Source: an uncultured bacterium (GTDB lineage Bacteria; Babelota; Babeliae; Babelales; Vermiphilaceae). Taken from it: a stretch of DNA of 64,000 nt. Both the position numbers and the translations under genes were made by a program. Each line of letters begins with the position of its first letter. Position 1 is the first letter of the stretch. Where the stretch lies: the NCBI GenBank assembly GCA_963702025.1, contig OY969699.1:1184001-1248000 (forward strand), in the 5' to 3' direction. Below the pieces are notes generated by a model. That model saw nothing but the letters and a program-made list of their open reading frames with translations. It was not told the origin of the DNA and did no database searches. Positions 1 to 64,000 of this stretch are shown here, one piece after another.

Positions 1-56
1 GGAGATCCAAAGCTTAATAAAGCAAGAATCGTCATTATTTTTTTATAAGTATTCAC
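1..56 (-). CDS. 5' end of a gene running off the window (probable signal peptide)
   Basis: GTG at 54-56 after AGAAAGGA; reads MNTYKKIMTILALLSFGS; directly downstream of the 81-1556 gene. Confidence 0.5.
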   Translation of the reverse strand, partial: MNTYKKIMTILALLSFGS

Positions 57-80
57 TTTTTTTCCTTTCTTTATTAACAA

Positions 81-1556
81 TTAGAATCCAACTGCCCATT
101 TACCAAAGACGGCCCAGCTTGATAGTGCATTACATTTGTCATGGTTGACCACAAACTCATATGAGGCACCAAAGCCAGCCATCCAATCAAAGCAATCGCA
201 TGCGCAACCGGTCCAAGAAAAAGCGCCATAGACTTTATTGGTAATTAATTTGCCGGCAAGTCCTGAATAAATATCCAGATCTGCCGGTGAAATAGGTACA
301 AATGCAGCATCCGCAGTGCCGGAACTGGTCATTGTTGCGTTGGAAGCAGTAAATTGACTTAATCCACAACCATTCAAATTATAAATGCCAACGGTTGTTG
401 GTAAGGGAACACAGTTATCATTTGACAATTCTAAACGCTCTTTTTGTCGCCAGAAGAGGTTATAACCAATTTCAAAGTCCCAATCACAACGCTCGTAGTT
501 CAAGCCAAGCCACCACTGAATGGTACTGCGGGGCTGTATTTTAACTCTTGACGTGGTAATATTTGCCGCAGGAAATGGAAGACCAGACGCCGCAGAATCA
601 ACCACTAAAATATATCTGCTGAACTTACCGTTTGGTAATAAATCAAAGGTGCGGCATTCTTTATGGGTAAACACATAACGGTAATAAATATCGGTCATCA
701 ACGTGAGGTTCGAATCATCGCCACAGCCACAAAAATTGATGTTATAATCAGCTAAAAATCCAACACCGAATGATGCATGCTTGCTACCAACTAATGGCTC
801 AAAAATATATTCGGCAGTTGGCGAACGGCCGGCAGGAATTGTGCCAGCGAGATATACGCCAACAAGGTTATCGCCACACCATTGGTAATTGTAACCGAGA
901 CGTAAGAAAATATCTTCAAATCCTGTACGGCGTTTGCCATCATAACAGTTATTGCAATAGAATCTGCTATACTTTAATTGCTCACTACTTAATGCTTGGC
1001 CAACCGTTGCTATTCCCGGGCAAATGGTGCTTGTATTACCTATTTCACAGCAATTTAAACGATGATGCGCATTTGTTACGCCAAAGGTCATATCACCCCA
1101 TAAACCACACCACCAATCATCAAGGTTGGCATAGGCATAGCCCAAATAAGTAAACTGTTTACGAGTTGGATTTATAGTAAATTGCGAAGAAAAAGGAGTT
1201 GCTGGTGCTTGATTGCCCAATCCTAATTCAAGCGAGTTTACAATACCTACACCACCGCCTTGAGCAACTTGTATTGAATTGTTACCATTACCTAATAAGA
1301 AAGCTGATGCAAATCGATCGGAATTCTTTCTGCTTTGTTGATAGAGAGTAAAAGCATTAAAATAAAATTTTTTATCAGGATATTTGTGATATTTATTATA
1401 AAATGTCAGCAAATCGATCCATGCCAAATCAGTGGAAGCACCCCGCGGAACAAATACATGCGATCCACATTCAACTGAAGAAACACTTACGGCATAACTG
1501 AGCGTTCCAAGCGCCAGCATACACAGAGTGAGTATTATATTTTTTTTGCTATTCAT
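81..1556 (-). CDS. Exported Cys-rich hypothetical protein, possible outer-membrane beta-barrel
   Basis: 491-aa ORF, signal peptide, alternating aromatic strands, C-terminal Phe (GKWAVGF). Confidence 0.7.
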   Translation of the reverse strand: MNSKKNIILTLCMLALGTLSYAVSVSSVECGSHVFVPRGASTDLAWIDLLTFYNKYHKYPDKKFYFNAFTLYQQSRKNSDRFASAFLLGNGNNSIQVAQGGGVGIVNSLELGLGNQAPATPFSSQFTINPTRKQFTYLGYAYANLDDWWCGLWGDMTFGVTNAHHRLNCCEIGNTSTICPGIATVGQALSSEQLKYSRFYCNNCYDGKRRTGFEDIFLRLGYNYQWCGDNLVGVYLAGTIPAGRSPTAEYIFEPLVGSKHASFGVGFLADYNINFCGCGDDSNLTLMTDIYYRYVFTHKECRTFDLLPNGKFSRYILVVDSAASGLPFPAANITTSRVKIQPRSTIQWWLGLNYERCDWDFEIGYNLFWRQKERLELSNDNCVPLPTTVGIYNLNGCGLSQFTASNATMTSSGTADAAFVPISPADLDIYSGLAGKLITNKVYGAFSWTGCACDCFDWMAGFGASYEFVVNHDKCNALSSWAVFGKWAVGF

Positions 1557-1818
1557 TTTTTCTTATCCTTTTTTATTAGAACTACTCAAAAAAATTACGG
1601 AATAAAAGATGCTCCTCTAAAAATAATGGTAACAAAATAAGACCTTATTGATTTTCTACAACATATGAATAGAGAAATCAAATAGTTTTAATTTTTTTCA
1701 CGCTTTACTCAAATAAAAAAAATCAAGTTGTCAGTACTCCAATCTTGCGTTGTCAAATTATATTTTATACCTTCCTTGTATGCACTAATTTAACAACTTT
1801 ATTTAAGGAGAGTGATTT

Positions 1819-3276
1819 ATGCATATCATAAATCCAATGAGGCATGCATTATCAATTGCATTGCTCATTTCACTCGTTGCAAGCAATGCGCATGCAACCG
1901 TATTTACCGTAAACACAACCTCAGATTCTGTAGCTAATCCGGGTTCTTTACGGTATGCAATTACTAACCTTGCCGCGGGCGCAAACACCATTCAATTTGA
2001 TATCTCTACTTCCGATCCGGGATATAATCCAACAATGCAAACATGGACCATTCAACCGGCAACTGATTTGCCAAACATAGTTCAACAAGTAACCATTAGT
2101 GGTTACACCTTCGCCGGCGCGGTTTATAATACCGCAACACCAAACACCCTTGCGCAAGGCGATAATGCAGTCTTGCAAATTATCATAAATGGCAGCAATT
2201 ATACAGTTGGCGATGGAGCTATCACGGGTAACGGTCTTCATTTTGCTGCCGGATCTGATGGATCTTTAGTAAGCGGGTTAGTAATTAATGAGTGGGTGGA
2301 TAACGGCATTTTGATTGATGGAACTGATGGCACTATTAATGGCATACAAATTAATGGCAACTTCATAGGTACTAATGCCGCCGGCACAGCAGTTGATGCC
2401 AATAGATGCGGAATCGCAATCTCAGGGACAACAAATGCAATAACTAATACGATAATAGGAACAGAAGCGCTCGCCGACCGTAATATAATTGCCGGAAGCT
2501 TCCAATATTTTAATCCCGATAGCTATGGCGTGCGTGGTGCGTGCATAAGCACGATATCCTCTTCCGGAACAACCATTCAAAATAATTATATTGGCACCGA
2601 TATCAACGGCCAGATCGCTCTGGGCAATTCAACCGCTGGTATCATTTTTAATGGGGAAACAGGCAGCCTTATTGGCGGTACTACTTCCCAATCAAATCTT
2701 ATATCAGGACATGCAATTTATGGTGTAAATCTTTCCGGGAACTTTCTCTTTAACTCGTTTGTGGGTGTCACCGGTTCAACTTTTTGTGCAGTTCAGGAAA
2801 ATAAAATTGGCACAAATATTCAGGGAAATACCGGTCTTGGCAATTCTAATGCGGGTGTTGAGGTTGAATCATTTTCAACTAATAATACGATAATAAATAA
2901 TCTTATTTCAGGAAATGGTGCAGGTATTCATCTTGGCCAAGCATCTATGCCGGGTAATAATTTTAATATGGTACAAGGAAATTCAATAGGTACTGATTTT
3001 TCAGGAACTAACATCATTGCAAATACCCGTTTTGGCATTGAGGTGAATGACAGTGAAAACACAGTCGGTGGCGCAGTCTTAGGTCAAGGCAATGCTATCT
3101 CTGGCAATGTTCAAGGCGGCATTTTGATCTACGCAACTTCTGATACAACAGTAAATGGCAATCTCATTGGAACTGATAAAACCGGAACAAAAAAGTTAGG
3201 CAATAACGGTCCTGGTATTCAAATAGGACTCAATGGGGGCCTTGGTGGCAGCAGTGCCAATACCATTGGATCTTAA
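1819..3276 (+). CDS. Exported parallel beta-helix repeat protein
   Basis: AAGGAG RBS, signal peptide, GSLRYAI motif, repeated GNxIGTD/N and NxISGN units. Confidence 0.8.
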   Translation: MHIINPMRHALSIALLISLVASNAHATVFTVNTTSDSVANPGSLRYAITNLAAGANTIQFDISTSDPGYNPTMQTWTIQPATDLPNIVQQVTISGYTFAGAVYNTATPNTLAQGDNAVLQIIINGSNYTVGDGAITGNGLHFAAGSDGSLVSGLVINEWVDNGILIDGTDGTINGIQINGNFIGTNAAGTAVDANRCGIAISGTTNAITNTIIGTEALADRNIIAGSFQYFNPDSYGVRGACISTISSSGTTIQNNYIGTDINGQIALGNSTAGIIFNGETGSLIGGTTSQSNLISGHAIYGVNLSGNFLFNSFVGVTGSTFCAVQENKIGTNIQGNTGLGNSNAGVEVESFSTNNTIINNLISGNGAGIHLGQASMPGNNFNMVQGNSIGTDFSGTNIIANTRFGIEVNDSENTVGGAVLGQGNAISGNVQGGILIYATSDTTVNGNLIGTDKTGTKKLGNNGPGIQIGLNGGLGGSSANTIGS

Positions 3277-3305
3277 AAGATAATTACCACTTTGAGGAGA
3301 TTTTT

Positions 3306-4946
3306 ATGAAACATTTTGTAAAATATTTAATATTGGGCTTATGCTCTCCCTTTATATTTCACTCAACAACACATGCTAATAAATCCAGTCATTTAAGTAA
3401 AAGGATTCACCCTTCTAAAATAGAAACCTATACAACTGCAGAGCTAAACAATCTGAGCAAGACATCACCGTCAGTAACGCGAACTACAGCCCCCGTGCAA
3501 AATGTAGAGCTCCAATTTACTGCCGCAACGGTAGAGAATTCTAAAACTCTCTACAGACCTCAACCAAACTGCAACGGATGGGTTGGCCCCGAGCAATATA
3601 TTTTAATGTCTAATAATCAAATACGCAGTTTTAACAAATTAACCGGTCAACCGGATGGGGTTCTTGATATTGATCCGAGTAGCTTTTTTCAAATTGCTAT
3701 TGCTGATGCACGCATCGATTTCGATCGTTTTGGTCAGCGTTGGTTCTTTGCAGGTATTGATACAGATTATACGACTGGTAGCTCCCCCAACCTTCATTTA
3801 GCATTCAGCGATAGCGCTATCATTACACCAAATACAAAATGGACTATTCTTGTTATTCCAAATGCCCAAATCGCACCCTTTCTGATCCCTTTAGGAAGCG
3901 GAAGCATTGATTATGACCAACTTGCCATTGATCAAAACGCCGTGTACGTAACGGTCCAAACTTTTGACGGACCTGAAGCTAATTTTTATGGCGCATCCGC
4001 AATAGTATTTCAAAAGAGTTCCTTAACGTCAAATAATCCCGTTATCACCGTTTTCACCCAATTAAATCCGGATGCCACGCCAAGTGATGATTTTGAAACG
4101 TACACGCCACCAGCAGATAATTTTGACCGAAATCCCACCTACGGTTATATTTTAGGGCCAAATCTGACTGCCTCTGCGCCAAACTATAATCTTGCAACGC
4201 AGATGTTTTTCTATCGAGTAATCAATCCTGGCAGCTCATCACCATCAATAACTCCCGCAATACCGGTTAATCTTCCGCCATCTGCATATATTACCGCAAC
4301 TGATAGATCCGATTCAACGGGAGCTCCGCACAAAGGTAATCTGTTTGGGCCTGGTTACTATTTACAAACGCTTGATAATGCGCCTGCAGCGGCACACATT
4401 CGCAACCATCAATTATTTACCTGCACTGATATTCTTGTTGATGATACGGGCACGCCAAATTTATTAGGCGATAGAATCGGCGTTGTATGGTATCAGTTTG
4501 ATTTAACCGGCGGTGGTGTAGAAACTGAATCAACAGTTCCTATTCTGGTGCAGTCGGGCGTTTTATATGATCCTACCGTCACCGCTACACCACTCTTTTA
4601 TTTTAATTCTTCCATTATGACTAATAAAAATGGTGATTTGGTTATTATAGCTAATACTTCCGGAGTAAATGAGTATGTAAATATCGTCTATGCAGGTAGA
4701 AAAGCAACCGATCAAGCAGGGCAATTACGCACTCCGGTGACCATAACTAATAATATATTCCCCTATAATTTTGGCTTAGAACAATTTTTCATCAATGGAT
4801 TTACTTTCTCCGTTCAACGGTGGGGAGATTTATCATCATTAGCACCTGATCCGGTTAATGATCTTGATATGTGGCTCACCAACCAACTGCCAATTATACC
4901 AAATGGCTATGGCATTACCGTTGCACAATTAACACCGGCAAGCTAA
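3306..4946 (+). CDS. Exported hypothetical beta-rich protein
   Basis: 546-aa ORF, GAGGAG RBS, signal peptide, RWGD motif near the C-terminus. Confidence 0.75.
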   Translation: MKHFVKYLILGLCSPFIFHSTTHANKSSHLSKRIHPSKIETYTTAELNNLSKTSPSVTRTTAPVQNVELQFTAATVENSKTLYRPQPNCNGWVGPEQYILMSNNQIRSFNKLTGQPDGVLDIDPSSFFQIAIADARIDFDRFGQRWFFAGIDTDYTTGSSPNLHLAFSDSAIITPNTKWTILVIPNAQIAPFLIPLGSGSIDYDQLAIDQNAVYVTVQTFDGPEANFYGASAIVFQKSSLTSNNPVITVFTQLNPDATPSDDFETYTPPADNFDRNPTYGYILGPNLTASAPNYNLATQMFFYRVINPGSSSPSITPAIPVNLPPSAYITATDRSDSTGAPHKGNLFGPGYYLQTLDNAPAAAHIRNHQLFTCTDILVDDTGTPNLLGDRIGVVWYQFDLTGGGVETESTVPILVQSGVLYDPTVTATPLFYFNSSIMTNKNGDLVIIANTSGVNEYVNIVYAGRKATDQAGQLRTPVTITNNIFPYNFGLEQFFINGFTFSVQRWGDLSSLAPDPVNDLDMWLTNQLPIIPNGYGITVAQLTPAS

Positions 4947-4988
4947 ATATCTGTTTTTTAAACTTAACGTAGATTATTTTGTGTTTTT

Positions 4989-5026
4989 AGTGGCCTCTTA
5001 TAAGAAAATAAGAGGTCACTTTTTTT
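4989..5026 (+). terminator. Intrinsic terminator
   Basis: AGTGGCCTCTTAT/ATAAGAGGTCACT stem followed by a T run. Confidence 0.75.
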
Positions 5027-5194
5027 AAAATCATCTATGATTTATTAAAAGCAGGTGTAAACTTAATTTAATTGAATTTTACCTTTACCATAAAACCTCC
5101 GGCAATACTCTTTTCGCTGATGTTCTTTACGTGTAATTTATGCTGAGCTCTTCTAAAAGAGAAGCAACGCCGGATGTATAGTAGAAAAAAGCTT

Positions 5195-8100
5195 ATGTCC
5201 CAACACTTTACCCATCTTCATTTACATACCGATTTCTCCCTGCTTGACGGCGCAATATCCGTTGAGAAACTGGTGGAATTTGGCCAAAAAAATAAGCTCA
5301 AGGCTTTAGCCATTACCGATCATGGCAATATTTTTGGCGCCGTAAAATTTTTTCAAAAATGCAAAAAGGCGGGAATTAAACCGATTCTGGGCATGGAAGC
5401 CTATATGACTGAAGATGCCACGGTAAGAAATGCTGAAAAAAAATATTATCATCTGATCATCCTGGTGCAAAATGAAATCGGTTATAAAAATTTATTAAAA
5501 TTAATTTCTTATTCTTTTCAAGAAGGCTTTTACTTTAAACCACGCATCGATTATAAGATCCTTGCAAAACACCATGAAGGATTGATCGTTACCAGTGCCT
5601 GCCTTGGTGGTCATATTCCTTCTTTATTAATGACCGGACAGAATGAAGAAGCGGAACGGTTAATGGATTGGTTTTTAGGTATCTTTGGGCCGGAACGATT
5701 TTTTTTGGAAGTCCAGCCGGAGGACCAGAAAGAACAAGCCATTTTAAATAATAAAATATTCGAATATGCTACCAAAAAAAATATTAATGTAGTTGCGGCA
5801 GGAGATTGCCATTATGCTACCAAAGAAGATCACGAAGCGCATGAAGTAATGCTTTCTATTCAGACCCATGATAAAATGGCCAACCCGGATCGCTATTCAT
5901 TTGGTGATTGCCGGGTTTATATGCGCACGCAAGATGAGATGCTGGAACTATTTAAAGATCACCCGGAAGCAGTATGGAATTCTGGTAAAATAGCAGATAG
6001 CTGCACCTTCGATTTTCAAACAGGAAAACTCTTTTTCCCGCGCTTTGAAATTCCGGCAGACCACACACAAGAAAGTTTTTTTGAATACTTATGCAAACGT
6101 GGTTTTGAAAATCTGATACGCCAAGAGCGCTTTGATCTGAGCAAACAAGAGCTCTATCAAGATCGGCTAAACCTTGAGATTGCTCTTATTATAAAAATGG
6201 GCTTTATCGGCTATTTTTTGGTGGTCAGCGATTTTATTCAGTGGGCGCGCCGCAATGGCATACCCGTTGGCCCCGGGCGCGGTTCGGCAGCCGGATCATT
6301 AGTGGCATGGGCTCTTGAAATTACCAATATTGATCCAATTAAATACAATCTTCTTTTTGAGCGTTTCTTAAATCCCGAACGTATCAGCATGCCTGATATC
6401 GATATCGATTTTTGTATCGAGGGCAGAGATAAAGTAATTAATTATGTTCGTGATAAATATGGCCATGACAAAGTATGCCAAATCATCACCTTTGGTACCA
6501 TGATGGCAAAGGGCGTGATCAAAGATGTTGCCCGCGTCCTTGGCTTCTCTTTTGAAGATTCAAATGCGATCACCAATCTCATTCCCGAACAACTCAAAAT
6601 AACGCTGGCCGACTCTTTGGAACAAGAGCCGCGACTCAAAGAATTAATTCAAACAAACCCCAAGGCGCAAAAATTATTTGATCTGGCTCTCCGGCTTGAG
6701 GGGTTAACGCGTCACGCTTCAAAACATGCGGCCGGCATTGTTATTTCACCCGAACCGATCGATGACGTATTGCCAATCTATGTGCCACCAAAAACAACCG
6801 AGTTGGTCACCCAATACGCCATGACTGAATTGGAGAGCCTCGGTTTTTTAAAGATCGATTTATTAGGACTTAAAAACTTAACACTTATTGATAAAGTAGT
6901 GGCACTCATACAAAAAAATTATGCTATTGCTATCGATATAGATAAATTGCCGCTCGATGATACCACAACGTTCACTCTTATCGGGCAAGGGAAAACTTCT
7001 GGCGTGTTTCAGCTGGAATCTGACGGATTAAAAGATGTCTTGCGCAAGTTGCAACCGGATAAATTTGAAGATATTATCGCCGTCAATGCACTCTATCGCC
7101 CTGGTCCGCTCGGTTCAGGAATGGTAGACGATTACATTGAACGCCGACACGGACGGCAGAAAATAAGCTATTTATTCCCGGAACTTGAACCAATACTTCA
7201 AGAAACCTACGGTGTTATCGTCTACCAAGAACAGGTTATGAAAATTGCATCGGCAATTGCCGGATTTTCATTGGGAGAATCGGATATTTTGCGCCGAGCC
7301 ATGGGTAAGAAAAAAGCAGAAGAAATGGCAAAACAACAAGAGATCTTTGTTGAGCGTGCCACAAAAAATAATTTCGACGCCAAAAAAGCCCGTGAGCTTT
7401 TTGATTTAATGGCCTATTTTGCCGGTTATGGATTTAATAAATCGCATTCGGCCGCCTATGCATTAATCGCCTACCAAACAGCCTATCTTAAGGCACATTA
7501 TCCGGCTGAGTTTATGGCATGTCTTATTTCCCTCGAGGCAGCAAACGCAGAAAATATGTCCTTCTATTTGCAAGAAGCACGCGACATGGAGTTGGATATC
7601 CTACCTCCGGATATAAATCAATCAGCGATCGAATTTACCCCCTTTGAGCGAAAAAAAATATTGTTCGGTCTGCAAGGAATTAAGAATGTCGGTTTGGCTG
7701 CCCTTGAAAATATTATTACCGAACGAACTACCAAAGGCCCGTTCACCTCTCTGCTTGAATTCTGCAATCGCATCGATCTGCGAACATCAAATAAACGGGT
7801 TATCGAACATTTAATTTGCAGCGGCGCATTTGATACCATTCCAGGCACCCGATCCCAAAAAGTAGCCGATCTTGAAAAAATCATGGATCTTGCCGCCGAG
7901 CAGAAAAAAATAGCTGCTACCGGGCAAATGGGCCTTTTTGGTATGGCAGTGGAAAATACCGATGGTCCACAATCCACTCATGAATTTATCTACCAACAAA
8001 TAGCCGAATGGTCAGATAAAGAAAAATTGGAAAAAGAGAAAGAGGTCATAGGATTTTATCTGAGTTCTCATCCGCTGCAATCATACAAAAAACTTCTTGG

Positions 8101-8653
8101 CTACCTGGGAATTTGTCCGTTTGATCAACTGCTTAAAAATAATCAGAATCAAAATCCTGAACATGAGCCGATCGTAATCGGTGCGGGACTTATAAAAAGC
8201 AAGCGCGAAATAATCACCAAAAAAGGTGATCGTATGGCATTTGTTGCACTGGAAGATATGGTGGGATCGGCTGAAATAATTTTATTCCCCAGCGTATTTA
8301 AAAAAGTAGAATCATGGTTGGGGCACCATCAAACATTCATTGTTAAGGGCGCCCTCGATAGCGCATCCCCAATTAAGTGTAAAATTAAAGCAAATGAGTG
8401 CATCCCTCTCGATCTTTTCTTTCAAGAATGGCCCTCGGTCCAAAAGATTGTATGCGCACTCAATGGCCCAATAGAACAAACAACACTGGAGACTCTTTCA
8501 AACAGCCTGCAAAAAGGAACAACCTCTCTCGAATTTTTATTTGTCGAAAATGGAAAAAAACTACGCTTGGCAACGCGTCAAAAGGTGATGGTTAATCAAA
8601 ATCTTTTTGATCTGTTGCACACACTCAATATTACGCCGCAGTGTATGTTGTAA
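5195..8653 (+). CDS. dnaE: DNA polymerase III alpha subunit
   Basis: FTHLHLHTDFSLLDG PHP start, GPGRGSAAGS, MPDIDIDF, YGFNKSH; start placed at MSQHF. Confidence 0.97.
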   Translation: MSQHFTHLHLHTDFSLLDGAISVEKLVEFGQKNKLKALAITDHGNIFGAVKFFQKCKKAGIKPILGMEAYMTEDATVRNAEKKYYHLIILVQNEIGYKNLLKLISYSFQEGFYFKPRIDYKILAKHHEGLIVTSACLGGHIPSLLMTGQNEEAERLMDWFLGIFGPERFFLEVQPEDQKEQAILNNKIFEYATKKNINVVAAGDCHYATKEDHEAHEVMLSIQTHDKMANPDRYSFGDCRVYMRTQDEMLELFKDHPEAVWNSGKIADSCTFDFQTGKLFFPRFEIPADHTQESFFEYLCKRGFENLIRQERFDLSKQELYQDRLNLEIALIIKMGFIGYFLVVSDFIQWARRNGIPVGPGRGSAAGSLVAWALEITNIDPIKYNLLFERFLNPERISMPDIDIDFCIEGRDKVINYVRDKYGHDKVCQIITFGTMMAKGVIKDVARVLGFSFEDSNAITNLIPEQLKITLADSLEQEPRLKELIQTNPKAQKLFDLALRLEGLTRHASKHAAGIVISPEPIDDVLPIYVPPKTTELVTQYAMTELESLGFLKIDLLGLKNLTLIDKVVALIQKNYAIAIDIDKLPLDDTTTFTLIGQGKTSGVFQLESDGLKDVLRKLQPDKFEDIIAVNALYRPGPLGSGMVDDYIERRHGRQKISYLFPELEPILQETYGVIVYQEQVMKIASAIAGFSLGESDILRRAMGKKKAEEMAKQQEIFVERATKNNFDAKKARELFDLMAYFAGYGFNKSHSAAYALIAYQTAYLKAHYPAEFMACLISLEAANAENMSFYLQEARDMELDILPPDINQSAIEFTPFERKKILFGLQGIKNVGLAALENIITERTTKGPFTSLLEFCNRIDLRTSNKRVIEHLICSGAFDTIPGTRSQKVADLEKIMDLAAEQKKIAATGQMGLFGMAVENTDGPQSTHEFIYQQIAEWSDKEKLEKEKEVIGFYLSSHPLQSYKKLLGYLGICPFDQLLKNNQNQNPEHEPIVIGAGLIKSKREIITKKGDRMAFVALEDMVGSAEIILFPSVFKKVESWLGHHQTFIVKGALDSASPIKCKIKANECIPLDLFFQEWPSVQKIVCALNGPIEQTTLETLSNSLQKGTTSLEFLFVENGKKLRLATRQKVMVNQNLFDLLHTLNITPQCML

Positions 8654-9304
8654 TTATGTCTTTTTTAAATAATTGAGCGCTCGCGCATACCACTCACCAC
8701 TCATTTGTTCGAGCGTTGTTAAAAAAAGCGCTTGCATTCTTTGATCATTATGTTCAAGCAAATAATCGAGCGCCACAAATAATATCGTTTCAACTTCCGG
8801 CGATTGCAACTGCAAGAGGCCGACAACGATTGCCGTATAGAGCGGCGCCACGGCGTGCACATCGGCACAGCCTTTTAACTCCTGCGCCACGGCAAATGCG
8901 CGCAGAACCATTTTTTTCTCAAGCAAATTATAGGCAAGTTTACTTAATTTACTTTGAAGACTGTGTGTACTTTTACTGCTTTTATAAATTTCCAGCAAAC
9001 GGGTTAAGTGCTTATCATCATGCGGAAGTAAAAAAATCAATTCCTCGTAAAGCGCACACGCCTCTTTATAGCGGTGTGTATGGTGATATACATGAGCAGC
9101 TTGCGCATATTTTTCAGGTGCTCGGCCATCTTGAAATGCATCCAATAAATCGCCCTCTAATTGGTAGGCGTACGCCTGATCTTCAAGCGAATGGCTTAAT
9201 AAGCGATATACTCCGAACGCTTTTTCTTTTTCACCTTTTGCAATGCATTCAGCCAATTTGAACCATGCTATGGTATATTTATCATTTGGTACATGCCTCA
9301 TCAT
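8654..9304 (-). CDS. Helical TPR-like hypothetical protein
   Basis: 216-aa ORF with TPR-like A/Y/L periodicity, convergent on dnaE. Confidence 0.7.
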   Translation of the reverse strand: MMRHVPNDKYTIAWFKLAECIAKGEKEKAFGVYRLLSHSLEDQAYAYQLEGDLLDAFQDGRAPEKYAQAAHVYHHTHRYKEACALYEELIFLLPHDDKHLTRLLEIYKSSKSTHSLQSKLSKLAYNLLEKKMVLRAFAVAQELKGCADVHAVAPLYTAIVVGLLQLQSPEVETILFVALDYLLEHNDQRMQALFLTTLEQMSGEWYARALNYLKKT

Positions 9305-9413
9305 CTCTATCCTTTATCTTCTCAATGAGCTTTTTTGGTATTCAACCATGCTCAGCTGATAAAATCAATCGATGAGAGTAAATTTCTACTAATGAACTAT
9401 TGGAGAAGGTAAA

Positions 9414-9659
9414 TTATTTATTAAGATTTGACAGACGGTTGCCCCACGCTGCCACATGACTCAACTCATTTTTATCAATCTGGGTTACATCCACTTCGAT
9501 CTCATTTGTAGCCGCATTTCGCTTGGTTGGGAAATCGCAACTTTTAACGCGGGTAAAAACAGGATGTGGCTTTACTTTATTCGGCTTAACAATGACCATA
9601 GCTTGATTTGTAAAAACTGAGAAAATTACGATAATCCCCAAGAGAAAAACACTTTTCAT
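9414..9659 (-). CDS. Small exported hypothetical protein
   Basis: GGAGGGG RBS, MKSVFLLGII signal-like N-terminus. Confidence 0.55.
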   Translation of the reverse strand: MKSVFLLGIIVIFSVFTNQAMVIVKPNKVKPHPVFTRVKSCDFPTKRNAATNEIEVDVTQIDKNELSHVAAWGNRLSNLNK

Positions 9660-9800
9660 ACTACCCCTCCCAAAACTGATAAATACTATCGTAAGATTAC
9701 GACAAACAATTACCACGATACAAGAATTAAAAAAAAATTGTATAGTTTCATGTTTTATGAAAGCATCTGTGTTTCAGGAGAAAGGAAAAGGATAAAAGAC

Positions 9801-9846
9801 GTCCTTCGATACGAAAACTGCGTTTTCTACTCAGGATGAGCGGAAG
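9801..9846. repeat. Palindromic repeat family A unit
   Basis: Reverse complement matches 54709-54754 with 2 mismatches. Confidence 0.85.
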
Positions 9847-9928
9847 AGACAATTGAGTGAGCCAGAGCCCAGCCTACGCTTAGTGCTATTATTATTTATT
9901 TATATCTTTAAGCCAATCCTTTGAAAAA

Positions 9929-9981
9929 CTGGCCGCGCCAGGCGTAGCTTGCCGAGCCGGAAGGCCCGGATAAGCGTAGAC
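9929..9981 (-). repeat. Family B repeat abutting the tRNA-Phe CCA
   Basis: GTCTACGCTTATCCGG...GCAAGCTACGCCTGGC, near-identical to 54415-54467. Confidence 0.85.
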
Positions 9982-10056
9982 TGGTGCCGGGGGTCGGAAT
10001 TGAACCAACGACGCCAAGCTCTTCAGGCTTGCGCTCTACCACTGAGCTACCCCGGC
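9982..10056 (-). tRNA. tRNA-Phe(GAA)
   Basis: GCCGGGG acceptor, anticodon arm CAAGC-CTGAAGA-GCTTG, TTCAA T-loop, encoded CCA. Confidence 0.95.
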
Positions 10057-10207
10057 AAATTAGGAAAGATTTGAATATCAGTAGAATACTTATTTAGCAG
10101 GGATTGTCAATACTTTTTGACCCCCTTAAGATGCATCAATTATTGCTAACGCGCCAAAGTATGATACACTGGCCAGGGACAGACTATGGTAATATAAGGT
10201 TATTCTT

Positions 10208-11242
10208 ATGCATGATATCAAAACCAAAATTACTCATTTACAAGCAGAACTGAAGGCCAAACTAGAACAGGCAACCTCTGCTGATCAGCTGGAAAAAATT
10301 CGCATCGACTATGTAGGTAGGCATGGCCACATTGCAACGCTCATGCCCCTTCTTAAAGATCTCCCGGAAGAAGAAAAAAAAGTAGTTGGCCCCTTACTTA
10401 ATGAGTTAAAAAAATGGGCAGAGCAGGAATACGAAATACACAAAAATAAATGGGAAGAAAGCCAAAGACTGCAAGAACTCAATAAACAAAAGTACTTTGA
10501 TGTAACCGCCTATACCTATAAAGAATTTACCGGCAATCTGCACATTCTCACCAAAGTGGTAGAAGATCTAGAAGATATCTTCATCACCATGGGATACGAA
10601 ATCGCCCGCGGCCCAGAAGTGGTAACCGATTATTACAATTTCCAGGCGCTCAATATTCCTGCCAATCACCCTGCCCGCGAACTGCAAGACACCTTTTGGC
10701 TCACCGATCCTAATTATTTACTGCGAACACACACTTCAACGGTACAAATCGAACAGATGGAAAAAAAATCTTTGCCACTTGCCATTTTTGCACCCGGCCG
10801 CGTGTATCGCAATGAGGCCACCGATGCTACTCATGATTTTATGTTCATGCAAGGTGAAGGACTTTTTATCGATAAAAATATCTCATTGGCAAATCTTTTG
10901 GCAAGTGCAAAAGCTTTTTTACGGGCATTCTTTGAAAAAAATGATTTAGAAATTCGTGCTCGTCCGGGATATTTTCCGTTTGTTGAACCCGGTGTTGAAA
11001 TTGATGCATCCTGCCCTTTTTGCAAAACAGGATGCTCCGTATGCAAATATACAACCTGGATCGAACTCATGGGAAGCGGCATGGTGCACCCGAATGTTCT
11101 GCGAATGTCTGGTATTGATCCTGAAATATACAGCGGTTTTGCTTGGGGGTTTGGTATTGAACGGTTAACCATGGTTAAATACGGCATTACCGATGTTCGG
11201 TTGTTCAGAAGCGGTAAAATCGATTTCTTAAAGCAGTTTTAA
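10208..11242 (+). CDS. pheS: Phenylalanyl-tRNA synthetase alpha subunit
   Basis: HPARELQDTF, LLRTHTS, YFPFVEP, GFAWGFGIERL. Confidence 0.97.
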   Translation: MHDIKTKITHLQAELKAKLEQATSADQLEKIRIDYVGRHGHIATLMPLLKDLPEEEKKVVGPLLNELKKWAEQEYEIHKNKWEESQRLQELNKQKYFDVTAYTYKEFTGNLHILTKVVEDLEDIFITMGYEIARGPEVVTDYYNFQALNIPANHPARELQDTFWLTDPNYLLRTHTSTVQIEQMEKKSLPLAIFAPGRVYRNEATDATHDFMFMQGEGLFIDKNISLANLLASAKAFLRAFFEKNDLEIRARPGYFPFVEPGVEIDASCPFCKTGCSVCKYTTWIELMGSGMVHPNVLRMSGIDPEIYSGFAWGFGIERLTMVKYGITDVRLFRSGKIDFLKQF

Positions 11243-11243
11243 T

Positions 11244-12089
11244 ATGAAAATAACAAAGGTAATTATCCCGGCGGCAGGATGGGGAACACGATTTTTGCCT
11301 TTCACCAAAGCAGTGCCCAAAGAGATGGTACCGCTGTTGAATAAACCGGCGATTCAGTACATTGTGCAAGAAGCGGTTGATTCTGGGATAAATAACTGCA
11401 TTGTGATAACGTCTGCCCATAAACAGGCGCTTATTAATTACTTTAGTCCGCAACCAGCACTTGAGGGTTTTTTACAAGAAAAAAATAAACTTTCATTACT
11501 TACTGGGTTACAAAATCTGTGCAATTCAGTAACCATGGGCTATATCATACAAGAAACAGCGCTCGGTTTAGGTCACGCGGTTGGCCTTGCCAAAAATAAG
11601 ATCACTGATGATTATTGTGCCGTTATGCTGCCCGATGACATTATGGTGAGTACCCCCCCGGCACTCGCGCAACTGATAACAATTGCGCAAACCTACAAAG
11701 CAAGCGTTATTGCCGTGCAAGAAGTGCCTGATAATGCCGTTTCTTCCTATGGCATTGTTGCGATAAAAAAGCAGATTGAGCCCGGGATTTTTGAGGTTAG
11801 TAGCGTTGTTGAAAAACCCACGGTGGCAAATGCGCCGTCACGGCTTGCTATTATTGGCAGATACATACTTTCTCAAAAAATATTTAAAGCACTAGATGAA
11901 CTTAAACCGGCAGCAAACGGTGAAATACAGTTAACCGATGCAATCGCTTCATTAATCGCCAGCGGTGAAAAAGTCCTTGCCTACACGGTACAGGGAACTC
12001 GGTACGATGTAGGAACTCCTCACGGCTGGCTCACTGCCAATAGGGACATGGCACGTCACAATCCAGCATTTTCAGATATTTTCGAATAA
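11244..12089 (+). CDS. galU: UTP-glucose-1-phosphate uridylyltransferase
   Basis: PAAGWGTRFLPFTKAVPKEM, LGLGHAV, VEKP, GEIQLTDAI. Confidence 0.92.
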   Translation: MKITKVIIPAAGWGTRFLPFTKAVPKEMVPLLNKPAIQYIVQEAVDSGINNCIVITSAHKQALINYFSPQPALEGFLQEKNKLSLLTGLQNLCNSVTMGYIIQETALGLGHAVGLAKNKITDDYCAVMLPDDIMVSTPPALAQLITIAQTYKASVIAVQEVPDNAVSSYGIVAIKKQIEPGIFEVSSVVEKPTVANAPSRLAIIGRYILSQKIFKALDELKPAANGEIQLTDAIASLIASGEKVLAYTVQGTRYDVGTPHGWLTANRDMARHNPAFSDIFE

Positions 12090-12094
12090 AAACA

Positions 12095-12133
12095 CCCTAC
12101 GATACGCGTTAAACCGCTACTCAGGGCAAACGG
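12095..12133. repeat. Family A repeat unit (degenerate)
   Basis: CCCTACGATACG-spacer-CTACTCAGGGCAAACGG. Confidence 0.65.
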
Positions 12134-12201
12134 ATCTCATAATTATTGCAATTTGAATATTTTTCATGATACTCTCTACAGTGAACATAGGGGAGCGGAT
12201 C

Positions 12202-12417
12202 ATGAAAATAGTAAATTTTGGTTTAATAATTAGTTTAATAATTTCAGTTGTATCATACGGTTGTCCAACATGCGTGGGGAAAATAAAGGCCGAAAGTTTA
12301 GCTTTTTTTTCTAACGATTTTTATCAACCAAACCAACCAATACCGCGCGAAAACAAAGAACAAGTTGGCCATAAAGAACTCAAAAAAATATTCACCAAGA
12401 AGGAGGTTCGCCAATGA
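12202..12417 (+). CDS. Small exported protein with CPTC motif
   Basis: GGGGAG RBS, signal-like N-terminus then GCPTC; stop overlaps the next start (ATGA). Confidence 0.65.
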   Translation: MKIVNFGLIISLIISVVSYGCPTCVGKIKAESLAFFSNDFYQPNQPIPRENKEQVGHKELKKIFTKKEVRQ

Positions 12418-12668
12418 AGTTGCAACTCTTTTTGTTATTATTGATTTCGTTTGATATCTATGCTTCTTTCGGTTGCATGGATTGCAGTTGGCATATGCAA
12501 CAGAGATACGACAACAAAGAATACCATGTTGTTACTCGTGCAATGGGCAAACATGAAACATGTTGCCCCTGCCCGTGCAGAAAACTCAGTTTAAGCCGCG
12601 GCGAATGCCAAGACTGCCACCATTACCATTATGTGCAACCATGGGTAATAATTAGATATAAAAAGTAA
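12414..12668 (+). CDS. Small Cys/His-rich exported protein
   Basis: AGGAGG RBS; CMDC, CCPCPC, CQDCHHYH. Confidence 0.7.
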   Translation: MKLQLFLLLLISFDIYASFGCMDCSWHMQQRYDNKEYHVVTRAMGKHETCCPCPCRKLSLSRGECQDCHHYHYVQPWVIIRYKK

Positions 12669-12671
12669 CTA

Positions 12672-15050
12672 TTATTTCTTATACCGCATTAAAAATGGCA
12701 CTATCGCATCAGGATTTAATGAAACTGATTCAATGCCCAGTTCAATAAGAAAATCGGCAAGCTCCGGATAGTCCGATGGTGCTTGACCACAAATCCCGCT
12801 ATATTTCCCAGCTCTTTTTGCGCCGGCAATAGCCAGCTCAAACATTTTTTTCATCGCCGGATCCCGTTCATCAAAAACCCCGGCAAGCAAGGGAGAGTCG
12901 CGATCCACGCCCAAAGTTAATTGTGTAAGATCATTAGAGCCGATTGAGATACCGTCAAAATCCTGTAAAAATTCATCAATCAGCATAACATTTGAGGGAA
13001 CTTCACACATCATGATAATGGATAAATCATGCTGTTTTTGTATCAAATTATTTGTAGCCATCTCTTCAATAACTTTCTTTCCCTCAGCAAGTGTGCGCAC
13101 AAATGGGATCATAACTTTTATATTGGTAAGCCCCATAATTTCACGGGCTTTTTTAAGCGCCGAACATTCCAAGGCAAATGCGTGTTTATAACGATCCGCA
13201 CAATATCTGATCGCGCCACGAAACCCAATCATCGGATTTTCTTCATGCGGCTCAAAGTATTGCCCACCCAGTAAATTACTGTATTCGTTGGTTTTAAAAT
13301 CGGAGGTGCGGACAATTACCGGACGCGGGAAAAATGCTGCGGCAATCGTAGCAATTCCTTGGGCAAGTGTATCAATATAAAATTCTTTTTTATCCGCATA
13401 GCCGGCCGTAATTTCATTAATCTGCCGTACCATTTTTTTATCGGTAACAATCTCGGGGTATAATAAGGCGAGCGGATGTATTTTTATCGTATTGGTAATA
13501 ATAAACTCAATCCGCGCAAGCCCGATCCCATCAACTGGTAAAAAAGATAATGCAAAGGCACGTTCCGGGTCAGCCAAATTCATTAAAAGTTGCACCGGCG
13601 GTTTTGGTAATACATCCAGAAGAATCTCTTTTTTTTCATAGGCGACAGCGCCTTCATACACATAGCCGGTAATTCCTTGGGAACAATCGATGGTAATGGT
13701 TTGGCCATTGTGTAATATCGACATTGCATCATGAACCCCCACAAGGGCCGGGATTCCCAATTCTCTGCTCACAATTGCCGCATGACAAGTTCTGCCTCCC
13801 ATTTGGGTGATAATCCCCGCAGCCTTTTTGAGAAGCGGTACCCAATCAGGATCGGTCATGCGCGTTACAATAATGTCCCCTTTTTCAACTTTATCAGCCT
13901 CCCTTATACTCTCAAGATGGCACACTTTGCCGCTCACAATCTGTTGGCCAATACTCTGACCGTGTGCCAGCACTTTAATTTTGGAAGTATCAGTAAATGT
14001 ATAATTAGTATATGAAAGCCCTTTTTCTTGGGCATGCACCGTTTCGGGCCGCGCTTGCACAATATACAGCATATTATCAATGCCATCCTTTGCCCACTCA
14101 ACATCCATAGGGCACCAGGATCCTTTTTGATCGGTATACAATTTCTCAATGGCGCACACCGATTTTGTCAGTTCCAGAATTTCATCATCAGTTAAGCAAA
14201 ATTGCTCTTGCTGCGCCGCCGGCACCGCGGTTTGCATAGTGCCTTTTGGTTTATAGACAATTTTAATCTGCTTACTGCCACGTTTTTTAGAAATAATTGG
14301 CTTGAGGTCATCACGCAAGGTCGGCTTAAATACGATATATTCATCAGGTACCACAAGCCCTTGCACAATTGCTTGGCCAAGCCCATATGAAGCATTGATA
14401 ACAACCACATCTTTAAAGCCGCTTTCGGTATCCAAAGAAAAGGCAACACCCGAAGAAGCTTTATCGGATCGCACCATTTTTTGTACCGCAATAGAAAGAG
14501 CAATCTTTTTATAATCAAAACCTTTGTCATTGCGATACACCATCGCGCGATCGGTAAAAAGAGAGGCAAAACATTTTTTGCATGCATCAATAAGTTCATC
14601 CTTGCCACTAATATTTAGGTATGATTCCTGCTGACCGGCAAACGAAGCAGACGGAAGATCTTCGGCAGTTGCTGACGAACGCACGGCAACATGAATATTT
14701 TTTTGTTGATACTCTTTTGCCAATCCGTGATAGGCAGCATATATTTCTTCGGCAAGATCGGCAGGCATCGGGGCAATATGAAATAGATTGCGTATTAAAT
14801 GGCCCACTTTGTGGATCTTATCAAGATCGGCAAAATCATGAATATCATCCATCATTTTTTCTATATGCGGCATGAGCCCATTCGCATTAACAAAATGCCA
14901 GTATGCATCGGCGGTAATCGCAAAACCGTTGGGCACTTTAACTCCGTGAGAACTGAGCCGTGAATACATATAGCCAAGCGATGCGGTTTTGCCGCCAACC
15001 AAGCCAACATCGCTAATCGTAATTTCAGAAAATTGCTTAATAAATTTCAT
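12672..15050 (-). CDS. ppsA: Phosphoenolpyruvate synthase
   Basis: AVRSSATAEDLP, GGRTCHAAIVSRELG phospho-His, SIGSNDLTQL; start at MKFIK. Confidence 0.96.
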   Translation of the reverse strand: MKFIKQFSEITISDVGLVGGKTASLGYMYSRLSSHGVKVPNGFAITADAYWHFVNANGLMPHIEKMMDDIHDFADLDKIHKVGHLIRNLFHIAPMPADLAEEIYAAYHGLAKEYQQKNIHVAVRSSATAEDLPSASFAGQQESYLNISGKDELIDACKKCFASLFTDRAMVYRNDKGFDYKKIALSIAVQKMVRSDKASSGVAFSLDTESGFKDVVVINASYGLGQAIVQGLVVPDEYIVFKPTLRDDLKPIISKKRGSKQIKIVYKPKGTMQTAVPAAQQEQFCLTDDEILELTKSVCAIEKLYTDQKGSWCPMDVEWAKDGIDNMLYIVQARPETVHAQEKGLSYTNYTFTDTSKIKVLAHGQSIGQQIVSGKVCHLESIREADKVEKGDIIVTRMTDPDWVPLLKKAAGIITQMGGRTCHAAIVSRELGIPALVGVHDAMSILHNGQTITIDCSQGITGYVYEGAVAYEKKEILLDVLPKPPVQLLMNLADPERAFALSFLPVDGIGLARIEFIITNTIKIHPLALLYPEIVTDKKMVRQINEITAGYADKKEFYIDTLAQGIATIAAAFFPRPVIVRTSDFKTNEYSNLLGGQYFEPHEENPMIGFRGAIRYCADRYKHAFALECSALKKAREIMGLTNIKVMIPFVRTLAEGKKVIEEMATNNLIQKQHDLSIIMMCEVPSNVMLIDEFLQDFDGISIGSNDLTQLTLGVDRDSPLLAGVFDERDPAMKKMFELAIAGAKRAGKYSGICGQAPSDYPELADFLIELGIESVSLNPDAIVPFLMRYKK

Positions 15051-15237
15051 GGTAACCAAACAGAGTAAATGGGGTGTTAAATAACTCTCAGGATACAAAT
15101 GAAAAAAATGATAGACAACTCTTTTTAAAAAAGGCCGTATTTTAGCAATCTTTTGTTGACACTCAATAGGGCATCTTGTATCATAAATGCACGGTTTTAA
15201 CGCGCATTTCTTCATCGCATATAAGGAGATTATATAT

Positions 15238-15777
15238 ATGCAACTCATGGCTCGTCATAAATGTATCATTGCTTCTTTAGTCTTTGGTCTTATTACGCCC
15301 TTAGCGAGAGCAGAGGATCCCAAACCTAAATTCGACGAAATACATTTTACCCCAATGGGTTACCTTGTTGCGGGAATTCTGGGCAGTGCTTTATATCTCT
15401 ACACCCAATTAAATTACAAAAAAACTGAACCAAAGCGCGTCTACCCAAAAGATGATTCATGGCTTGAACTGTTCAAATATATTCATGATGAACTATTAGT
15501 TGGGCAACGATATTTGCCTGACCGAGCAGCAGCATGTCATCAAGATCCGGAAAACCCAGAACGCATGATCAACGAATATACCAAAGTTGAAGCACGCGGA
15601 CTTGCTGGTCAAACGCAATATTATATGGAAAAAGTTGTCTGGCCTACTGTTGTTCTTATGGTTGCTATTAATGCATTTAAACAAGCAATTGGTGCAAACA
15701 CTGATGCGTTCATTAAATTTGTAAATGACCCTAAGAAACTTGTTGAGATTGTGCCACCCGCAGCAAAAGCATCATAA
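15238..15777 (+). CDS. Hypothetical membrane/exported protein
   Basis: AAGGAG RBS before MQLMAR; signal plus two hydrophobic segments. Confidence 0.7.
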   Translation: MQLMARHKCIIASLVFGLITPLARAEDPKPKFDEIHFTPMGYLVAGILGSALYLYTQLNYKKTEPKRVYPKDDSWLELFKYIHDELLVGQRYLPDRAAACHQDPENPERMINEYTKVEARGLAGQTQYYMEKVVWPTVVLMVAINAFKQAIGANTDAFIKFVNDPKKLVEIVPPAAKAS

Positions 15778-15800
15778 CTCTTAATTACGGAGAATATTCT

Positions 15801-16406
15801 ATGTTACTATCATTAAAACGAACTGTTCTGGTTATCGTAGCAAGCGGATTTTCTTTGATCTGCCACGCGCAAGAACCGGCCAAAAAAGAAGAAACAACCT
15901 TATCTAAAATTACAGATCAAGTATTTACAACAATAAAATCAGAAGGCCCTGCACTAGCAGTTTTGGGTCTATTGTTTTATCTCGGGACTTGCGCAAATCT
16001 TCCTACAACAAGAGACAAAAACGATAATATCATTTCTAGCATGCCTACAAGCTTCATGGAAAAGCTATGCCATGAACTGGGCAAGGCAATTATAACTCCG
16101 TGGGCCTGGGGTGAAAAGAATAAACTTATTATCCCGCCAGCACTTGCGGGTTGGGCGTTAGTACGTTTTGGACCGGATAAAGCAATTAACAAATTTCATG
16201 ATTTTATGAGATTCCTCAACATGAAATATGGCATTCTCAATCCCGCAATTAATATTCCGGCAGAAACGCCAGCGCCAACTACTCCGGCTTGGGCAAAAGA
16301 CATCTTAGCACAACAATCAGAAATTAAACGTGAGCTCGCTGAAATGCAAAAACGTATGAATGGCACTAATATCCCAGAAAATGCAGTTGAAATAAAAGCT
16401 GCATAA
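15801..16406 (+). CDS. Hypothetical membrane protein with C-terminal coiled coil
   Basis: 201-aa ORF, GGAG RBS. Confidence 0.7.
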   Translation: MLLSLKRTVLVIVASGFSLICHAQEPAKKEETTLSKITDQVFTTIKSEGPALAVLGLLFYLGTCANLPTTRDKNDNIISSMPTSFMEKLCHELGKAIITPWAWGEKNKLIIPPALAGWALVRFGPDKAINKFHDFMRFLNMKYGILNPAINIPAETPAPTTPAWAKDILAQQSEIKRELAEMQKRMNGTNIPENAVEIKAA

Positions 16407-16420
16407 TTCAAAGTAAAACC

Positions 16421-16453
16421 GAAAAAGAGCCGAGTAATTCTCGGCTCTTTTTC
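16421..16453. terminator. Bidirectional-type intrinsic terminator
   Basis: GAAAAAGAGCCGAG-TAATT-CTCGGCTCTTTTTC. Confidence 0.8.
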
Positions 16454-16492
16454 TTAGTATCAAAATAATCCACGTACAAAAGGTGATTCGTT

Positions 16493-17728
16493 ATGAAAAA
16501 TAAAATAATCCTCCTCACACTCGGCATAATTTTTCCCTTTAGCATTAGTGCTATTAATTGGACCCCCTTTGCAAATTTTGTTAATCAAATTGAAAAACGT
16601 GACCTGGCAATCGGTGCTGTGACCCTGACGGTTGGTGGTCTAAGCGGGGTTCTTATCAACAATAAGTATAATGCCAATGCACTTGCACTTGAAAATTTAA
16701 AAATCAAACAAAATAAAGAAAAACAAATAGAACTCCGCAAAAAACAAGAAGAAGAAAAAGCTGAACGGATCAAGCAAGAAGAACAAGACAGAAAAAATAA
16801 AATTGAACAACAAAAAAAGGATGCGCACAGTTTGCTTGATCATATAAAAAATCATTATAACCAGCAGTTTTCTCTTCTAGCATCAGAAAGGCTTGATCAT
16901 GATAAGCAAGCTTTTATTAATAGCATAAGAAGTATGTATAACAGTCGGCCATTTTTAACGTTTTATCAGTCTCTTGAAACGGATATATTACAGTTAAAAG
17001 CCGCGGAAAATATCATACCAGAAAAAGAAACGGTACGAATCGAGCTTGCTGAGAAACTCGAAAAAATAAAAAATAACTACAATCTTATGCTTGCTGACCA
17101 TCAGGAAATTGAGCAACAGAAAAACGATCAATTAAAAAGGCTCGCTGAAGAACATCAACGCAAAAAACAAAAAGAAGATCTTGAGCTTGAGAAAATACGT
17201 AATGACGAACGTTTTAAAAAAAATAAAGAAGAGATGGAGCTTGAAAAATTACGAATCGAGCAACGGCATGCGCGAGAAAAAGCGCAATTAGAGCTTGAAA
17301 AGCTTCATGCAGAAATTGCGTATTACAAAACATCTAAGCAGGATATAACCAAAGAACTCGAGGCAATTAAACACGAACTAAAAAACCGTGACAAAATGCA
17401 ACCGTCATGGGCAGCAGAATTTACGCGACTCATAAAAGATGAGATTACGACATTAAAAAAACGTATGGACACGGTGGAAAATTCAATCGTTGGCAATATT
17501 GCGAGTTTCAAAAAAGATGTTGCTGATGTTAAAAAAGATGTTAGAGATTTCAAGCAAATCCTTGAAAAAAATCAGCCACAGTCATATATATTGCCACCGC
17601 CCTATAATCCAGCGGCACAGCAACCATACAATTCACCAGTTCCGTCACATCAACCACCACCAAGTTTTGGGTATGGTGAAACACAAACTAACCCGGACAT
17701 GGTAGCCATTCCGGTGCCAAGAAGCTAG
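16493..17728 (+). CDS. Exported/membrane-anchored coiled-coil protein with Pro-rich tail
   Basis: Signal, TM segment, long E/K-rich helix, C-terminal PPPY. Confidence 0.8.
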   Translation: MKNKIILLTLGIIFPFSISAINWTPFANFVNQIEKRDLAIGAVTLTVGGLSGVLINNKYNANALALENLKIKQNKEKQIELRKKQEEEKAERIKQEEQDRKNKIEQQKKDAHSLLDHIKNHYNQQFSLLASERLDHDKQAFINSIRSMYNSRPFLTFYQSLETDILQLKAAENIIPEKETVRIELAEKLEKIKNNYNLMLADHQEIEQQKNDQLKRLAEEHQRKKQKEDLELEKIRNDERFKKNKEEMELEKLRIEQRHAREKAQLELEKLHAEIAYYKTSKQDITKELEAIKHELKNRDKMQPSWAAEFTRLIKDEITTLKKRMDTVENSIVGNIASFKKDVADVKKDVRDFKQILEKNQPQSYILPPPYNPAAQQPYNSPVPSHQPPPSFGYGETQTNPDMVAIPVPRS

Positions 17729-17777
17729 TGTAGTAATTAAGGCTTAAGATAAAAACTAGAGACACAATTGAAAAAGG

Positions 17778-17825
17778 CCGCTCGTGGTGAGTAGGCTCTG
17801 CAAGAGCCGTATCGAATCCATGCGG
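17778..17825 (+). repeat. Family A repeat, left flank of the GIY-YIG gene
   Basis: CCGCTCGTGGTGAGT-[GGCTCT GCA AGAGCC]-GTATCGAATCCATGCGG. Confidence 0.9.
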
Positions 17826-17844
17826 CCTAAAAATTTAAGATATT

Positions 17845-18132
17845 ATGAATTGCTTTTATGTATATATTTTAAGATGCAATGATAGCTCTTATTATGTCGG
17901 ACATACTGATAATATTGAAAAAAGAATTGCAGAGCATGTCTCAGGTTCTTATCCCGGTTATACACAAACGCGTTTACCTATAGAGCTTGTTTATATGCAA
18001 GAGTTTGCAAGCCGTGATGAAGCCCTCAACGCAGAACATCAAATAAAGAAATGGAATCGAAAGAAAAAGGAAGCACTTATTGACAATGATTGGAACTCTT
18101 TAAAATTGTTAGCGAAAAAGAAATTCTATTGA
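17845..18132 (+). CDS. Stand-alone GIY-YIG nuclease (UPF0213/YhbQ-like)
   Basis: YVYIL...YYVGHT, conserved R (EKRI), H and E (NAEHQIK). Confidence 0.9.
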   Translation: MNCFYVYILRCNDSSYYVGHTDNIEKRIAEHVSGSYPGYTQTRLPIELVYMQEFASRDEALNAEHQIKKWNRKKKEALIDNDWNSLKLLAKKKFY

Positions 18133-18148
18133 TGAATGTTTATTAAAC

Positions 18149-18194
18149 CCGCATGGTTCGATATGATTGCTTCGCAATCACTCACCACGAGCGG
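18149..18194 (-). repeat. Family A repeat, right flank of the GIY-YIG gene (inverted)
   Basis: Reverse complement CCGCTCGTGGTGAGT-[GATTGC GAA GCAATC]-ATATCGAACCATGCGG. Confidence 0.9.
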
Positions 18195-18240
18195 GTTTTA
18201 TGATTAACTTTTACAATTCTTACCTTGAAGATAATCTTAT

Positions 18241-19920
18241 CTACTTTCTATTTGCTTGCCGTGCAATACAGGCAACAATAAATCCCTCAAAAAGCGGGCT
18301 TGGGTTTCCAAGCCTGCTTTTAAATTCAGGATGTGCTTGGGTGGCAATAAAAAATGGATGGTCCGCAATTTCTAAAAATTCCATTAAGCGTGTGCCATCA
18401 TGCCGTTCATGATAACCGGAAAATGTAATGCCTTTTTGTTCCAGCACATCAACATACACCGGATTCACTTCATAGCGATGACGGTGCCGTTCATTCACGA
18501 CATATTTTTCCTCGTAATACTCTACTTTATTAGCTTTTGCGTAGAGTTGCGCCACTTTACTTTCTTTTTTTACGGTGGCCGCATACCCGCCAAGCCGCAT
18601 CGAGCCACCGATAGAATGCTCGGCAAGCATCTGTTTTTGGGTAGGTAAAATGTCGATAATAGGAAATTCAGTAGCATCATTCACTTCTGTGGTATGTGCC
18701 GTTTTTAAATTGCAACTAGTGCGCGCAAATTCAACGGCAGCCAGCTGCATGCCATAACAAAGTCCCAGATAAGGAATATTATTGTGCCGAACATAGCCGA
18801 TTGTAGAAATCTTTCCTTCCACGCCAGCACTGCCAAAGCCACCGGGAATAATTACCCCATCAAAAAGAGCAAGTATCTTGAGCTGCTCAAGATTCGTTGT
18901 TTCAAACATCTGCGCATTGATCCAATTAATTTCAATGCCAATATTATGCTGCGCCCCGGCATGTACCAATGCCTGATAAATGCTCACATAACTATCAGTG
19001 AGACTAAAATCACCAATGTCCAAATATTTACCCACAATAGCAATTTTGACTTTATAGGATGGATTTTTGATTGCGTTAACCAATCCGTTCCACCTTTGCC
19101 AATCCGGCACTCTTTTAGATGGTAAATGGAAATGGCGCAACACTTTTTGCCCGAGTTGCTCACGTTCCAGGTAGAGGGGCATTTCGTACACCGTATCGAT
19201 ATCAGGCGCAGAGATAATTTGATCTGCATGCACATAAGAACATTGTTCTATCTTTTTCTTGCGAATTTCATCAAGCGGCTGCTTTGCACGGCAAATGATA
19301 AAATCAGGCAAAATTCCTTCTTGCCCCAGAAGCCGTACGGCTTGTTGCGTCGGTTTTGTCTTCATCTCTTGCATATGATCAGGAATCGGCAAGTAGGTGA
19401 CCAACACATAGGCGATACTGTCAGCGCCAAGTTCCCGCTCTAAACCTTTGATTGCAAATAAAAATGGCACGTTTTCATAATCACCGACGGTGCCCCCCAA
19501 TTCTATAATGGCAATCTCATAGCCTGCTGATGCATCTAGGATGCGGCGTTTAACTTCATCCAAAATATGGGGCATAAATTGTACCGTTTGGCCCAAATAT
19601 TCGCCACGTCGTTCACGATCAATAACCGTCTTATAAATTTGGCCGGTGGTTATGTTATTTTTCTTGGGGATATCTTCATCTAAAAATCGTTCATAGGTAC
19701 CCAAATCTTGGTCAATTTCGCCGCCATCTTCTGTTACCCAGACTTCGCCATGTTCCGTGGGCCTCAAAGTCCCTGCGTCGTAATTGATATACGGATCAAT
19801 CTTAATTAAGGTGGTTTTATACCCATGTTCTTTTAAAATCTTGCCCAAGGATGCCGTGGTTACGCCTTTGCCAACCCCGGAAATAACTCCTCCTGCAACA
19901 ACAATAAATTTTGTATTCAT
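18241..19920 (-). CDS. pyrG: CTP synthase
   Basis: GGVISGVGKG, KTKPTQ, GLCYGMQ, RHRHRYEVN, HPE. Confidence 0.97.
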   Translation of the reverse strand: MNTKFIVVAGGVISGVGKGVTTASLGKILKEHGYKTTLIKIDPYINYDAGTLRPTEHGEVWVTEDGGEIDQDLGTYERFLDEDIPKKNNITTGQIYKTVIDRERRGEYLGQTVQFMPHILDEVKRRILDASAGYEIAIIELGGTVGDYENVPFLFAIKGLERELGADSIAYVLVTYLPIPDHMQEMKTKPTQQAVRLLGQEGILPDFIICRAKQPLDEIRKKKIEQCSYVHADQIISAPDIDTVYEMPLYLEREQLGQKVLRHFHLPSKRVPDWQRWNGLVNAIKNPSYKVKIAIVGKYLDIGDFSLTDSYVSIYQALVHAGAQHNIGIEINWINAQMFETTNLEQLKILALFDGVIIPGGFGSAGVEGKISTIGYVRHNNIPYLGLCYGMQLAAVEFARTSCNLKTAHTTEVNDATEFPIIDILPTQKQMLAEHSIGGSMRLGGYAATVKKESKVAQLYAKANKVEYYEEKYVVNERHRHRYEVNPVYVDVLEQKGITFSGYHERHDGTRLMEFLEIADHPFFIATQAHPEFKSRLGNPSPLFEGFIVACIARQANRK

Positions 19921-20005
19921 ATGATTTCCAAATCAAACTCAAAAAAACCAACTCGGTAATTGTAGCAAACTACGCACGACTTATCTAACAAGAAATATAC
20001 GGTAA

Positions 20006-21256
20006 TTACAACAACAATCCAACAACCATGGCAGAAAGTAGATTAGCAAGTGAACTTCCTAGTACCGCATACAATCCCAACTGGGTAATCGTGTGTTGTT
20101 TATCCGGCGCTAATGCACCAATCATGCCAATTTGTATGCCGATACAAGAAAAGTTGGAAAAACCACAAAGGGCATACACCAAAATAGTAAAAGTACGCGG
20201 ACTCACCGCCGCTTTGGCAAGCTCACTAAAGGCAACCAACTCATTGACCGACACTTTAATGCCCAGCAATTTACTCGCTTGCCATAATTCAGCGCCGGTA
20301 AACCCCAGTAAATAAGCAAACGGAGCAAAGAGATACGAAAGGATCAGTGCAATGCTTAGCTGAGGAAGTTGTAGCGAAAACCATTGATTCAAATGATGAC
20401 TGATGGACCCCAATAAATAATCCCCCAATGCCAATAATGCCAAGAAGGAGATTAACATCGCCGCAACACCGAGGGCAAGTTGTAATCCATCCATAGTTCC
20501 TTTAGCTATAGCATCAAAACTATTTGATCTCTTTTTTTCGAATTTAATAGCTAAATTATGTTCCACTGATGATTTTTGCGTTTCGGGAATCAATATTTTA
20601 GCAATAAATATCGATGCAGGAATACTCATCACACTCGCCGTTAACAAATGTCCACCGGGCATACCGATCAATGTATAAATCACGAAGACCGAAATACTGA
20701 TCGCTGCCATGCCGCTGCACATCAGCACAAAAAGTTCTGAACGCGTCATCAAATGAATATAATTACTCATAAAAAGAGCCGCTTCCGTTTGCCCTAAAAT
20801 ACTATTGGCAATTGCTGTCATCGTCTCAATGCCCGATGCGCCAATCAAAGGTCTAATAATGGCGTTTAAGCCAATTACCAAACGTTGGATAATGCCCCAA
20901 TGGAATAAAAGCCCCGTGAGTGCGCCGACAAAAATTATTACGGGCAACACTTTAACTGCAAAAATGAAACCCCACGGTAGCGTATGATCGCCAAGTTTAC
21001 CAAACATAAATTCAATACCTTTGTCGGCAAACACATATAACATGCCGGCAGCATCCGCTATTTTACCAACAACAACTTGCCCCCAAGAGGTTCGTAACAT
21101 GGCAAAAGCAAAGACAAAATGAAGCGCCAGCGCACTCAGAATTAATCGCAGATTGATTGCGCGCCGATTTTTTGAGAAAGCATATGCGATGAGCGCAATT
21201 ACTAGAATGCCGACAATATTTAAATAACGATTATATTCGATGAAATAAGAAAGCAT
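20006..21256 (-). CDS. nupC: Concentrative nucleoside transporter (NupC/CNT family)
   Basis: FAVKVLPVIIF, GQTEA, NELVAF, LCGFSNFSCIGI; many TM segments; start uncertain. Confidence 0.88.
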   Translation of the reverse strand: MLSYFIEYNRYLNIVGILVIALIAYAFSKNRRAINLRLILSALALHFVFAFAMLRTSWGQVVVGKIADAAGMLYVFADKGIEFMFGKLGDHTLPWGFIFAVKVLPVIIFVGALTGLLFHWGIIQRLVIGLNAIIRPLIGASGIETMTAIANSILGQTEAALFMSNYIHLMTRSELFVLMCSGMAAISISVFVIYTLIGMPGGHLLTASVMSIPASIFIAKILIPETQKSSVEHNLAIKFEKKRSNSFDAIAKGTMDGLQLALGVAAMLISFLALLALGDYLLGSISHHLNQWFSLQLPQLSIALILSYLFAPFAYLLGFTGAELWQASKLLGIKVSVNELVAFSELAKAAVSPRTFTILVYALCGFSNFSCIGIQIGMIGALAPDKQHTITQLGLYAVLGSSLANLLSAMVVGLLL

Positions 21257-21502
21257 GAAAATCCTTATGTTGTTACTTCTTTGTAACCAATAATTGCAAA
21301 ACATTTATCTAAAATATCTTTTGCATACCTATCCCTTATTAATTAAAACAACTAGGCAAAAGTATAACGGAAAAATAAGAAAAAAAAGTAAATTTATTTA
21401 TTTTATGAGCAAAACCCTTTTTTTTGGTTTTGATAGTTGAATAAACAATAAAAAAGGCCCGTATCGCTACGGACCTTCATAATTAAAGAAGCAGATTATA
21501 TA

Positions 21503-22291
21503 TTAGCCTTTTGGAACCGGCTGTTGAAGTGCGTCAGAACCGCTTATTTTTGCGCGTTTTAGCATTTCTGCTTTATTATTTTTAAATGTTCGTTGATCAG
21601 CATCTGCTTGGATATATTCTCTTGCAGCCCCATCACTAAATACTGCTTGATAAATCTGATTACCTGGCTTGTTAGGATCTGGAGACGTACGTATTTCAAA
21701 GCCAATTACATTTGCCGGAAGAATTGTTTCTCTTCCCAAAAAGTTTTTTATTTTCTTAGCACCAACGCTCGCTAATACGGCACCTTCATGGAGTGGTACT
21801 AAATTATCATGTAACGTTACAATAACGTAATAGACGTCTCCGGTTCTCCATTCAGCAAATCTCCCACTGTTTCCACGAGGAACATCTGGGTGGAATGCAT
21901 TGGTTTCACCACGGTGTAAACGACCAAGAAGATCTTGTATTTGGGTTCCGAACACTTGGTTAGCCAATTTTAACGTTTCTGCAGTCAAATTAAGTCCGCC
22001 AGCAAATGCCATTGAAAATCCTACTGTTGGACCTGCAAGGATTACTCCTAGCGGCATACTTACACCCTTAGCTTTATCAAGAACGTCCACAATGGTATCT
22101 GGAACATGTAATGTAAGTGCGTATGCTTTATGCTGTTTCATCGCATCAGCGGCGCTATTTGCTTTATAGGCATAAATATCAACTGCTGGGAGCACACTAC
22201 CACTTCCATGGACAATCGCATACGCTTGCATTAAAGACCCGGTACATAAAAGCAGGGCCACGCTCATTATTTTTACAAAAGATGGCTTCAT
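21503..22291 (-). CDS. Exported hypothetical protein, tandem paralog 2
   Basis: 262 aa; C-terminal half nearly identical to 22378-23166. Confidence 0.85.
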   Translation of the reverse strand: MKPSFVKIMSVALLLCTGSLMQAYAIVHGSGSVLPAVDIYAYKANSAADAMKQHKAYALTLHVPDTIVDVLDKAKGVSMPLGVILAGPTVGFSMAFAGGLNLTAETLKLANQVFGTQIQDLLGRLHRGETNAFHPDVPRGNSGRFAEWRTGDVYYVIVTLHDNLVPLHEGAVLASVGAKKIKNFLGRETILPANVIGFEIRTSPDPNKPGNQIYQAVFSDGAAREYIQADADQRTFKNNKAEMLKRAKISGSDALQQPVPKG

Positions 22292-22377
22292 TTTTTCCTT
22301 TTTTGATTTAAAAATACTACTCGAGAAAAAGGCCCGTATTGCTACGAGCCTTCATAATTAAAGAAGCAGATTATATA

Positions 22378-23166
22378 TTAGCCTTTTGGAACTGGTTGTT
22401 CAAGTGCGTCAGAACCGCTTATTTTTGCGCGTTTTAGCATTTCTGCTTTATTATTTTTAAATGTTCGTTGATCAGCATCTGCTTGGATATATTCTCTTGC
22501 AGCCCCATCACTAAATACTGCTTGATAAATCTGATTACCTGGCTTGTTAGGATCTGGAGACGTACGTATTTCAAAGCCAATTACATTTGCCGGAAGAATT
22601 GTTTCTCTTCCCAAAAAGTTTTTTATTTTCTTAGCACCAACGCTTGCCAATACGGCACCTTCATGGAGTGGTACTAAATTATCATGTAACGTTACAATAA
22701 CGTAATAGACGTCTCCGGTTCTCCATTCAGCAAATCTCCCACTGTTTCCACGAGGAACATCTGGGTGGAATGCATTGGTTTCACCACGGTGTAAACGACC
22801 GAGAAGGCCTTGTATTTGGGTTCCAAACATTTTATTCGCTTCTATTAAGACCTTTGCGGTGATATCGAATCCTTGAGCAACGGCAACTGAAAATCCTTCA
22901 GTTGGACCGGCAAGAGCTGCCCCTATTGGCGCACTTACACCCTTTGCTACCTCTAACACGTCTGCGACTGCACCTGGAACACTTAATGTAAGTGCATAAG
23001 CTTTATGCTGCCTGATTGCATCCTTGGCATCTTTAGCTTTGTAGGCATAAATATCAACTGCAGGAAGCGCACTCCCGCTTCCATGAACAATAGCATACCC
23101 ATGTAATAATGGTCCGGCAAACAAGAGCAATCCAACGCTCCATGTTTTTAGAAATAATAACTTCAT
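22378..23166 (-). CDS. Exported hypothetical protein, tandem paralog 1
   Basis: 262 aa, AAGGAG RBS, signal peptide. Confidence 0.85.
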   Translation of the reverse strand: MKLLFLKTWSVGLLLFAGPLLHGYAIVHGSGSALPAVDIYAYKAKDAKDAIRQHKAYALTLSVPGAVADVLEVAKGVSAPIGAALAGPTEGFSVAVAQGFDITAKVLIEANKMFGTQIQGLLGRLHRGETNAFHPDVPRGNSGRFAEWRTGDVYYVIVTLHDNLVPLHEGAVLASVGAKKIKNFLGRETILPANVIGFEIRTSPDPNKPGNQIYQAVFSDGAAREYIQADADQRTFKNNKAEMLKRAKISGSDALEQPVPKG

Positions 23167-23251
23167 CGCAACTCCTTTTTAGAAAAATAGTATTACATTT
23201 GGCTCTATAAAAGACCTAGCATAGAGAAGCGTTTATTTGCAATATTTGAAT

Positions 23252-24481
23252 CTGAAGTTCGGACATAAATAGAAGAGACTCCTGTTCTGGTGTATTTTTA
23301 AAAAAAACAAAGAAACACCAAAAACAGGAGAATCATGATTGCCAAAAAAGATATCATAAAAATGATTAATTCGCTAAAAGTATTTAACATTCATGTTGCC
23401 GACTTCATCGGATCGATGATTTGGGGGTTCCAACAAGCAAAAAAGCTTAGAATTTCCAGCATTTCTGCTGCATCACCCGGCAAGTATGAATCTAACTATA
23501 AAAACATCACAAGATCTCTAAATAAATTAGAAGTTTCTCAGCTTTCAGAAGCTCTTTTGTCATTTCAGGACCAAGCGAGTGATATCCTATTGCTCGATTT
23601 TACTGAGATGACTCGAAAAAATGCTAAACGCACTGCTTATATTGGATATTTAAAAGATGGAGAAACACTTGGCTACAGCATATTGGCACTGAGTGTACCA
23701 TTCAAAGGAAGATCTAAAATAATATTTGCTGATGTAATATCTTCTTCAATCATTGCTGAGAGCGCAACTGGAAAGTGGAAGCTTATTCAAGAAGCTTTAC
23801 GCCCATTAATTCCTTTGCTTCAGAGTAAGATAATTGTCATTGATCGTGAACTTTGCAATGAGGAGATGATCAAGTTCTTTCATAAACATCAAATTCATTA
23901 TTCAATACGCTTAAAAATAAGTGCTGGAAAAAACCAAATTATTATTACTGACAAAAAAGGCAGCAGGATTAACATTTCTATTACTCGCGGCTCAAAGAAA
24001 AATTGGAAAGGGGTTTATTATAAAGGGAAAATCAAAGTAAATATTGCTGCTGAATGGCAAAGCAATATGCCTGAGCCAATGTATATAATTACAGATTGTC
24101 AGCCAAGTGAAGGTTTAAAATACTATAAAAAACGCATGAAAATAGAGGAAAGTTTCAAAGATATAAAAGATAAATTGGGCTTTACAAAAATCATGAATAA
24201 AACTTTAGGCAATCTCCTTAAAATGCTCCTCATTGGATTAATTGCCTACAATCTATTGATTTTGATAGGCGAAATGCTGCGATTACAAGTGCTCACGAAG
24301 CGCGAAAGGCTTAAGTTCAGCGGTTTGCATTTATTGCTTAATATGATTTATTCATATTCTCGATCCAAACTTCGGAAAGCACTACGTCAAGTTGAATTCC
24401 ATCTGCTTGAAAATAATTCAGATGATGTTGTTTGGTTAAGAGCCTTTAGGAATTGTTAAAATGAAATTGTCCGAACTTAAG
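23252..24481 (+). mobile_element. IS4-family insertion sequence, 1230 bp
   Basis: 14-bp terminal IRs CTGAAGTTCGGACA / TGTCCGAACTTAAG (1 mismatch); TTGAAT direct repeats at 23246-23251 and 24482-24487. Confidence 0.92.
23335..24459 (+). CDS. DDE transposase
   Basis: LLDFT, VIDRE and Y-x2-R-x3-E-x6-K (YKKRMKIEESFKDIK). Confidence 0.9.
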   Translation: MIAKKDIIKMINSLKVFNIHVADFIGSMIWGFQQAKKLRISSISAASPGKYESNYKNITRSLNKLEVSQLSEALLSFQDQASDILLLDFTEMTRKNAKRTAYIGYLKDGETLGYSILALSVPFKGRSKIIFADVISSSIIAESATGKWKLIQEALRPLIPLLQSKIIVIDRELCNEEMIKFFHKHQIHYSIRLKISAGKNQIIITDKKGSRINISITRGSKKNWKGVYYKGKIKVNIAAEWQSNMPEPMYIITDCQPSEGLKYYKKRMKIEESFKDIKDKLGFTKIMNKTLGNLLKMLLIGLIAYNLLILIGEMLRLQVLTKRERLKFSGLHLLLNMIYSYSRSKLRKALRQVEFHLLENNSDDVVWLRAFRNC

Positions 24482-24510
24482 TTGAATTTAAAAAGATGTT
24501 GAAAGAAATT

Positions 24511-25587
24511 TTAACGTTGAGAAATAAGGGCAGGATTTTTTTTGCGATCTTCACGCTCTTTGTTCATAAGCGCATCGATAATTTCATCCATTTCACCCTC
24601 CACGACCATATCAAGCTTTTTGAGGGTCACATCCACTTGGTGATCGGTCACGCGATTTTGCGGGAAATTGTAGGTACGCACTTTTTCAGCACGCTCCCCG
24701 GTGCCCACTTGTTCTTTACGTTGTTTGCGCATTTCGGCTTCAGATTTTTCCATCTGCGCCGCAAGTAAACGGGATTGCAAAAGCTTCATGGCTTTCGCTT
24801 TATTTTTATGCTGAGAACGCTCTTCTTGGCAGGCGACTACCACGCCGGTCGGAATATGCGTTACACGAACCGCAGAATCGGTGGTATTAACGTGTTGGCC
24901 ACCCGCACCGCTTGAACGATAGACATCAATGCGCAAATCTGCCGGATTAATGGTAACATCAACTTCTTCCGCTTCAGGCAAAACGGCAACCGTTACGGTT
25001 GATGTATGCACGCGGCCTTGCGTTTCGGTCGTTGGCACACGCTGCACGCGATGAACGCCGGATTCATATTTAAGGTGCCCATACACCCCTTTGCCTTGAA
25101 TGTGCAAAATTATTTCTCTATAGCCGCCAAGATCGGTAGTACTGACACTTTCCACGCTCACGCGCCAGTGATTTTTTTGCGCATAGGCAGTGTACATTTT
25201 TTGTAAATCTGCAACAAAGAGCGCAGCTTCTTGACCACCCGCGCCCGCACGAATTTCTAAGTATACTGAACGATCATTGCGCTCGTCGGGGGGAAACAAG
25301 ATATCATCCAATTCTTTTTGTTTAAGAGTAAGCTTGAGCTGAATTTCGAGCAATTCATCAGCAAACATTTGTGCAAGCTCAGCATCGGCCGTTTGGGCAG
25401 CATCTTTTTTTGCTTGCTCAATGCCCTGCTCAAGCGCAACAATTTGACGATGTTTTTCTAAAAGAAGAGTAAGGTTGGAAAATTCCCTTTGCAATTGCTG
25501 ACGCTTATTAACCTCCAAAGAAGGATTGGAAAGCTCGCCAGAAAGCTCATCGTATCTTTTTTGTAATGAATCCCAGGCTATTGCCAT
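24511..25587 (-). CDS. prfA: Peptide chain release factor 1
   Basis: [14 protein letters not shown] (PxT), RTYNFPQ. Confidence 0.96.
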
Positions 25588-25936
25588 TTCGCGAATCCTT
25601 AGGCAGCCTTAGCGCCTTTTTTAGTTAATAATAGAGAAATTATCGCTCAAAAATGGGCTATTGTAAAGATTTCCCCTTCAGATAATACCTTCCGTTTTAT
25701 CGATACGAAAAACATACCTGTTTTCATATTTTGGCAATCCCAAACTACTTTTTTCAATCCTTTATCAAACTATTGCTTTCTCAATTGAAGCTAATTATAA
25801 TTACAATTAGTAATACTTTTTGCAAAGAATGTTTCTTTTTTTAGGATGCTATTTAAAGAACTATTTAACAAATATAAAAAAGAAAAAAATGAAAAAACAT
25901 CAGAATAATTTAATTAAAACCATAGGGGACCTAAAA

Positions 25937-26485
25937 ATGAAGCGATTATTATTACCTTTTATCTTATTCATATCTCATTCGAGTTATAGCGTTAATGAAA
26001 TGCCAGAAGCAAGGGATGCATTGTTTGCTGCAGCGGAGCAAGGAGTGATTCAAATGGTCATAACTCTTATTGACAAACAGCATATTGATCCAAATATAAA
26101 AACCGGATTTGGCGAAACACCTCTTATGAGGGCCGCAGATAAAGGGCATACCAACGTAATTCTTTTTCTTATAGAAAAAGGAGCTAGCCTTAACTTACAA
26201 ACCGCATCAGGGATTACTGCATTAATGATGGCAGTGGGTGAAGGCCACAAAGATGCTGCAATAATTCTCATGAAAGCCGGAGCTAATCCCAACATTCAAG
26301 CAAAAGATGGCTCAACAGCGCTAATGCGTGCCGCCCAAGAGAATAATATCGAACTGGCTAAGTTGCTCTTAGATAACAATGCCAACGCATCATTAAAAGA
26401 TACAAATTACAAAAATGCACTAGATTATGCAAAGGAGACCGGCAATAAAAAACTTATACAATTATTAGAAAACCGTAAGGAATAG
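25937..26485 (+). CDS. Exported ankyrin-repeat protein
   Basis: GETPLMRAA, GITALMMAV, GSTALMRAA; start at MKRLL. Confidence 0.9.
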   Translation: MKRLLLPFILFISHSSYSVNEMPEARDALFAAAEQGVIQMVITLIDKQHIDPNIKTGFGETPLMRAADKGHTNVILFLIEKGASLNLQTASGITALMMAVGEGHKDAAIILMKAGANPNIQAKDGSTALMRAAQENNIELAKLLLDNNANASLKDTNYKNALDYAKETGNKKLIQLLENRKE

Positions 26486-26521
26486 TGAACTGAATTCATA
26501 TTATTGCCATTTCGCGAATTC

Positions 26522-26731
26522 TTAGGCTTTAGCACCCTTTTTATAACGCTTTTGGAATTTTTCTATACGACCCGCAGAGTCAAGAAACTTTTGCGCGCCA
26601 GTATAAAATGGGTGACAATTTGAACAAATGGTTACATGAAGCTCAGGCGACGTTGAGCTGGTCACAAAAGCATTGCCACAGGCACAACGAGCAGTAATAT
26701 CATGTAATTCAGGATGTTTATTTTGTTTCAT
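26522..26731 (-). CDS. rpmE: 50S ribosomal protein L31 (Zn-binding type)
   Basis: HP..CACG...[10 protein letters not shown]...GRIEKF. Confidence 0.95.
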
Positions 26732-26775
26732 AGTTTTTCCTCTCAAAATAGTATTTTCTTCAGATAATATAGGAA

Positions 26776-26804
26776 ATTATGCCCTAAAATTGAGTATTTG
26801 TAAA
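26776..26804 (-). promoter_or_regulatory. Sigma70-like promoter of rpmE
   Basis: TTTACA-17 nt-CATAAT; a similar TTTACA-17-GATAAT lies upstream of prfA (~25639-25667). Confidence 0.55.
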
Positions 26805-26853
26805 GACTTTCTCGATTATTTTATTTTCTTTTAGAAATAAAATAACGCTATAC

Positions 26854-27693
26854 CTAAGCTACTTTAGGTTCGTTATAGGAAATAAAATTAATTTCATCAG
26901 TAAAAGAAGAATCCGGATAGCGGGTACGAATAAGGGAAAGCATTTTTTGCTCAGCCTCAAAAATAGTGCCCACTTCATCGATCAACCCTAGTTCAACTGC
27001 TTCAGCGGACAAAAACTCTTTTCCTTCTGCCCAGAGTTTATAGGTATCTTTTGGAAGATTTCTGTCGTTCGCAACGAGGCTAATAAATTGTTCATACTGT
27101 TTATTAAGCATGCTTTTTATATAGTCCTTATCAGCTTCGCAAAGCGCTCGATAGGGATTATGCAGAGCCTTAAATTCACCGGCAAACAGCACTTCAACAT
27201 CCATTTGTGCTTTCACATCACCAGTGGTTTTTGGCTCTTTATATTTAACAATTTCATGATAAACACCTATATTGCCGATAGATGACATGCTATGAGCAAT
27301 AATATAATCTGTTGGGCTGGCAAGAATGTAACCACCCGAAAGCGCAGATCCGACAATAACACTAACAATAGGCTTAAGCTGGCCAACTTTTTTGATTGAA
27401 TCATGGAGGGTAGAAAATAGGGAAGATGAACCGCCATAACTATCAATAATAAGAACTATACCCTGAATGCCCTCATCTTTGGCAGCGTCGATAAGATTAT
27501 GCATTAATTTTTTTAGATCAGGCGACTCAACTATATAGATCATGGCAACATTGGCCTTGAAGACGCGATTTTCTTCCAAGCTGGGAGCTACTTGCTCGGG
27601 CTTTTTGCCAAAGAAATGGCGCAAATAATTCATGCCAAACACAGGTTGCCCAATACAAGAAAAGAGTATACAGAAAAGTAGAATTTTTTTCAT
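26854..27693 (-). CDS. S49 (SppA-like) peptidase
   Basis: IDSYGG, ALSGGY, IGNIGV, GEFK, GLIDEVG. Confidence 0.85.
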   Translation of the reverse strand: MKKILLFCILFSCIGQPVFGMNYLRHFFGKKPEQVAPSLEENRVFKANVAMIYIVESPDLKKLMHNLIDAAKDEGIQGIVLIIDSYGGSSSLFSTLHDSIKKVGQLKPIVSVIVGSALSGGYILASPTDYIIAHSMSSIGNIGVYHEIVKYKEPKTTGDVKAQMDVEVLFAGEFKALHNPYRALCEADKDYIKSMLNKQYEQFISLVANDRNLPKDTYKLWAEGKEFLSAEAVELGLIDEVGTIFEAEQKMLSLIRTRYPDSSFTDEINFISYNEPKVA

Positions 27694-27768
27694 AGAGAAT
27701 TCCTCCAAAATGAGCAATAAACCAGATATAGATAGAATATCGCATTGACCAAAAACTGCAATAGACCA

Positions 27769-28509
27769 CTACTTTTTTAATGCATTCGCATATTCTTCAA
27801 AAAGGGTTCCATAGGGTTTCCAGAAAACTTCGCCATCCTGCATATTTTTCTTAATTGCAGAATCAATAGTTTCATAGGCCTTTATTGCCGATTCCCTGTC
27901 ACCCGTCTGCTTAATGGCCATTTCACTAATTTTAGTATTGTAGCGCTCGCCCAAGTAGTGTGTCACCGCTCCTTGAATGCTTTTCATAAAAGCTAGATTA
28001 AATGCAAGAGTGATAACGTAGGCCAACAATGCTCTTTTCCACCATTTTTCACGCACTAAGCGAGTTTTGCCGAATGCAAAATAGAGAAGAACAGCAAGTA
28101 GGATTGACAGTAGAGAATAAATATACGGAATCGCTTTTATTGGAAAAGTAGTTAATCCCTCTTTCAAAAAAAGAATGCTCCGCATGAGTAAAAACTTTTG
28201 CTGCCCTTCGGGTAATGAAGGGAACCACTCATGATTAATGATTATAAAAGGGTTGGTTGTCTGCGGATTAATGCCATGGGCAATAAACTTATTCCAAGGA
28301 TTTACTTGAATTCCCGGTTTTTTAGGCACAGCCACTTCAAATGGCGCTTGGTAATCAAGCTCTTTTGCGACCTCTTCACTCTGAGCAACGAGCTGTTCGG
28401 GCGCCTGTTGCGCATAAATGTTTTCTATGAATTCAACGTTTTTTGCTTGTACGCAAAAAGAGGCAATGAGAGTAAGTGCTAAAAAAATATTTTTTTTGTT
28501 ATACAACAT
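27769..28509 (-). CDS. M48-like membrane protein lacking HExxH
   Basis: Aligns by eye with the upstream M48 gene; MRSIL in place of HELTH. Confidence 0.65.
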   Translation of the reverse strand: MLYNKKNIFLALTLIASFCVQAKNVEFIENIYAQQAPEQLVAQSEEVAKELDYQAPFEVAVPKKPGIQVNPWNKFIAHGINPQTTNPFIIINHEWFPSLPEGQQKFLLMRSILFLKEGLTTFPIKAIPYIYSLLSILLAVLLYFAFGKTRLVREKWWKRALLAYVITLAFNLAFMKSIQGAVTHYLGERYNTKISEMAIKQTGDRESAIKAYETIDSAIKKNMQDGEVFWKPYGTLFEEYANALKK

Positions 28510-29353
28510 GGTGATCCTTTTGTTGTGCTTGTAACTGAAGACAATAATTTTTTCGTTCAACGCAAGAAGGATGATCGGCAAACAATCCATAATATGAATT
28601 ATGTGATGGCATTTGATAATCAGACTGCCAGCGTTTTATGAGGGCGATAAATCCATCATGGCAATTGAGTGTAGTGAGCGCGCTATAATCTGCCACACGC
28701 TCATAATCCCGAAGATATTGTTTTTGAACAAGAGTTGCCCCTAACTCTGTTATGGCAAAAACCATGAATGTGATAACCGCGTAGATTGCAATTCTCTGTT
28801 TCTTTTCTGCAAACTTTCTCTTTATTCGCGGCGTTATATACCATCTGAAAAGAACCCAAAGAAAAATAAGCACTATTAATTGAACCATCATAATCCATAA
28901 ATTCAGATACTGCGTATGATGCTCTTTAATGTGCGTTAACTCGTGCCCAATAATGAAGCGCTGTTCTTGAAGGGTTAAATCTTCAAAAAAGCCTTCACTC
29001 ATAAAAAGAAGCGGCTGAGTGCCGGTAGGAATACAATTGAAAATAAGGGGAAAACAGGCAAAGGCATTGCAATACCCGAGCGTTAGCATAGCCGGTTGGC
29101 TCATTTTGCGAACCAAGAAATTTTCTTGAATGTTCATTTCCGCTGCAACGCTTCTGATAAATTCTTCTTGTTGAGCACTCACGGGCACCTCACCCAGAAT
29201 TTCCTGGGTAGTTCTGAGGGCATATGAATTGAGCTGATCAGCAATAAATGAGCGCTGATAGAAAAGAATACCGGCAACCAAAAATAGGCTCAAAATGAGA
29301 TACTTTGAGAAATGCTGAACGGTATACAATTTGATTGATGGCGTTGGGATCAT
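28499..29353 (-). CDS. M48 family zinc metallopeptidase
   Basis: NAFA, IGHELTH, YERVAD, DHPS..ER; start uncertain. Confidence 0.85.
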   Translation of the reverse strand: MIPTPSIKLYTVQHFSKYLILSLFLVAGILFYQRSFIADQLNSYALRTTQEILGEVPVSAQQEEFIRSVAAEMNIQENFLVRKMSQPAMLTLGYCNAFACFPLIFNCIPTGTQPLLFMSEGFFEDLTLQEQRFIIGHELTHIKEHHTQYLNLWIMMVQLIVLIFLWVLFRWYITPRIKRKFAEKKQRIAIYAVITFMVFAITELGATLVQKQYLRDYERVADYSALTTLNCHDGFIALIKRWQSDYQMPSHNSYYGLFADHPSCVERKNYCLQLQAQQKDHHVV

Positions 29354-29560
29354 TGCAATGAACTCCTGTGCATTTGTAATAGAAGCTATAGATAGTATAT
29401 CTGATAGCAAGAAATTTTCTATATTAAGATTAGCACTGATAATCCAAGAAAAGAATCCAAAAATAAGAATATACTTAACTTTTTTTATTTTTCTGTAAAA
29501 ATAGAAATTATCATAATTAATTTTTTTTAAAATAATCACAAAATCAATAGGTAGATCAGC

Positions 29561-30109
29561 ATGGAACCGCAACAAATTCTTAATGGCTTCAAGCAACTCT
29601 CAGCACAAATTAATGCGCTCAAAAAACCGGAACCTCAACCACACCGTTCATCTGATCTTAAAGATCTTTTTGCCGCGCTGGCCAAAGCACAAGCAGAAAT
29701 GCAAACTGCGGAGCTTTCGGCAGAAAATCCCTATTTTAAAAACCGTTATGCGGATTTGGCAGCAATCGTAAAAGCATCTCGGCCGGCACTCACCAATAAT
29801 GGACTTTCTATTGTGCAACAACTACTCACCGATGCCGAGGGGAATAACACCTTGCATACACTCTTAGGACATAATTCAGGCCAATGGATAGAGAGCCGCA
29901 TACGCATTGTGCCGCCCAAAAATGATGTGCAATCGATGGGCAGTTATATTACCTATTTGCGACGCTATTCAATCGCCGCACTGTGCGGCATTGTTGCCAG
30001 TGATGAAGATGATGATGGCCAACTTGCCATGCCACAGGATCGGGAACAATTTGCCAAGGCAGCGATTAATCGTTCGAATGTAGCCAAAGATAATAAGTCC
30101 AACAGCTAG
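29561..30109 (+). CDS. ERF-family ssDNA-annealing protein
   Basis: ALAKAQ, NPYFKNRYADL, GSYITYLRRYS...DEDDDG. Confidence 0.88.
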   Translation: MEPQQILNGFKQLSAQINALKKPEPQPHRSSDLKDLFAALAKAQAEMQTAELSAENPYFKNRYADLAAIVKASRPALTNNGLSIVQQLLTDAEGNNTLHTLLGHNSGQWIESRIRIVPPKNDVQSMGSYITYLRRYSIAALCGIVASDEDDDGQLAMPQDREQFAKAAINRSNVAKDNKSNS

Positions 30110-30118
30110 ACATTAAGA

Positions 30119-30194
30119 TCCTTCGACGAGCTCAGGACGAACGGTTAGGGAGTCCGTTCGTGGTGAGTGATGCCGAAGGCATCGTATCGAACCA
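30119..30194. repeat. Inverted pair of family A units
   Basis: TCCTTCGACGAGCTCAGGACGAACGG, 9-nt spacer, CCGTTCGTGGTGAGT-[GATGCC GAA GGCATC]-GTATCGAACCA. Confidence 0.85.
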
Positions 30195-30233
30195 TCTTAC
30201 AAGGCAAGCTTCGATGAATCAACCCTGCAAGGA

Positions 30234-31847
30234 TCAAAAGTCTGCATAAGAGACATTTTTTGCACGCAAATGAGCAAGATTTCCGGTAAGCCGCGCAAGA
30301 AAATCTTCATATTTTTTTTGTTCCGGCTTACACCATGCAGTCTCTGCAAGAGCCATTAATCGGGGGCATACCATATATTCAACCTGTTCAGATGTCGGCA
30401 TATATTCGGTCCAAACATTAGCCTGCACGCCCATAATATTTTTTGCTTCTTGCGCCGTCAATGCGGCAGGAATCGGTTCATAGTCATATACCAATTGCAA
30501 CGGTAAGTAACCACCAATCGCAAGCGGCTCGAGCGATGATTTACTTTGATAATAATCAAAATAAAGTGATTCGTTTGGCGTCATTATTACTTGATGATTC
30601 ATTTGAGCCGCATGAATGCCTCCTTCAATTCCCCGCCAAGACATTACCACAGCATTGGGAGCAACTCCGCCTTCTAATATTTCGTCCCACCCGATAATGG
30701 TTCGCCCATTTTTATTAAGATATTTTTCTATACGCCTAATAAAATAACTTTGTAGTTCATCTTCATCTACTAATCTTTCAGATGCTATACGCGTTTGGCA
30801 TTTTGCGCATGATGCCCACCGGGTCTTTGGCGCTTCATCGCCACCAATATGGATATATTTGCTCGGGAAAAGCGCCATTACTTCATCAAGAACATTTTCT
30901 AAAAAGATAAACACCTGATCATTGCCCGCACAATAAATATCCTCAAAAACGCCCCATTTAGTACCCGTTACATGTCTTGCATCACGGCAAGCAAACTCAG
31001 GAAACGCTGCCAACACTGCTGCCGAATGGCCCGGCATTTCAATTTCCGGTATTATGGTCACCTGCCGCTGGGCAGCATAGGCAACAATTTCTTTTATTTC
31101 TTCCTGAGTATAGTAACCGCCATAGGCTATGCCATCATACTTATGCGGACGTTCGTATAAATGTCCATGCAATGTTTGCTCACGATAAGCAGCCACCTGC
31201 TGCAGCTGAGGATATTTTTTTATTTCAATGCGCCATCCTTGATCGTCAGTTAAGTGCCAATGAAAAGTATTTAATTTATATGATGACAAAAGATCAATAT
31301 ATTTTTTTATAAATTCAACACTAAACATATGGCGCGCCACATCAAGATGTAATCCCCGATACGCAAATCGAGGTTCATCGTAGATTGTTACGCAGGGCAC
31401 AGAAATTGCGCCACTCTTAATTATCAAACCCCGTTCAGCTACCGGAGGCAACAGTTGCCGCAACGTTTGAAATGCCCAAAAAGCACCGATTGCACTACCT
31501 GCTTTAATATGAATTTTTTCGGGGGTAATGGAAAGTTCATATGCTTCAGGGTGTTTTATTGAGTCATCAATAACAATCTGAATAGATGCCATTTCTAAGC
31601 GGGAAGCTAAACAAATTTCACCAGTCGCCAGTGCCAAAAAGTCTGCAATAAAAAAAACCACTTTTTTAGTATCTTCTGTCCAGGGGCTAATCCAAATACT
31701 GGTTTTACTGGTGATTGAAAAAGTCCCGGAAGCAGGTAACAGGGTAACTGGCTTGGGAATAAGAGGATAGCGCTTTGCAAGATCATCTGCCTGCGCACAT
31801 ACTATTATCAATACACATAAACCTATCATCGACAAACTATTTTTCAT
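30234..31847 (-). CDS. Beta-N-acetylhexosaminidase (GH20), exported
   Basis: PRFAYRGLHLDVARH, HLTDDQGWR, HIGGDE. Confidence 0.93.
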   Translation of the reverse strand: MKNSLSMIGLCVLIIVCAQADDLAKRYPLIPKPVTLLPASGTFSITSKTSIWISPWTEDTKKVVFFIADFLALATGEICLASRLEMASIQIVIDDSIKHPEAYELSITPEKIHIKAGSAIGAFWAFQTLRQLLPPVAERGLIIKSGAISVPCVTIYDEPRFAYRGLHLDVARHMFSVEFIKKYIDLLSSYKLNTFHWHLTDDQGWRIEIKKYPQLQQVAAYREQTLHGHLYERPHKYDGIAYGGYYTQEEIKEIVAYAAQRQVTIIPEIEMPGHSAAVLAAFPEFACRDARHVTGTKWGVFEDIYCAGNDQVFIFLENVLDEVMALFPSKYIHIGGDEAPKTRWASCAKCQTRIASERLVDEDELQSYFIRRIEKYLNKNGRTIIGWDEILEGGVAPNAVVMSWRGIEGGIHAAQMNHQVIMTPNESLYFDYYQSKSSLEPLAIGGYLPLQLVYDYEPIPAALTAQEAKNIMGVQANVWTEYMPTSEQVEYMVCPRLMALAETAWCKPEQKKYEDFLARLTGNLAHLRAKNVSYADF

Positions 31848-32118
31848 ATTTTTACCATTCTTTTGACGATTATCATTAAAACAACATGCAGAACAGAATA
31901 TCACAAAAATAATTTTACGTGAAAACTTTACATCCCTGGCAAAATCATCCTGACATGCTACACTTGAACGGTAATATTAAGCCCATTTAAAGAAAATATG
32001 ACTAAAAAAATAAGGATCTTTTGTGGACCAAATACACCGTGCGAGCAGAACAACAAAATTACTCTATTTAGAAAATTTCAGTCCAATGCCGGCAACTTAA
32101 ACATTAGAAAATTCATTT

Positions 32119-32423
32119 TTAATCGCCTTCCAGGCGGTGGCCAAAGGGTGTTAAATCTGAACACCCTTTGGAATCCCCAGACCAAGGCTGCGCCTTTGGA
32201 TCCCTCATTTCGTGCCAATTCGCGACCTCGCGCTTCGCGCTCCAATCGCTCAGTGGCACTTGTCTGAATTTACTTATTAAACTAAAAATCAGCAGAAAAA
32301 TCCGTTCATGGTGAGTGCCGCCTGCAGCGCAGCGTATCGAACCATAAAAAAGTTTCTAAGTTAGAAACAAAATGTTCGTAAGCAAAAATAACTGAGCCCG
32401 CTCGGGCGCTTTCGCGACCGGCT
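32119..32423 (+). repeat. Long structured repeat, left copy
   Basis: Inverted homolog of 40599-40927; core ~32119-32309 nearly identical. Confidence 0.9.
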
Positions 32424-32815
32424 TGCCTTTAGTCCCGAGCGAAGTCGAGGGGCCCGTTGCGGGCTCTACGTACATTTAATGTATGAAACGTTGAGATCTG
32501 ATTGCGATATATGTATGAACCGACGCAGCTCCCGAAGGGAGATGAGTTGGTGAGTTTATCGCATGGGGATTCTAAAGGGCTCCCCCTTTAGTGTGTGGTG
32601 GCCTGGAGGGGTTCACAAGAATCCCTCCAGTTTAAAATAATTTTGCGAAAACATTCCCGCGTTTTATATCTTTGGTGACAGGGAGCGTGGGGGTATTTTC
32701 AAGAATACCACCACGTTTATCGCACGCACGTGAGCAATCTCCGTGACATCAAACATATGACAATCAGAAAACTAAAGCAAAATGGACCGAATGTTCGCGT
32801 GGCTTACGCGGTTGA

Positions 32816-33700
32816 TTAAGAATCAAAGCTATTAGTATTTTGTACGTTCGTTGTAAATTGCCCTTTCAATTGAGAAGCATCTTCATTCGAATTACTTTCT
32901 TCAAAGTAATCAGGCAACTCTGAATTTTCAGGACTTATTGAGTTTGTTATTTCTTCTTTTTCGCTACAATGCGGTATCACTTGAGCTACTTGTACAGCTT
33001 TCTCATTGTCATTTGGTTGCGGTGATTTTTTCTCAATAAAAATACTACAGTATTTTTTTAAATCTTTATGCTGCTCAATAAACTGAGCTATAACACCAGC
33101 ATCATTATAGACAATAATATTTTCGCAATTATATTTGCTCGCTTGATTGGTCATATTATATGAACCGTTAATTAACAATTTCCCTTTGCCGATTTCTTTA
33201 TCAAAAAATATCATAAATTTATGATGCATTTTTTGCATAGCATTCGATGGTTCACGTCTTTTATTTTGAATTAAGACCTGGATTCCCGCTTGAGAAAGTT
33301 TGTTTAAGGTATTTGCATCTTGTTGTCCCGCTTCCCTATCAACAATCAGTAAATCATCTTTAGGCGATGTTTTATAGATATCTGCTTTCATAATGGCATT
33401 AATATCATTGCGAGCGCGCGCTTTTTCAAATTCTTGAATATATTTTCTTCCCGCCCACCATGATGTTAAATTATCAGCATTAATACGATAATAAGCAGCC
33501 CAAATTGGCCCTTCTTCAGTCACCATCAAATTTTTGATCGCATCTTCAATGTGGGGAGTAAAATAAGCCTTTGGGTAGACAATTAACTCTTTTTTTTCTT
33601 GCTTTTCTTCGATCTTCTGTTTCTTTTGTGCGCTTTGCTCCATAGCAAAAACAGAAGCACACTGTGCCGCCAAAAGAGTTATGAAAAGTAATTTTTTCAT
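32816..33700 (-). CDS. Exported single-HKD phospholipase D/Nuc-like protein
   Basis: HHKFMIFFD (HxKx4D), GSYN, downstream EN; signal peptide ending AME. Confidence 0.85.
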   Translation of the reverse strand: MKKLLFITLLAAQCASVFAMEQSAQKKQKIEEKQEKKELIVYPKAYFTPHIEDAIKNLMVTEEGPIWAAYYRINADNLTSWWAGRKYIQEFEKARARNDINAIMKADIYKTSPKDDLLIVDREAGQQDANTLNKLSQAGIQVLIQNKRREPSNAMQKMHHKFMIFFDKEIGKGKLLINGSYNMTNQASKYNCENIIVYNDAGVIAQFIEQHKDLKKYCSIFIEKKSPQPNDNEKAVQVAQVIPHCSEKEEITNSISPENSELPDYFEESNSNEDASQLKGQFTTNVQNTNSFDS

Positions 33701-33717
33701 GATATTTTCTCCATTTT

Positions 33718-35250
33718 TTAGTCGTTATTAAAATTCTTTGCAGAGCTTTTTAACTTTACTACTTTGTCATTCTGAGAAACTTTTTTTCTCAGCTCTTCTT
33801 TGCGTTCTTTTGCCTTGTTTTTAGCGATTTCATGTTTTCTATATTTTCCCGCAATTATTTCTTTTTGCTCTTTTGATAGATTCATATATTCTTTTGCTTT
33901 TCTTCGCTCTTCTTTGGTCGCATTGCCCACAATGTCTTTTATTTTATTAAATTCGTCAGCTCTCATTCGCTTTCTTGCTCTCGAGTTTGATTTTTTTTCA
34001 AGCAACAGCATGTAATACTTCATTATGCATGCAACGTTATCCAAACTTACGTTCGACTCATTTGTATTTTCTTTTATTTCTGACAATTCAATTTTGCCAG
34101 ATGACTTCTGTTCTTTTTTCATTTTAGACTTAGATTCAGTTAAATCAGAACCATGCAAAGGATTAAAAAATCTGTGATAGCAACAACTATCAGCAAAGAA
34201 GATCTCAAAGGTTCCGTAAATTATTTTACCTTTTATTACCATAGATCCTGGCAATAATACTTTTGTTTCATTTTTATTTGTTTCGAAGAACCCGTATTTT
34301 TTTGCATAGTCATCAATTCTTAATGGGAATGCATGAAAAGGTATCGCATATTTTGCTGTAGTAAATCTATGATTATTCGGGTCGCGATAGCCGCCCTCTT
34401 GCAAATTTATCTCAGGATTTTTATACCACTTACTGATAGTCTGCGTAGTCGATTCATACCAAAATGCAGGCATTGACTCGTCCTTAACTTGGTAAAGATA
34501 TATCGATGTATTATTTCTTTTATCGACAACTTCAAAAACTCTTTTAATATTAGTAAGCTCTTTTTTCAGTTGATCGCCGAGAGCGTAGGGATGCAATACA
34601 TCATTAACAAATAAATCTTTTTCATATTCTGTAAATTCATACTTTTGAGCTATTTGTTCTTTTTTAATAGTGAGATGCTCCGTATTTAGATTTAAACTCT
34701 CAATTCCTATTATAAAGTTTTGTATGGATAAACGAACTAGCCTGATAGTTTCCTTCACATTATTTGCAAGATTTTCATTTATATGGACAGATGGTTTCAA
34801 TAATTCCACTAGCCGTGCATGTTCCTTTAGATATTTAATGAACACGGTATCAATGTACTGTGTCGATTTATCTAAATCAGTAATGGTATTTTTCTCAACG
34901 TTGCATATCTTTTCGATAATGTTATCTATTAAGCCAAGTCGAAAACTTTCTTGCGATAGCTGTGCCTGAAAAAGAGCTAAATTACAAAGAATTTGATTTT
35001 TATCTTCACACGATGCAAAATTCTCTTTTGCTATTTTTGTTTCAATTTTTTGTACTTTTTTATTAAGAGCCTGAACTTCATCGAGAGCCTTAAGATGGAT
35101 GATGGCTATTTCAGAGAAGATTTGACGCAACTCTGCTTTGGTGGTCTTTCGTTCTGATATTTCTAATGCGTTGTTCGGGTTAGGTATTTCCATTGCTTGA
35201 GCCATGAAGGGAAGCATACCTGCTACAATAAGAATTCTATAATTAAACAT
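33718..35250 (-). CDS. Exported coiled-coil protein with 'YHR' domain
   Basis: Signal ending AME; KWY..FHAF..IDD..GTFE..CYHRFF; Lys-rich tail. Confidence 0.8.
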   Translation of the reverse strand: MFNYRILIVAGMLPFMAQAMEIPNPNNALEISERKTTKAELRQIFSEIAIIHLKALDEVQALNKKVQKIETKIAKENFASCEDKNQILCNLALFQAQLSQESFRLGLIDNIIEKICNVEKNTITDLDKSTQYIDTVFIKYLKEHARLVELLKPSVHINENLANNVKETIRLVRLSIQNFIIGIESLNLNTEHLTIKKEQIAQKYEFTEYEKDLFVNDVLHPYALGDQLKKELTNIKRVFEVVDKRNNTSIYLYQVKDESMPAFWYESTTQTISKWYKNPEINLQEGGYRDPNNHRFTTAKYAIPFHAFPLRIDDYAKKYGFFETNKNETKVLLPGSMVIKGKIIYGTFEIFFADSCCYHRFFNPLHGSDLTESKSKMKKEQKSSGKIELSEIKENTNESNVSLDNVACIMKYYMLLLEKKSNSRARKRMRADEFNKIKDIVGNATKEERRKAKEYMNLSKEQKEIIAGKYRKHEIAKNKAKERKEELRKKVSQNDKVVKLKSSAKNFNND

Positions 35251-35454
35251 GTTTTTCTCCACTTTTGATCTAATATTTTGACCTATACTTATAAGCTTAG
35301 CCCAAATACACTTATTGTCAAATAGAAATTAATAATGTACTTCTACCCTGTTTTGCCTCTTTAGCCCCCCAAATTAGCCCATTTTAGCCCATTTAAATAA
35401 TTTCTACTTGCAATTAGTAACGCCTATGCTATGCTATGGTTTATGGAGGATTTT

Positions 35455-37287
35455 ATGAAATTATTCAAATTACTATCAATTTTTACGTTTATTACTGTTA
35501 TTTCTCATAACGCCCAAGGAATGGAGGCCCAAAAGCCTACAGCGTCAGGGTATACGTCACAATTTATCCCGCCTAACCAATCAGCTAAGGATGTGCTTCG
35601 TAATGGGCAAATTTTAGGCACAAATGAAGAGCCCCAACAAATGATCGAACGCGTAGTGAATGCTATTGCTTCAATAGATAAAGATCTGAACCTTAAAAAT
35701 ATGCTTTCAACTACTGAATTTGCTCAGCAATTGGGCATACTTATGGATGAGCATGCGATAGTATTAAGCACCCCAATTTTAACCAATGCGGGCAACTCTG
35801 AAAATAGACCCCTTTCTGCCTGCGTGATGCCCCCTGTCAATTTAAGAGACGATTTAAAGAAAATTAAACCAATAGTAGATAAGTACCATCAAGATGGTAT
35901 GGGTACCGGGTATAATTTATCAGATGCTCTTGATCCGATTGAAACCCTTACATCCCTTAATAAGGTTGCAGTAGAAGGCGCGCAAAGTAAAAAAGAAAAG
36001 CGTCCAGTTGGCAATATGGCAATTCTGGATGTTGATTCTCCTGATATTGAAAAATTTGTCATGGCAAAAGTAGGAGCAGATGATCGGGGGGAGGACTGGA
36101 AATTTAACATTTCAGTAAATATTAATGATGCATTTATGGATGCAGTTGAAAACAATCGCGAATTTACGCTCAAAAATAGTACCAAGATTTCAGCCAAAGA
36201 ACTGTTTAAAAAAATGGCATATGCGGCACACCAATGCGGTGACCCTGGCCTTATTTCCCTTGAACGATTAAATGCCGATAATCCAACACCAAGTGTCGGC
36301 GAATACAAATGTACCGCTCCCTGCGCGGAAGTTGGATTGGCACCCGGCGAAACATGTGTGTTTGGTTATATTAACTTAGCTAAATTAGTAACCAATGATG
36401 CGCAACCTTCAGTGAATTTTGATCGATTAAAAACTGTTGTCACCTTGCTCACGCGCGCACTCGACGATATTCTGGAAATAAGCATTCAACGATATTCTAT
36501 CGAAGAAAGCAAAACAGTAATGCAAGCCAAAAGAAAAATTGGTCTCGGAATTTGTGGATTTGCTGACATGCTTATGGCGCTCAACATTCCTTATGATTCA
36601 GACCAAGCGCGCAATCTTTTACAAGATATTCTTAATTTTATAAGTTATCATTCAAAAGAAGCTTCTTTTGAATTAGCCAAAACTCGCGGATCCTTTACCG
36701 CAATCGGCGATAGTAAATTTATGGATGAATCATTTATAATGAACAAATATGGCAGCCTTAAAACGCCCCATGTTTCACGCGAACAATGGCAATCATTGGC
36801 CAAAAAAATCAAGGAAACCAAATTGCTCCGCAATGCAACAACAAGTGCTTTACCGCCCACTGGCAGAAGTGCGATGGTTATTGGCGCTTCAACAGGAATT
36901 GAGCCGGTATTTAGCCTTAATTCTTCAGATGGCATACATCCATTGTTGTACACATTCTTAAAAAAGTATTCTCTGCATGAAAATACCGCGATCGTTGATG
37001 AAATTAACAAAACCGGTTACGCACCACAAACAATTAAAGCAATGAATCCTTCTTTTGTAACGGCTACTGAAATAGCGCCAAAAGATCATCTTGCTATGGT
37101 TATTGCTGCGCAGAAAGCTATCGATGAATCAATATCAAAAACAATCAACTTACCGGAACAAACAACGCCGGAGCAAATCGAAGAGATTTACAAGAATGCC
37201 TATGCACAAGGATTAAAAGGAATGTCCGTGTTTAGAAATAATTCACGTTCCTTTCAACCTAAGAAATTGACGGATGAAAAAAAATAA
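35455..37287 (+). CDS. nrdJ: Divergent class II (B12-type) ribonucleotide reductase with signal-like N-terminus
   Basis: LSACV, GDPG, APCAE, GLGICGFADML, PPTG..STGIEP, SISKTIN, LKGMSVFR. Confidence 0.8.
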   Translation: MKLFKLLSIFTFITVISHNAQGMEAQKPTASGYTSQFIPPNQSAKDVLRNGQILGTNEEPQQMIERVVNAIASIDKDLNLKNMLSTTEFAQQLGILMDEHAIVLSTPILTNAGNSENRPLSACVMPPVNLRDDLKKIKPIVDKYHQDGMGTGYNLSDALDPIETLTSLNKVAVEGAQSKKEKRPVGNMAILDVDSPDIEKFVMAKVGADDRGEDWKFNISVNINDAFMDAVENNREFTLKNSTKISAKELFKKMAYAAHQCGDPGLISLERLNADNPTPSVGEYKCTAPCAEVGLAPGETCVFGYINLAKLVTNDAQPSVNFDRLKTVVTLLTRALDDILEISIQRYSIEESKTVMQAKRKIGLGICGFADMLMALNIPYDSDQARNLLQDILNFISYHSKEASFELAKTRGSFTAIGDSKFMDESFIMNKYGSLKTPHVSREQWQSLAKKIKETKLLRNATTSALPPTGRSAMVIGASTGIEPVFSLNSSDGIHPLLYTFLKKYSLHENTAIVDEINKTGYAPQTIKAMNPSFVTATEIAPKDHLAMVIAAQKAIDESISKTINLPEQTTPEQIEEIYKNAYAQGLKGMSVFRNNSRSFQPKKLTDEKK

Positions 37288-37310
37288 TAACCAAACTCTA
37301 AAGATCGAAT

Positions 37311-37775
37311 ATGATGAACACCGATATTTTTGCAGCACAGCTTATTAAAACCGCGCTGGAGGATGGCATACAAAAGCTCTCCGTTGGCGCGGCTTTTCTT
37401 CATGAAGGCAAATTGCTCATTCTTAAGCGGTCCGCTCATGATTTTATGCCAAACATATATGAACTCCCGGGAGGCGCGCTAGAGAAAGATGAATCTTTGC
37501 TCCAAGCCCTGGAACGAGAATTGCTCGAAGAAACAAATTGCTCCATCGATAAAGTTATCGGCTATATTGGCCATATAGATTTTCTCTCATCATCGGGATT
37601 GCGCACCCGACGATTTAATTTCTTAATTCAACCGAAATTACCACTATCAGTTCAATTAACCGAACATGACGATTATCAATGGATTATCCCCTCAGCTGCA
37701 GTCAACTACCAGATTACGTCAAAAACACGCACAATGATTGCTCACGTGCAGAAGAATGATATTCATCGATTTTGA
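37311..37775 (+). CDS. NUDIX hydrolase
   Basis: PGGALEKDESLLQALERELLEETN Nudix box. Confidence 0.88.
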   Translation: MMNTDIFAAQLIKTALEDGIQKLSVGAAFLHEGKLLILKRSAHDFMPNIYELPGGALEKDESLLQALERELLEETNCSIDKVIGYIGHIDFLSSSGLRTRRFNFLIQPKLPLSVQLTEHDDYQWIIPSAAVNYQITSKTRTMIAHVQKNDIHRF

Positions 37776-37852
37776 CCTATTCTCTAGTTAATTAATGCAA
37801 TTTGCAATTTATTAATTTTCTGCTATCTTGGGTTTATATGGAGGAATTTACG

Positions 37853-39442
37853 ATGAAAAACAGATATTTTTTATACCTGAGCCTTTTGCTTTGCATTTCA
37901 CTCATAGATGCGATGGAGCTTCCTGAAAAAGTTACCCAAGAACAGGTTCAATCATCAGAAAAAATAAGCGTAATAAATCCTGTTGTCATAGAGCCGGAAT
38001 TTGGTAAAAACTATGATTACTCCTCAATACTCAACCCTGACTGTGATCTCCCTGAAGCTGAATATAAGCGACGCCTAAAAATCTTCAAAAATTATTTATT
38101 TGACTACCTTGAAGGAATGGAACGAACTGACATGCATTCAGGGTCGGCTCTTGATTTTATACAAACCTATCTGTACTTGATCTCCATAATCAAAGAAAGC
38201 GCCGAATCCCTCCCACTCTATAATAAGCAACCGATAGTAGACTTTATTCCCGAAAAAGCACTTTCTCGCAACTATAAAAAAATCAAAATTCCTGCTGGGT
38301 ATATTACAATAGGAACGTCAGTAAAAAAACAAGGAAATGAGGTTTCCATTAGTCCTCAAACTCCGGTATATGTTATTACCGATCCTGATGCAGAAAGTAT
38401 GTGTCTTTTATTTAGCGAACTGAACGCAAAAAAATTAAACCCGCTCCAAAAAACATCATTAATAGTCGGACTTTGGCAACAACAAGGGTTAAGTGAGCAG
38501 GCAACCCGCGTTATGCACTGTTATGTGTATGGCATTGCCAAACGTTTGTTAAATGATCTGGTTAACACCGCACAAGAAAAGAAAAAAATTGCGCTCGAAA
38601 GTCCGGAAAACAAAACGGTGAGATACTGCATTTTTAATTGTCCCCACCTTTTAAAGCTAACCGCATTACAAGAACGTTTGTTACGATCCCCGCAAGATTT
38701 TCTTGGCACCCTGCCCGATGATACGGTAGGTTTTATTGCAACCGTGTTACCAACATTCATTGATTTGCACAACTATGCGGCAAAATTACCGGATCTGTGC
38801 AAAGAATATGCCACAATATATGATCGCATCAAGCAAGAACTCAAAGCATTTAAAAAGAAAAATAAAGAAAAAACAGAAAAAGTTAAACCGGCAGAAATAC
38901 CGGCAATTAAGCCTGTGCCGGCAGCAATGGTAGAAAAGCCATTGCCCGCAAAAATTACCTATTCCAAACGAGTAACCCAATGGTTTAAAGATGGCTTTAT
39001 AAAAAAGAAAAAAAATCGAGAAATTAATTATCATACCTTATTACCAATGATCGCTGATCGTATTCTGATTCAGCATGGTCAAATCTCTGACTATCTCAAT
39101 AAAAGCTACAAAGGCGAAATTGATACGCTGTATCGTATTGCTGGCAAAATTGAATATGAGGATAAAGCAAAAGATGAAACCTATTGCGTATTTAATATCT
39201 GCATAGATCAACAAGATATCTGTTATCACCGCGAGTGCAAAAAATGCACTTGGGAAAAATTAGCAGAAACATTAAAAAATGAGATTTTCATTGAAGATGA
39301 TGCAGCGCATGAAGCAGACGATGTGGCCATTGTGGAACAACCGGAACAAAAAGCAGCCATTCTCAAAGAGACAAATGCCTATGCGGTAATTTATAATCCG
39401 ATGCACAAGTGTAAAATTACGTTGTATAAAAAACAGATATAA
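37853..39442 (+). CDS. Exported protein with 'YHR' domain
   Basis: Signal ending AME; YSKRVTQWF..YHTL..AD..CYHR. Confidence 0.8.
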   Translation: MKNRYFLYLSLLLCISLIDAMELPEKVTQEQVQSSEKISVINPVVIEPEFGKNYDYSSILNPDCDLPEAEYKRRLKIFKNYLFDYLEGMERTDMHSGSALDFIQTYLYLISIIKESAESLPLYNKQPIVDFIPEKALSRNYKKIKIPAGYITIGTSVKKQGNEVSISPQTPVYVITDPDAESMCLLFSELNAKKLNPLQKTSLIVGLWQQQGLSEQATRVMHCYVYGIAKRLLNDLVNTAQEKKKIALESPENKTVRYCIFNCPHLLKLTALQERLLRSPQDFLGTLPDDTVGFIATVLPTFIDLHNYAAKLPDLCKEYATIYDRIKQELKAFKKKNKEKTEKVKPAEIPAIKPVPAAMVEKPLPAKITYSKRVTQWFKDGFIKKKKNREINYHTLLPMIADRILIQHGQISDYLNKSYKGEIDTLYRIAGKIEYEDKAKDETYCVFNICIDQQDICYHRECKKCTWEKLAETLKNEIFIEDDAAHEADDVAIVEQPEQKAAILKETNAYAVIYNPMHKCKITLYKKQI

Positions 39443-39460
39443 TCGAACTCAACCACACTC

Positions 39461-40285
39461 TCACTTCTGATCCACGGGGCAATAATAGGCGGATCTACCG
39501 GCGATCGTAACTTTTTTTAGCTTATGTTTGGCATTTTTTGGGCAAAGCATGTCGGTGTGCCGATGCGCCTGCAAGTAGGAAGATTTAAATTCAGAGGCTT
39601 CCTGCGGCGACCAATGTTGTGATGTGCCAATATCTTTATTTTTAATCCGCACTTTAATTGCGTAGCTTAACACCGCGCGCATCTGCCGATACATCTTTTG
39701 AATCACTTGGGGCGATAAATCTTTAACACTGTGGTGCGGATCAATGTCTGCTTGAAACAATATTTCATCCGAATATTCGTTACCGATTCCGGCAATTACC
39801 GTTTGATCCATTAAAAACGCTTTAACATTTTTCTTCTTATTTTTCTCAACAAGAGCTTCAAATACAGACAAAGAAAGTTGTAACGGATCAGGGCCCATTT
39901 CTTTGAGAGCCTTAATATCATCAAGTGAATCTACCAGCCAAATTCTGCCAAACTTTCTAACCGAACAATAATGGAGATCCTCTTTTGCAAATGAAAAATC
40001 GACGCAGGAAAAACGTACCGTTTCACCTGGCTTGCCCAGCACTAAAAATCCGGTGAGGCCAAAATGCATAACCAATTTTTCTTTGGATGAGGTGGTCACA
40101 ATAAGATATTTACCCATGCGCGCGGCTGCAGTAAATGAAACACCCGTGAGACTTTTTTTAAATTGCGCAGAACTTATTTTTTCCAGCAAACGGCCGCATG
40201 AAACCGTTACATCGGTTACCTTTTTATTAAGGCAATGGGTGGCAACATAGTGGGTAAATGCTTCGACTTCCGGTAGTTCTGGCAT
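39461..40285 (-). CDS. mutM: Fpg/Nei DNA glycosylase
   Basis: MPELPEVE, RMGKY, HFGLTG, LMDQ..AGIGNEYSDE. Confidence 0.85.
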   Translation of the reverse strand: MPELPEVEAFTHYVATHCLNKKVTDVTVSCGRLLEKISSAQFKKSLTGVSFTAAARMGKYLIVTTSSKEKLVMHFGLTGFLVLGKPGETVRFSCVDFSFAKEDLHYCSVRKFGRIWLVDSLDDIKALKEMGPDPLQLSLSVFEALVEKNKKKNVKAFLMDQTVIAGIGNEYSDEILFQADIDPHHSVKDLSPQVIQKMYRQMRAVLSYAIKVRIKNKDIGTSQHWSPQEASEFKSSYLQAHRHTDMLCPKNAKHKLKKVTIAGRSAYYCPVDQK

Positions 40286-40427
40286 ATTCATCCTTTATTT
40301 ACATTTCTTGCAGCGGTGTGCATTTGAAAAATTAACACGCATCTATACCCTAATAAGCATGATTGATTAATGTCAATAAGTTACATATGGGGCAATGTAA
40401 AATTTCTTGAGTAGTCATTTATTACAC

Positions 40428-40568
40428 ATGGTGAGTGAGAGCCCTTCGATAAACTCGGGAGTAAATACAAGCATCAGCCACACTCCGTTCGTGCTGACCC
40501 TTCGGCAAACTCAGGAGTAAACGCCCAGCCTGCCCGCCGAAGCTTTAGCGAAGGCTGGGTCGAAGCAT
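40428..40568. repeat. Nested cluster of family A and B repeats
   Basis: CCCTTCG..ACTC(G/A)GGAGTAAA twice and CCGCCGAAGCTTTAGCGAAGG inside an outer CCGTTCGTGCTGA...GTCGAAGCA. Confidence 0.75.
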
Positions 40569-40598
40569 TTTTTATCAGAATTATATTTTATTTGGCCT

Positions 40599-40927
40599 AG
40601 CCGGTCGGCGGAGTTTATCCTGAGCTTGTCGAAGGGCGCCCGAGCGGGCTCCTGTTATTTTTTCTCTTTAACTTAATTGTGCTAACTCAGAAAGTTTTTT
40701 CATGTTCAATAAACTATGCTGCGCGCACCGCTCAGTATGAACGGATTTTTCTGCTAGTTCTTAGTTTAATAAGTAAATTCAGACAAGTGCCACTGAGCGA
40801 TTGGAGCGCGAAGCGCGAGGTCGCGAATTGGCACGAAATGAGGGATCCAAAGGCGCAGCCTTGGTCTGGGGATTCCAAAGGGTATTCAGATTTAATACCC
40901 TTTGGCCACCGCCTGGAGGGCGATTAA
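40599..40927 (-). repeat. Long structured repeat, right copy
   Basis: Inverted homolog of 32119-32423. Confidence 0.9.
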
Positions 40928-41034
40928 TAAATAATATTCCTACCGCTGGCCGCGTAGGCCAAATTAAAAATAAATTTCTTAATGCTATAATTTGCGAGCA
41001 AGCAAAATTCGAGGAATTAAACCTGCAGAGTTTT

Positions 41035-41460
41035 TTAAACAATCGCTAATACTTTATCCGATTGTATTCTTGAAACACACGTTTCAATAATTTTTTTATG
41101 CGGTTCAAATATAGTTTCAGGTAATTGCGCCATATCAAAAAAACACCATTCTTCACATAAATCCGGTTCCATCGTTGCTATGGTGCCGGTAAATTTATGA
41201 AGCAAAAAAGACATGTGCAGATAATGCCGCTGCTCGGCAATACTATCAATAACGCTCAGCAATGTGAATTCTAACCCCTCGATACCCAATTCTTCTTTTA
41301 ATTCTCGTTTTGCGCACTCTATAAGCGTTTCTCCATATTCTAAGTGCCCACCGGGCAGGGCCCATGTTCCGGCGCCGTAGCAATTCTTTCTTTTGCCCAA
41401 TAATAAAGCGTTATCTTTGACGATAAATATCTCACAGCCTATTTTTATTATGTTGTTCAT
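41035..41460 (-). CDS. NUDIX hydrolase (MTH2/NUDT15-like)
   Basis: PGGHLEYGETLIECAKRELKEELG; EPDLCEEW. Confidence 0.88.
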   Translation of the reverse strand: MNNIIKIGCEIFIVKDNALLLGKRKNCYGAGTWALPGGHLEYGETLIECAKRELKEELGIEGLEFTLLSVIDSIAEQRHYLHMSFLLHKFTGTIATMEPDLCEEWCFFDMAQLPETIFEPHKKIIETCVSRIQSDKVLAIV

Positions 41461-41496
41461 AAGTATTCACTTATTGATTAGAATAAGAAACAAATA

Positions 41497-41520
41497 AGGG
41501 ATGGCTAAGAGGCCATCCCC
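41497..41520 (-). terminator. Probable intrinsic terminator
   Basis: GGGATGGC-TAAGAG-GCCATCCC hairpin with a T-rich tail on the minus strand. Confidence 0.6.
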
Positions 41521-41547
41521 ATTCATTATTGTTACATTCAAAATTAG

Positions 41548-42408
41548 TTATAACGAGCAACTACCATTTTCACAAGAACTCTTTTGCCCCTTTTCACGAT
41601 GCTCTTTAAAAACAGCATCAATCTTTTCAAAATTCTCACTCAACATCTTAAAGCGCATTACCATAGCGGCCGGATATTCAGCAAGATCAACTTCTTGAGG
41701 ATTACCGGGAAATACGCATTTGGTAGAAGCACCATTTTTCAACAAGAATTTCACCAACTCCGTAACTTCAATCCCGCTGGCCCCAAGCATAATGATTGCC
41801 AATCCAAGCGGTGTAAACCCTTGCGCAGATACCGCGTTAATATCAGCGCCGGCATCAATCAAACGTTGTAAAGCATCAAGCTCGGCCATACTTTGAACTG
41901 ATTGGATCAGTTTATCATTGAGTGTCTTTTGATCGAGAGAACGTAAATCTTTGGGCATGCTCAATGCTTGGGTGATGCGTTCCATTAGTGTTTCTTTTGT
42001 TTGTTGCCCAATTATTTTTTCAATTAAGGTGCCCGCACTAAAAATACCAATGGTCGGAATTGACATGATCTTACATTCTTGGGCAAACTCCTTGCACTCA
42101 TCAATGTTCACTGTCGCAAAAGTATATTTACCTTTGAGCTCGTCAGCAATCTCTTCAAATATCGGCTTCATCACTTTGCAAGGGCCGCACCATTCAGCAT
42201 AGAAATCAACAATCAGAATATTGGGTATGTTTTGAACAATTGTTTTAATGTTAGCAGGAGTAAGTTGTGTTACACTCGAATTTCTTTTTGGTTCCATAGG
42301 TTCAGCCTCCTTGGCAAGTGATGATTTTTGGCTATTTGTTTTAGCATTAAAAATAGAGATTGGAATTATAAGCACTAAAAGTATTGCAACTAAGAATAGT
42401 TTATTCAT
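41548..42408 (-). CDS. Signal/anchor-bearing thioredoxin with ankyrin-like repeat and C-terminal CxxGxC
   Basis: WCGPC, SIPT cis-Pro; GADINA..GFTPL; ends SSCENGSCSL. Confidence 0.88.
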   Translation of the reverse strand: MNKLFLVAILLVLIIPISIFNAKTNSQKSSLAKEAEPMEPKRNSSVTQLTPANIKTIVQNIPNILIVDFYAEWCGPCKVMKPIFEEIADELKGKYTFATVNIDECKEFAQECKIMSIPTIGIFSAGTLIEKIIGQQTKETLMERITQALSMPKDLRSLDQKTLNDKLIQSVQSMAELDALQRLIDAGADINAVSAQGFTPLGLAIIMLGASGIEVTELVKFLLKNGASTKCVFPGNPQEVDLAEYPAAMVMRFKMLSENFEKIDAVFKEHREKGQKSSCENGSCSL

Positions 42409-42520
42409 GATATCCCCCTCAGGAATTGGCGTTTTAAAAAGTATTTTATTTCTTTGTAAAAGCACATTTAGGCAAGTATACGCCCTTTTTTGCATTATTC
42501 AACGATCAAAAATGCTTTTA

Positions 42521-43738
42521 TTACTCTACAAAAGTGATCGCCTGCCCAATTTTATCAGCGCGCCCGGTACGGCCAATACGATGAATATAATCTTCATGAG
42601 TTTGTGGCAAATCGTAGTTGATCACATGCGAAACATCATCAATATCAATCCCGCGGGCGACCACGTCAGTAGCCAAAAGAATACGAACTCTATCATTTTT
42701 AAATGAGGCCAAAGCCCTGCTGCGCTGCGCCTGAGATTTATCACCATGAATGGTAGCAACCTCAAATCCCCGTTCGTTTAACATGCGTGCCAATTTATCA
42801 ACAGCACGCCGCGTGCGTAAAAAGATAATAACTTTTTTAAATTCCGGCTTAATCAGTAAATCATGCAGGAGATCAACTTTATTTTTCAAGCCGATCTTGA
42901 TCACTGTTTGATTTACATTTTCTGCCGTCTGACGCGTTTTAACACTGATAATCACCGGATTACGCAAAAAGCCGGACATAACCTCTTTAAGTGATGGCGG
43001 AATAGTGGCTGAGAAGAATAATGAGTGCCGTTTTTGCGGCAACTTACTAATAATGTATTTAATATCATTAATAAAGCCCATATCCACCATGGTGTCCACT
43101 TCATCAAGCACAATCGCATTGTATTTATGCAGGAGCAAAATTTTATCTTGTTCCAGATCCAATAATCTGCCCGGGGTGCCGATAACAAATTGCGGATGAT
43201 GAGAAAGATCTCTAATTTGGTGCATAATATTGAGCCCGCCAATGCATAATGCGGAACTGAGTCCGGTTTTGTGTGCAAAACTTTTAAACTCACCCTGAAT
43301 TTGGCTGGCCAGTTCACGCGTTGGGGTAACAATCAATACTCGATCCGTTTTTTTGGTGAGCACATCATTGATCAACGGAATTAAAAAAGCTGCAGTTTTA
43401 CCCGTGCCGGTATTTGCTGATGCGATAACATCCTTGCCTTGCAACAAAAGTGGAATCACCTGATCTTGAATCGGCGTTGGCGTGAGATACCCTTTATGGG
43501 CAATATTCTGTTTAATCTGATCTTCAATCAAAAAATCAGCAAAGGTGTTTTTGGGGATATAGGCATTGGCTACCACCTGCTCTTCAACCTTTTTCATGAA
43601 CATTGAAGGATCGAATTTTTTAATTACTCTCTTGGATTGTCCGCGCCCCTTGCCTCCCGGCTTATGTGAACCTGAACGCCATGATCCGGACTTATTGCCA
43701 AACCCTTTTGGCCCTTTTTTACTACGATTGAATGTCAT
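42521..43738 (-). CDS. DEAD-box RNA helicase
   Basis: PTPIQ, TGTGKT, PTREL, DEVD, SAT, HRIGRTGR. Confidence 0.95.
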   Translation of the reverse strand: MTFNRSKKGPKGFGNKSGSWRSGSHKPGGKGRGQSKRVIKKFDPSMFMKKVEEQVVANAYIPKNTFADFLIEDQIKQNIAHKGYLTPTPIQDQVIPLLLQGKDVIASANTGTGKTAAFLIPLINDVLTKKTDRVLIVTPTRELASQIQGEFKSFAHKTGLSSALCIGGLNIMHQIRDLSHHPQFVIGTPGRLLDLEQDKILLLHKYNAIVLDEVDTMVDMGFINDIKYIISKLPQKRHSLFFSATIPPSLKEVMSGFLRNPVIISVKTRQTAENVNQTVIKIGLKNKVDLLHDLLIKPEFKKVIIFLRTRRAVDKLARMLNERGFEVATIHGDKSQAQRSRALASFKNDRVRILLATDVVARGIDIDDVSHVINYDLPQTHEDYIHRIGRTGRADKIGQAITFVE

Positions 43739-43964
43739 GGAATATAACCTTCATTAAGGAATTAGCTGTTTTTGATTGAATACTATCAGTATGACCTATT
43801 TAGGCCCAACCAGCAATAAAAGGCTTAAAATGGCCCTAATTTGGTCAAAATACCCTTTTAGGGTCCTTTTTGCCCAAAAAGAGCTTAATTTCCCGCTTGA
43901 CATTCGCCTCATATTAATTACAATTAGAATATAGTTAAAAATTAAACCTAAAATGGGGTATTCA

Positions 43965-44528
43965 ATGAAAACTAAGCTCATATTCTGTCTCAGCGGGCTC
44001 ATGCTTGCAGGCAATGCTTTGCCTATGGAAAAGGCGCATGTTTTTTACAACTATAATGAAAGTGACGAAACGCTCAAAACATATCAAAGGCTTACAACAC
44101 ATCTGAGCGGACAGGAAACAGCCAATTCATATTTACAGCGTCTGCCAAATGACCTTTTAGAAATGGTGCAAACGTATCTACCTGAGAAAAAAGAAAGTGA
44201 CAAATTAGGAGCTTATTTAAAGATACTGAATCCTTTAAATCCTGAAAATAGAAATGCCTGTACAGCATCAATCTTTTATTCTTTAATCGGGCCAGCAGTC
44301 GCGTGGTATAATTTCATGTCGAGTAGAAATTCTTCGCAAGGTCGGTTGCAACCAACTAGCTTTTTATGTAGTCAAGCAATAGCAAACACTGGAATTTTAA
44401 TCTACCTTGTAGGGACATTAAACTTAAATCGAGAAATTCAAGGTTTGGTGTTTTTATTAGGGGCTTTGTATAACATACGCCACCATACTATAAATTTAGA
44501 AAAAGCCGCCCTCGGCTTGAATAAATGA
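43965..44528 (+). CDS. Exported hypothetical protein
   Basis: Signal ending PME; hydrophobic C-terminal segments; ends ALGLNK. Confidence 0.7.
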   Translation: MKTKLIFCLSGLMLAGNALPMEKAHVFYNYNESDETLKTYQRLTTHLSGQETANSYLQRLPNDLLEMVQTYLPEKKESDKLGAYLKILNPLNPENRNACTASIFYSLIGPAVAWYNFMSSRNSSQGRLQPTSFLCSQAIANTGILIYLVGTLNLNREIQGLVFLLGALYNIRHHTINLEKAALGLNK

Positions 44529-44550
44529 GGGCACAATGGAGAAAACTAAT

Positions 44551-45540
44551 ATGATTACCAAAGAAAATATGAAAATAGTAAAGCAAGGTGGATTACTTTT
44601 ATTGCTCTTGCGCGCATTTTCAATGCACAGCATGATAATCGATCTTTCACATGTGAAAATAGAAAAGAGAGAAGATTGTGTCGCAGAAGAACCTCAGCAA
44701 AGAAATGATCCCAAAGGCAAAAAAGTCGGCAATTTTTACATTAGTGGTCACTGCATTACTAGATTAAGCCAGCGTAACGTTAGCCAAGAAGAAGCATCAT
44801 GGGTCGCAGGTCACGGGAATCGCCATATTACTGCAAAAGGTCAAAAGCTATGTGTCGATGTTAATAAAAAGATCGGTGTCATTCTCGATGATAAAACCAA
44901 TACAATTATCACTGTATTTATCAATATGGATCAAGAAGCTCTTGATCACTGGTTAGATATGACAAATAAAAAGAAAAAATCAGCAACAAGAAGCACGGAA
45001 CAGATAAAAACCGAGGATTGGATGAAAAAGCATGTTGGTGCCAATTCATCAACTCCAAATATCAAAATAGCTGAACATCAAGATGGAAAAACTATTGGAA
45101 AATATTTTTATTCCAATATCGCATTACAACGAATGCTCGAAAGAAAAATAACCCCTCAACAAGCAGCAATGATTATTAACTATGATAATCACTATAAAAC
45201 CTATAGCGGCGCAGAATTATGCGTTAACGTAGGAAGTAAATACGCTGTGTTAATAAATCCAAAAACAAACAACGTCTTATCAGTATTCAGAGGAATAGAT
45301 CAACGTAAATTAGATGATTGGATTATACGCAAAGATGCCGCTATTAAAGCAAGACAAGATAAGAAACTTAAAAATATGAAATTAATAAATAAGATGGCGA
45401 AGAAAAAACTTGAGGGAGATTCAAATGAATCCTTCTCAGTCAACGTTGACCAAAATCTTCCTTTCAGAGAATATTTAGATTTAGAAGAAAAATTAGTAAA
45501 TAAAGGCAAAAAAATAAAACCTGCCCTCGGCTTGAATTAA
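44551..45540 (+). CDS. Protein with two tandem DUF4258-like domains
   Basis: SGHCITRLSQRNVS...TNTIITVF and SNIALQRMLERKIT...TNNVLSVF; ends ALGLN. Confidence 0.7.
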   Translation: MITKENMKIVKQGGLLLLLLRAFSMHSMIIDLSHVKIEKREDCVAEEPQQRNDPKGKKVGNFYISGHCITRLSQRNVSQEEASWVAGHGNRHITAKGQKLCVDVNKKIGVILDDKTNTIITVFINMDQEALDHWLDMTNKKKKSATRSTEQIKTEDWMKKHVGANSSTPNIKIAEHQDGKTIGKYFYSNIALQRMLERKITPQQAAMIINYDNHYKTYSGAELCVNVGSKYAVLINPKTNNVLSVFRGIDQRKLDDWIIRKDAAIKARQDKKLKNMKLINKMAKKKLEGDSNESFSVNVDQNLPFREYLDLEEKLVNKGKKIKPALGLN

Positions 45541-45562
45541 TGAGGACAAAATGGAGAAAATT

Positions 45563-46381
45563 ATGAAAAAGAATTTATTACTTATTACCGCTCTGGTTAG
45601 CGCTTTAGGCACCCCTGTATTGAGCATGGAAAAACCGGAACCCAATGTAGCAAATAAACCTGCCGCTAAGCCTAATGTTCGCATAAATTATATCGATGTT
45701 GATGAAACACCGATAACCAATCACGCAGGGAGCAACTTGCGTTATTATGGCGAATACCGCGCTCGCAAATTAGAAAATGGCATTGTGTCATTTCCGGTAA
45801 ATGCGTGTGATCCGCTACCATTGAACACATTTGGTAATAAAATTAGATATTTTTTTCTTTCAGCAACGGGAGGAAATAATCTTGTTCCAGGAGCACCTGT
45901 CAAAGTAGATGACCCTACTCTCACCAACATTGTTGTAGTGCGAGGAAAAAATGAAATATTTGGGCAACGAATTGAAGCATACCTTGGATACAATAACAAT
46001 GATTTTAAAACTAAGGGCAAAAATAAAATTTGCGTTGCAAAATTACTTGCATTAAATACGAAAGACACCCGATATGCTTTAACAATACCCTACTTTTTCC
46101 AACCGGCAATAGGATGTTTAAATCTGATGGAACTAACACGAGAAATAAAAAATCATTTAGAAAACATTAAAGACTGGGATTGGAAAAGCCCTGAATTTAG
46201 AAAAGTTATGCATAAACTTTTAGGGAAAGAATGGACACTGTATGAATCTCCACATGATAACAACAACTGGTCATTTGGCAATGATGAAGCAGTAATAGCA
46301 AATGGTAAATTTCATACATACAAAGTTTATTGGACATTAGATCAAAACAAGCTAAAAGGTATCACTTACCAGAAAAAATAA
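45563..46381 (+). CDS. Exported hypothetical protein
   Basis: Signal ending SME. Confidence 0.75.
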   Translation: MKKNLLLITALVSALGTPVLSMEKPEPNVANKPAAKPNVRINYIDVDETPITNHAGSNLRYYGEYRARKLENGIVSFPVNACDPLPLNTFGNKIRYFFLSATGGNNLVPGAPVKVDDPTLTNIVVVRGKNEIFGQRIEAYLGYNNNDFKTKGKNKICVAKLLALNTKDTRYALTIPYFFQPAIGCLNLMELTREIKNHLENIKDWDWKSPEFRKVMHKLLGKEWTLYESPHDNNNWSFGNDEAVIANGKFHTYKVYWTLDQNKLKGITYQKK

Positions 46382-46405
46382 TTTTAAAAATATATGGAGA
46401 AAACT

Positions 46406-48211
46406 ATGAAAAAGAATTTATTATTTTGTATCAGTTTTATTGTAAGTTGCTCTGCATTTGCAATGCAGCTTCCTCGCGGAAAAAACCTAGATGAGCTTAT
46501 TTCACTGCCATTAAATCAGTTTGAAATGGAATTAAAAAATAATCATGCCCTACTCAATCAGCGCGACGATCAAGGTAAATCATTATTAGTCAAAGCAATA
46601 GAGCAAGAGAAAATCGCCCATATAAAAACTCTATTAACCACCGGCGCAAATCCGTGGATAAAAGACAAGAATAATGAATGTGCAGTGCATGCGATCGGCA
46701 AAGTGGGCAACCTTGAAATTGCCCGCCTTATTATACGAAAACATGCAGAAGATCCTAACTGGAAAGAGATCAATGCGCTTGGCGCAGGACAAAATCCATG
46801 TTCCTATGCAAATCAATATAAACATTATGGCTGCGCAACTTTTCTTTGGAATTATAATCGAAACAAAGATAAAAACCCTTTGTTTCAAGCATTGATGTAT
46901 GGGGATTTGCATACTTTAGATTCATTGCTCGACACAGAATCTAAGGTTAATGAGGAAGTATCAGCAGATTTTAATGTTTCATGTTTACCATTAGCTTGGG
47001 CTGTATACTTAGAAGATGAATCGCTGGTGGACTATTTGCTAAAAAAAGGAGCAAAAATATATCTCAAAGATTGCGGCATAAGTCCATGGCAATGTGCAGC
47101 ACATTCGCCGCGCATCAAAAAATTAATGCAAAAGTACGACAATAGTATGCAAATACGAGATGAGTTTTTCAAAGCAATAATAGAAGAAGACGTTGGCATT
47201 ATCAAGCATCATCTTAATAAAAATGGGGCAAAGTTGATTCCAATGTTACGATTCGAACAAAATAGTCCCTTACAAATCGCGATAATAGCCGGCAAAGTGA
47301 AAAGCCTCGATATTTTATGGAAAAGATTGCCCAAGTCGTTGTTTACAACCCAACAACATCAAGCACCTCTCTTGTTTCTTGCTTGCACACAGAACAAAAA
47401 AGAAATTATTCAGTACCTTGGAAATCTAAACGGATTAACAGGAATTAATCCCAAATTTGATTATTTAGCTGAATATTGGCCTTTCCGTTACTACATTTCT
47501 GACGACATTAAACAAGAAATATTCGCTCTGTTCAATAAATATGAAAAAGGTTTTTCTGAAAATAACCCTCAGGAATATATTACTCACGCAGCGCGCTATA
47601 GAAGAATAGAATTAATCAATAAAGCATTGGAATTAGGAGCAAACGTTAATGGGTATGGACTTAAAAAGGGTCTTACTGCTCTTCATTGGGCTTGCATTAA
47701 GGGAGATCCAAATGCAATTGCATATTTATTAAATAGAGGTGCGAATCCAAATATAACTGATGGTGAAAAAAAAAGAAGTTGTTTTCGCTTAATGTTGAGA
47801 ATGCATGAGACATCACTCAAAAAGAAAGGTGAACAATTATCAACAAGTGCATTATTACCTTGCTATTTTCTGCTAATATGCAGTGGTGCTAACCCTAAAA
47901 TTAAAGATATTTATGGCGATGACATTTTTGATTGGATTAAATGCCAAAAAATGACCGCTGTCGAAAAAGATTTAATTGTCGAAATTTTATGCTTAGACAG
48001 CACTTCAAAAAAACAATGTAGAGTTATTTTAACTAAAATCAAAGAATTTCAAGAAACAGAACACAAAAATGCTTTAAATGCTGGTGATGAAAGGAAAGCC
48101 ACTGCCATTAAGTCATGTTTTGTTGCTGAAAATAATCAATATATGAGTATGTTAATAGGAAAATCAAAGAATGATGCTTTCAAAGATATCTATGAAAAAT
48201 ATATTGATTAA
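46406..48211 (+). CDS. Exported ankyrin-repeat protein
   Basis: GKSLL..A, GLTALHWAC, GANPN; paralogous to 52244-54232. Confidence 0.88.
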   Translation: MKKNLLFCISFIVSCSAFAMQLPRGKNLDELISLPLNQFEMELKNNHALLNQRDDQGKSLLVKAIEQEKIAHIKTLLTTGANPWIKDKNNECAVHAIGKVGNLEIARLIIRKHAEDPNWKEINALGAGQNPCSYANQYKHYGCATFLWNYNRNKDKNPLFQALMYGDLHTLDSLLDTESKVNEEVSADFNVSCLPLAWAVYLEDESLVDYLLKKGAKIYLKDCGISPWQCAAHSPRIKKLMQKYDNSMQIRDEFFKAIIEEDVGIIKHHLNKNGAKLIPMLRFEQNSPLQIAIIAGKVKSLDILWKRLPKSLFTTQQHQAPLLFLACTQNKKEIIQYLGNLNGLTGINPKFDYLAEYWPFRYYISDDIKQEIFALFNKYEKGFSENNPQEYITHAARYRRIELINKALELGANVNGYGLKKGLTALHWACIKGDPNAIAYLLNRGANPNITDGEKKRSCFRLMLRMHETSLKKKGEQLSTSALLPCYFLLICSGANPKIKDIYGDDIFDWIKCQKMTAVEKDLIVEILCLDSTSKKQCRVILTKIKEFQETEHKNALNAGDERKATAIKSCFVAENNQYMSMLIGKSKNDAFKDIYEKYID

Positions 48212-48311
48212 TTAAATACGCATTTCATATCAATTGAAATCTTAAAACTATTGCATACCTACAGTAATCAATACTACTATTAAGGTAAAGTTTTTCTTTA
48301 AGGAGTATCCG

Positions 48312-49736
48312 ATGCTTTCTCTAAAAAAAATTCTACTATTTAGCTTTATTTTGATAAATCAGCAAAACCCTCTATATGCAATGGAACTTTCTGAGAAACC
48401 TTTCAAAACGGCATTAAGCGAAAATGATAGCGATCTTCTTAGCGCATTTTTAACTAATTATAGAAGTCGCAGTTTCTTCTCTTCAAGATCAACCCAAGAC
48501 CTGGAGAAAATAATATCTATTTCCTATGACATTCTGGATGATCCAAGAGAACTTGAAAACATTAGCGGCTATGCATTACCGATCATCTATAGCGAAATAT
48601 TAAATGAAATAATAGCAAACGCGACCTTAGAACTAGAAAAAAGAAATTCTAATGAAGCTGAGATAAAAAATATTTTACCCATATTAAAGCCAAGTGGCGG
48701 CGTTACACCCAAAAAAGAACCTCCTGCTCCCGTGCTAAAATCAAGCGGTGCTAAACCCAAACAAATAGCTCCTTCAGGGAGCAAAATTGCTCTCAAAAAA
48801 ATTATACAAGCAGAAATCAAGGGCGAAATCGACTATCTGAGTACACGCTCTAACTATACTTTAGAGAAAGCGATAGAACTAGTAAATGAAACTCTTAATA
48901 ATAATGCGGCATTCACCGCTCTTAAAAAAGAACTCGGCCTACCGAAAGAGCAATTAAGATCTGTTCTAGAAAGAATAAAACAAAAAGCCTCGATCGCATT
49001 ACGGCTCGCTCAAAATAAAGCCCAAATACCTTTGCAAGAAAAAAGAATTCCAGAAAAAATTCTAGCCACCGCACCAATAATACCTGCAATAGTCAAACAG
49101 GAAGAACCTGAAGAAGAAGTGCAAGCCAATCAATTATATATCGGACTCGATGTGAAAGAATTTAACAGTAACGGGCAACCTATTCGGTGGCAAGATTCAA
49201 TTGATGCGATGCAAGCTCAAATCAAAGATGCAGATTTTGTCCCAAATGATTATTTTCATATTACCATTGCATGGTATGAGGCAAAAAATCCATTAACACC
49301 GGAAATAATTGCACGGGTGGAACGCGCGCTTGCCAATGCATCACAAATATTAAAAATCGTATTTCCGCAAGGCGTTACCGGCATTGCACTGCTTGACAGT
49401 GCTGTTTTGTTGGGCAATAAAAACGCAACCGTAGCATTTAGAGTTGCCGAATCGGCTGATCTAAAAAAACTGCAAGATATCTTACTTAAGTTCCTCTCAT
49501 TTGAGAATATAGGAGACTTCAAATTTAATACGTTCGAAAAAGACACTCCAATTCATGTAACACTAGGCAAAATACGATCAAAATCGACACGGCAATATCA
49601 AAATGCTGCAGCAAACTTGCATGCCCCTGAAGGCGCTCGCGCATCGCAAAAGCAAAGTTTTACTATCAATACTTTCAGATTAACCTATTCTTTAGCCGGA
49701 CAAGCATGGCAGGAGAAAATGTCATATAAATTTTAA
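48312..49736 (+). CDS. Exported protein with C-terminal 2H phosphoesterase domain
   Basis: Two HxT motifs (FHITI, IHVTL); signal ending AME. Confidence 0.75.
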   Translation: MLSLKKILLFSFILINQQNPLYAMELSEKPFKTALSENDSDLLSAFLTNYRSRSFFSSRSTQDLEKIISISYDILDDPRELENISGYALPIIYSEILNEIIANATLELEKRNSNEAEIKNILPILKPSGGVTPKKEPPAPVLKSSGAKPKQIAPSGSKIALKKIIQAEIKGEIDYLSTRSNYTLEKAIELVNETLNNNAAFTALKKELGLPKEQLRSVLERIKQKASIALRLAQNKAQIPLQEKRIPEKILATAPIIPAIVKQEEPEEEVQANQLYIGLDVKEFNSNGQPIRWQDSIDAMQAQIKDADFVPNDYFHITIAWYEAKNPLTPEIIARVERALANASQILKIVFPQGVTGIALLDSAVLLGNKNATVAFRVAESADLKKLQDILLKFLSFENIGDFKFNTFEKDTPIHVTLGKIRSKSTRQYQNAAANLHAPEGARASQKQSFTINTFRLTYSLAGQAWQEKMSYKF

Positions 49737-49840
49737 GGAACTAATTCTTTTCAAAAAAATATAAAATCATATACTTTTGATCTACGGGTAGGATGAAACA
49801 ATTTAAAAATATTTACACCACAAGCAGAAAGGCCTATGCC

Positions 49841-51484
49841 ATGCAATTTTTAACCATACTTCCTTTAACACTACTTTGTTCCGCACTTCTTCTTCCGGCA
49901 ATGGAAATCCCAAACAAAAAACCATCATCAAAAAAACCAGAAAGCAACCCTCTCCTTATGATGATGCTTATTGGGGAAGGTAGACCTCATGATGCATTAC
50001 TTCTTAAAGCAATGGATTCTGATGATCCAAAAGAAGCGTACGGGATTCTTGACGGGTTAACCGAACTTAATTCAAATGAAAAATGGCACGCGGGAGCCCT
50101 AATATATAAGGGCCAAATGCTTGCAAAAGGTGAAGGTGTAAAGCAAGACAGAAATGCAGCACTTGATTGTTATCTAGCTTGTTATAAAAAGCACCGTGAT
50201 CCAATGGCATTGCTTACCATTGGCAATCACTATGAAGAAGAATCAAAAACAGCTGATGAATTTGAAAAAGCAGCCGGCTATTTCAAAAAAGCGTTCGCAA
50301 ACGGCACTGGTGATCCCATGGCAGGCTATCGTTATGCGCGCCTTATCTATAATGAAAATATCAAACCGGAACATGAAGAGGTAACGGATATACTCAAGTA
50401 TGCGGCTCCCGCTGTAGTCAACTCTATAACAGAGGCCCTCTATTTATTTGCTTCAACATTGCTCGATAATAATCATGATTCATTTGCTGAACTTGGCTTA
50501 CCAGCATTTTTACAAGCAGCCAAGCAAGGTGATGCCTTTTCTGCCCTGCAATTGGGAATTTTTTACAAAAATGGTTTATATGTACCAAAAGATAAAGAAT
50601 TTGCGCAAGCTATCTTTAATAAAGCATTAGCCACGGAAGATACCCCACTCAACATGACAGCAAAAGCATACATGTACAAACATGGGTTAGGGGTTGCAAA
50701 AGATACCGTTAAAGCAAAAAAACTTCTTGATGAGGCACGTCCATCACTGGATGCAAATCAGAGCTTTATTGATAATCTTTTTTGCAGCGAAGATGATAAG
50801 CTGACTGCGATTTCTGATCCAGCAATGCTACGCACCCAACCAATAGCTGCACAAGAGGTAAATCAACCCGTTCTGCCCAAACCGACTCAAATTGTGGAAT
50901 CCAAAGAACCAACAGATCTTAAGATTGAAAAACCGGTTCAAAAGAATGATGAAAAAAAGGATGCACTCATTGTTCCCATAAAAAAAGAGATCTCTCATAA
51001 AACTCTACTCGATAAATGCAATGAGCTTTCGCTTAAGCAAGATGGCAGCTCATTGGAAATCGATATAAAAAATAACAAAATCTTTGTTCATGATCCACAA
51101 TATAAGAATGAATTTATTGTTCCATTTGAAGAGGCTGAATTTCAACACAATGCAAATATTGTTCAATTTATGTACGACAAACGAATAAAAGCATGGTTTA
51201 CCAAAACGTTAAAAAAACTAAAGGCTGATCCTGAGATTCGATGGAAAATCAGCACCCACCGGTTTGGCAAAGCAGTTGACTATCTTATGCAATTGGTTGG
51301 CCTAAAAAATCCTTTTGTTGGTAAGAAAAAAGATAATGATCGTTTATTGCATGAAGCTGAATCGATAACGCAAAAAAATCGAGGCCATTTTGAATATACC
51401 TTTAGAAAACAAGGCGCAAATGCAATTCTTTACCATCGCCATTATCGACCTTATAAAGCTGAACCTAAAGAAAAACCAAAATAA
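49841..51484 (+). CDS. Exported Sel1-repeat protein with 'YHR' domain
   Basis: GEGVKQD, LG.FY.NG..VPKD, GLGVAKD; YDKRIKAWF..HRF..VD..FEY..YHRH. Confidence 0.85.
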   Translation: MQFLTILPLTLLCSALLLPAMEIPNKKPSSKKPESNPLLMMMLIGEGRPHDALLLKAMDSDDPKEAYGILDGLTELNSNEKWHAGALIYKGQMLAKGEGVKQDRNAALDCYLACYKKHRDPMALLTIGNHYEEESKTADEFEKAAGYFKKAFANGTGDPMAGYRYARLIYNENIKPEHEEVTDILKYAAPAVVNSITEALYLFASTLLDNNHDSFAELGLPAFLQAAKQGDAFSALQLGIFYKNGLYVPKDKEFAQAIFNKALATEDTPLNMTAKAYMYKHGLGVAKDTVKAKKLLDEARPSLDANQSFIDNLFCSEDDKLTAISDPAMLRTQPIAAQEVNQPVLPKPTQIVESKEPTDLKIEKPVQKNDEKKDALIVPIKKEISHKTLLDKCNELSLKQDGSSLEIDIKNNKIFVHDPQYKNEFIVPFEEAEFQHNANIVQFMYDKRIKAWFTKTLKKLKADPEIRWKISTHRFGKAVDYLMQLVGLKNPFVGKKKDNDRLLHEAESITQKNRGHFEYTFRKQGANAILYHRHYRPYKAEPKEKPK

Positions 51485-51549
51485 AACATACCGCCAAGAT
51501 TGGATCTAATTACTTCGAATCAATTTAATTGTTGTTTTTAGGAAACACT

Positions 51550-52074
51550 ATGAAACTATATCATGCATATTCATTTGCCTTGTGCGCTTTCTTCACTGCA
51601 ACTGCCATGCAAAAACCAACCTCTTCTCTTGAGTTACTAAATGCCACTAAATATAACGATATGGAAACGGCTAAAAAACTGATAGAAGCAGGAACTGAAG
51701 TAAATGAACAATCCCACCGTGGCGAAACGCCTCTCTTTTATGCAGTCAGCAACCTCAATCTGCCGATAGTTAAACTATTGCTCGAAAAAAAAGCTAATCC
51801 GAATATCCAAACGAGCAATGAATGCGGCTATAATGGCATGACACCTTTGATGTTAGGCGCAGCGCGAGCTATCAAAGAAAATTTTTCTACGGTAAAGGAA
51901 ATTATCCAATCACTTTTAGAAGCAAACGCTGATCAAACCGTACATGATAGCCTTTATCGTTTAGCATCCTTTCATGTATGCATCAACTTCAATATTAGCG
52001 AAGCACAACAAGATGAACTGCTTACTTTATGTGCTAATAATGATCTAAAAAAGCGCAAAGAACAAAAACCGTAA
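51550..52074 (+). CDS. Exported ankyrin-repeat protein
   Basis: GETPLFYAV, GMTPLMLGA; signal ending AMQ. Confidence 0.88.
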   Translation: MKLYHAYSFALCAFFTATAMQKPTSSLELLNATKYNDMETAKKLIEAGTEVNEQSHRGETPLFYAVSNLNLPIVKLLLEKKANPNIQTSNECGYNGMTPLMLGAARAIKENFSTVKEIIQSLLEANADQTVHDSLYRLASFHVCINFNISEAQQDELLTLCANNDLKKRKEQKP

Positions 52075-52243
52075 CTCTCTCGGACAAACTAAAATAATTT
52101 TCTAGCTATTCAATGGAGCCACAAAGAGAGCAAACGAAACTAAAAAGAATTTTTTAAAAAAAAATAGAAAAACACTATACTTTTGATCAATCACTTACCT
52201 GAAATCATAAAAAAATAGTTACGAATGTATGTTAGGGATCATT

Positions 52244-54232
52244 ATGAAGTATGTACTACTTTCTATTTCATTTCTTTTTTCATCATTTCTTGTCGCCATG
52301 GAGATGCCGCCACATAAAGAAAATGCGGATGCAGAAAAAAATAATGATCTGTTACTACGCGCAAGCGTACGCGGCCATGGCAATGTGCATGAATTGCAAC
52401 AGGCCATCGCGCACGGCGCCGACGTTAACACCTACCTTCACACCACGTGCCAGCATGGCAAACCGCACAACATTGCTCTTTTACTCGCGCTTGGCGCCGA
52501 CCCTAATACCATCGATCCGGACACCCTCTTAACACCCCTACAACGGCTTTGCGTAAGCCATGACAAAAAAATAATAAATACTGCGGAATTATTGCCCTGC
52601 TCATTTTTGCTCGCAGCAGCCGGCGCAGAACCGGAGATAACCTGCTATGATTCAACTGTTTTTGACTGGGCAATGATGCGTCCGTTTGCAATTTCTACCA
52701 AACAACTTCTGCAACGAGTCTTTGATGCCTATATACCCTCTGAATCAAAGAGCATAGAAATCGTAAAAGATATTTATCATTTTCAAATAAAAGAATTACA
52801 AGAATGCAAAAATAACATTAATGATCCGGACATTGCCTTAAGAGCGTTCCGCATTAACGCATGTTTGGTCGGGTACTATAAAAAATCGCCGGTTGATTTT
52901 ATCACCGGCCAATTTTGTTGCGATCCAATCTACTTGCAACATGTACCGTCACCAAAAATAGATATTTCAGAATCTTTAGTTGGCAAAAATATGACACAAA
53001 AAGATTTAAAGCAGGAATTAAGAACTCACACTCACAAACTGAATCTCCCCAATCAGCATGGCACAACGTTACTTATGGAAGCGGTGCAAGCAAATGATTC
53101 ACAACGAGTACAAACACTCATTAATTCCGGCGCCGATATATATGCAGTAGACAATGAAGAGCAAACAGCCTTGGATATTGCTGCAAAAAAAGGATCATTG
53201 GAAACCATTCGCATTCTGCTCAAAGAATATGATGCACATAAAAAAATTCAACGGCACATGCCACAGATTCCGGCCCACCTGCATCCTGCAATCGTCAATA
53301 TTCTACAAAAGCCTACCGAGATTGCCGCGCGCAATCAGCATCCTGGTTGCTCACAACTTATTTTTAATTATAACAAATCCACCGATCCATTCTTTATGGC
53401 CCTACTCATGAATGATGCAAAAAAACTTGAAGAAATTTTTACCGAACAGCCCGAAAAAATTAAACAACCGCTCATCCTGCCCCGCTTGCCGGCAGTCACC
53501 CCTCTTGAATGGGCACAACTCATCGAAGATAAAGAGTTAATAACCTACTTACAAAAAAAAGGTGCGCAACCGGTGACCAAAAAATTTCAAGATGCATTGA
53601 GTGACAGCGTGCGTCATAACAATTTCAAAATACTCAAAAGTGCATTACGCGCCGGCGCGTTAATTAATGGCTATGATTCTAAAGGGAACACCGCGCTGTT
53701 GTGGGCATGCAGTGTCGGCAAGCCGGAAGTTATTTCTTTGCTGATTCGCAAAGGAGCCGATTTGAATATTGATGATCGCGATAAACATCGTTGCGGCTTG
53801 CGCTGGCTCTTGCGCATGCATGATAGATCCCAAAAAAAGAATGGCCGTCAATTTACCACGAGTGAATTTTTGCCGCGACTGTTTTTACTTATCGATGGCG
53901 GCGCCGATACTAAAATAGTTGATGATCACGGCGAAAATATCCATGATTGGATCCTCAAACAAGGTTTTAGCGATGATGAATTTAGTTTAGTAACTAATAT
54001 TGTCTTTATGCACGAGAAGCGGCCCGAATCGCAAGAACTGTTCCGCGAATTACTCTTACATGCAATATATAACTTTCAAAATGAAGAACTCGAAAAGGCC
54101 CGCGCCGAGAAAGATCTTCTCAAGGCCAAAAATATTGAAAACGCCTTAGTTGGGGTTGAAGGGTATCGCGGAAAGGTATTTTTTGACAAAATGTACAAAA
54201 AAAAGCCTGTCCAAAGTGGTCAGGGGCAATAG
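52244..54232 (+). CDS. Exported ankyrin-repeat protein
   Basis: GTTLLMEAV, QTALDIAA, GNTALLWAC; signal ending AME. Confidence 0.88.
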   Translation: MKYVLLSISFLFSSFLVAMEMPPHKENADAEKNNDLLLRASVRGHGNVHELQQAIAHGADVNTYLHTTCQHGKPHNIALLLALGADPNTIDPDTLLTPLQRLCVSHDKKIINTAELLPCSFLLAAAGAEPEITCYDSTVFDWAMMRPFAISTKQLLQRVFDAYIPSESKSIEIVKDIYHFQIKELQECKNNINDPDIALRAFRINACLVGYYKKSPVDFITGQFCCDPIYLQHVPSPKIDISESLVGKNMTQKDLKQELRTHTHKLNLPNQHGTTLLMEAVQANDSQRVQTLINSGADIYAVDNEEQTALDIAAKKGSLETIRILLKEYDAHKKIQRHMPQIPAHLHPAIVNILQKPTEIAARNQHPGCSQLIFNYNKSTDPFFMALLMNDAKKLEEIFTEQPEKIKQPLILPRLPAVTPLEWAQLIEDKELITYLQKKGAQPVTKKFQDALSDSVRHNNFKILKSALRAGALINGYDSKGNTALLWACSVGKPEVISLLIRKGADLNIDDRDKHRCGLRWLLRMHDRSQKKNGRQFTTSEFLPRLFLLIDGGADTKIVDDHGENIHDWILKQGFSDDEFSLVTNIVFMHEKRPESQELFRELLLHAIYNFQNEELEKARAEKDLLKAKNIENALVGVEGYRGKVFFDKMYKKKPVQSGQGQ

Positions 54233-54337
54233 ATAATTGCAAGAACTTTGCCTCAAAGGTATAAAATATGCACTTTTATGCAAAAGGGCTTTGACTTTCC
54301 TCCTTATTTCTTTTACAATTTTTGAGTCTGAAATTAG

Positions 54338-54414
54338 GGGCGGTTAGCTCAGTTGGTTAGAGCATCAGTCTTACAAACTGGGGGTCGCAGGTTCGAATCC
54401 TGCACCGCCCACCA
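54338..54414 (+). tRNA. tRNA-Val(TAC)
   Basis: GGGCGGT acceptor, CTTACAA anticodon loop, TTCGAAT, CCA. Confidence 0.95.
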
Positions 54415-54467
54415 GTCTACGCTTATCCGGGGCTTCCGCCTCGGCAAGCTACGCCTGGCTGCGCCAG
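54415..54467 (+). repeat. Family B repeat abutting the tRNA-Val CCA
   Basis: Near-identical to the repeat after tRNA-Phe. Confidence 0.85.
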
Positions 54468-54589
54468 CACTTGAGGCAGAACCTATAAAATTGAAATATA
54501 AATGCTGTAGAAATTCGGCAGCCTGCCCGCCATAGCTCGTAGAGCGACGGCTGGGTAGCTGTTTAAAGCGAAGACGGATGAAATATTAT

Positions 54590-54665
54590 TCCTCGGTAGC
54601 TCAGTTGGTAGAGCAAACGACTGTTAATCGTTGGGTCGCAGGTTCGAGTCCTGCCCGAGGAGCCA
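54590..54665 (+). tRNA. tRNA-Asn(GTT)
   Basis: TCCTCGG acceptor, CTGTTAA loop, TTCGAGT, CCA. Confidence 0.95.
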
Positions 54666-54770
54666 TTCTACGCCAAGTCCCTCGAAAGGGCTCGGGAGTA
54701 AACACGTCCTTCCGCTCATCCTGAGTAGAAAACGTAGTTTTCATATCGAAGGACGCCTGGCTTCGCCATC
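54666..54770 (+). repeat. Family B repeat after tRNA-Asn with nested family A units
   Basis: TTCTACGCC...CGCCTGGC enclosing 54709-54754. Confidence 0.75.
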
Positions 54771-54859
54771 ACTAAAGGAAATAACATAAAGCTTAAGAGA
54801 TGTGCGAAAAAACTTGTCCGCCCAAGCTCGTAAGAGCGTAGAAAAAACCCTAAAAATTA

Positions 54860-54936
54860 GGGGCTGTAGCTCAGTTGGTTAGAGCGTCCGCCTGTCACGC
54901 GGAAGGTCGTGGGATCGAGGCCCATCAGCCCCGCCA
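54860..54936 (+). tRNA. tRNA-Asp(GTC), integration site
   Basis: GGGGCTG acceptor, CTGTCAC loop, CCA; atypical T-loop ATCGAGG. Confidence 0.92.
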
Positions 54937-56382
54937 TTGTTGACGATCCGAACAATTTAGGATCAGATCAAATGGCTTAGCAGCGTCCCAGAGCAGCTTA
55001 TCATCTTCTAGTCTCAAGTTCTGAAGTACAAGCTTGATTAATTGCCGTTTTTCCTCAACTTCAGAACCGATAAATAATTCATAAGCGCGGTTAACCAGAT
55101 CCAGAACATGTTTTGAAGTTAAATAATAGTTATCTTCAGCTTCTTGTAATTTCTCAAGACGGATACTAATATCGGTCACTTGATCGCGTAGTGAAGTGTA
55201 AAATTTGTCATACTCGCTGTCAGTAATTCTCCCTTTGAGTTTATCAAGGTAAAGATTATCCATCATCTTAGTGGTGGTTTTTTGTTCGGAAGTGAGCCTA
55301 TCAAACTCTCTATTGTGAAATTCCACCTTATCCTGATGAACTGCATTAAGCGTTTCTATAATTTCCAAAATAATATCTTCAGGCATCTGGATATTTTTAA
55401 ATACTTTGCCTAATTGCTCAGTAATTGCTTCTTCTCGCAGCCATTTTGCCCCATGCTTGCCATTATATTGCGTGCAATGGTAATAGATATTGCCTTTGTG
55501 CTTCTCAGGCGTTATAGCCAATCCGCAATGGGCGCATCGAATAAGGCCCCGATATACATATGGTTTGCCGGCGAACTTGAATGGTTTTTTATTGTAACTT
55601 GCTTTCACTTGTTGTACCTGCTCAAAAAGGGTTTGAGAAATAATGGTTGGATAGCGATGGGGGTATGATTTACCTTTTACAATCATGATCCCATAAAAGA
55701 AATGATTATTAAGCATCTTCCAAAGATAGCCCTTGGCCCAATCCAACCTATAATCTTTTTTTACTTTTGCACGAAGCAAATCCATGGAATAAGCACCGGT
55801 GGCATAAAGCTCATATAATTTTCTCACAATATGCGCTTCATATTCATCCACAATGATATCGGTATTGCCAGCTGCGTTGGTGATATTCTTATAGCCATAA
55901 GGAGCCATTGCCGGCCATTCTCCTTTGCGGAGCTTCTGTTCAAGCGCGCGCTTCACGTTATCGCTAATAGCATCGGAATAATATTTGGCCAGCCCAAGGC
56001 TGATGCTAAATTGGAATTTTTCTACCGCAGAAATGCGGCTAGTAATAATCTGCCCATCAGAAACAAAATGCAATTCTATTTCATCGCTTAATGCTCGTTC
56101 ATAAAGAACGGAGATACGTTTATCAAATACATTGCGTGAAAGGCGATCCACTTTATCACAGCAAACAGCAGTCTTTTCTGTTTGGGCTAAAATGATATCG
56201 ATAATGCGATCAAATTCAGAACGATCATTGGTATAGGCGCTTTCATCAAAACTGCAAACTTGTTGAATTTCAAAGCCTTTGCTTTCGCAATATCTTTCAA
56301 GCCGTGCTACTTGTGCGGGCAATGAGTTGCCTGCTTCTCGTTGTTCTTCTGTGCTTACTCGTGCGATGAGAATTGCTTTCAT
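54925..56382 (-). CDS. Large serine recombinase
   Basis: ARVSTEEQ, DRLSRN, PYGY, Zn ribbon CAHC...YYHC, coiled coil. Confidence 0.95.
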   Translation of the reverse strand: MKAILIARVSTEEQREAGNSLPAQVARLERYCESKGFEIQQVCSFDESAYTNDRSEFDRIIDIILAQTEKTAVCCDKVDRLSRNVFDKRISVLYERALSDEIELHFVSDGQIITSRISAVEKFQFSISLGLAKYYSDAISDNVKRALEQKLRKGEWPAMAPYGYKNITNAAGNTDIIVDEYEAHIVRKLYELYATGAYSMDLLRAKVKKDYRLDWAKGYLWKMLNNHFFYGIMIVKGKSYPHRYPTIISQTLFEQVQQVKASYNKKPFKFAGKPYVYRGLIRCAHCGLAITPEKHKGNIYYHCTQYNGKHGAKWLREEAITEQLGKVFKNIQMPEDIILEIIETLNAVHQDKVEFHNREFDRLTSEQKTTTKMMDNLYLDKLKGRITDSEYDKFYTSLRDQVTDISIRLEKLQEAEDNYYLTSKHVLDLVNRAYELFIGSEVEEKRQLIKLVLQNLRLEDDKLLWDAAKPFDLILNCSDRQQWRG

Positions 56383-56622
56383 ATTATGCTCTTGCTAAGG
56401 GGTTTAATTTTGAATCCTTAGCAGTTTAATCGCAAAGCAAAATATTTCTAGATTACGAACCAATAAACGATTATTTCATTGGTGATCACTTCGTACCAAT
56501 CCACGGAATCCTAAAAAGTATGCGAAGGCTAAAGAATAAAGAAAATTCTGACTCTACTGCGAAGATGAAAAATCCATAAAAGGAAAGAGGGTTTTTATTT
56601 CTTGTTTCATATAATTCCAGAA

Positions 56623-57861
56623 TTATTTTAGCCGAAATTTAATTTCGATTTCATTTTTATTGGCGATAGCTTCTACTAATTTGATTGATTTACCTTTGAG
56701 ATATTTATCAAAAAAATTTACCAATAAAGCCCTTGTAATTCTAATTGCTTCTTCATGAGTTATTTTGCCCGGTTCTTTTGCCTGCGTAATAAGATTCCAA
56801 TCACTAAAAGACATATGATCCGCATTTTTCAAAACGATATGATATACATCATTGGTGAGATTCTCATAAAGTTTGGCAATGCGCTCTTGGTTATCCTTTA
56901 TTACCTTGTTGTAATAATCTTCGTTCGGATGTCCGGCCGGAACGCTAAATGGCTTGCCAAAAAGAAACATAAACGGCTTATTAAAGCCAATATCTTGATT
57001 CTCACCAAAAAGCGGGCCTTCGATATCTACTCCGGCTCTACAGCGTGGATCAATCCGGCACAAAGAAACTGCTGCAGCACCACCAAATGAATGGCCCATA
57101 ATGCCAATATGCTCAAGATCAAGCTTATTGGTGAATCTATTCTTTGGATCTTGTTGATTAATTAATGCAAGCTGATCCATAACAAATTGTAGATCCTTTA
57201 CCCAGATGATTATTTCATGATTATGGGCTTTTTCGAGCTCTTCTTTGTTTTGAACAAATTCTGCCCACTGGGTAGAGCCTCTGATAATTCTGCCATCAGG
57301 AAATTCAACTGGTTCGGAAATATACGTATGATCAAGTGCCGCTACAATATAACCATGGCTGGCCAGTTCTTCAAATAAGTTTGTGGAAAGATAATGAGGG
57401 CCACCAAATCCGGGCGAAAAAAGAATGATCGGGTATTTGGATTGTTTATCACTTACAGGAGCATTAAGATATGCGTGTGTAATAACATCAGCATCAATAT
57501 AGCCGCTGCCGCCAAATAAAAATGGCTCTTTCTTTGCAAGTTCTTCTTGTATGTGAGCTTTTAACTGGGAAGAAATGTACGGAGCTTGAATTTCATTTCC
57601 TTGAAGATTTGCAGGATACCATAGATGTAGCATTAGTTCACGAAAATGATGTTTAGGATCTTGTGAATAAACTTCTTTGCGTGATGTATCAATTAAATGA
57701 TATCTTATCGTTCCAATAGCATAGGTGCCGATCGGTTTTGGCAACTTAACGGCAAATGGTTTATGATTACTCATTTTTTGTCCAACAATAACAATACCTA
57801 GGAGCAAAAAGCTAGTTAAAACTATTTTGTTTTTTAAAAAATATATCTTTATTCTTTCCAA
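56623..57861 (-). CDS. Alpha/beta hydrolase (PAF-acetylhydrolase-like)
   Basis: FSPGFG, ELASHGY, GHSFGG, HMSFSD. Confidence 0.88.
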   Translation of the reverse strand: MERIKIYFLKNKIVLTSFLLLGIVIVGQKMSNHKPFAVKLPKPIGTYAIGTIRYHLIDTSRKEVYSQDPKHHFRELMLHLWYPANLQGNEIQAPYISSQLKAHIQEELAKKEPFLFGGSGYIDADVITHAYLNAPVSDKQSKYPIILFSPGFGGPHYLSTNLFEELASHGYIVAALDHTYISEPVEFPDGRIIRGSTQWAEFVQNKEELEKAHNHEIIIWVKDLQFVMDQLALINQQDPKNRFTNKLDLEHIGIMGHSFGGAAAVSLCRIDPRCRAGVDIEGPLFGENQDIGFNKPFMFLFGKPFSVPAGHPNEDYYNKVIKDNQERIAKLYENLTNDVYHIVLKNADHMSFSDWNLITQAKEPGKITHEEAIRITRALLVNFFDKYLKGKSIKLVEAIANKNEIEIKFRLK

Positions 57862-58648
57862 TAATAATCACCGAAGTAAAAAGTAAAATTAACCACAGAA
57901 TAAACCAGGTAAATGGTTTAATGTGAAAAACATTAAGACATAAATCATAAATACTATGAAAAAGTATAGCGCTTAAAATACTGCGATTATTTTTTACGTA
58001 TAACCAATTGGTTATGATGGTTATTAGGAATAAGCCAGTAAAATAAATAAATGTCTGAAATAATCCCAAATCCCAAATTTCTTTTTGCAAACCCCCATTA
58101 TGAATGAAGAATAAAGGAACATGCCATAAACCCCATATGGCACCAAACATTAAGGATGTTTTTATTAAATTAAACTTATCTCTTAAGCTATCAATGCAAT
58201 ATCCGCGCCATCCTATTTCTTCAAAAGGCCCAATGAGAAATATCACCAATAAAAGCATCAAAAAATTTTTTCCTTGTAAAAGGAGATCGTTTGATTGAGT
58301 TATAAAAGAAATTTGATTTGCCGGTTGTCCGAAAAATAAGGATATAATTATTGCAAGTACAATGAGAGATGGGAATAATAACAAAATAATAGGAATAAAT
58401 TTTCTTTTAATACTGTCAGGTCGTAATCTTTGAAAAAAATCATTCCATAACTCTTTATTTCTCGATTTAATTAACATTATTATCGTAGCGAGTGCCGGAC
58501 CACTTAAACCAACAAGAACTAAAGGCAATAAAAGATAGTGCATTGATGGTTGCCAACTTGCATAAATAGCAAAAAACCAAGGTAACCAACTCAGAAAAAA
58601 AGTTATTAAAAAGAAATTTAATGGTTCATATGTATATGTTTTTAACAT
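57812..58648 (-). CDS. CPBP (CAAX/Abi) intramembrane protease
   Basis: EEIGWRG, WGLWH, HSIYD; multiple TM segments. Confidence 0.9.
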   Translation of the reverse strand: MLKTYTYEPLNFFLITFFLSWLPWFFAIYASWQPSMHYLLLPLVLVGLSGPALATIIMLIKSRNKELWNDFFQRLRPDSIKRKFIPIILLLFPSLIVLAIIISLFFGQPANQISFITQSNDLLLQGKNFLMLLLVIFLIGPFEEIGWRGYCIDSLRDKFNLIKTSLMFGAIWGLWHVPLFFIHNGGLQKEIWDLGLFQTFIYFTGLFLITIITNWLYVKNNRSILSAILFHSIYDLCLNVFHIKPFTWFILWLILLFTSVIIIGKNKDIFFKKQNSFN

Positions 58649-58715
58649 GAGTGACTCTTTAATTATAAAGAAAACTTATTTAATAAAAAATTAATACTTA
58701 AAAATAACATTAAAG

Positions 58716-59465
58716 TTAATTATCTTGTAACGTTTTAGAATTAGCAATCATATATTCTGAATTCACCCAATAACCATCCATTACATGTTTAAATCCCCAT
58801 TGGCTGTAAAGATCTAATACGTCTTTATTAGTCACTCGAGAATGAACAATAATGCGCTGGACATCAGGTATGATTTTAAAAATTGAGCTCATAAGAATTT
58901 TGCGCAATTCGTTTCGTTGAACTTCAGAAACCATGCCAACCATTCCAGCTTTAATTGTTCCTACTGGATACTCCGGATTTGTTAAGAATTGAATAAATCC
59001 CAATAACTTTCCGTGTGCATCACAAGCGGTCACCAAATAATGAATCTCACCCTGAGCACTAAATCTGCTAAAATCTGTGGTTAAAAAAAATTGATTGAAA
59101 ATCGCAGTAATCTTTTCCTTCACATCGTTCCAATCAATACTCTTTTCTTGGAATAATGGCGAAAGTGACTTTAAGAAATGATCCTGAGGAATCGCTTCTG
59201 GATGAATCTGAGCAAAATTAAATTCTTGGTTAGCATACGCTTGAATTAATATGTTGCTCACATCTTGAATGCTCTGAGTCAATTGAGGTGATGTACCTTC
59301 AACTTTTTGAAAGGTTAAATGGATTTCTTGGCCATTATTATCATGAGTTACAAAACTATTCATGGTATTTTCTCGTTTATTATAAAGTTCATTGGAATGT
59401 GTTGCATATGTAACAAAAAATAGAGCTATGCCCATTAAGCACCATGCTAAGGGCATTTTATCCAA
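58716..59465 (-). CDS. GNAT-like hypothetical protein
   Basis: LLGFIQF and N..V.DLY..WGF C-terminal GNAT-like pattern; start uncertain. Confidence 0.55.
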   Translation of the reverse strand: MDKMPLAWCLMGIALFFVTYATHSNELYNKRENTMNSFVTHDNNGQEIHLTFQKVEGTSPQLTQSIQDVSNILIQAYANQEFNFAQIHPEAIPQDHFLKSLSPLFQEKSIDWNDVKEKITAIFNQFFLTTDFSRFSAQGEIHYLVTACDAHGKLLGFIQFLTNPEYPVGTIKAGMVGMVSEVQRNELRKILMSSIFKIIPDVQRIIVHSRVTNKDVLDLYSQWGFKHVMDGYWVNSEYMIANSKTLQDN

Positions 59466-59690
59466 TTTAAAAGTATATATATCCTAAAATTAGGGAAATA
59501 AGGCTCTAAGCCTAAATATTGTTTAATAAGATATGTCTATGCCTTAAAAGGCTGATAAGACATTAAAAAGAAGAAGAAACTTTCATAAAAACGCCCCCGG
59601 ATACTATCCACAGAAAGGAGACCAAAAAACAAATAACATTTTAATAATAAGCTAAATAGCTATTAAATCAAGGTTGCCTTGCAAGAATAA

Positions 59691-60806
59691 CTAATATATC
59701 TGCAAGGTTTTAAACTTCAATATATGCTCTCTAATTATTCCCAAAGGCTTTTGAATCCCTGGAAGCTTTATATCTTTTGCTTCCCCCATAAGCCGAGTCC
59801 AATCCCTTTGATTCCGCTTTGATAGCATGCCCCTTAATTCCCGGATATTAATAATTTCCATGGCTTTTGATAATCCATACATCTGCAATATCCTTTTGGA
59901 ACCAAGTTCAGGATTATTGAATATTAAATCAGCAAGTAGGGCTTTATCATTGGCAGCCTTATAATCAAGCAAGGGTGGCCTTTTGCTTTCCAGCTCATCA
60001 ATGTAATGCAAAAGAATTTTCTTTGCATTGGCAGCCTTAAAAAGGCTTTTAAAAGATAAATCTGATTTGATGCTGAGCTTATTAAAGAGCTGTTTAATTT
60101 TCTGCTGTTTATTCAAGCGCACTTCCATGCGCAATATTTCTAATTTATTTTTTCTTTTTGCAACCCGGGGAAAGAGATTCAATTGCAATGCACTATCTTT
60201 TTCAATTGCACGCTTATCGCTTTGTTTTGCTTTTTTAAGATCCTTAATTTTATCATAAAATACCACTTCATATGAATTGCAGTGCCATTTATAGCTATGC
60301 CCTTCATTACGATAATCCGTTTGATTTACATCAAGGGAAAGCTTGATATTCGCTTCTTTGATCTTATTAATATAGTGATAGGGCGTTGAGCCATCCGTGA
60401 GGGCAATATTTTTAGAGTAATGAATTGCTGATATGGGTGCTTGCGCAAGAACATCGGGAGCAACAATAACCCCCATTTGATTTAAAATAGATGAGAGCTT
60501 AGAGAGCAGAGGCTGCAGATCTTTCCCTTTTAGCTCTTCAAAATTATTGCCATAAAAGAGCTTAGGCAATGATAGCTCAATTCTGAGTACTATTTCTTTT
60601 GGATTCCGTATATTGGTTCGTAATGTGAGCCGTGGCTTATATATTCCTGCAAGCAACTCTTTCTTGGTAGGATTCTGCTTTGATTGAATTCCGTGAACGG
60701 CACTTGATCTATTATTTGTAATCCATCGTGCGGATGGTAAAAATTTATCTGGATCAGTAATTTGGAATAAATCTTGGCTGAGGAGTAATACTACTGTATC
60801 GATCAT
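59691..60806 (-). CDS. Phage/plasmid replication initiator-like protein (gene II/X-like)
   Basis: MIDTV start, IELSLPKL..GNN, FYDK, LRMEVR. Confidence 0.6.
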   Translation of the reverse strand: MIDTVVLLLSQDLFQITDPDKFLPSARWITNNRSSAVHGIQSKQNPTKKELLAGIYKPRLTLRTNIRNPKEIVLRIELSLPKLFYGNNFEELKGKDLQPLLSKLSSILNQMGVIVAPDVLAQAPISAIHYSKNIALTDGSTPYHYINKIKEANIKLSLDVNQTDYRNEGHSYKWHCNSYEVVFYDKIKDLKKAKQSDKRAIEKDSALQLNLFPRVAKRKNKLEILRMEVRLNKQQKIKQLFNKLSIKSDLSFKSLFKAANAKKILLHYIDELESKRPPLLDYKAANDKALLADLIFNNPELGSKRILQMYGLSKAMEIINIRELRGMLSKRNQRDWTRLMGEAKDIKLPGIQKPLGIIREHILKFKTLQIY

Positions 60807-61131
60807 ATGCTTTACCAATGCTGCAAATTTTAAAGTAATTAAATATGCATGATAAAGTATCGATAATTAAAAGCAAGCATGTCCGGCGAAGCCTTGGCGA
60901 AGAGGGAAGGGGCCCGCATTTTTGCGAGCCTTCTTTATAGGTTTTTTCTAAATCTATTTTCTTTGTCTTTTTTGATCGAGTTCTTGTTGTAACAGTATAT
61001 TCTTCTGGATTGATTCGCTTATTAATTTGCACAAGCAATCCAACGAATGCTGCGAACTTCTTACGATCATCACAATTTAATATAGCGCTTATAGGCAAGC
61101 GAGATACCGCTCTATTCTTCTTTGATATCAT
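60754..61131 (-). CDS. Small hypothetical protein upstream of Rep
   Basis: 125-aa ORF overlapping the rep start. Confidence 0.5.
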   Translation of the reverse strand: MISKKNRAVSRLPISAILNCDDRKKFAAFVGLLVQINKRINPEEYTVTTRTRSKKTKKIDLEKTYKEGSQKCGPLPSSPRLRRTCLLLIIDTLSCIFNYFKICSIGKAYDRYSSITPQPRFIPNY

Positions 61132-61408
61132 ATAACTCTCGATTCTATGCGAGTATGATCATGCTGATTAATTTATCAACATTGGAAATAAGTAAATTAC
61201 GATTGTTATGGATTGAGCTTATTTGCTCTCAGTTGCTAAGCAGAGATCATTCTGCCCGTTGAGCAAATGCCAGCTTGGTGATGAGATCAGATATTGTAAT
61301 CTGATAAATTTGATATAGTTCATTGCTTTACCCTCAGTTGTATAGGTGCGCTTCAAAATACATTGAGGGTAATAATAGATGGGATTATAGTGAATTGCAA
61401 GAATTTAC

Positions 61409-62272
61409 TCACTTTTTTAATTTTGAGAGTTCTTTCTCACAGACATGTTTCAATTCAGGAAGAAAGCATCCATATAAATATTGAGCAGCTGTGGCATGAA
61501 TTCTTTCGAGATTATCGGATAGGCATACTATTGTGCCTCCCAAGGAAATATATGGAATATTATTTTGTAAGCATAACCTCCAAAAAACTGCTCCCGATGC
61601 TCCATAAACTAATAGATTTTTGGGATTCGGAAGTTTCCAGTAATGGACTTTGGATTTTTGATTATAAGCTAAACGTTCACCACCACCAATAAAGGACTCT
61701 GCTAGCATTATCTTATCTATAATTTCATTTGCCCCTCGATAAAAACCTGAGATAACTGAAACCTCTGGTGCAGCTAAATCTCTTTCTTGATTTTCATCTA
61801 AGTCGTAAAATTTTGAATTATTAATCAATTTATGATCTGCAATATTTTCCCCAAACCCAATACAAATAAAACCAAGATCCGGATCAAACCTACCGGAAGA
61901 CCGGATTCCATCTCTATGAGCTTGAGCATAAAAAAATGGAAAATTGGCTAAACAACCAACAACAAAATCTTTTATAAGTTTTGATAAAATTATAAATTGA
62001 CGGCCTTTATCATCAACAATAATAGATTTACAAAGTGATTGAACATTAGGATCTGAATCATCTAATACATGCTTTGCGGTCAAAATACCATATACTTTGA
62101 CAATTTTATCTTCTATTAAGGTATCAAATTTGATAAAAGTACCGGATGCGATAGGAAATTCTAAATTTGTGCCTAGTGAAACTTGATACAATGCCATATG
62201 TTCATTAAGAATTTCTGATAATTGATTTAATGAAAAGGGGGATTCTGATTGCATAAATATCTCATTAATCAT
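61409..62272 (-). CDS. Trypsin-like serine protease domain protein
   Basis: ASGTF, LTAKHV, DLGF, GASG in triad order. Confidence 0.6.
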   Translation of the reverse strand: MINEIFMQSESPFSLNQLSEILNEHMALYQVSLGTNLEFPIASGTFIKFDTLIEDKIVKVYGILTAKHVLDDSDPNVQSLCKSIIVDDKGRQFIILSKLIKDFVVGCLANFPFFYAQAHRDGIRSSGRFDPDLGFICIGFGENIADHKLINNSKFYDLDENQERDLAAPEVSVISGFYRGANEIIDKIMLAESFIGGGERLAYNQKSKVHYWKLPNPKNLLVYGASGAVFWRLCLQNNIPYISLGGTIVCLSDNLERIHATAAQYLYGCFLPELKHVCEKELSKLKK

Positions 62273-62525
62273 TAATTAAGTAGGCTATACTATCAATATA
62301 TACTTAGGCTTTGATTAATTCAATGCGGAAAGAAGAAAACACCGTTTGTATATGGCTTAATGATATAGTAAACTTAATTTCTCCGTTCCTGAATGCGTCA
62401 ACTAAGCACCGCCAGTCTACGCTTCAGAACTGAAGCTTCGCCTGGCTGTCGCCATCACTTATGGAAATAATTTAATCATCAAGCTTAAAATAAAAATTGG
62501 CTCGCCTCCTTGTTGCAAGCAGTGT

Positions 62526-62598
62526 CCGCACTATCGTCCAATTGGTAGAATCTTCCACTTGATGTAAGAGATGGGAGTTCGAATCTTCCTGGGAGCGG
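62526..62598 (+). pseudogene. Degenerate tRNA-like sequence
   Basis: TCGTCCAATTGGTAG D-like arm and GGGAG-TTCGAAT-CTTCC T arm; anticodon arm does not pair; no CCA. Confidence 0.35.
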
Positions 62599-62795
62599 CA
62601 CGCATATGTTCTATAAAAAAACGAACCGCTAACTTTTCTTTTTTCGTTCTTGTTTGTTAATTTTTTGTTTTTTCCAATTCAGCCTCAATTTCTTCTAATC
62701 ATAAACGGCTGAAAGATGGCAGGCATTTTTGCATGTTTTTGCATGTTAGTTTATAGTTAATATGAGTCATATATTATTTACTAGACGGGAATATT

Positions 62796-63782
62796 ATGAA
62801 AAAAGTTAGGTTATTAGTTTTAGTTATGCTTGGTTTTGCTCAGGTTAGTGGCACAGCAGCAGATTATCCAAAAATGTCGGCAAATGAATTAAATGAAGCT
62901 CTTATTATAGCTGTAAAAAAAGGTTCTTCAGACGACGTGCAAAAGCTAGTAAGATCAGGGGCTAATGTTAATCAAAAAATTACTTACACCAAGTCTAATT
63001 ATGATGATTATGATTCTGATATTACTTGTACACTTCTAGAGTATGCTGCCAAAAATGGTTATGTAGATATTGTAAAGGAGCTTATACAGAAGCTTAAAAA
63101 TGATGATATCAATACAGCTCTTATTTTAGCCGCAGAAGAAGGCCATGCAAATGTGGTAAGAGAGCTTGTACAAGCAAAACCTAAAGTTGATGTTATCAAT
63201 ACAGCTTTAATTTCTTCTGCAAGAAACTTTCCGGGTATTACTACAAATCCTTCATCGGGTCGACGTGATCGTACAGCTCTCAAAGATTATTTAAATGTAA
63301 TAAAAGAGCTTATAAAAGCAGGCGCTAATGTTAATCATGCAAACGAGTATGGAAATACAGCTCTTATTGAAATTATAGAATGTTCTCTTTATACAGAAGC
63401 ACAGAAGAATAATAGAGTAGAAATTATACAAGCTCTTTTAAAAGCAAAAGCCAATGTTAATCATGCTAACAAATTAAGTGATACAGCTCTTATACGAGCT
63501 ATACAAAAACATGATTTTGATGCTGTGCAAATTCTTTTAAAAACTCCGGGAATTAACGTTAACTATGCTGATAAAAACGGGAATACGGCTCTTATAATTG
63601 CTTTACAATGTATAGAATATACATATGTTGCTGGTAACAATGAACAATACAATAATTGCTTAAATAGCCAAAAGATTTTAGAAATACTTTTACAAACTCC
63701 AGGAATTAATCCCCATCATGTTAATAAAAATGGTGATACAGCTATTATGTTGTTTGAGAAACTAAAATCAAGAGTAGCCTAA
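62796..63782 (+). CDS. Exported ankyrin-repeat protein
   Basis: GANVN, GNTALI repeats; signal peptide. Confidence 0.9.
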   Translation: MKKVRLLVLVMLGFAQVSGTAADYPKMSANELNEALIIAVKKGSSDDVQKLVRSGANVNQKITYTKSNYDDYDSDITCTLLEYAAKNGYVDIVKELIQKLKNDDINTALILAAEEGHANVVRELVQAKPKVDVINTALISSARNFPGITTNPSSGRRDRTALKDYLNVIKELIKAGANVNHANEYGNTALIEIIECSLYTEAQKNNRVEIIQALLKAKANVNHANKLSDTALIRAIQKHDFDAVQILLKTPGINVNYADKNGNTALIIALQCIEYTYVAGNNEQYNNCLNSQKILEILLQTPGINPHHVNKNGDTAIMLFEKLKSRVA

Positions 63783-63934
63783 AGGCCACCGCTAGCCCTT
63801 TTTTAATGCATTCCAATGAAAAAAACAACTAAGAATTATGAAGTAAGTTAAGGAATTTGTTATTTTTGCAGTGTAAAAAATCTTGACACTAGTGAAAACG
63901 AAATATTAAATTTCAGGAAAAGAAAGGCTCAAGA

Positions 63935-64000
63935 ATGAAATTTAATAATCGTGATACTGCTGTTGTTGTAATCGATCCACAAAATGATTTTCTCAACCAG
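63935..64000 (+). CDS. Isochorismatase-family cysteine hydrolase, N-terminus (truncated by the window)
   Basis: MKFNNRDTAVVVIDPQNDF. Confidence 0.7.
   Translation, partial: MKFNNRDTAVVVIDPQNDFLNQ

Follow-up and report, generated by a model that had tools for sequence, protein, structure and literature searches.

Background

The closest described system to the locus reported here is that of the Ssn nucleases (Chenal et al. 2025; PMC11893778), GIY-YIG proteins of ~95 aa within cd10448, whose genes are flanked by NTS or SRM hairpins and which cleave ssDNA upstream of the hairpin, at a distance of a few bases. In the Discussion of that paper, the NTS-ssnA-NTS arrangement is likened to an insertion sequence and an analogy to IS200 and REP is drawn. 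Its Results section describes a single in vivo function for an Ssn protein, the restriction of incoming DNA by SsnA in Neisseria, and the legend of its Figure 3 lists Y6, Y17 and E64 as essential SsnA residues.

We analysed a 64,000-nt stretch of an uncultured bacterium of the Vermiphilaceae (Babelota; contig OY969699.1, positions 1,184,001 to 1,248,000), hereafter the window. The host genome (G000) is a single contig of 1.6 Mb with 39% GC and is 95% complete. Within the window lies a gene that resembles the Ssn genes in encoding a ~95-aa single-domain GIY-YIG protein (95 aa here, <150 aa) between inverted tagged hairpins of which many dispersed copies exist. An initial annotation had proposed that this nuclease is the autonomous partner of non-autonomous hairpin elements, in the manner of a REP/RAYT system.

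Results

The locus and its predicted nuclease

The gene occupies 17845..18132 (+ strand) and, as initially annotated, is bracketed by two inverted hairpins. The left hairpin (17776..17827, + strand, unit start 17778) consists of a CCGCTC tag, a GTGG/CCAT stem, TGAG and TCGAA boxes and a variable inner stem-loop. The right hairpin (18145..18198, - strand, unit start 18194) is inverted, such that the 5' CCGCTC tags of both units point outward from the gene. The earlier reading that the central hairpins differ in sequence and still pair was correct, the two inner stems being GGCTCT/AGAGCC and GATTGC/GCAATC. The fold z-score is -4.1 for the left hairpin on the + strand and -5.5 for the right hairpin on the - strand, with the opposite strands folding more weakly (-3.1 and -4.6, respectively). 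An Rfam scan of 17700-18300 returned nothing at E<=1.

For ~40 nt past each hairpin, the cassette continues into arms that are common to a family of gene-less MITEs, a feature absent from the initial annotation. The left arm covers 17736..17775 (+ strand), with homology from 17751 and the outermost ~15 nt being a decayed terminal repeat; the right arm covers 18199..18240 (- strand), with homology to ~18229, and ends at the stop codon of pyrG. We looked for a target duplication at the ends of the window cassette and saw none. The left neighbour (16493..17728, + strand) encodes a 411-aa coiled-coil protein with no Pfam match, and the right neighbour (18241..19920, - strand) is the CTP synthase gene pyrG, named from reading the sequence and not from a library match. 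Elsewhere in the window, two 262-aa genes that are almost the same in their 3' portions lie in tandem at 21451-23166, and a coding region labelled ankyrin-like from reading its repeats lies at 62900-63800.

PF01541 (E 1.8e-20) is the sole Pfam family above the cut-off in the 95-aa protein; a weak T5orf172 match covers the same stretch, and NCBIfam gave only a sub-threshold match to a group I intron endonuclease. The nearest relatives are mostly from Babeliales/Dependentiae MAGs. Residues Y7, Y17, G19, R27, H31 and E64 are invariant among 18 relatives, and the residues equivalent to Y6, Y17 and E64 of SsnA are invariant among relatives of the protein. The catalytic-type residues of the protein are intact.

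A dispersed hairpin family

In a hairpin unit, the CCGYTC tag is followed by one strand of a 4-nt stem and the TGAG box; next come a variable inner part, either a stem-loop or a short loop, then the TCGAA box and the other strand of the stem. A genome-wide count, which the initial annotation had called for, gave 116 matches to one pattern and none in five shuffled genomes, while a looser scan found 149 units and 0-2 per shuffle (five shuffles). In a search that did not demand pairing, 116 of the 120 scored units had Watson-Crick pairs at both central stem positions, whereas permutation gave 45 on average and 59 at most; 12 of the 132 anchored units were left unscored for having no TCGAA partner. 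The 114 tagged units comprise 17 head-to-head pairs, 18 tail-to-tail pairs and 45 singles. The tags are 5-18 nt apart in 16 of the 17 head-to-head pairs, and only 15 of the 114 units are within long ORFs, which make up 82% of the genome.

The gene-less copies listed for the window are of several kinds. Full units were found at 9802..9843 (- strand) and 54712..54753 (+ strand), both single and of the ATCC/GGAC stem type; at 30119/30154, which form a head-to-head pair with 9 nt between the tags (30119..30194); and at 32302..32344 (+ strand). The remaining entries are of other kinds: those at 12095 (12095..12135, - strand) and ~40720 are degenerate, those listed at 32431 and 40613 are untagged variants, the former of the CCCGAG/TCGAG type (32426..32453, + strand), and 40428-40568 belongs to a mosaic of nested units (40428..40637) that includes a short untagged unit at 40615. 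The full unit at 32302 is within a 286-bp inverted repeat (32107-32392 and 40654-40939) whose copies are 87% identical and hold additional palindromes beside the hairpin unit.

Two further small palindromes were seen. An untagged unit of 22-23 nt (YTRTCCTGAGC..GTCGAAGG) occurs in 11 copies, for example at window 40615 and at G000:549489, 880867 and 1093139; GCGGAG precedes seven of these, and close variants precede most others. Several of the copies are inside the loop of another hairpin, which suggests a preferred insertion target. A second palindrome, of ~29 nt, has a fixed insertion point at G000:164763, 549528, 1093178 and 1530093, and three of these four insertions are within the GTA-TCGAA box of host hairpins.

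Association of gene and repeat across the phylum

Three queries, namely the protein, the hairpin motif and PF01797, were run against a single set of 150 phylum genomes. An in-group gene, defined as a best match of E<=1e-20 (a cut-off chosen after a gap in the scores was visible), was found in 48 of them. The motif was present in 44 of the 48 genomes with an in-group gene compared to 26 of the 102 without; at least 10 repeats were found in 28 of 48 versus 9 of 102, and at least 40 in 17 of 48 versus 1 of 102, counts that cover related, non-independent genomes, such that p-values derived from them overstate the association. The exceptions are the nine genomes with at least 10 repeats where no in-group gene was found, and four with the gene and no match to the strict pattern. 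Among the 16 genomes with distant GIY-YIG matches only, 12 were without the motif. Repeat abundance thus follows the gene across the phylum and is not independent of it.

The repeat shows no such link with Y1_Tnp/RAYT, at least 10 copies being present in 11 of 53 genomes with Y1_Tnp and 26 of 97 without. A PF01797 (Y1/RAYT) search of the single-contig host genome also found none. The possibility, raised with the original proposal, that a RAYT elsewhere in the genome accounts for the repeats is therefore not borne out.

The flanks were compared by a test for inverted repeats that makes no use of the motif. Inverted repeats surround 37 of 47 in-group genes and 19 of 22 Ssn-type genes, and none of the six UPF0213 or three SLX1-like genes. 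For 26 of the 47 in-group genes, the best match of the upstream arm was the downstream arm of the same gene. In-frame stretches <70 aa, duplicates and loci without a tblastn match (L008, L109) had been left out before the tree and flank counts; L003 and L080 were restored by coordinates for the tree and only L080 for the flank count, from which L061 was excluded for its short flanks. With most of the genes flanked and their loci non-syntenic, the in-group does not have the look of a syntenic, unflanked set of orthologues, and the predicted co-occurrence and flanking across genomes are both seen. The link spans the phylum and reaches loci of Sphingomonadales and Chloroflexota. We conclude that the gene-repeat system is real and well supported.

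The host genome also has two other in-group paralogues, each with its own dispersed hairpin variant. A hairpin type with a YACAC tag (19 copies) flanks the frameshifted paralogue L007, and a third type (four copies) flanks L002. The latter (G000:C1:490356-490760) lies directly behind the stop codon of typA/bipA, and ~48 bp of the typA/bipA 3' end recur immediately behind its cassette. Three small SLX1-like GIY-YIG genes, L003, L004 and L008 (G000:C1:1567658, 1019370 and 1568458), have other palindromic repeats close by, and one of them adjoins a tRNA-like sequence; in the inverted-flank test, L004 was negative.

Evidence of movement

The pyrG site was compared in seven congeners (G155, G153, G151, G154, G131, G124 and G152). 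In G155, G153 and G151, pyrG adjoins the convergent coiled-coil gene and the cassette is absent (homology of the coiled-coil partner was checked for G153 only, E 9e-10), so the empty sites sought in relatives do exist. The site in G154 holds an inverted gene-less derivative and a cassette of another hairpin type, the neighbours of pyrG differ in G131 and G124, and the G152 contig stops there. Since the empty sites come from ~80%-identical species, the exact junctions and the direction, gain or loss, are uncertain. G153 and G131 carry cassettes with 79-81% identity to that of the window, but at loci unrelated to its site, and the host genome has a copy of 92% identity at G000:164823 that is truncated at the 5' end. 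Joint or excised forms of the cassette were sought in four soil contig sets, with none found at a depth too low to be informative.

Hairpin units are also inserted within conserved genes. Two sites in mnmE and one each in argS and holB contain in-frame units, and the orthologues of congeners, compared for these three genes, either lack them or have different inserts there; the gene names are a reading of the sequences. Insertions are also present in uvrC and transketolase. Codon ~388 of mnmE (L111) and codon ~58 of holB (L114) are hot spots with different in-frame palindromic inserts among several congeners.

A probable DDE-transposon shell around the cassette

Approximately 14 gene-less derivatives in the host genome carry the inner and outer arms of the cassette. 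The start of the gene is kept in those at 140116 and 507738, and its end in those at 207593 and 763969. Both outer terminal repeats are present in ten derivatives, eight of which are bordered by direct repeats of 6-7 bp that differ at no more than one position, as read by eye. The same terminal ends bound elements of 995-996 bp encoding a 296-aa PF13612 transposase in G155 (two copies) and G124; PF13612 is a family that we take to be IS982. The parental PF13612 transposase was not found in the host genome. With the terminal repeats of an autonomous DDE element and target duplications in eight of ten, the derivatives have what characterizes IS982-type MITEs, and they were likely moved by DDE transposition and not by the nuclease. 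The window copy is not an intact MITE of this type: it keeps the inner arms of the shell, its outer ~15 nt are decayed and it has no duplication.

The part of the original proposal that made the GIY-YIG enzyme the autonomous partner is accordingly to be qualified. The gene-repeat link stands, but the derivatives nearest to the cassette carry DDE ends and duplications, which makes them ambiguous as evidence that the nuclease moved them. Conversely, a pattern for the DDE ends matches 21 places in the genome, compared to 116-149 hairpin units; most units, and the gene-bearing cassettes of congeners, are without the shell, so DDE transposition is insufficient to explain the whole family.

Two further possibilities were rejected. 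The multi-copy DDE_Tnp_1 IS of the window (23335-24459) has different ends and was ruled out as parent of the shell, and a search of 61 family genomes with the decayed outer end of the window copy, considered as a separate terminal-repeat family, returned only the self-match. The DDE_Tnp_1 IS has five equally scoring copies, of which the one at G000:C1:852240 is inside a lone left MITE arm with an 8-bp duplication; this arm stops where the hairpin would begin. In G153, a 70-bp element (L139:1501-1570) consists of two terminal repeats alone and is either an empty shell or a deletion product of a hairpin-bearing MITE.

Discussion

The explanation that we favour, and consider probable, is that the protein is an Ssn-like cognate ssDNA nuclease which, by nicking just 5' of the tag, promotes the copying of hairpins and cassettes via host repair, with the capture by a DDE shell being secondary. 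Its observed basis is the anatomy of the locus, the repeat family, the gene-repeat association, the empty sites and the in-frame insertions in genes; the ssDNA specificity, the cut position, the mode of spread and the causal role of the predicted nuclease are what we infer. The gene and its two hairpins would constitute a small unit that comes to lie at unrelated sites in related genomes. The predicted GIY-YIG protein would bind its own hairpin as ssDNA and, like SsnA, cleave slightly upstream of it, here a few bases 5' of CCGYTC, a position suggested by the loss of homology between gene-bearing copies within ~1-10 nt outside the tags and by the tag spacing in head-to-head pairs. The cut would then be likely to seed new hairpin copies through host repair. 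A GIY-YIG hydrolase is not known to have a strand-transfer step, and for that reason the spread would proceed by a nick with host recombination or template switching. As a second layer, one gene-bearing cassette could have been captured between IS982-type DDE transposon ends, after which the DDE transposon would have spread internally deleted MITE copies; the window copy, which has the gene, keeps the decayed arms of the shell. A point against this explanation is that, both in the main tree and by the solved structures nearest to it, the protein comes to lie beside the unflanked housekeeping UPF0213 proteins.

The evidence for the shell could be taken further, with the cassette and its derivatives as passive cargo of the IS982-type element and the GIY-YIG gene riding along and mobilising nothing. 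The ten derivatives with both terminal repeats, eight of them with direct flanks, the identical ends of the PF13612 elements in G155 and G124 and the inner arms of the window copy all fit such a reading. We nevertheless regard it as unlikely, given that the DDE ends are at only 21 places, that cassettes of congeners carry the gene without the shell and that the link of gene and repeat is phylum-wide and extends to the Sphingomonadales and Chloroflexota loci. The protein could instead be a domesticated host nuclease that cuts hairpin-bearing ssDNA, for example to restrict incoming DNA, while the repeats spread independently through host replication errors. This is the sole type of in vivo function described for an Ssn protein in the Results of PMC11893778, and a mostly intergenic distribution of units (15 of 114 within long ORFs) is what it would lead one to expect. 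However, the patchy presence of the gene (48 of 150 genomes), in several copies per genome, many of them broken and at changing loci, is a better fit to a selfish element, which makes domestication rather improbable.

A RAYT or IS200-type HUH transposase, since lost or unassembled, might also have spread the repeats as ordinary REPs. The arrangement of the tagged units, with singles beside both kinds of inverted pair, is REPIN-like, and in a genome that is 95% complete the gene could be missing. With no PF01797 match in the genome, no association between Y1_Tnp and the repeat in the 150 genomes and no GTAG tag, this is already largely excluded, and we give it very little credence. Going beyond the nuclease-and-repair explanation that we favour, it can be speculated that several distinct ~95-aa GIY-YIG lineages are the mobilising enzymes of minimal bacterial transposons (hairpin-gene-hairpin, ~420 bp). 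Ssn would then be one such lineage and the in-group another, which recognises a hairpin code of its own and could be the mover that RPE/CGTC-like palindromes have lacked, those inserted in frame in essential genes among them. This broader generalization is tentative, and at present we are inclined to doubt it.

If the enzyme does cut its own hairpin, the Ssn toolbox of site-specific ssDNA nucleases would be widened by one with a target unlike NTS/SRM, drawn from a protein group that an SRM search does not mark. The locus would also offer a small test system for the open hypothesis of Chenal et al. that cassettes of this kind move and multiply the repeats that flank them. It comes with a warning: MITE-like derivatives do not prove cassette mobility, since a captured DDE shell can give rise to them.

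Comparison with known systems

The resemblance to Ssn extends to the orientation of the flanking repeats, which is as at the Azospirillum lipoferum 4B gene L081, and to the same catalytic-type residues. In a pairwise comparison, the 95-aa protein and L081 are 40% identical (E 6e-20 over 87 residues). In PMC11893778, homologues are filtered by blastp against SsnA of N. meningitidis (E<1e-10, 75% cover); with L081 as a proxy for SsnA, such a filter may well catch the 95-aa protein. The differences are in phylogeny and in the hairpin. The protein falls outside a clade (support 100/99) of 22 Ssn-type proteins in an 80-row tree of 104 columns, in which the bootstrap had not converged and the Ssn clade is anchored by the SRM-flanked L081, from one of Chenal's 29 genomes, N. 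meningitidis SsnA itself being absent. The hairpin has an internal loop, with TGAG/TCGAA boxes and a variable inner stem, and fails the SRM pattern. That pattern matched none of 60 in-group locus rows, some of them duplicated, and is insensitive, matching only 4 of 22 Ssn-type loci. In the host genome there are two SRM matches and no NTS match, neither of the two being close to a GIY-YIG gene. An Ssn-type locus, L033, has NTS-like stems behind the same CCGCTCAT tag, which hints at a common origin of the hairpins.

By sequence, the closest solved structures are of the UPF0213 type (B. halodurans BH0048, PDB 1zg2, E 3.6e-17). In the 80-row tree, the in-group clusters with YazA of B. subtilis and YhbQ of E. 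coli at 98/95, and YazA outscores the Ssn proxy L081 against the 95-aa protein (E 4e-25 vs 6e-20). In a 38-row subset, the in-group stands alone (support 81), and the alternative of a sister relationship to Ssn is not rejected (p-AU 0.52). Taken together, these trees are compatible with either UPF0213 or Ssn as the closest group. In their surroundings the two groups are different: UPF0213 genes are unflanked (0/6), with YazA overlapped between trmN and rsmI, whereas in-group genes are mostly flanked by inverted repeats (37/47) and have no stable gene context.

The CGTC-tagged repeats of Di Nocera et al. 2013 are said to be without a dedicated transposase. Compared with the text passages of PMC3733652, whose Figure 2 may include a related consensus, the units described here share with those repeats and with RAYT/REPIN systems the occurrence as single units and as head-to-head or tail-to-tail pairs, and the in-frame insertions in repair and housekeeping genes. 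They are also REP-like in forming inverted pairs that are mostly extragenic, but there is no HUH enzyme (PF01797) and no GTAG tag, the tag being CCGYTC. The gene-less derivatives resemble IS982-derived MITEs such as those of Cardinium (PMC9769881): both are gene-less, of ~220-270 bp, and end in terminal repeats that match those of a DDE element of ~1 kb. In contrast to those MITEs, the interior here consists of the hairpin pair and remnants of the GIY-YIG gene and not of transposase remnants.

Among the results listed by literature searches, which leave out most subscription journals, none describes this protein group or motif. The layout of a GIY-YIG gene between hairpins is already published for Ssn, and the idea of a mobile element is in print as a hypothesis in the Discussion of PMC11893778. 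Beyond the likeness to Ssn, the analysis found sites lacking the cassette, gene copies dispersed over several loci and the DDE shell. To the published picture it adds a group of proteins that lies outside the Ssn clade and has a hairpin of its own, indications from genome comparison that the cassette has moved, and the caveat that a DDE shell can account for MITE-like derivatives.

Follow-up and report, generated by a model that had tools for sequence, protein, structure and literature searches.

The reading frame at positions 35455–37287 of the window (the full 64,000-nucleotide stretch of DNA analysed here) encodes a 610-amino-acid protein of the NrdJ fold, P0001, whose N terminus is MKLFKLLSIFTFITVISHNAQG-ME. 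Judged from sequence comparison, it represents a real, well-conserved and apparently undescribed variant of class II ribonucleotide reductase (RNR), for which the label of canonical NrdJ is unsuitable. The radical cysteine, the glutamate, the redox cysteine pair and the phosphate ligands are kept, which argues that a diphosphate is processed by RNR-type chemistry; the loss of the active-site Asn and the rebuilding of the loops point to another substrate or another product, the loss of the effector site argues against a role in balanced dNTP supply, and the fixed gene partners argue for a short pathway. The explanation that we favor, with a confidence somewhat short of even, is that P0001 is the special-product enzyme of a dedicated nucleotide cassette: an accessory, unregulated thiyl-radical enzyme that would be exported in the source bacterium.

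The start of the gene is well marked, and the following features define it:

35445–35449 (+): Shine–Dalgarno sequence GGAGG, ending 5 nt 5' of the ATG at 35455
35455–37287 (+): P0001, NrdJ-derived protein of the APCxE branch, 610 aa, assigned by TIGR02504, the AlphaFold2 model and the fold match to T. maritima NrdJ
35455–35520 (+): predicted Sec-like leader, residues 1–22, ending in AQG and followed by Met-Glu, called by a rule of our own rather than by SignalP

The initial annotation had read an export-like signal at the N terminus, and a leader-type sequence is indeed present and translated from Met1 with GGAGG. It had also considered that the true start might be the Met at 35521 (Met23), but a Shine–Dalgarno-like word at working distance was found 5' of neither this codon nor the upstream ATG at 35431, and both were ruled out as starts for want of such support. 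Genome-wide, among 275 such genes, a Shine–Dalgarno sequence precedes the called start in 207 and an internal Met in 1, a count to be read with the gene caller's own preference for Shine–Dalgarno sequences at called starts. The leader is less conserved than the enzyme, with 33–36% identity over residues 1–32 and 61–66% over the remainder between P0001 and three relatives. A separate matter from the chemistry is whether the leader is non-functional, or translation begins at Met23 after all, so that the enzyme stays in the cytoplasm, as its relatives in CPR and Actinobacteria do. We regard this as unlikely: the NUDIX partner described below is leaderless and Met23 falls near the start of the leaderless homologs, but the strong Shine–Dalgarno sequence stands at Met1 only, hydrophobic leaders are retained across divergent sequences in two sub-branches, and our leader rule leaves most motif-found housekeeping proteins of the genome unflagged. 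The GC content of the gene (0.37–0.40) is close to that of the whole genome (0.39) and is uninformative about horizontal transfer. A viral origin was rejected, as no relative was found on a viral contig and the top phage match is a canonical NPCGE enzyme.

Pfam domains for the RNR barrel and the all-alpha region were detected in P0001, and its score on TIGR02504 (AdoCbl-dependent NrdJ), 406.6 bits, just exceeds the curated cut-off of 399.95. Structure prediction gave a confident NrdJ fold, the AlphaFold2 model having a pLDDT of 92.3 with low values over residues 1–26. The top structural match (Foldseek, VIA-align) is T. maritima NrdJ, with Z of 41, rmsd of 2.2 over ~535 residues and 28–29% identity, and the same enzyme is the best match by sequence (E 1e-52). 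In the alignment, A288, C290, E292 and C301 of P0001 fall on N320, C322, E324 and C333 of the T. maritima enzyme, and R183 on R207. The functional sites are placed as follows:

35764–35775 (+): apical phosphate loop, L-S-T-P, altered from the P-N-S-P of the diphosphate type (alignment; PMC8365446)
35821–35823 (+): Cys123 (LSAC), redox cysteine on beta-A, in 241 of 242 branch members
35908–35937 (+): loop 1 remnant (G152–P161), 10 residues against 24, effector-binding Arg missing (alignment)
35959–36012 (+): loop 2, RPVG replacing RRGA; Arg183, the substrate beta-phosphate ligand, kept in 237 of 242 (PMC4728125, Table 4)
36235–36237 (+): Cys261, additional branch-specific cysteine, in 201 of 242 and not among the four commonest residues in 17 canonical NrdJ
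36316–36330 (+): finger loop A-P-C-A-E, with Ala288 replacing Asn, radical Cys290 and base Glu292 (alignment)
36355–36357 (+): Cys301, redox cysteine on beta-F, in 239 of 242
36553–36555 (+): Cys367, additional branch-specific cysteine and final Cys of P0001, in 227 of 242; Met in 16 of 17 canonical
36853–36870 (+): distal phosphate loop P-P-T-G-R-S (canonical A-P-T-G-T-I; alignment)
36895–36942 (+): shortened beta-hairpin region after GIEP, mostly 23–24 residues in the branch against 31–37 in canonical NrdJ
37219–37287 (+): beta-J (G-M-S-V-F-R, class II pattern) and short Cys-free tail (from the sequence)

The initial annotation had recognized equivalents of the three active-site cysteines, the replacement of NPCxE by APCAE, a short specificity-loop region and the lack of a C-terminal Cys pair. 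All four readings held: C123, C290 and C301 align with canonical NrdJ, Ala288 takes the place of the T. maritima Asn, loop 1 is reduced by more than half, and no Cys follows C367. In T. maritima this Asn320 bonds the ribose 3'-OH, so its loss touches sugar recognition, and the effector ligands are Asp141, Lys158 and Arg171 (PMC4728125, Table 4). The x-S-T-P apical loop is nearer the diphosphate type and equals neither published motif (PNSP, PxGR). In a mutagenesis study of the finger-loop Asn, the Asn437Ala variant was reportedly inactive. The beta-J strand of P0001 has V592-F593 and no Tyr-Tyr dyad; the other traits of class I and class O alpha subunits, an NLCxE or NVCLE motif and a small subunit partner, were not found either, the latter among the selected neighbors that were scanned.

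Compared with the dimeric class II enzyme of T. maritima (NrdJd; PDB 1xje, 1xjn, 3o0o, 3o0q), P0001 thus shares the radical Cys, the Glu, the redox Cys pair, the loop-2 Arg and the class II beta-J. It differs in the change of Asn to Ala, the deletion of loop 1 and the effector ligands, the altered loop 2 and both phosphate loops, the shorter hairpin, the absence of tail Cys and zinc finger, two additional conserved Cys and the Sec-like leader. The minimal barrel with few insertions is common to the P0001 branch and the class O RNR (Burnim et al. 2022, PMC9531940), but class O keeps NxCxE (as NVCLE), a TTP-bound loop 1, the Tyr dyad and a ferritin partner, all missing in the branch. According to the same source, loop 1 is present even in the most minimal solved RNR.

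These changes are not peculiar to one gene. Ala occupies the Asn position (A-P-C-[AG]-E) in all 119 best-scoring homologs. The nearest named relatives, at 58–62% identity, come from Babeliaceae/Dependentiae genomes. In a metagenome scan whose patterns excluded the APCxE motif, Asn was absent from all 70 complete ORFs, some of them duplicates, recovered from 80 loci, with A, P, S or V in its place. A genome scan with patterns that included the motif found 80 loci in Dependentiae, CPR, Micrarchaeota, Nanohaloarchaea and Actinobacteria; cultured carriers include Streptoalloteichus tenebrarius (L026), Saccharothrix (L035) and Tistrella mobilis (L128). A metagenome scan with one Tistrella protein as query gave no matches, and a search of the ESM Atlas returned generic B12-RNR clusters only. 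In a FastTree phylogeny of 263 sequences with a class I root, the 242 Asn-less sequences, a set defined by that absence, formed one group against 17 NPCxE sequences, a small canonical comparison set, with a support of 0.615; in an IQ-TREE analysis of a 58-row subset, the split between the branch and canonical NrdJ had an SH-aLRT of 100. The comparison against NrdJ called for in the initial annotation thus sets the P0001 branch apart, and on these sequences we take it to be monophyletic and distinct from canonical NrdJ.

Within the branch, conservation and loss are sharply partitioned. C123, C290, E292, C301 and R183 are conserved in 237 to 242 of the 242 members, with Cys290 and Glu292 in every one. 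Loop 1 has 10 residues in 240 of 242 members, as opposed to 24 in 16 of 17 canonical NrdJ, and the effector Arg word [LIV]R[PAG] occurs in 0 of 216 branch sequences vs. 15 of 17 canonical. At the position of T. maritima Lys158 the branch has mostly Gln or Glu, and at that of Asp141 mostly Leu with Asp or Asn one residue before, the latter placement counting from the beta-A Cys by the numbering that we take it to have. Tail cysteines are absent in 202 of 242 members, and at least two are present in 17 of 17 canonical NrdJ. Fixed changes surround the active site: x-S-T-P for P-N-S-P, PPTGR for APTGT, RPVG for RRGA, the hairpin and C261/C367. Conservation across the 119 homologs, the 70 ORFs and the 242-sequence set rules out the decay of a single gene. 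It leaves the idea that the whole branch is catalytically dead, or that its RNR barrel binds nucleotides or serves in thiol redox reactions without a radical. The loss of an essential Asn, the short hairpin and the many carriers without a gene for AdoCbl supply would fit such a protein, but the invariance of Cys290 and Glu292, the near invariance of the redox pair and the retention of a class II beta-J make it very unlikely.

In the source genome, NrdB adjoins a canonical NrdA of class Ia that has NLCTE, the Tyr dyad and a terminal CxxC; the initial annotation had asked for a second, canonical RNR and had weighed that P0001 might be the only one, and this NrdAB pair rules out P0001 as the sole RNR of the genome. 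Among 50 carrier genomes searched, drawn from 78 loci, another RNR was found in 46: 34 by PF02867 (two of the matches weak and later assigned to the RTPR model), 8 more by NrdD and 4 more as RTPR-like. The PF02867, NrdD and RTPR models found none in the other 4, which are small and possibly incomplete genomes. The role of the branch gene beside a canonical RNR is an accessory one. Of 261 genomes of the phylum 10 carry it, and of 7 genomes in the genus of the source bacterium none does. Canonical NrdJ also occurs in the phylum, and in eight related genomes BtuR adjoins it; the P0001 gene differs from these in being accessory and in lying beside a NUDIX gene.

The retained chemistry could nevertheless be that of an NDP reductase that is ordinary apart from its lack of regulation and makes normal dNDPs. 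Together with NUDIX and CYTH enzymes, such a reductase would drain or skew nucleotide pools or, if exported, would reduce the NDPs of the host to dNDPs for uptake, or would starve the host or viruses that co-infect it. All reduction residues but the Asn are kept, the apical loop is nearer the diphosphate type and the TIGR02504 cut-off is passed; no other RNR was found in four carriers, the source genome has three TLC-family nucleotide transporter genes along with leader-bearing kinases, and a microsporidian hexokinase with a signal sequence would, by one proposal, raise host nucleotide supply (PMC5113988). However, the Asn is treated as required in class I and II enzymes, serving in a preprint on PASV as a filter for true RNRs of these classes through NxCxE, and NPCxE is found in 3175 of 3347 class II sequences (PMC9669993). 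The fixed changes also cluster at sugar and phosphate sites, beyond what lost regulation needs, and NrdAB is already in the genome. An ordinary reductase is, in our estimate, on the unlikely side. The accessory status, the changes fixed across a large branch and the linked nucleotide hydrolases and kinases support the neofunctionalization that the initial annotation had proposed.

The gene that had been noted directly downstream as NUDIX is confirmed:

37311–37775 (+): NUDIX hydrolase, 154 aa, leaderless, starting 23 nt past the P0001 stop

Similar NUDIX genes lie 3' of the enzyme gene in four related Dependentiae genomes, and a NUDIX domain is fused to the branch enzyme in P0011 and P0029; the metagenome set also contains NUDIX and HD fusions. 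The first downstream gene is NUDIX-, CYTH- or nucleotide-kinase-like at 69 of 80 loci, by neighbor profiles that were built from members of the same loci and mostly verified with Pfam, related loci not being independent. The proportion varies between groups: 3 of 8 in Dependentiae, 33 of 35 in CPR/DPANN/other and 33 of 37 in Actinobacteria, and no nucleotide-enzyme neighbor was found at 5 of the 8 Dependentiae loci. Genes of these families more than 3.5 kb away occur at only 2 loci (full flanks in 53). Within 2 kb, GreA-like genes accompany 19 of 35 CPR/DPANN/other loci and XRE-type HTH genes 32 of 37 loci in Actinobacteria. A NUDIX, CYTH or kinase partner, either fused or within 2 kb, accompanies 44 of 70 enzymes of the metagenome set, and extra kinase-type neighbors were found among the 39 scanned of 72 unlabeled metagenome genes. 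Two loci, one on a Tistrella plasmid and one from a metagenome, carry NUDIX, the enzyme, a PfkB kinase and, in the same operon, a TIR-like gene whose match to the CAP12/Pycsar TIR model is borderline (score 24.6 vs. cut-off 24.7).

Partners of this kind are classic sanitizing families, and one may ask if the enzyme serves salvage or house-cleaning of ribonucleotides that are modified or damaged, such as sugar-substituted ones from host RNA, with NUDIX, CYTH, HD and kinase enzymes channeling the substrate. Its frequency in nucleotide-scavenging CPR, DPANN and Dependentiae would agree with such a role, and the change of Asn to Ala may free space by the sugar hydroxyls. We nonetheless consider it quite improbable. 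The distribution within its lineage is very patchy, the XRE-type HTH genes make the actinobacterial loci resemble an inducible accessory cassette, and the GreA-like neighbors are unexpected for plain salvage. Actinobacteria, moreover, have full nucleotide synthesis.

A more specific form of the special-product reading, drawn by analogy and in our view rather unlikely, is an RNR-fold counterpart of viperin: the product would be a chain-terminating analogue or an immune signal, the kinases would charge it, NUDIX/CYTH enzymes and the GreA-like factor would protect the producer, and the leader would have been gained twice in Dependentiae to hit the protist host, where the radical might come from something other than the bacterium's own B12. 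Prokaryotic viperins pair a radical enzyme with an NMP kinase in 12% of bacterial viperins and in some cases carry a fused triphosphatase or cyclase domain (bioRxiv 10.1101/2023.09.13.557418), a likeness of arrangement only, as viperins have the radical SAM fold and P0001 the RNR fold. PADLOC 2.0 gave no match for P0001 at E 1e-8. Most of 140 selected neighbors were likewise unmatched, with scattered DNA methyltransferases, PDC-M21A/B, PDC-M51B and VakA, and no defense-island enrichment was seen among these 140, a comparison made without a background control.

For the special-product enzyme itself we propose the following course. AdoCbl would generate the radical at Cys290, since beta-J is of class II type and no small subunit was found among the scanned neighbors; hydrogen would be abstracted from the sugar, with Glu292 as the base and Cys123/Cys301 as reductants, and the pair would be re-reduced without a tail, possibly via the branch-specific Cys261/Cys367. 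With no dNTP control, the substrate would be set by the remodeled loop 2 and the phosphate loops. Linked kinases may provide the diphosphate, and NUDIX, CYTH and HD enzymes may process or clear the product. The substrate or the product is likely a single, fixed and non-standard one, and the enzyme would perform the core step of the cassette. The Dependentiae copy would leave by Sec and meet host-derived nucleotides in the periplasm, the vacuole or the host cytoplasm.

The use of AdoCbl by the branch enzyme is uncertain, because no adenosyltransferase was found in many carriers and the hairpin thought to aid AdoCbl binding is shortened; the beta-J without a Tyr dyad favors this cofactor. No PduO, BtuR or B12-binding domain was found in the source genome, which is 95% complete, and no adenosyltransferase in 8 other Dependentiae carriers from sub-branches A and B. 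The same was true of six leaderless CPR-type carriers (G269, G298, G276, G279, G280 and G285), whose other RNR is NrdA or NrdD. As in these six neither leader nor transferase was found, the missing transferase is no evidence for export, and we dropped the argument that its absence means that the enzyme works in the host; some protists do have B12-dependent RNRs (PMC3019208). The converse argument, that a transferase in all 8 genomes with the branch enzyme as apparent sole RNR proves B12 use, was dropped too, as 4 of the 8 have an RTPR-like NrdJ. In three other Saccharibacteria-type carriers with BtuR, a canonical NPCSE NrdJ is present.

The branch appears to be undescribed. A full-text search found no paper naming an APCAE, APCGE or APCxE motif with ribonucleotide reductase, and in a search covering few subscription papers neither the branch nor a secreted RNR turned up. 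In the available text of Burnim et al. (PMC9669993), tail Cys are missing in 26% of class II tails without a zinc finger, and the class II sequences other than NPCxE are not discussed; their set may contain the P0001 branch. A branch that has lost the Asn and loop 1 and kept the radical machinery would offer either new chemistry on the RNR scaffold or a natural test of the need for Asn and allostery. As annotation pipelines label it NrdJ, it would introduce errors into reconstructions of CPR and DPANN metabolism, and the cultured carriers make it testable now.

Export, finally, concerns the Dependentiae copies. By our rule, which gave false positives for SecA, CTP synthase and two NUDIX proteins, a leader is called in 9 of 11 Dependentiae copies vs. 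0 of 62 scored copies from CPR, DPANN, other groups and Actinobacteria (10 unscored). Of the other two, the G233 copy is not called because it lacks a basic residue, and the deep-branching copy of G016 has no leader. The initial annotation had held that leaderless homologs would count against export; most homologs are indeed leaderless, but those within the phylum mostly are not. Canonical NrdJ and NrdA of the phylum are leaderless by eye, and the rule flagged one canonical NrdJ, via an upstream Met. The leader-bearing copies form two sub-branches with leaderless sequences between them, and a single clade was rejected (AU test, P = 0.003), for groups that were named after the first tree had been seen and with the leaderless P0046 sitting inside sub-branch A. 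Two acquisitions, each followed by leader tagging, would be the simplest reading.

The rough rule also flags 724 of 1515 called ORFs in the source genome (1.596 Mb) as leader-bearing, including P-loop kinases, a MiaA-like protein and HIT and HD proteins. As nearly half of the proteins have similar leaders, export would be a habit of the lineage; the leader of P0001 is probably real and a reflection of this phylum-wide habit, and P0001 is likely exported by it. The altered active site, which appears older than the leader, occurs leaderless in CPR, DPANN and Actinobacteria and so would not be an adaptation to host manipulation. Of the exported or neofunctionalized enzyme initially suggested, the second part is thus supported, and the first has plausibility only where the Dependentiae copies are concerned. 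The genome encodes two secretins and signal peptidase I in addition to its three TLC-family transporters, a set known from the phylum (PMC4776705, PMC6561590), and it matches the Sec-tagged secretome described for Dependentiae in its share of leaders and in its secretins: Phobius gave leaders to 44% of Chromulinavorax destructans proteins (PMC6561590), and Dependentiae/TM6 genomes have Sec and two gspD secretins (PMC6561590, PMC4776705). The available text of these two papers makes no mention of a secreted RNR-like enzyme. If true, export of an RNR-fold enzyme would give an intracellular parasite an unusual way to host nucleotides, within a broad habit of the phylum to tag cytoplasmic enzymes with leaders. 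Relatives of the source bacterium are parasites of protists.

In the whole G000 genome, from which the window originates, 275 of the 597 soluble ORFs with a leader by our own rule carried [AGSC]-Met at residues 16–29, and in 144 of the 275 the Met was directly followed by Glu. Mature G000 proteins with such leaders are predicted to start with Met-Glu, an N-terminus resembling the substrates of eukaryotic N-acetylation by NatB. Alternatively, these predicted mature starts may mark ancestral start codons. Examples in the window are:

32816–35250, [AGSC]-Met leader ORFs
46406–54232, [AGSC]-Met leader ORFs

Predicted leaders were also found on adenylate kinase, P-loop kinases and MiaA-like, HIT and HD proteins of G000 and locus L084, and these could form an exported nucleotide-handling set:

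L084, 3998–4711
G000 contig C1, 684703, 1013177, 1107720, 1077212, 127203, 490855 and 200702

Near the branch enzyme gene, the window contains:

30234–31904, GH20 hexosaminidase
32816–33700, leader-bearing PLD-like protein
39461–40291, Fpg glycosylase
41035–41460, second NUDIX

Two spurious-looking ORFs on opposite strands, 31998–32267 (+) and 40779–41042 (−), have about 50 identical codons in common, implying that the region holding the gene lies between two inverted repeat copies, each about 150 nt long.

Among other carriers, divergent GreA-like proteins recur beside the branch enzyme and its kinases, with W-H/D-D-N/P replacing the usual acidic tip. In the actinobacterial loci listed below, an XRE-HTH fused to peptide deformylase (Pfam check made in L042) is the divergently oriented neighbor of the enzyme. 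Very large WD40-repeat proteins lie tail-to-tail with PPCAE variants of the enzyme (L199, L202, L205 and L207). A four-gene operon encoding a NUDIX, an APCAE enzyme, a PfkB kinase and a protein with a borderline CAP12/Pycsar TIR match looks like a nucleotide-signal system.

L010, 4299–4790; L011, 4981–5517; L071, 8087–8617, plus others: GreA-like neighbors
L025, L030, L033, L042, L046, L047, L055, L072, L074, L077: XRE-HTH/peptide deformylase fusion
L128 (Tistrella mobilis pTM3), 8394–13331; also L145: four-gene operon

Class III NrdD was present in the Dependentiae genomes G226–G228 and in the sub-branch B genomes G265, G267, G273 and G278, and the search of the latter four turned up no class Ia RNR, an unexpected picture for presumed protist parasites. 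One family of the phylum has kept canonical NrdJ with an adjoining BtuR (L093–L100), the pair being adjoined by a tRNA-synthetase-like gene.
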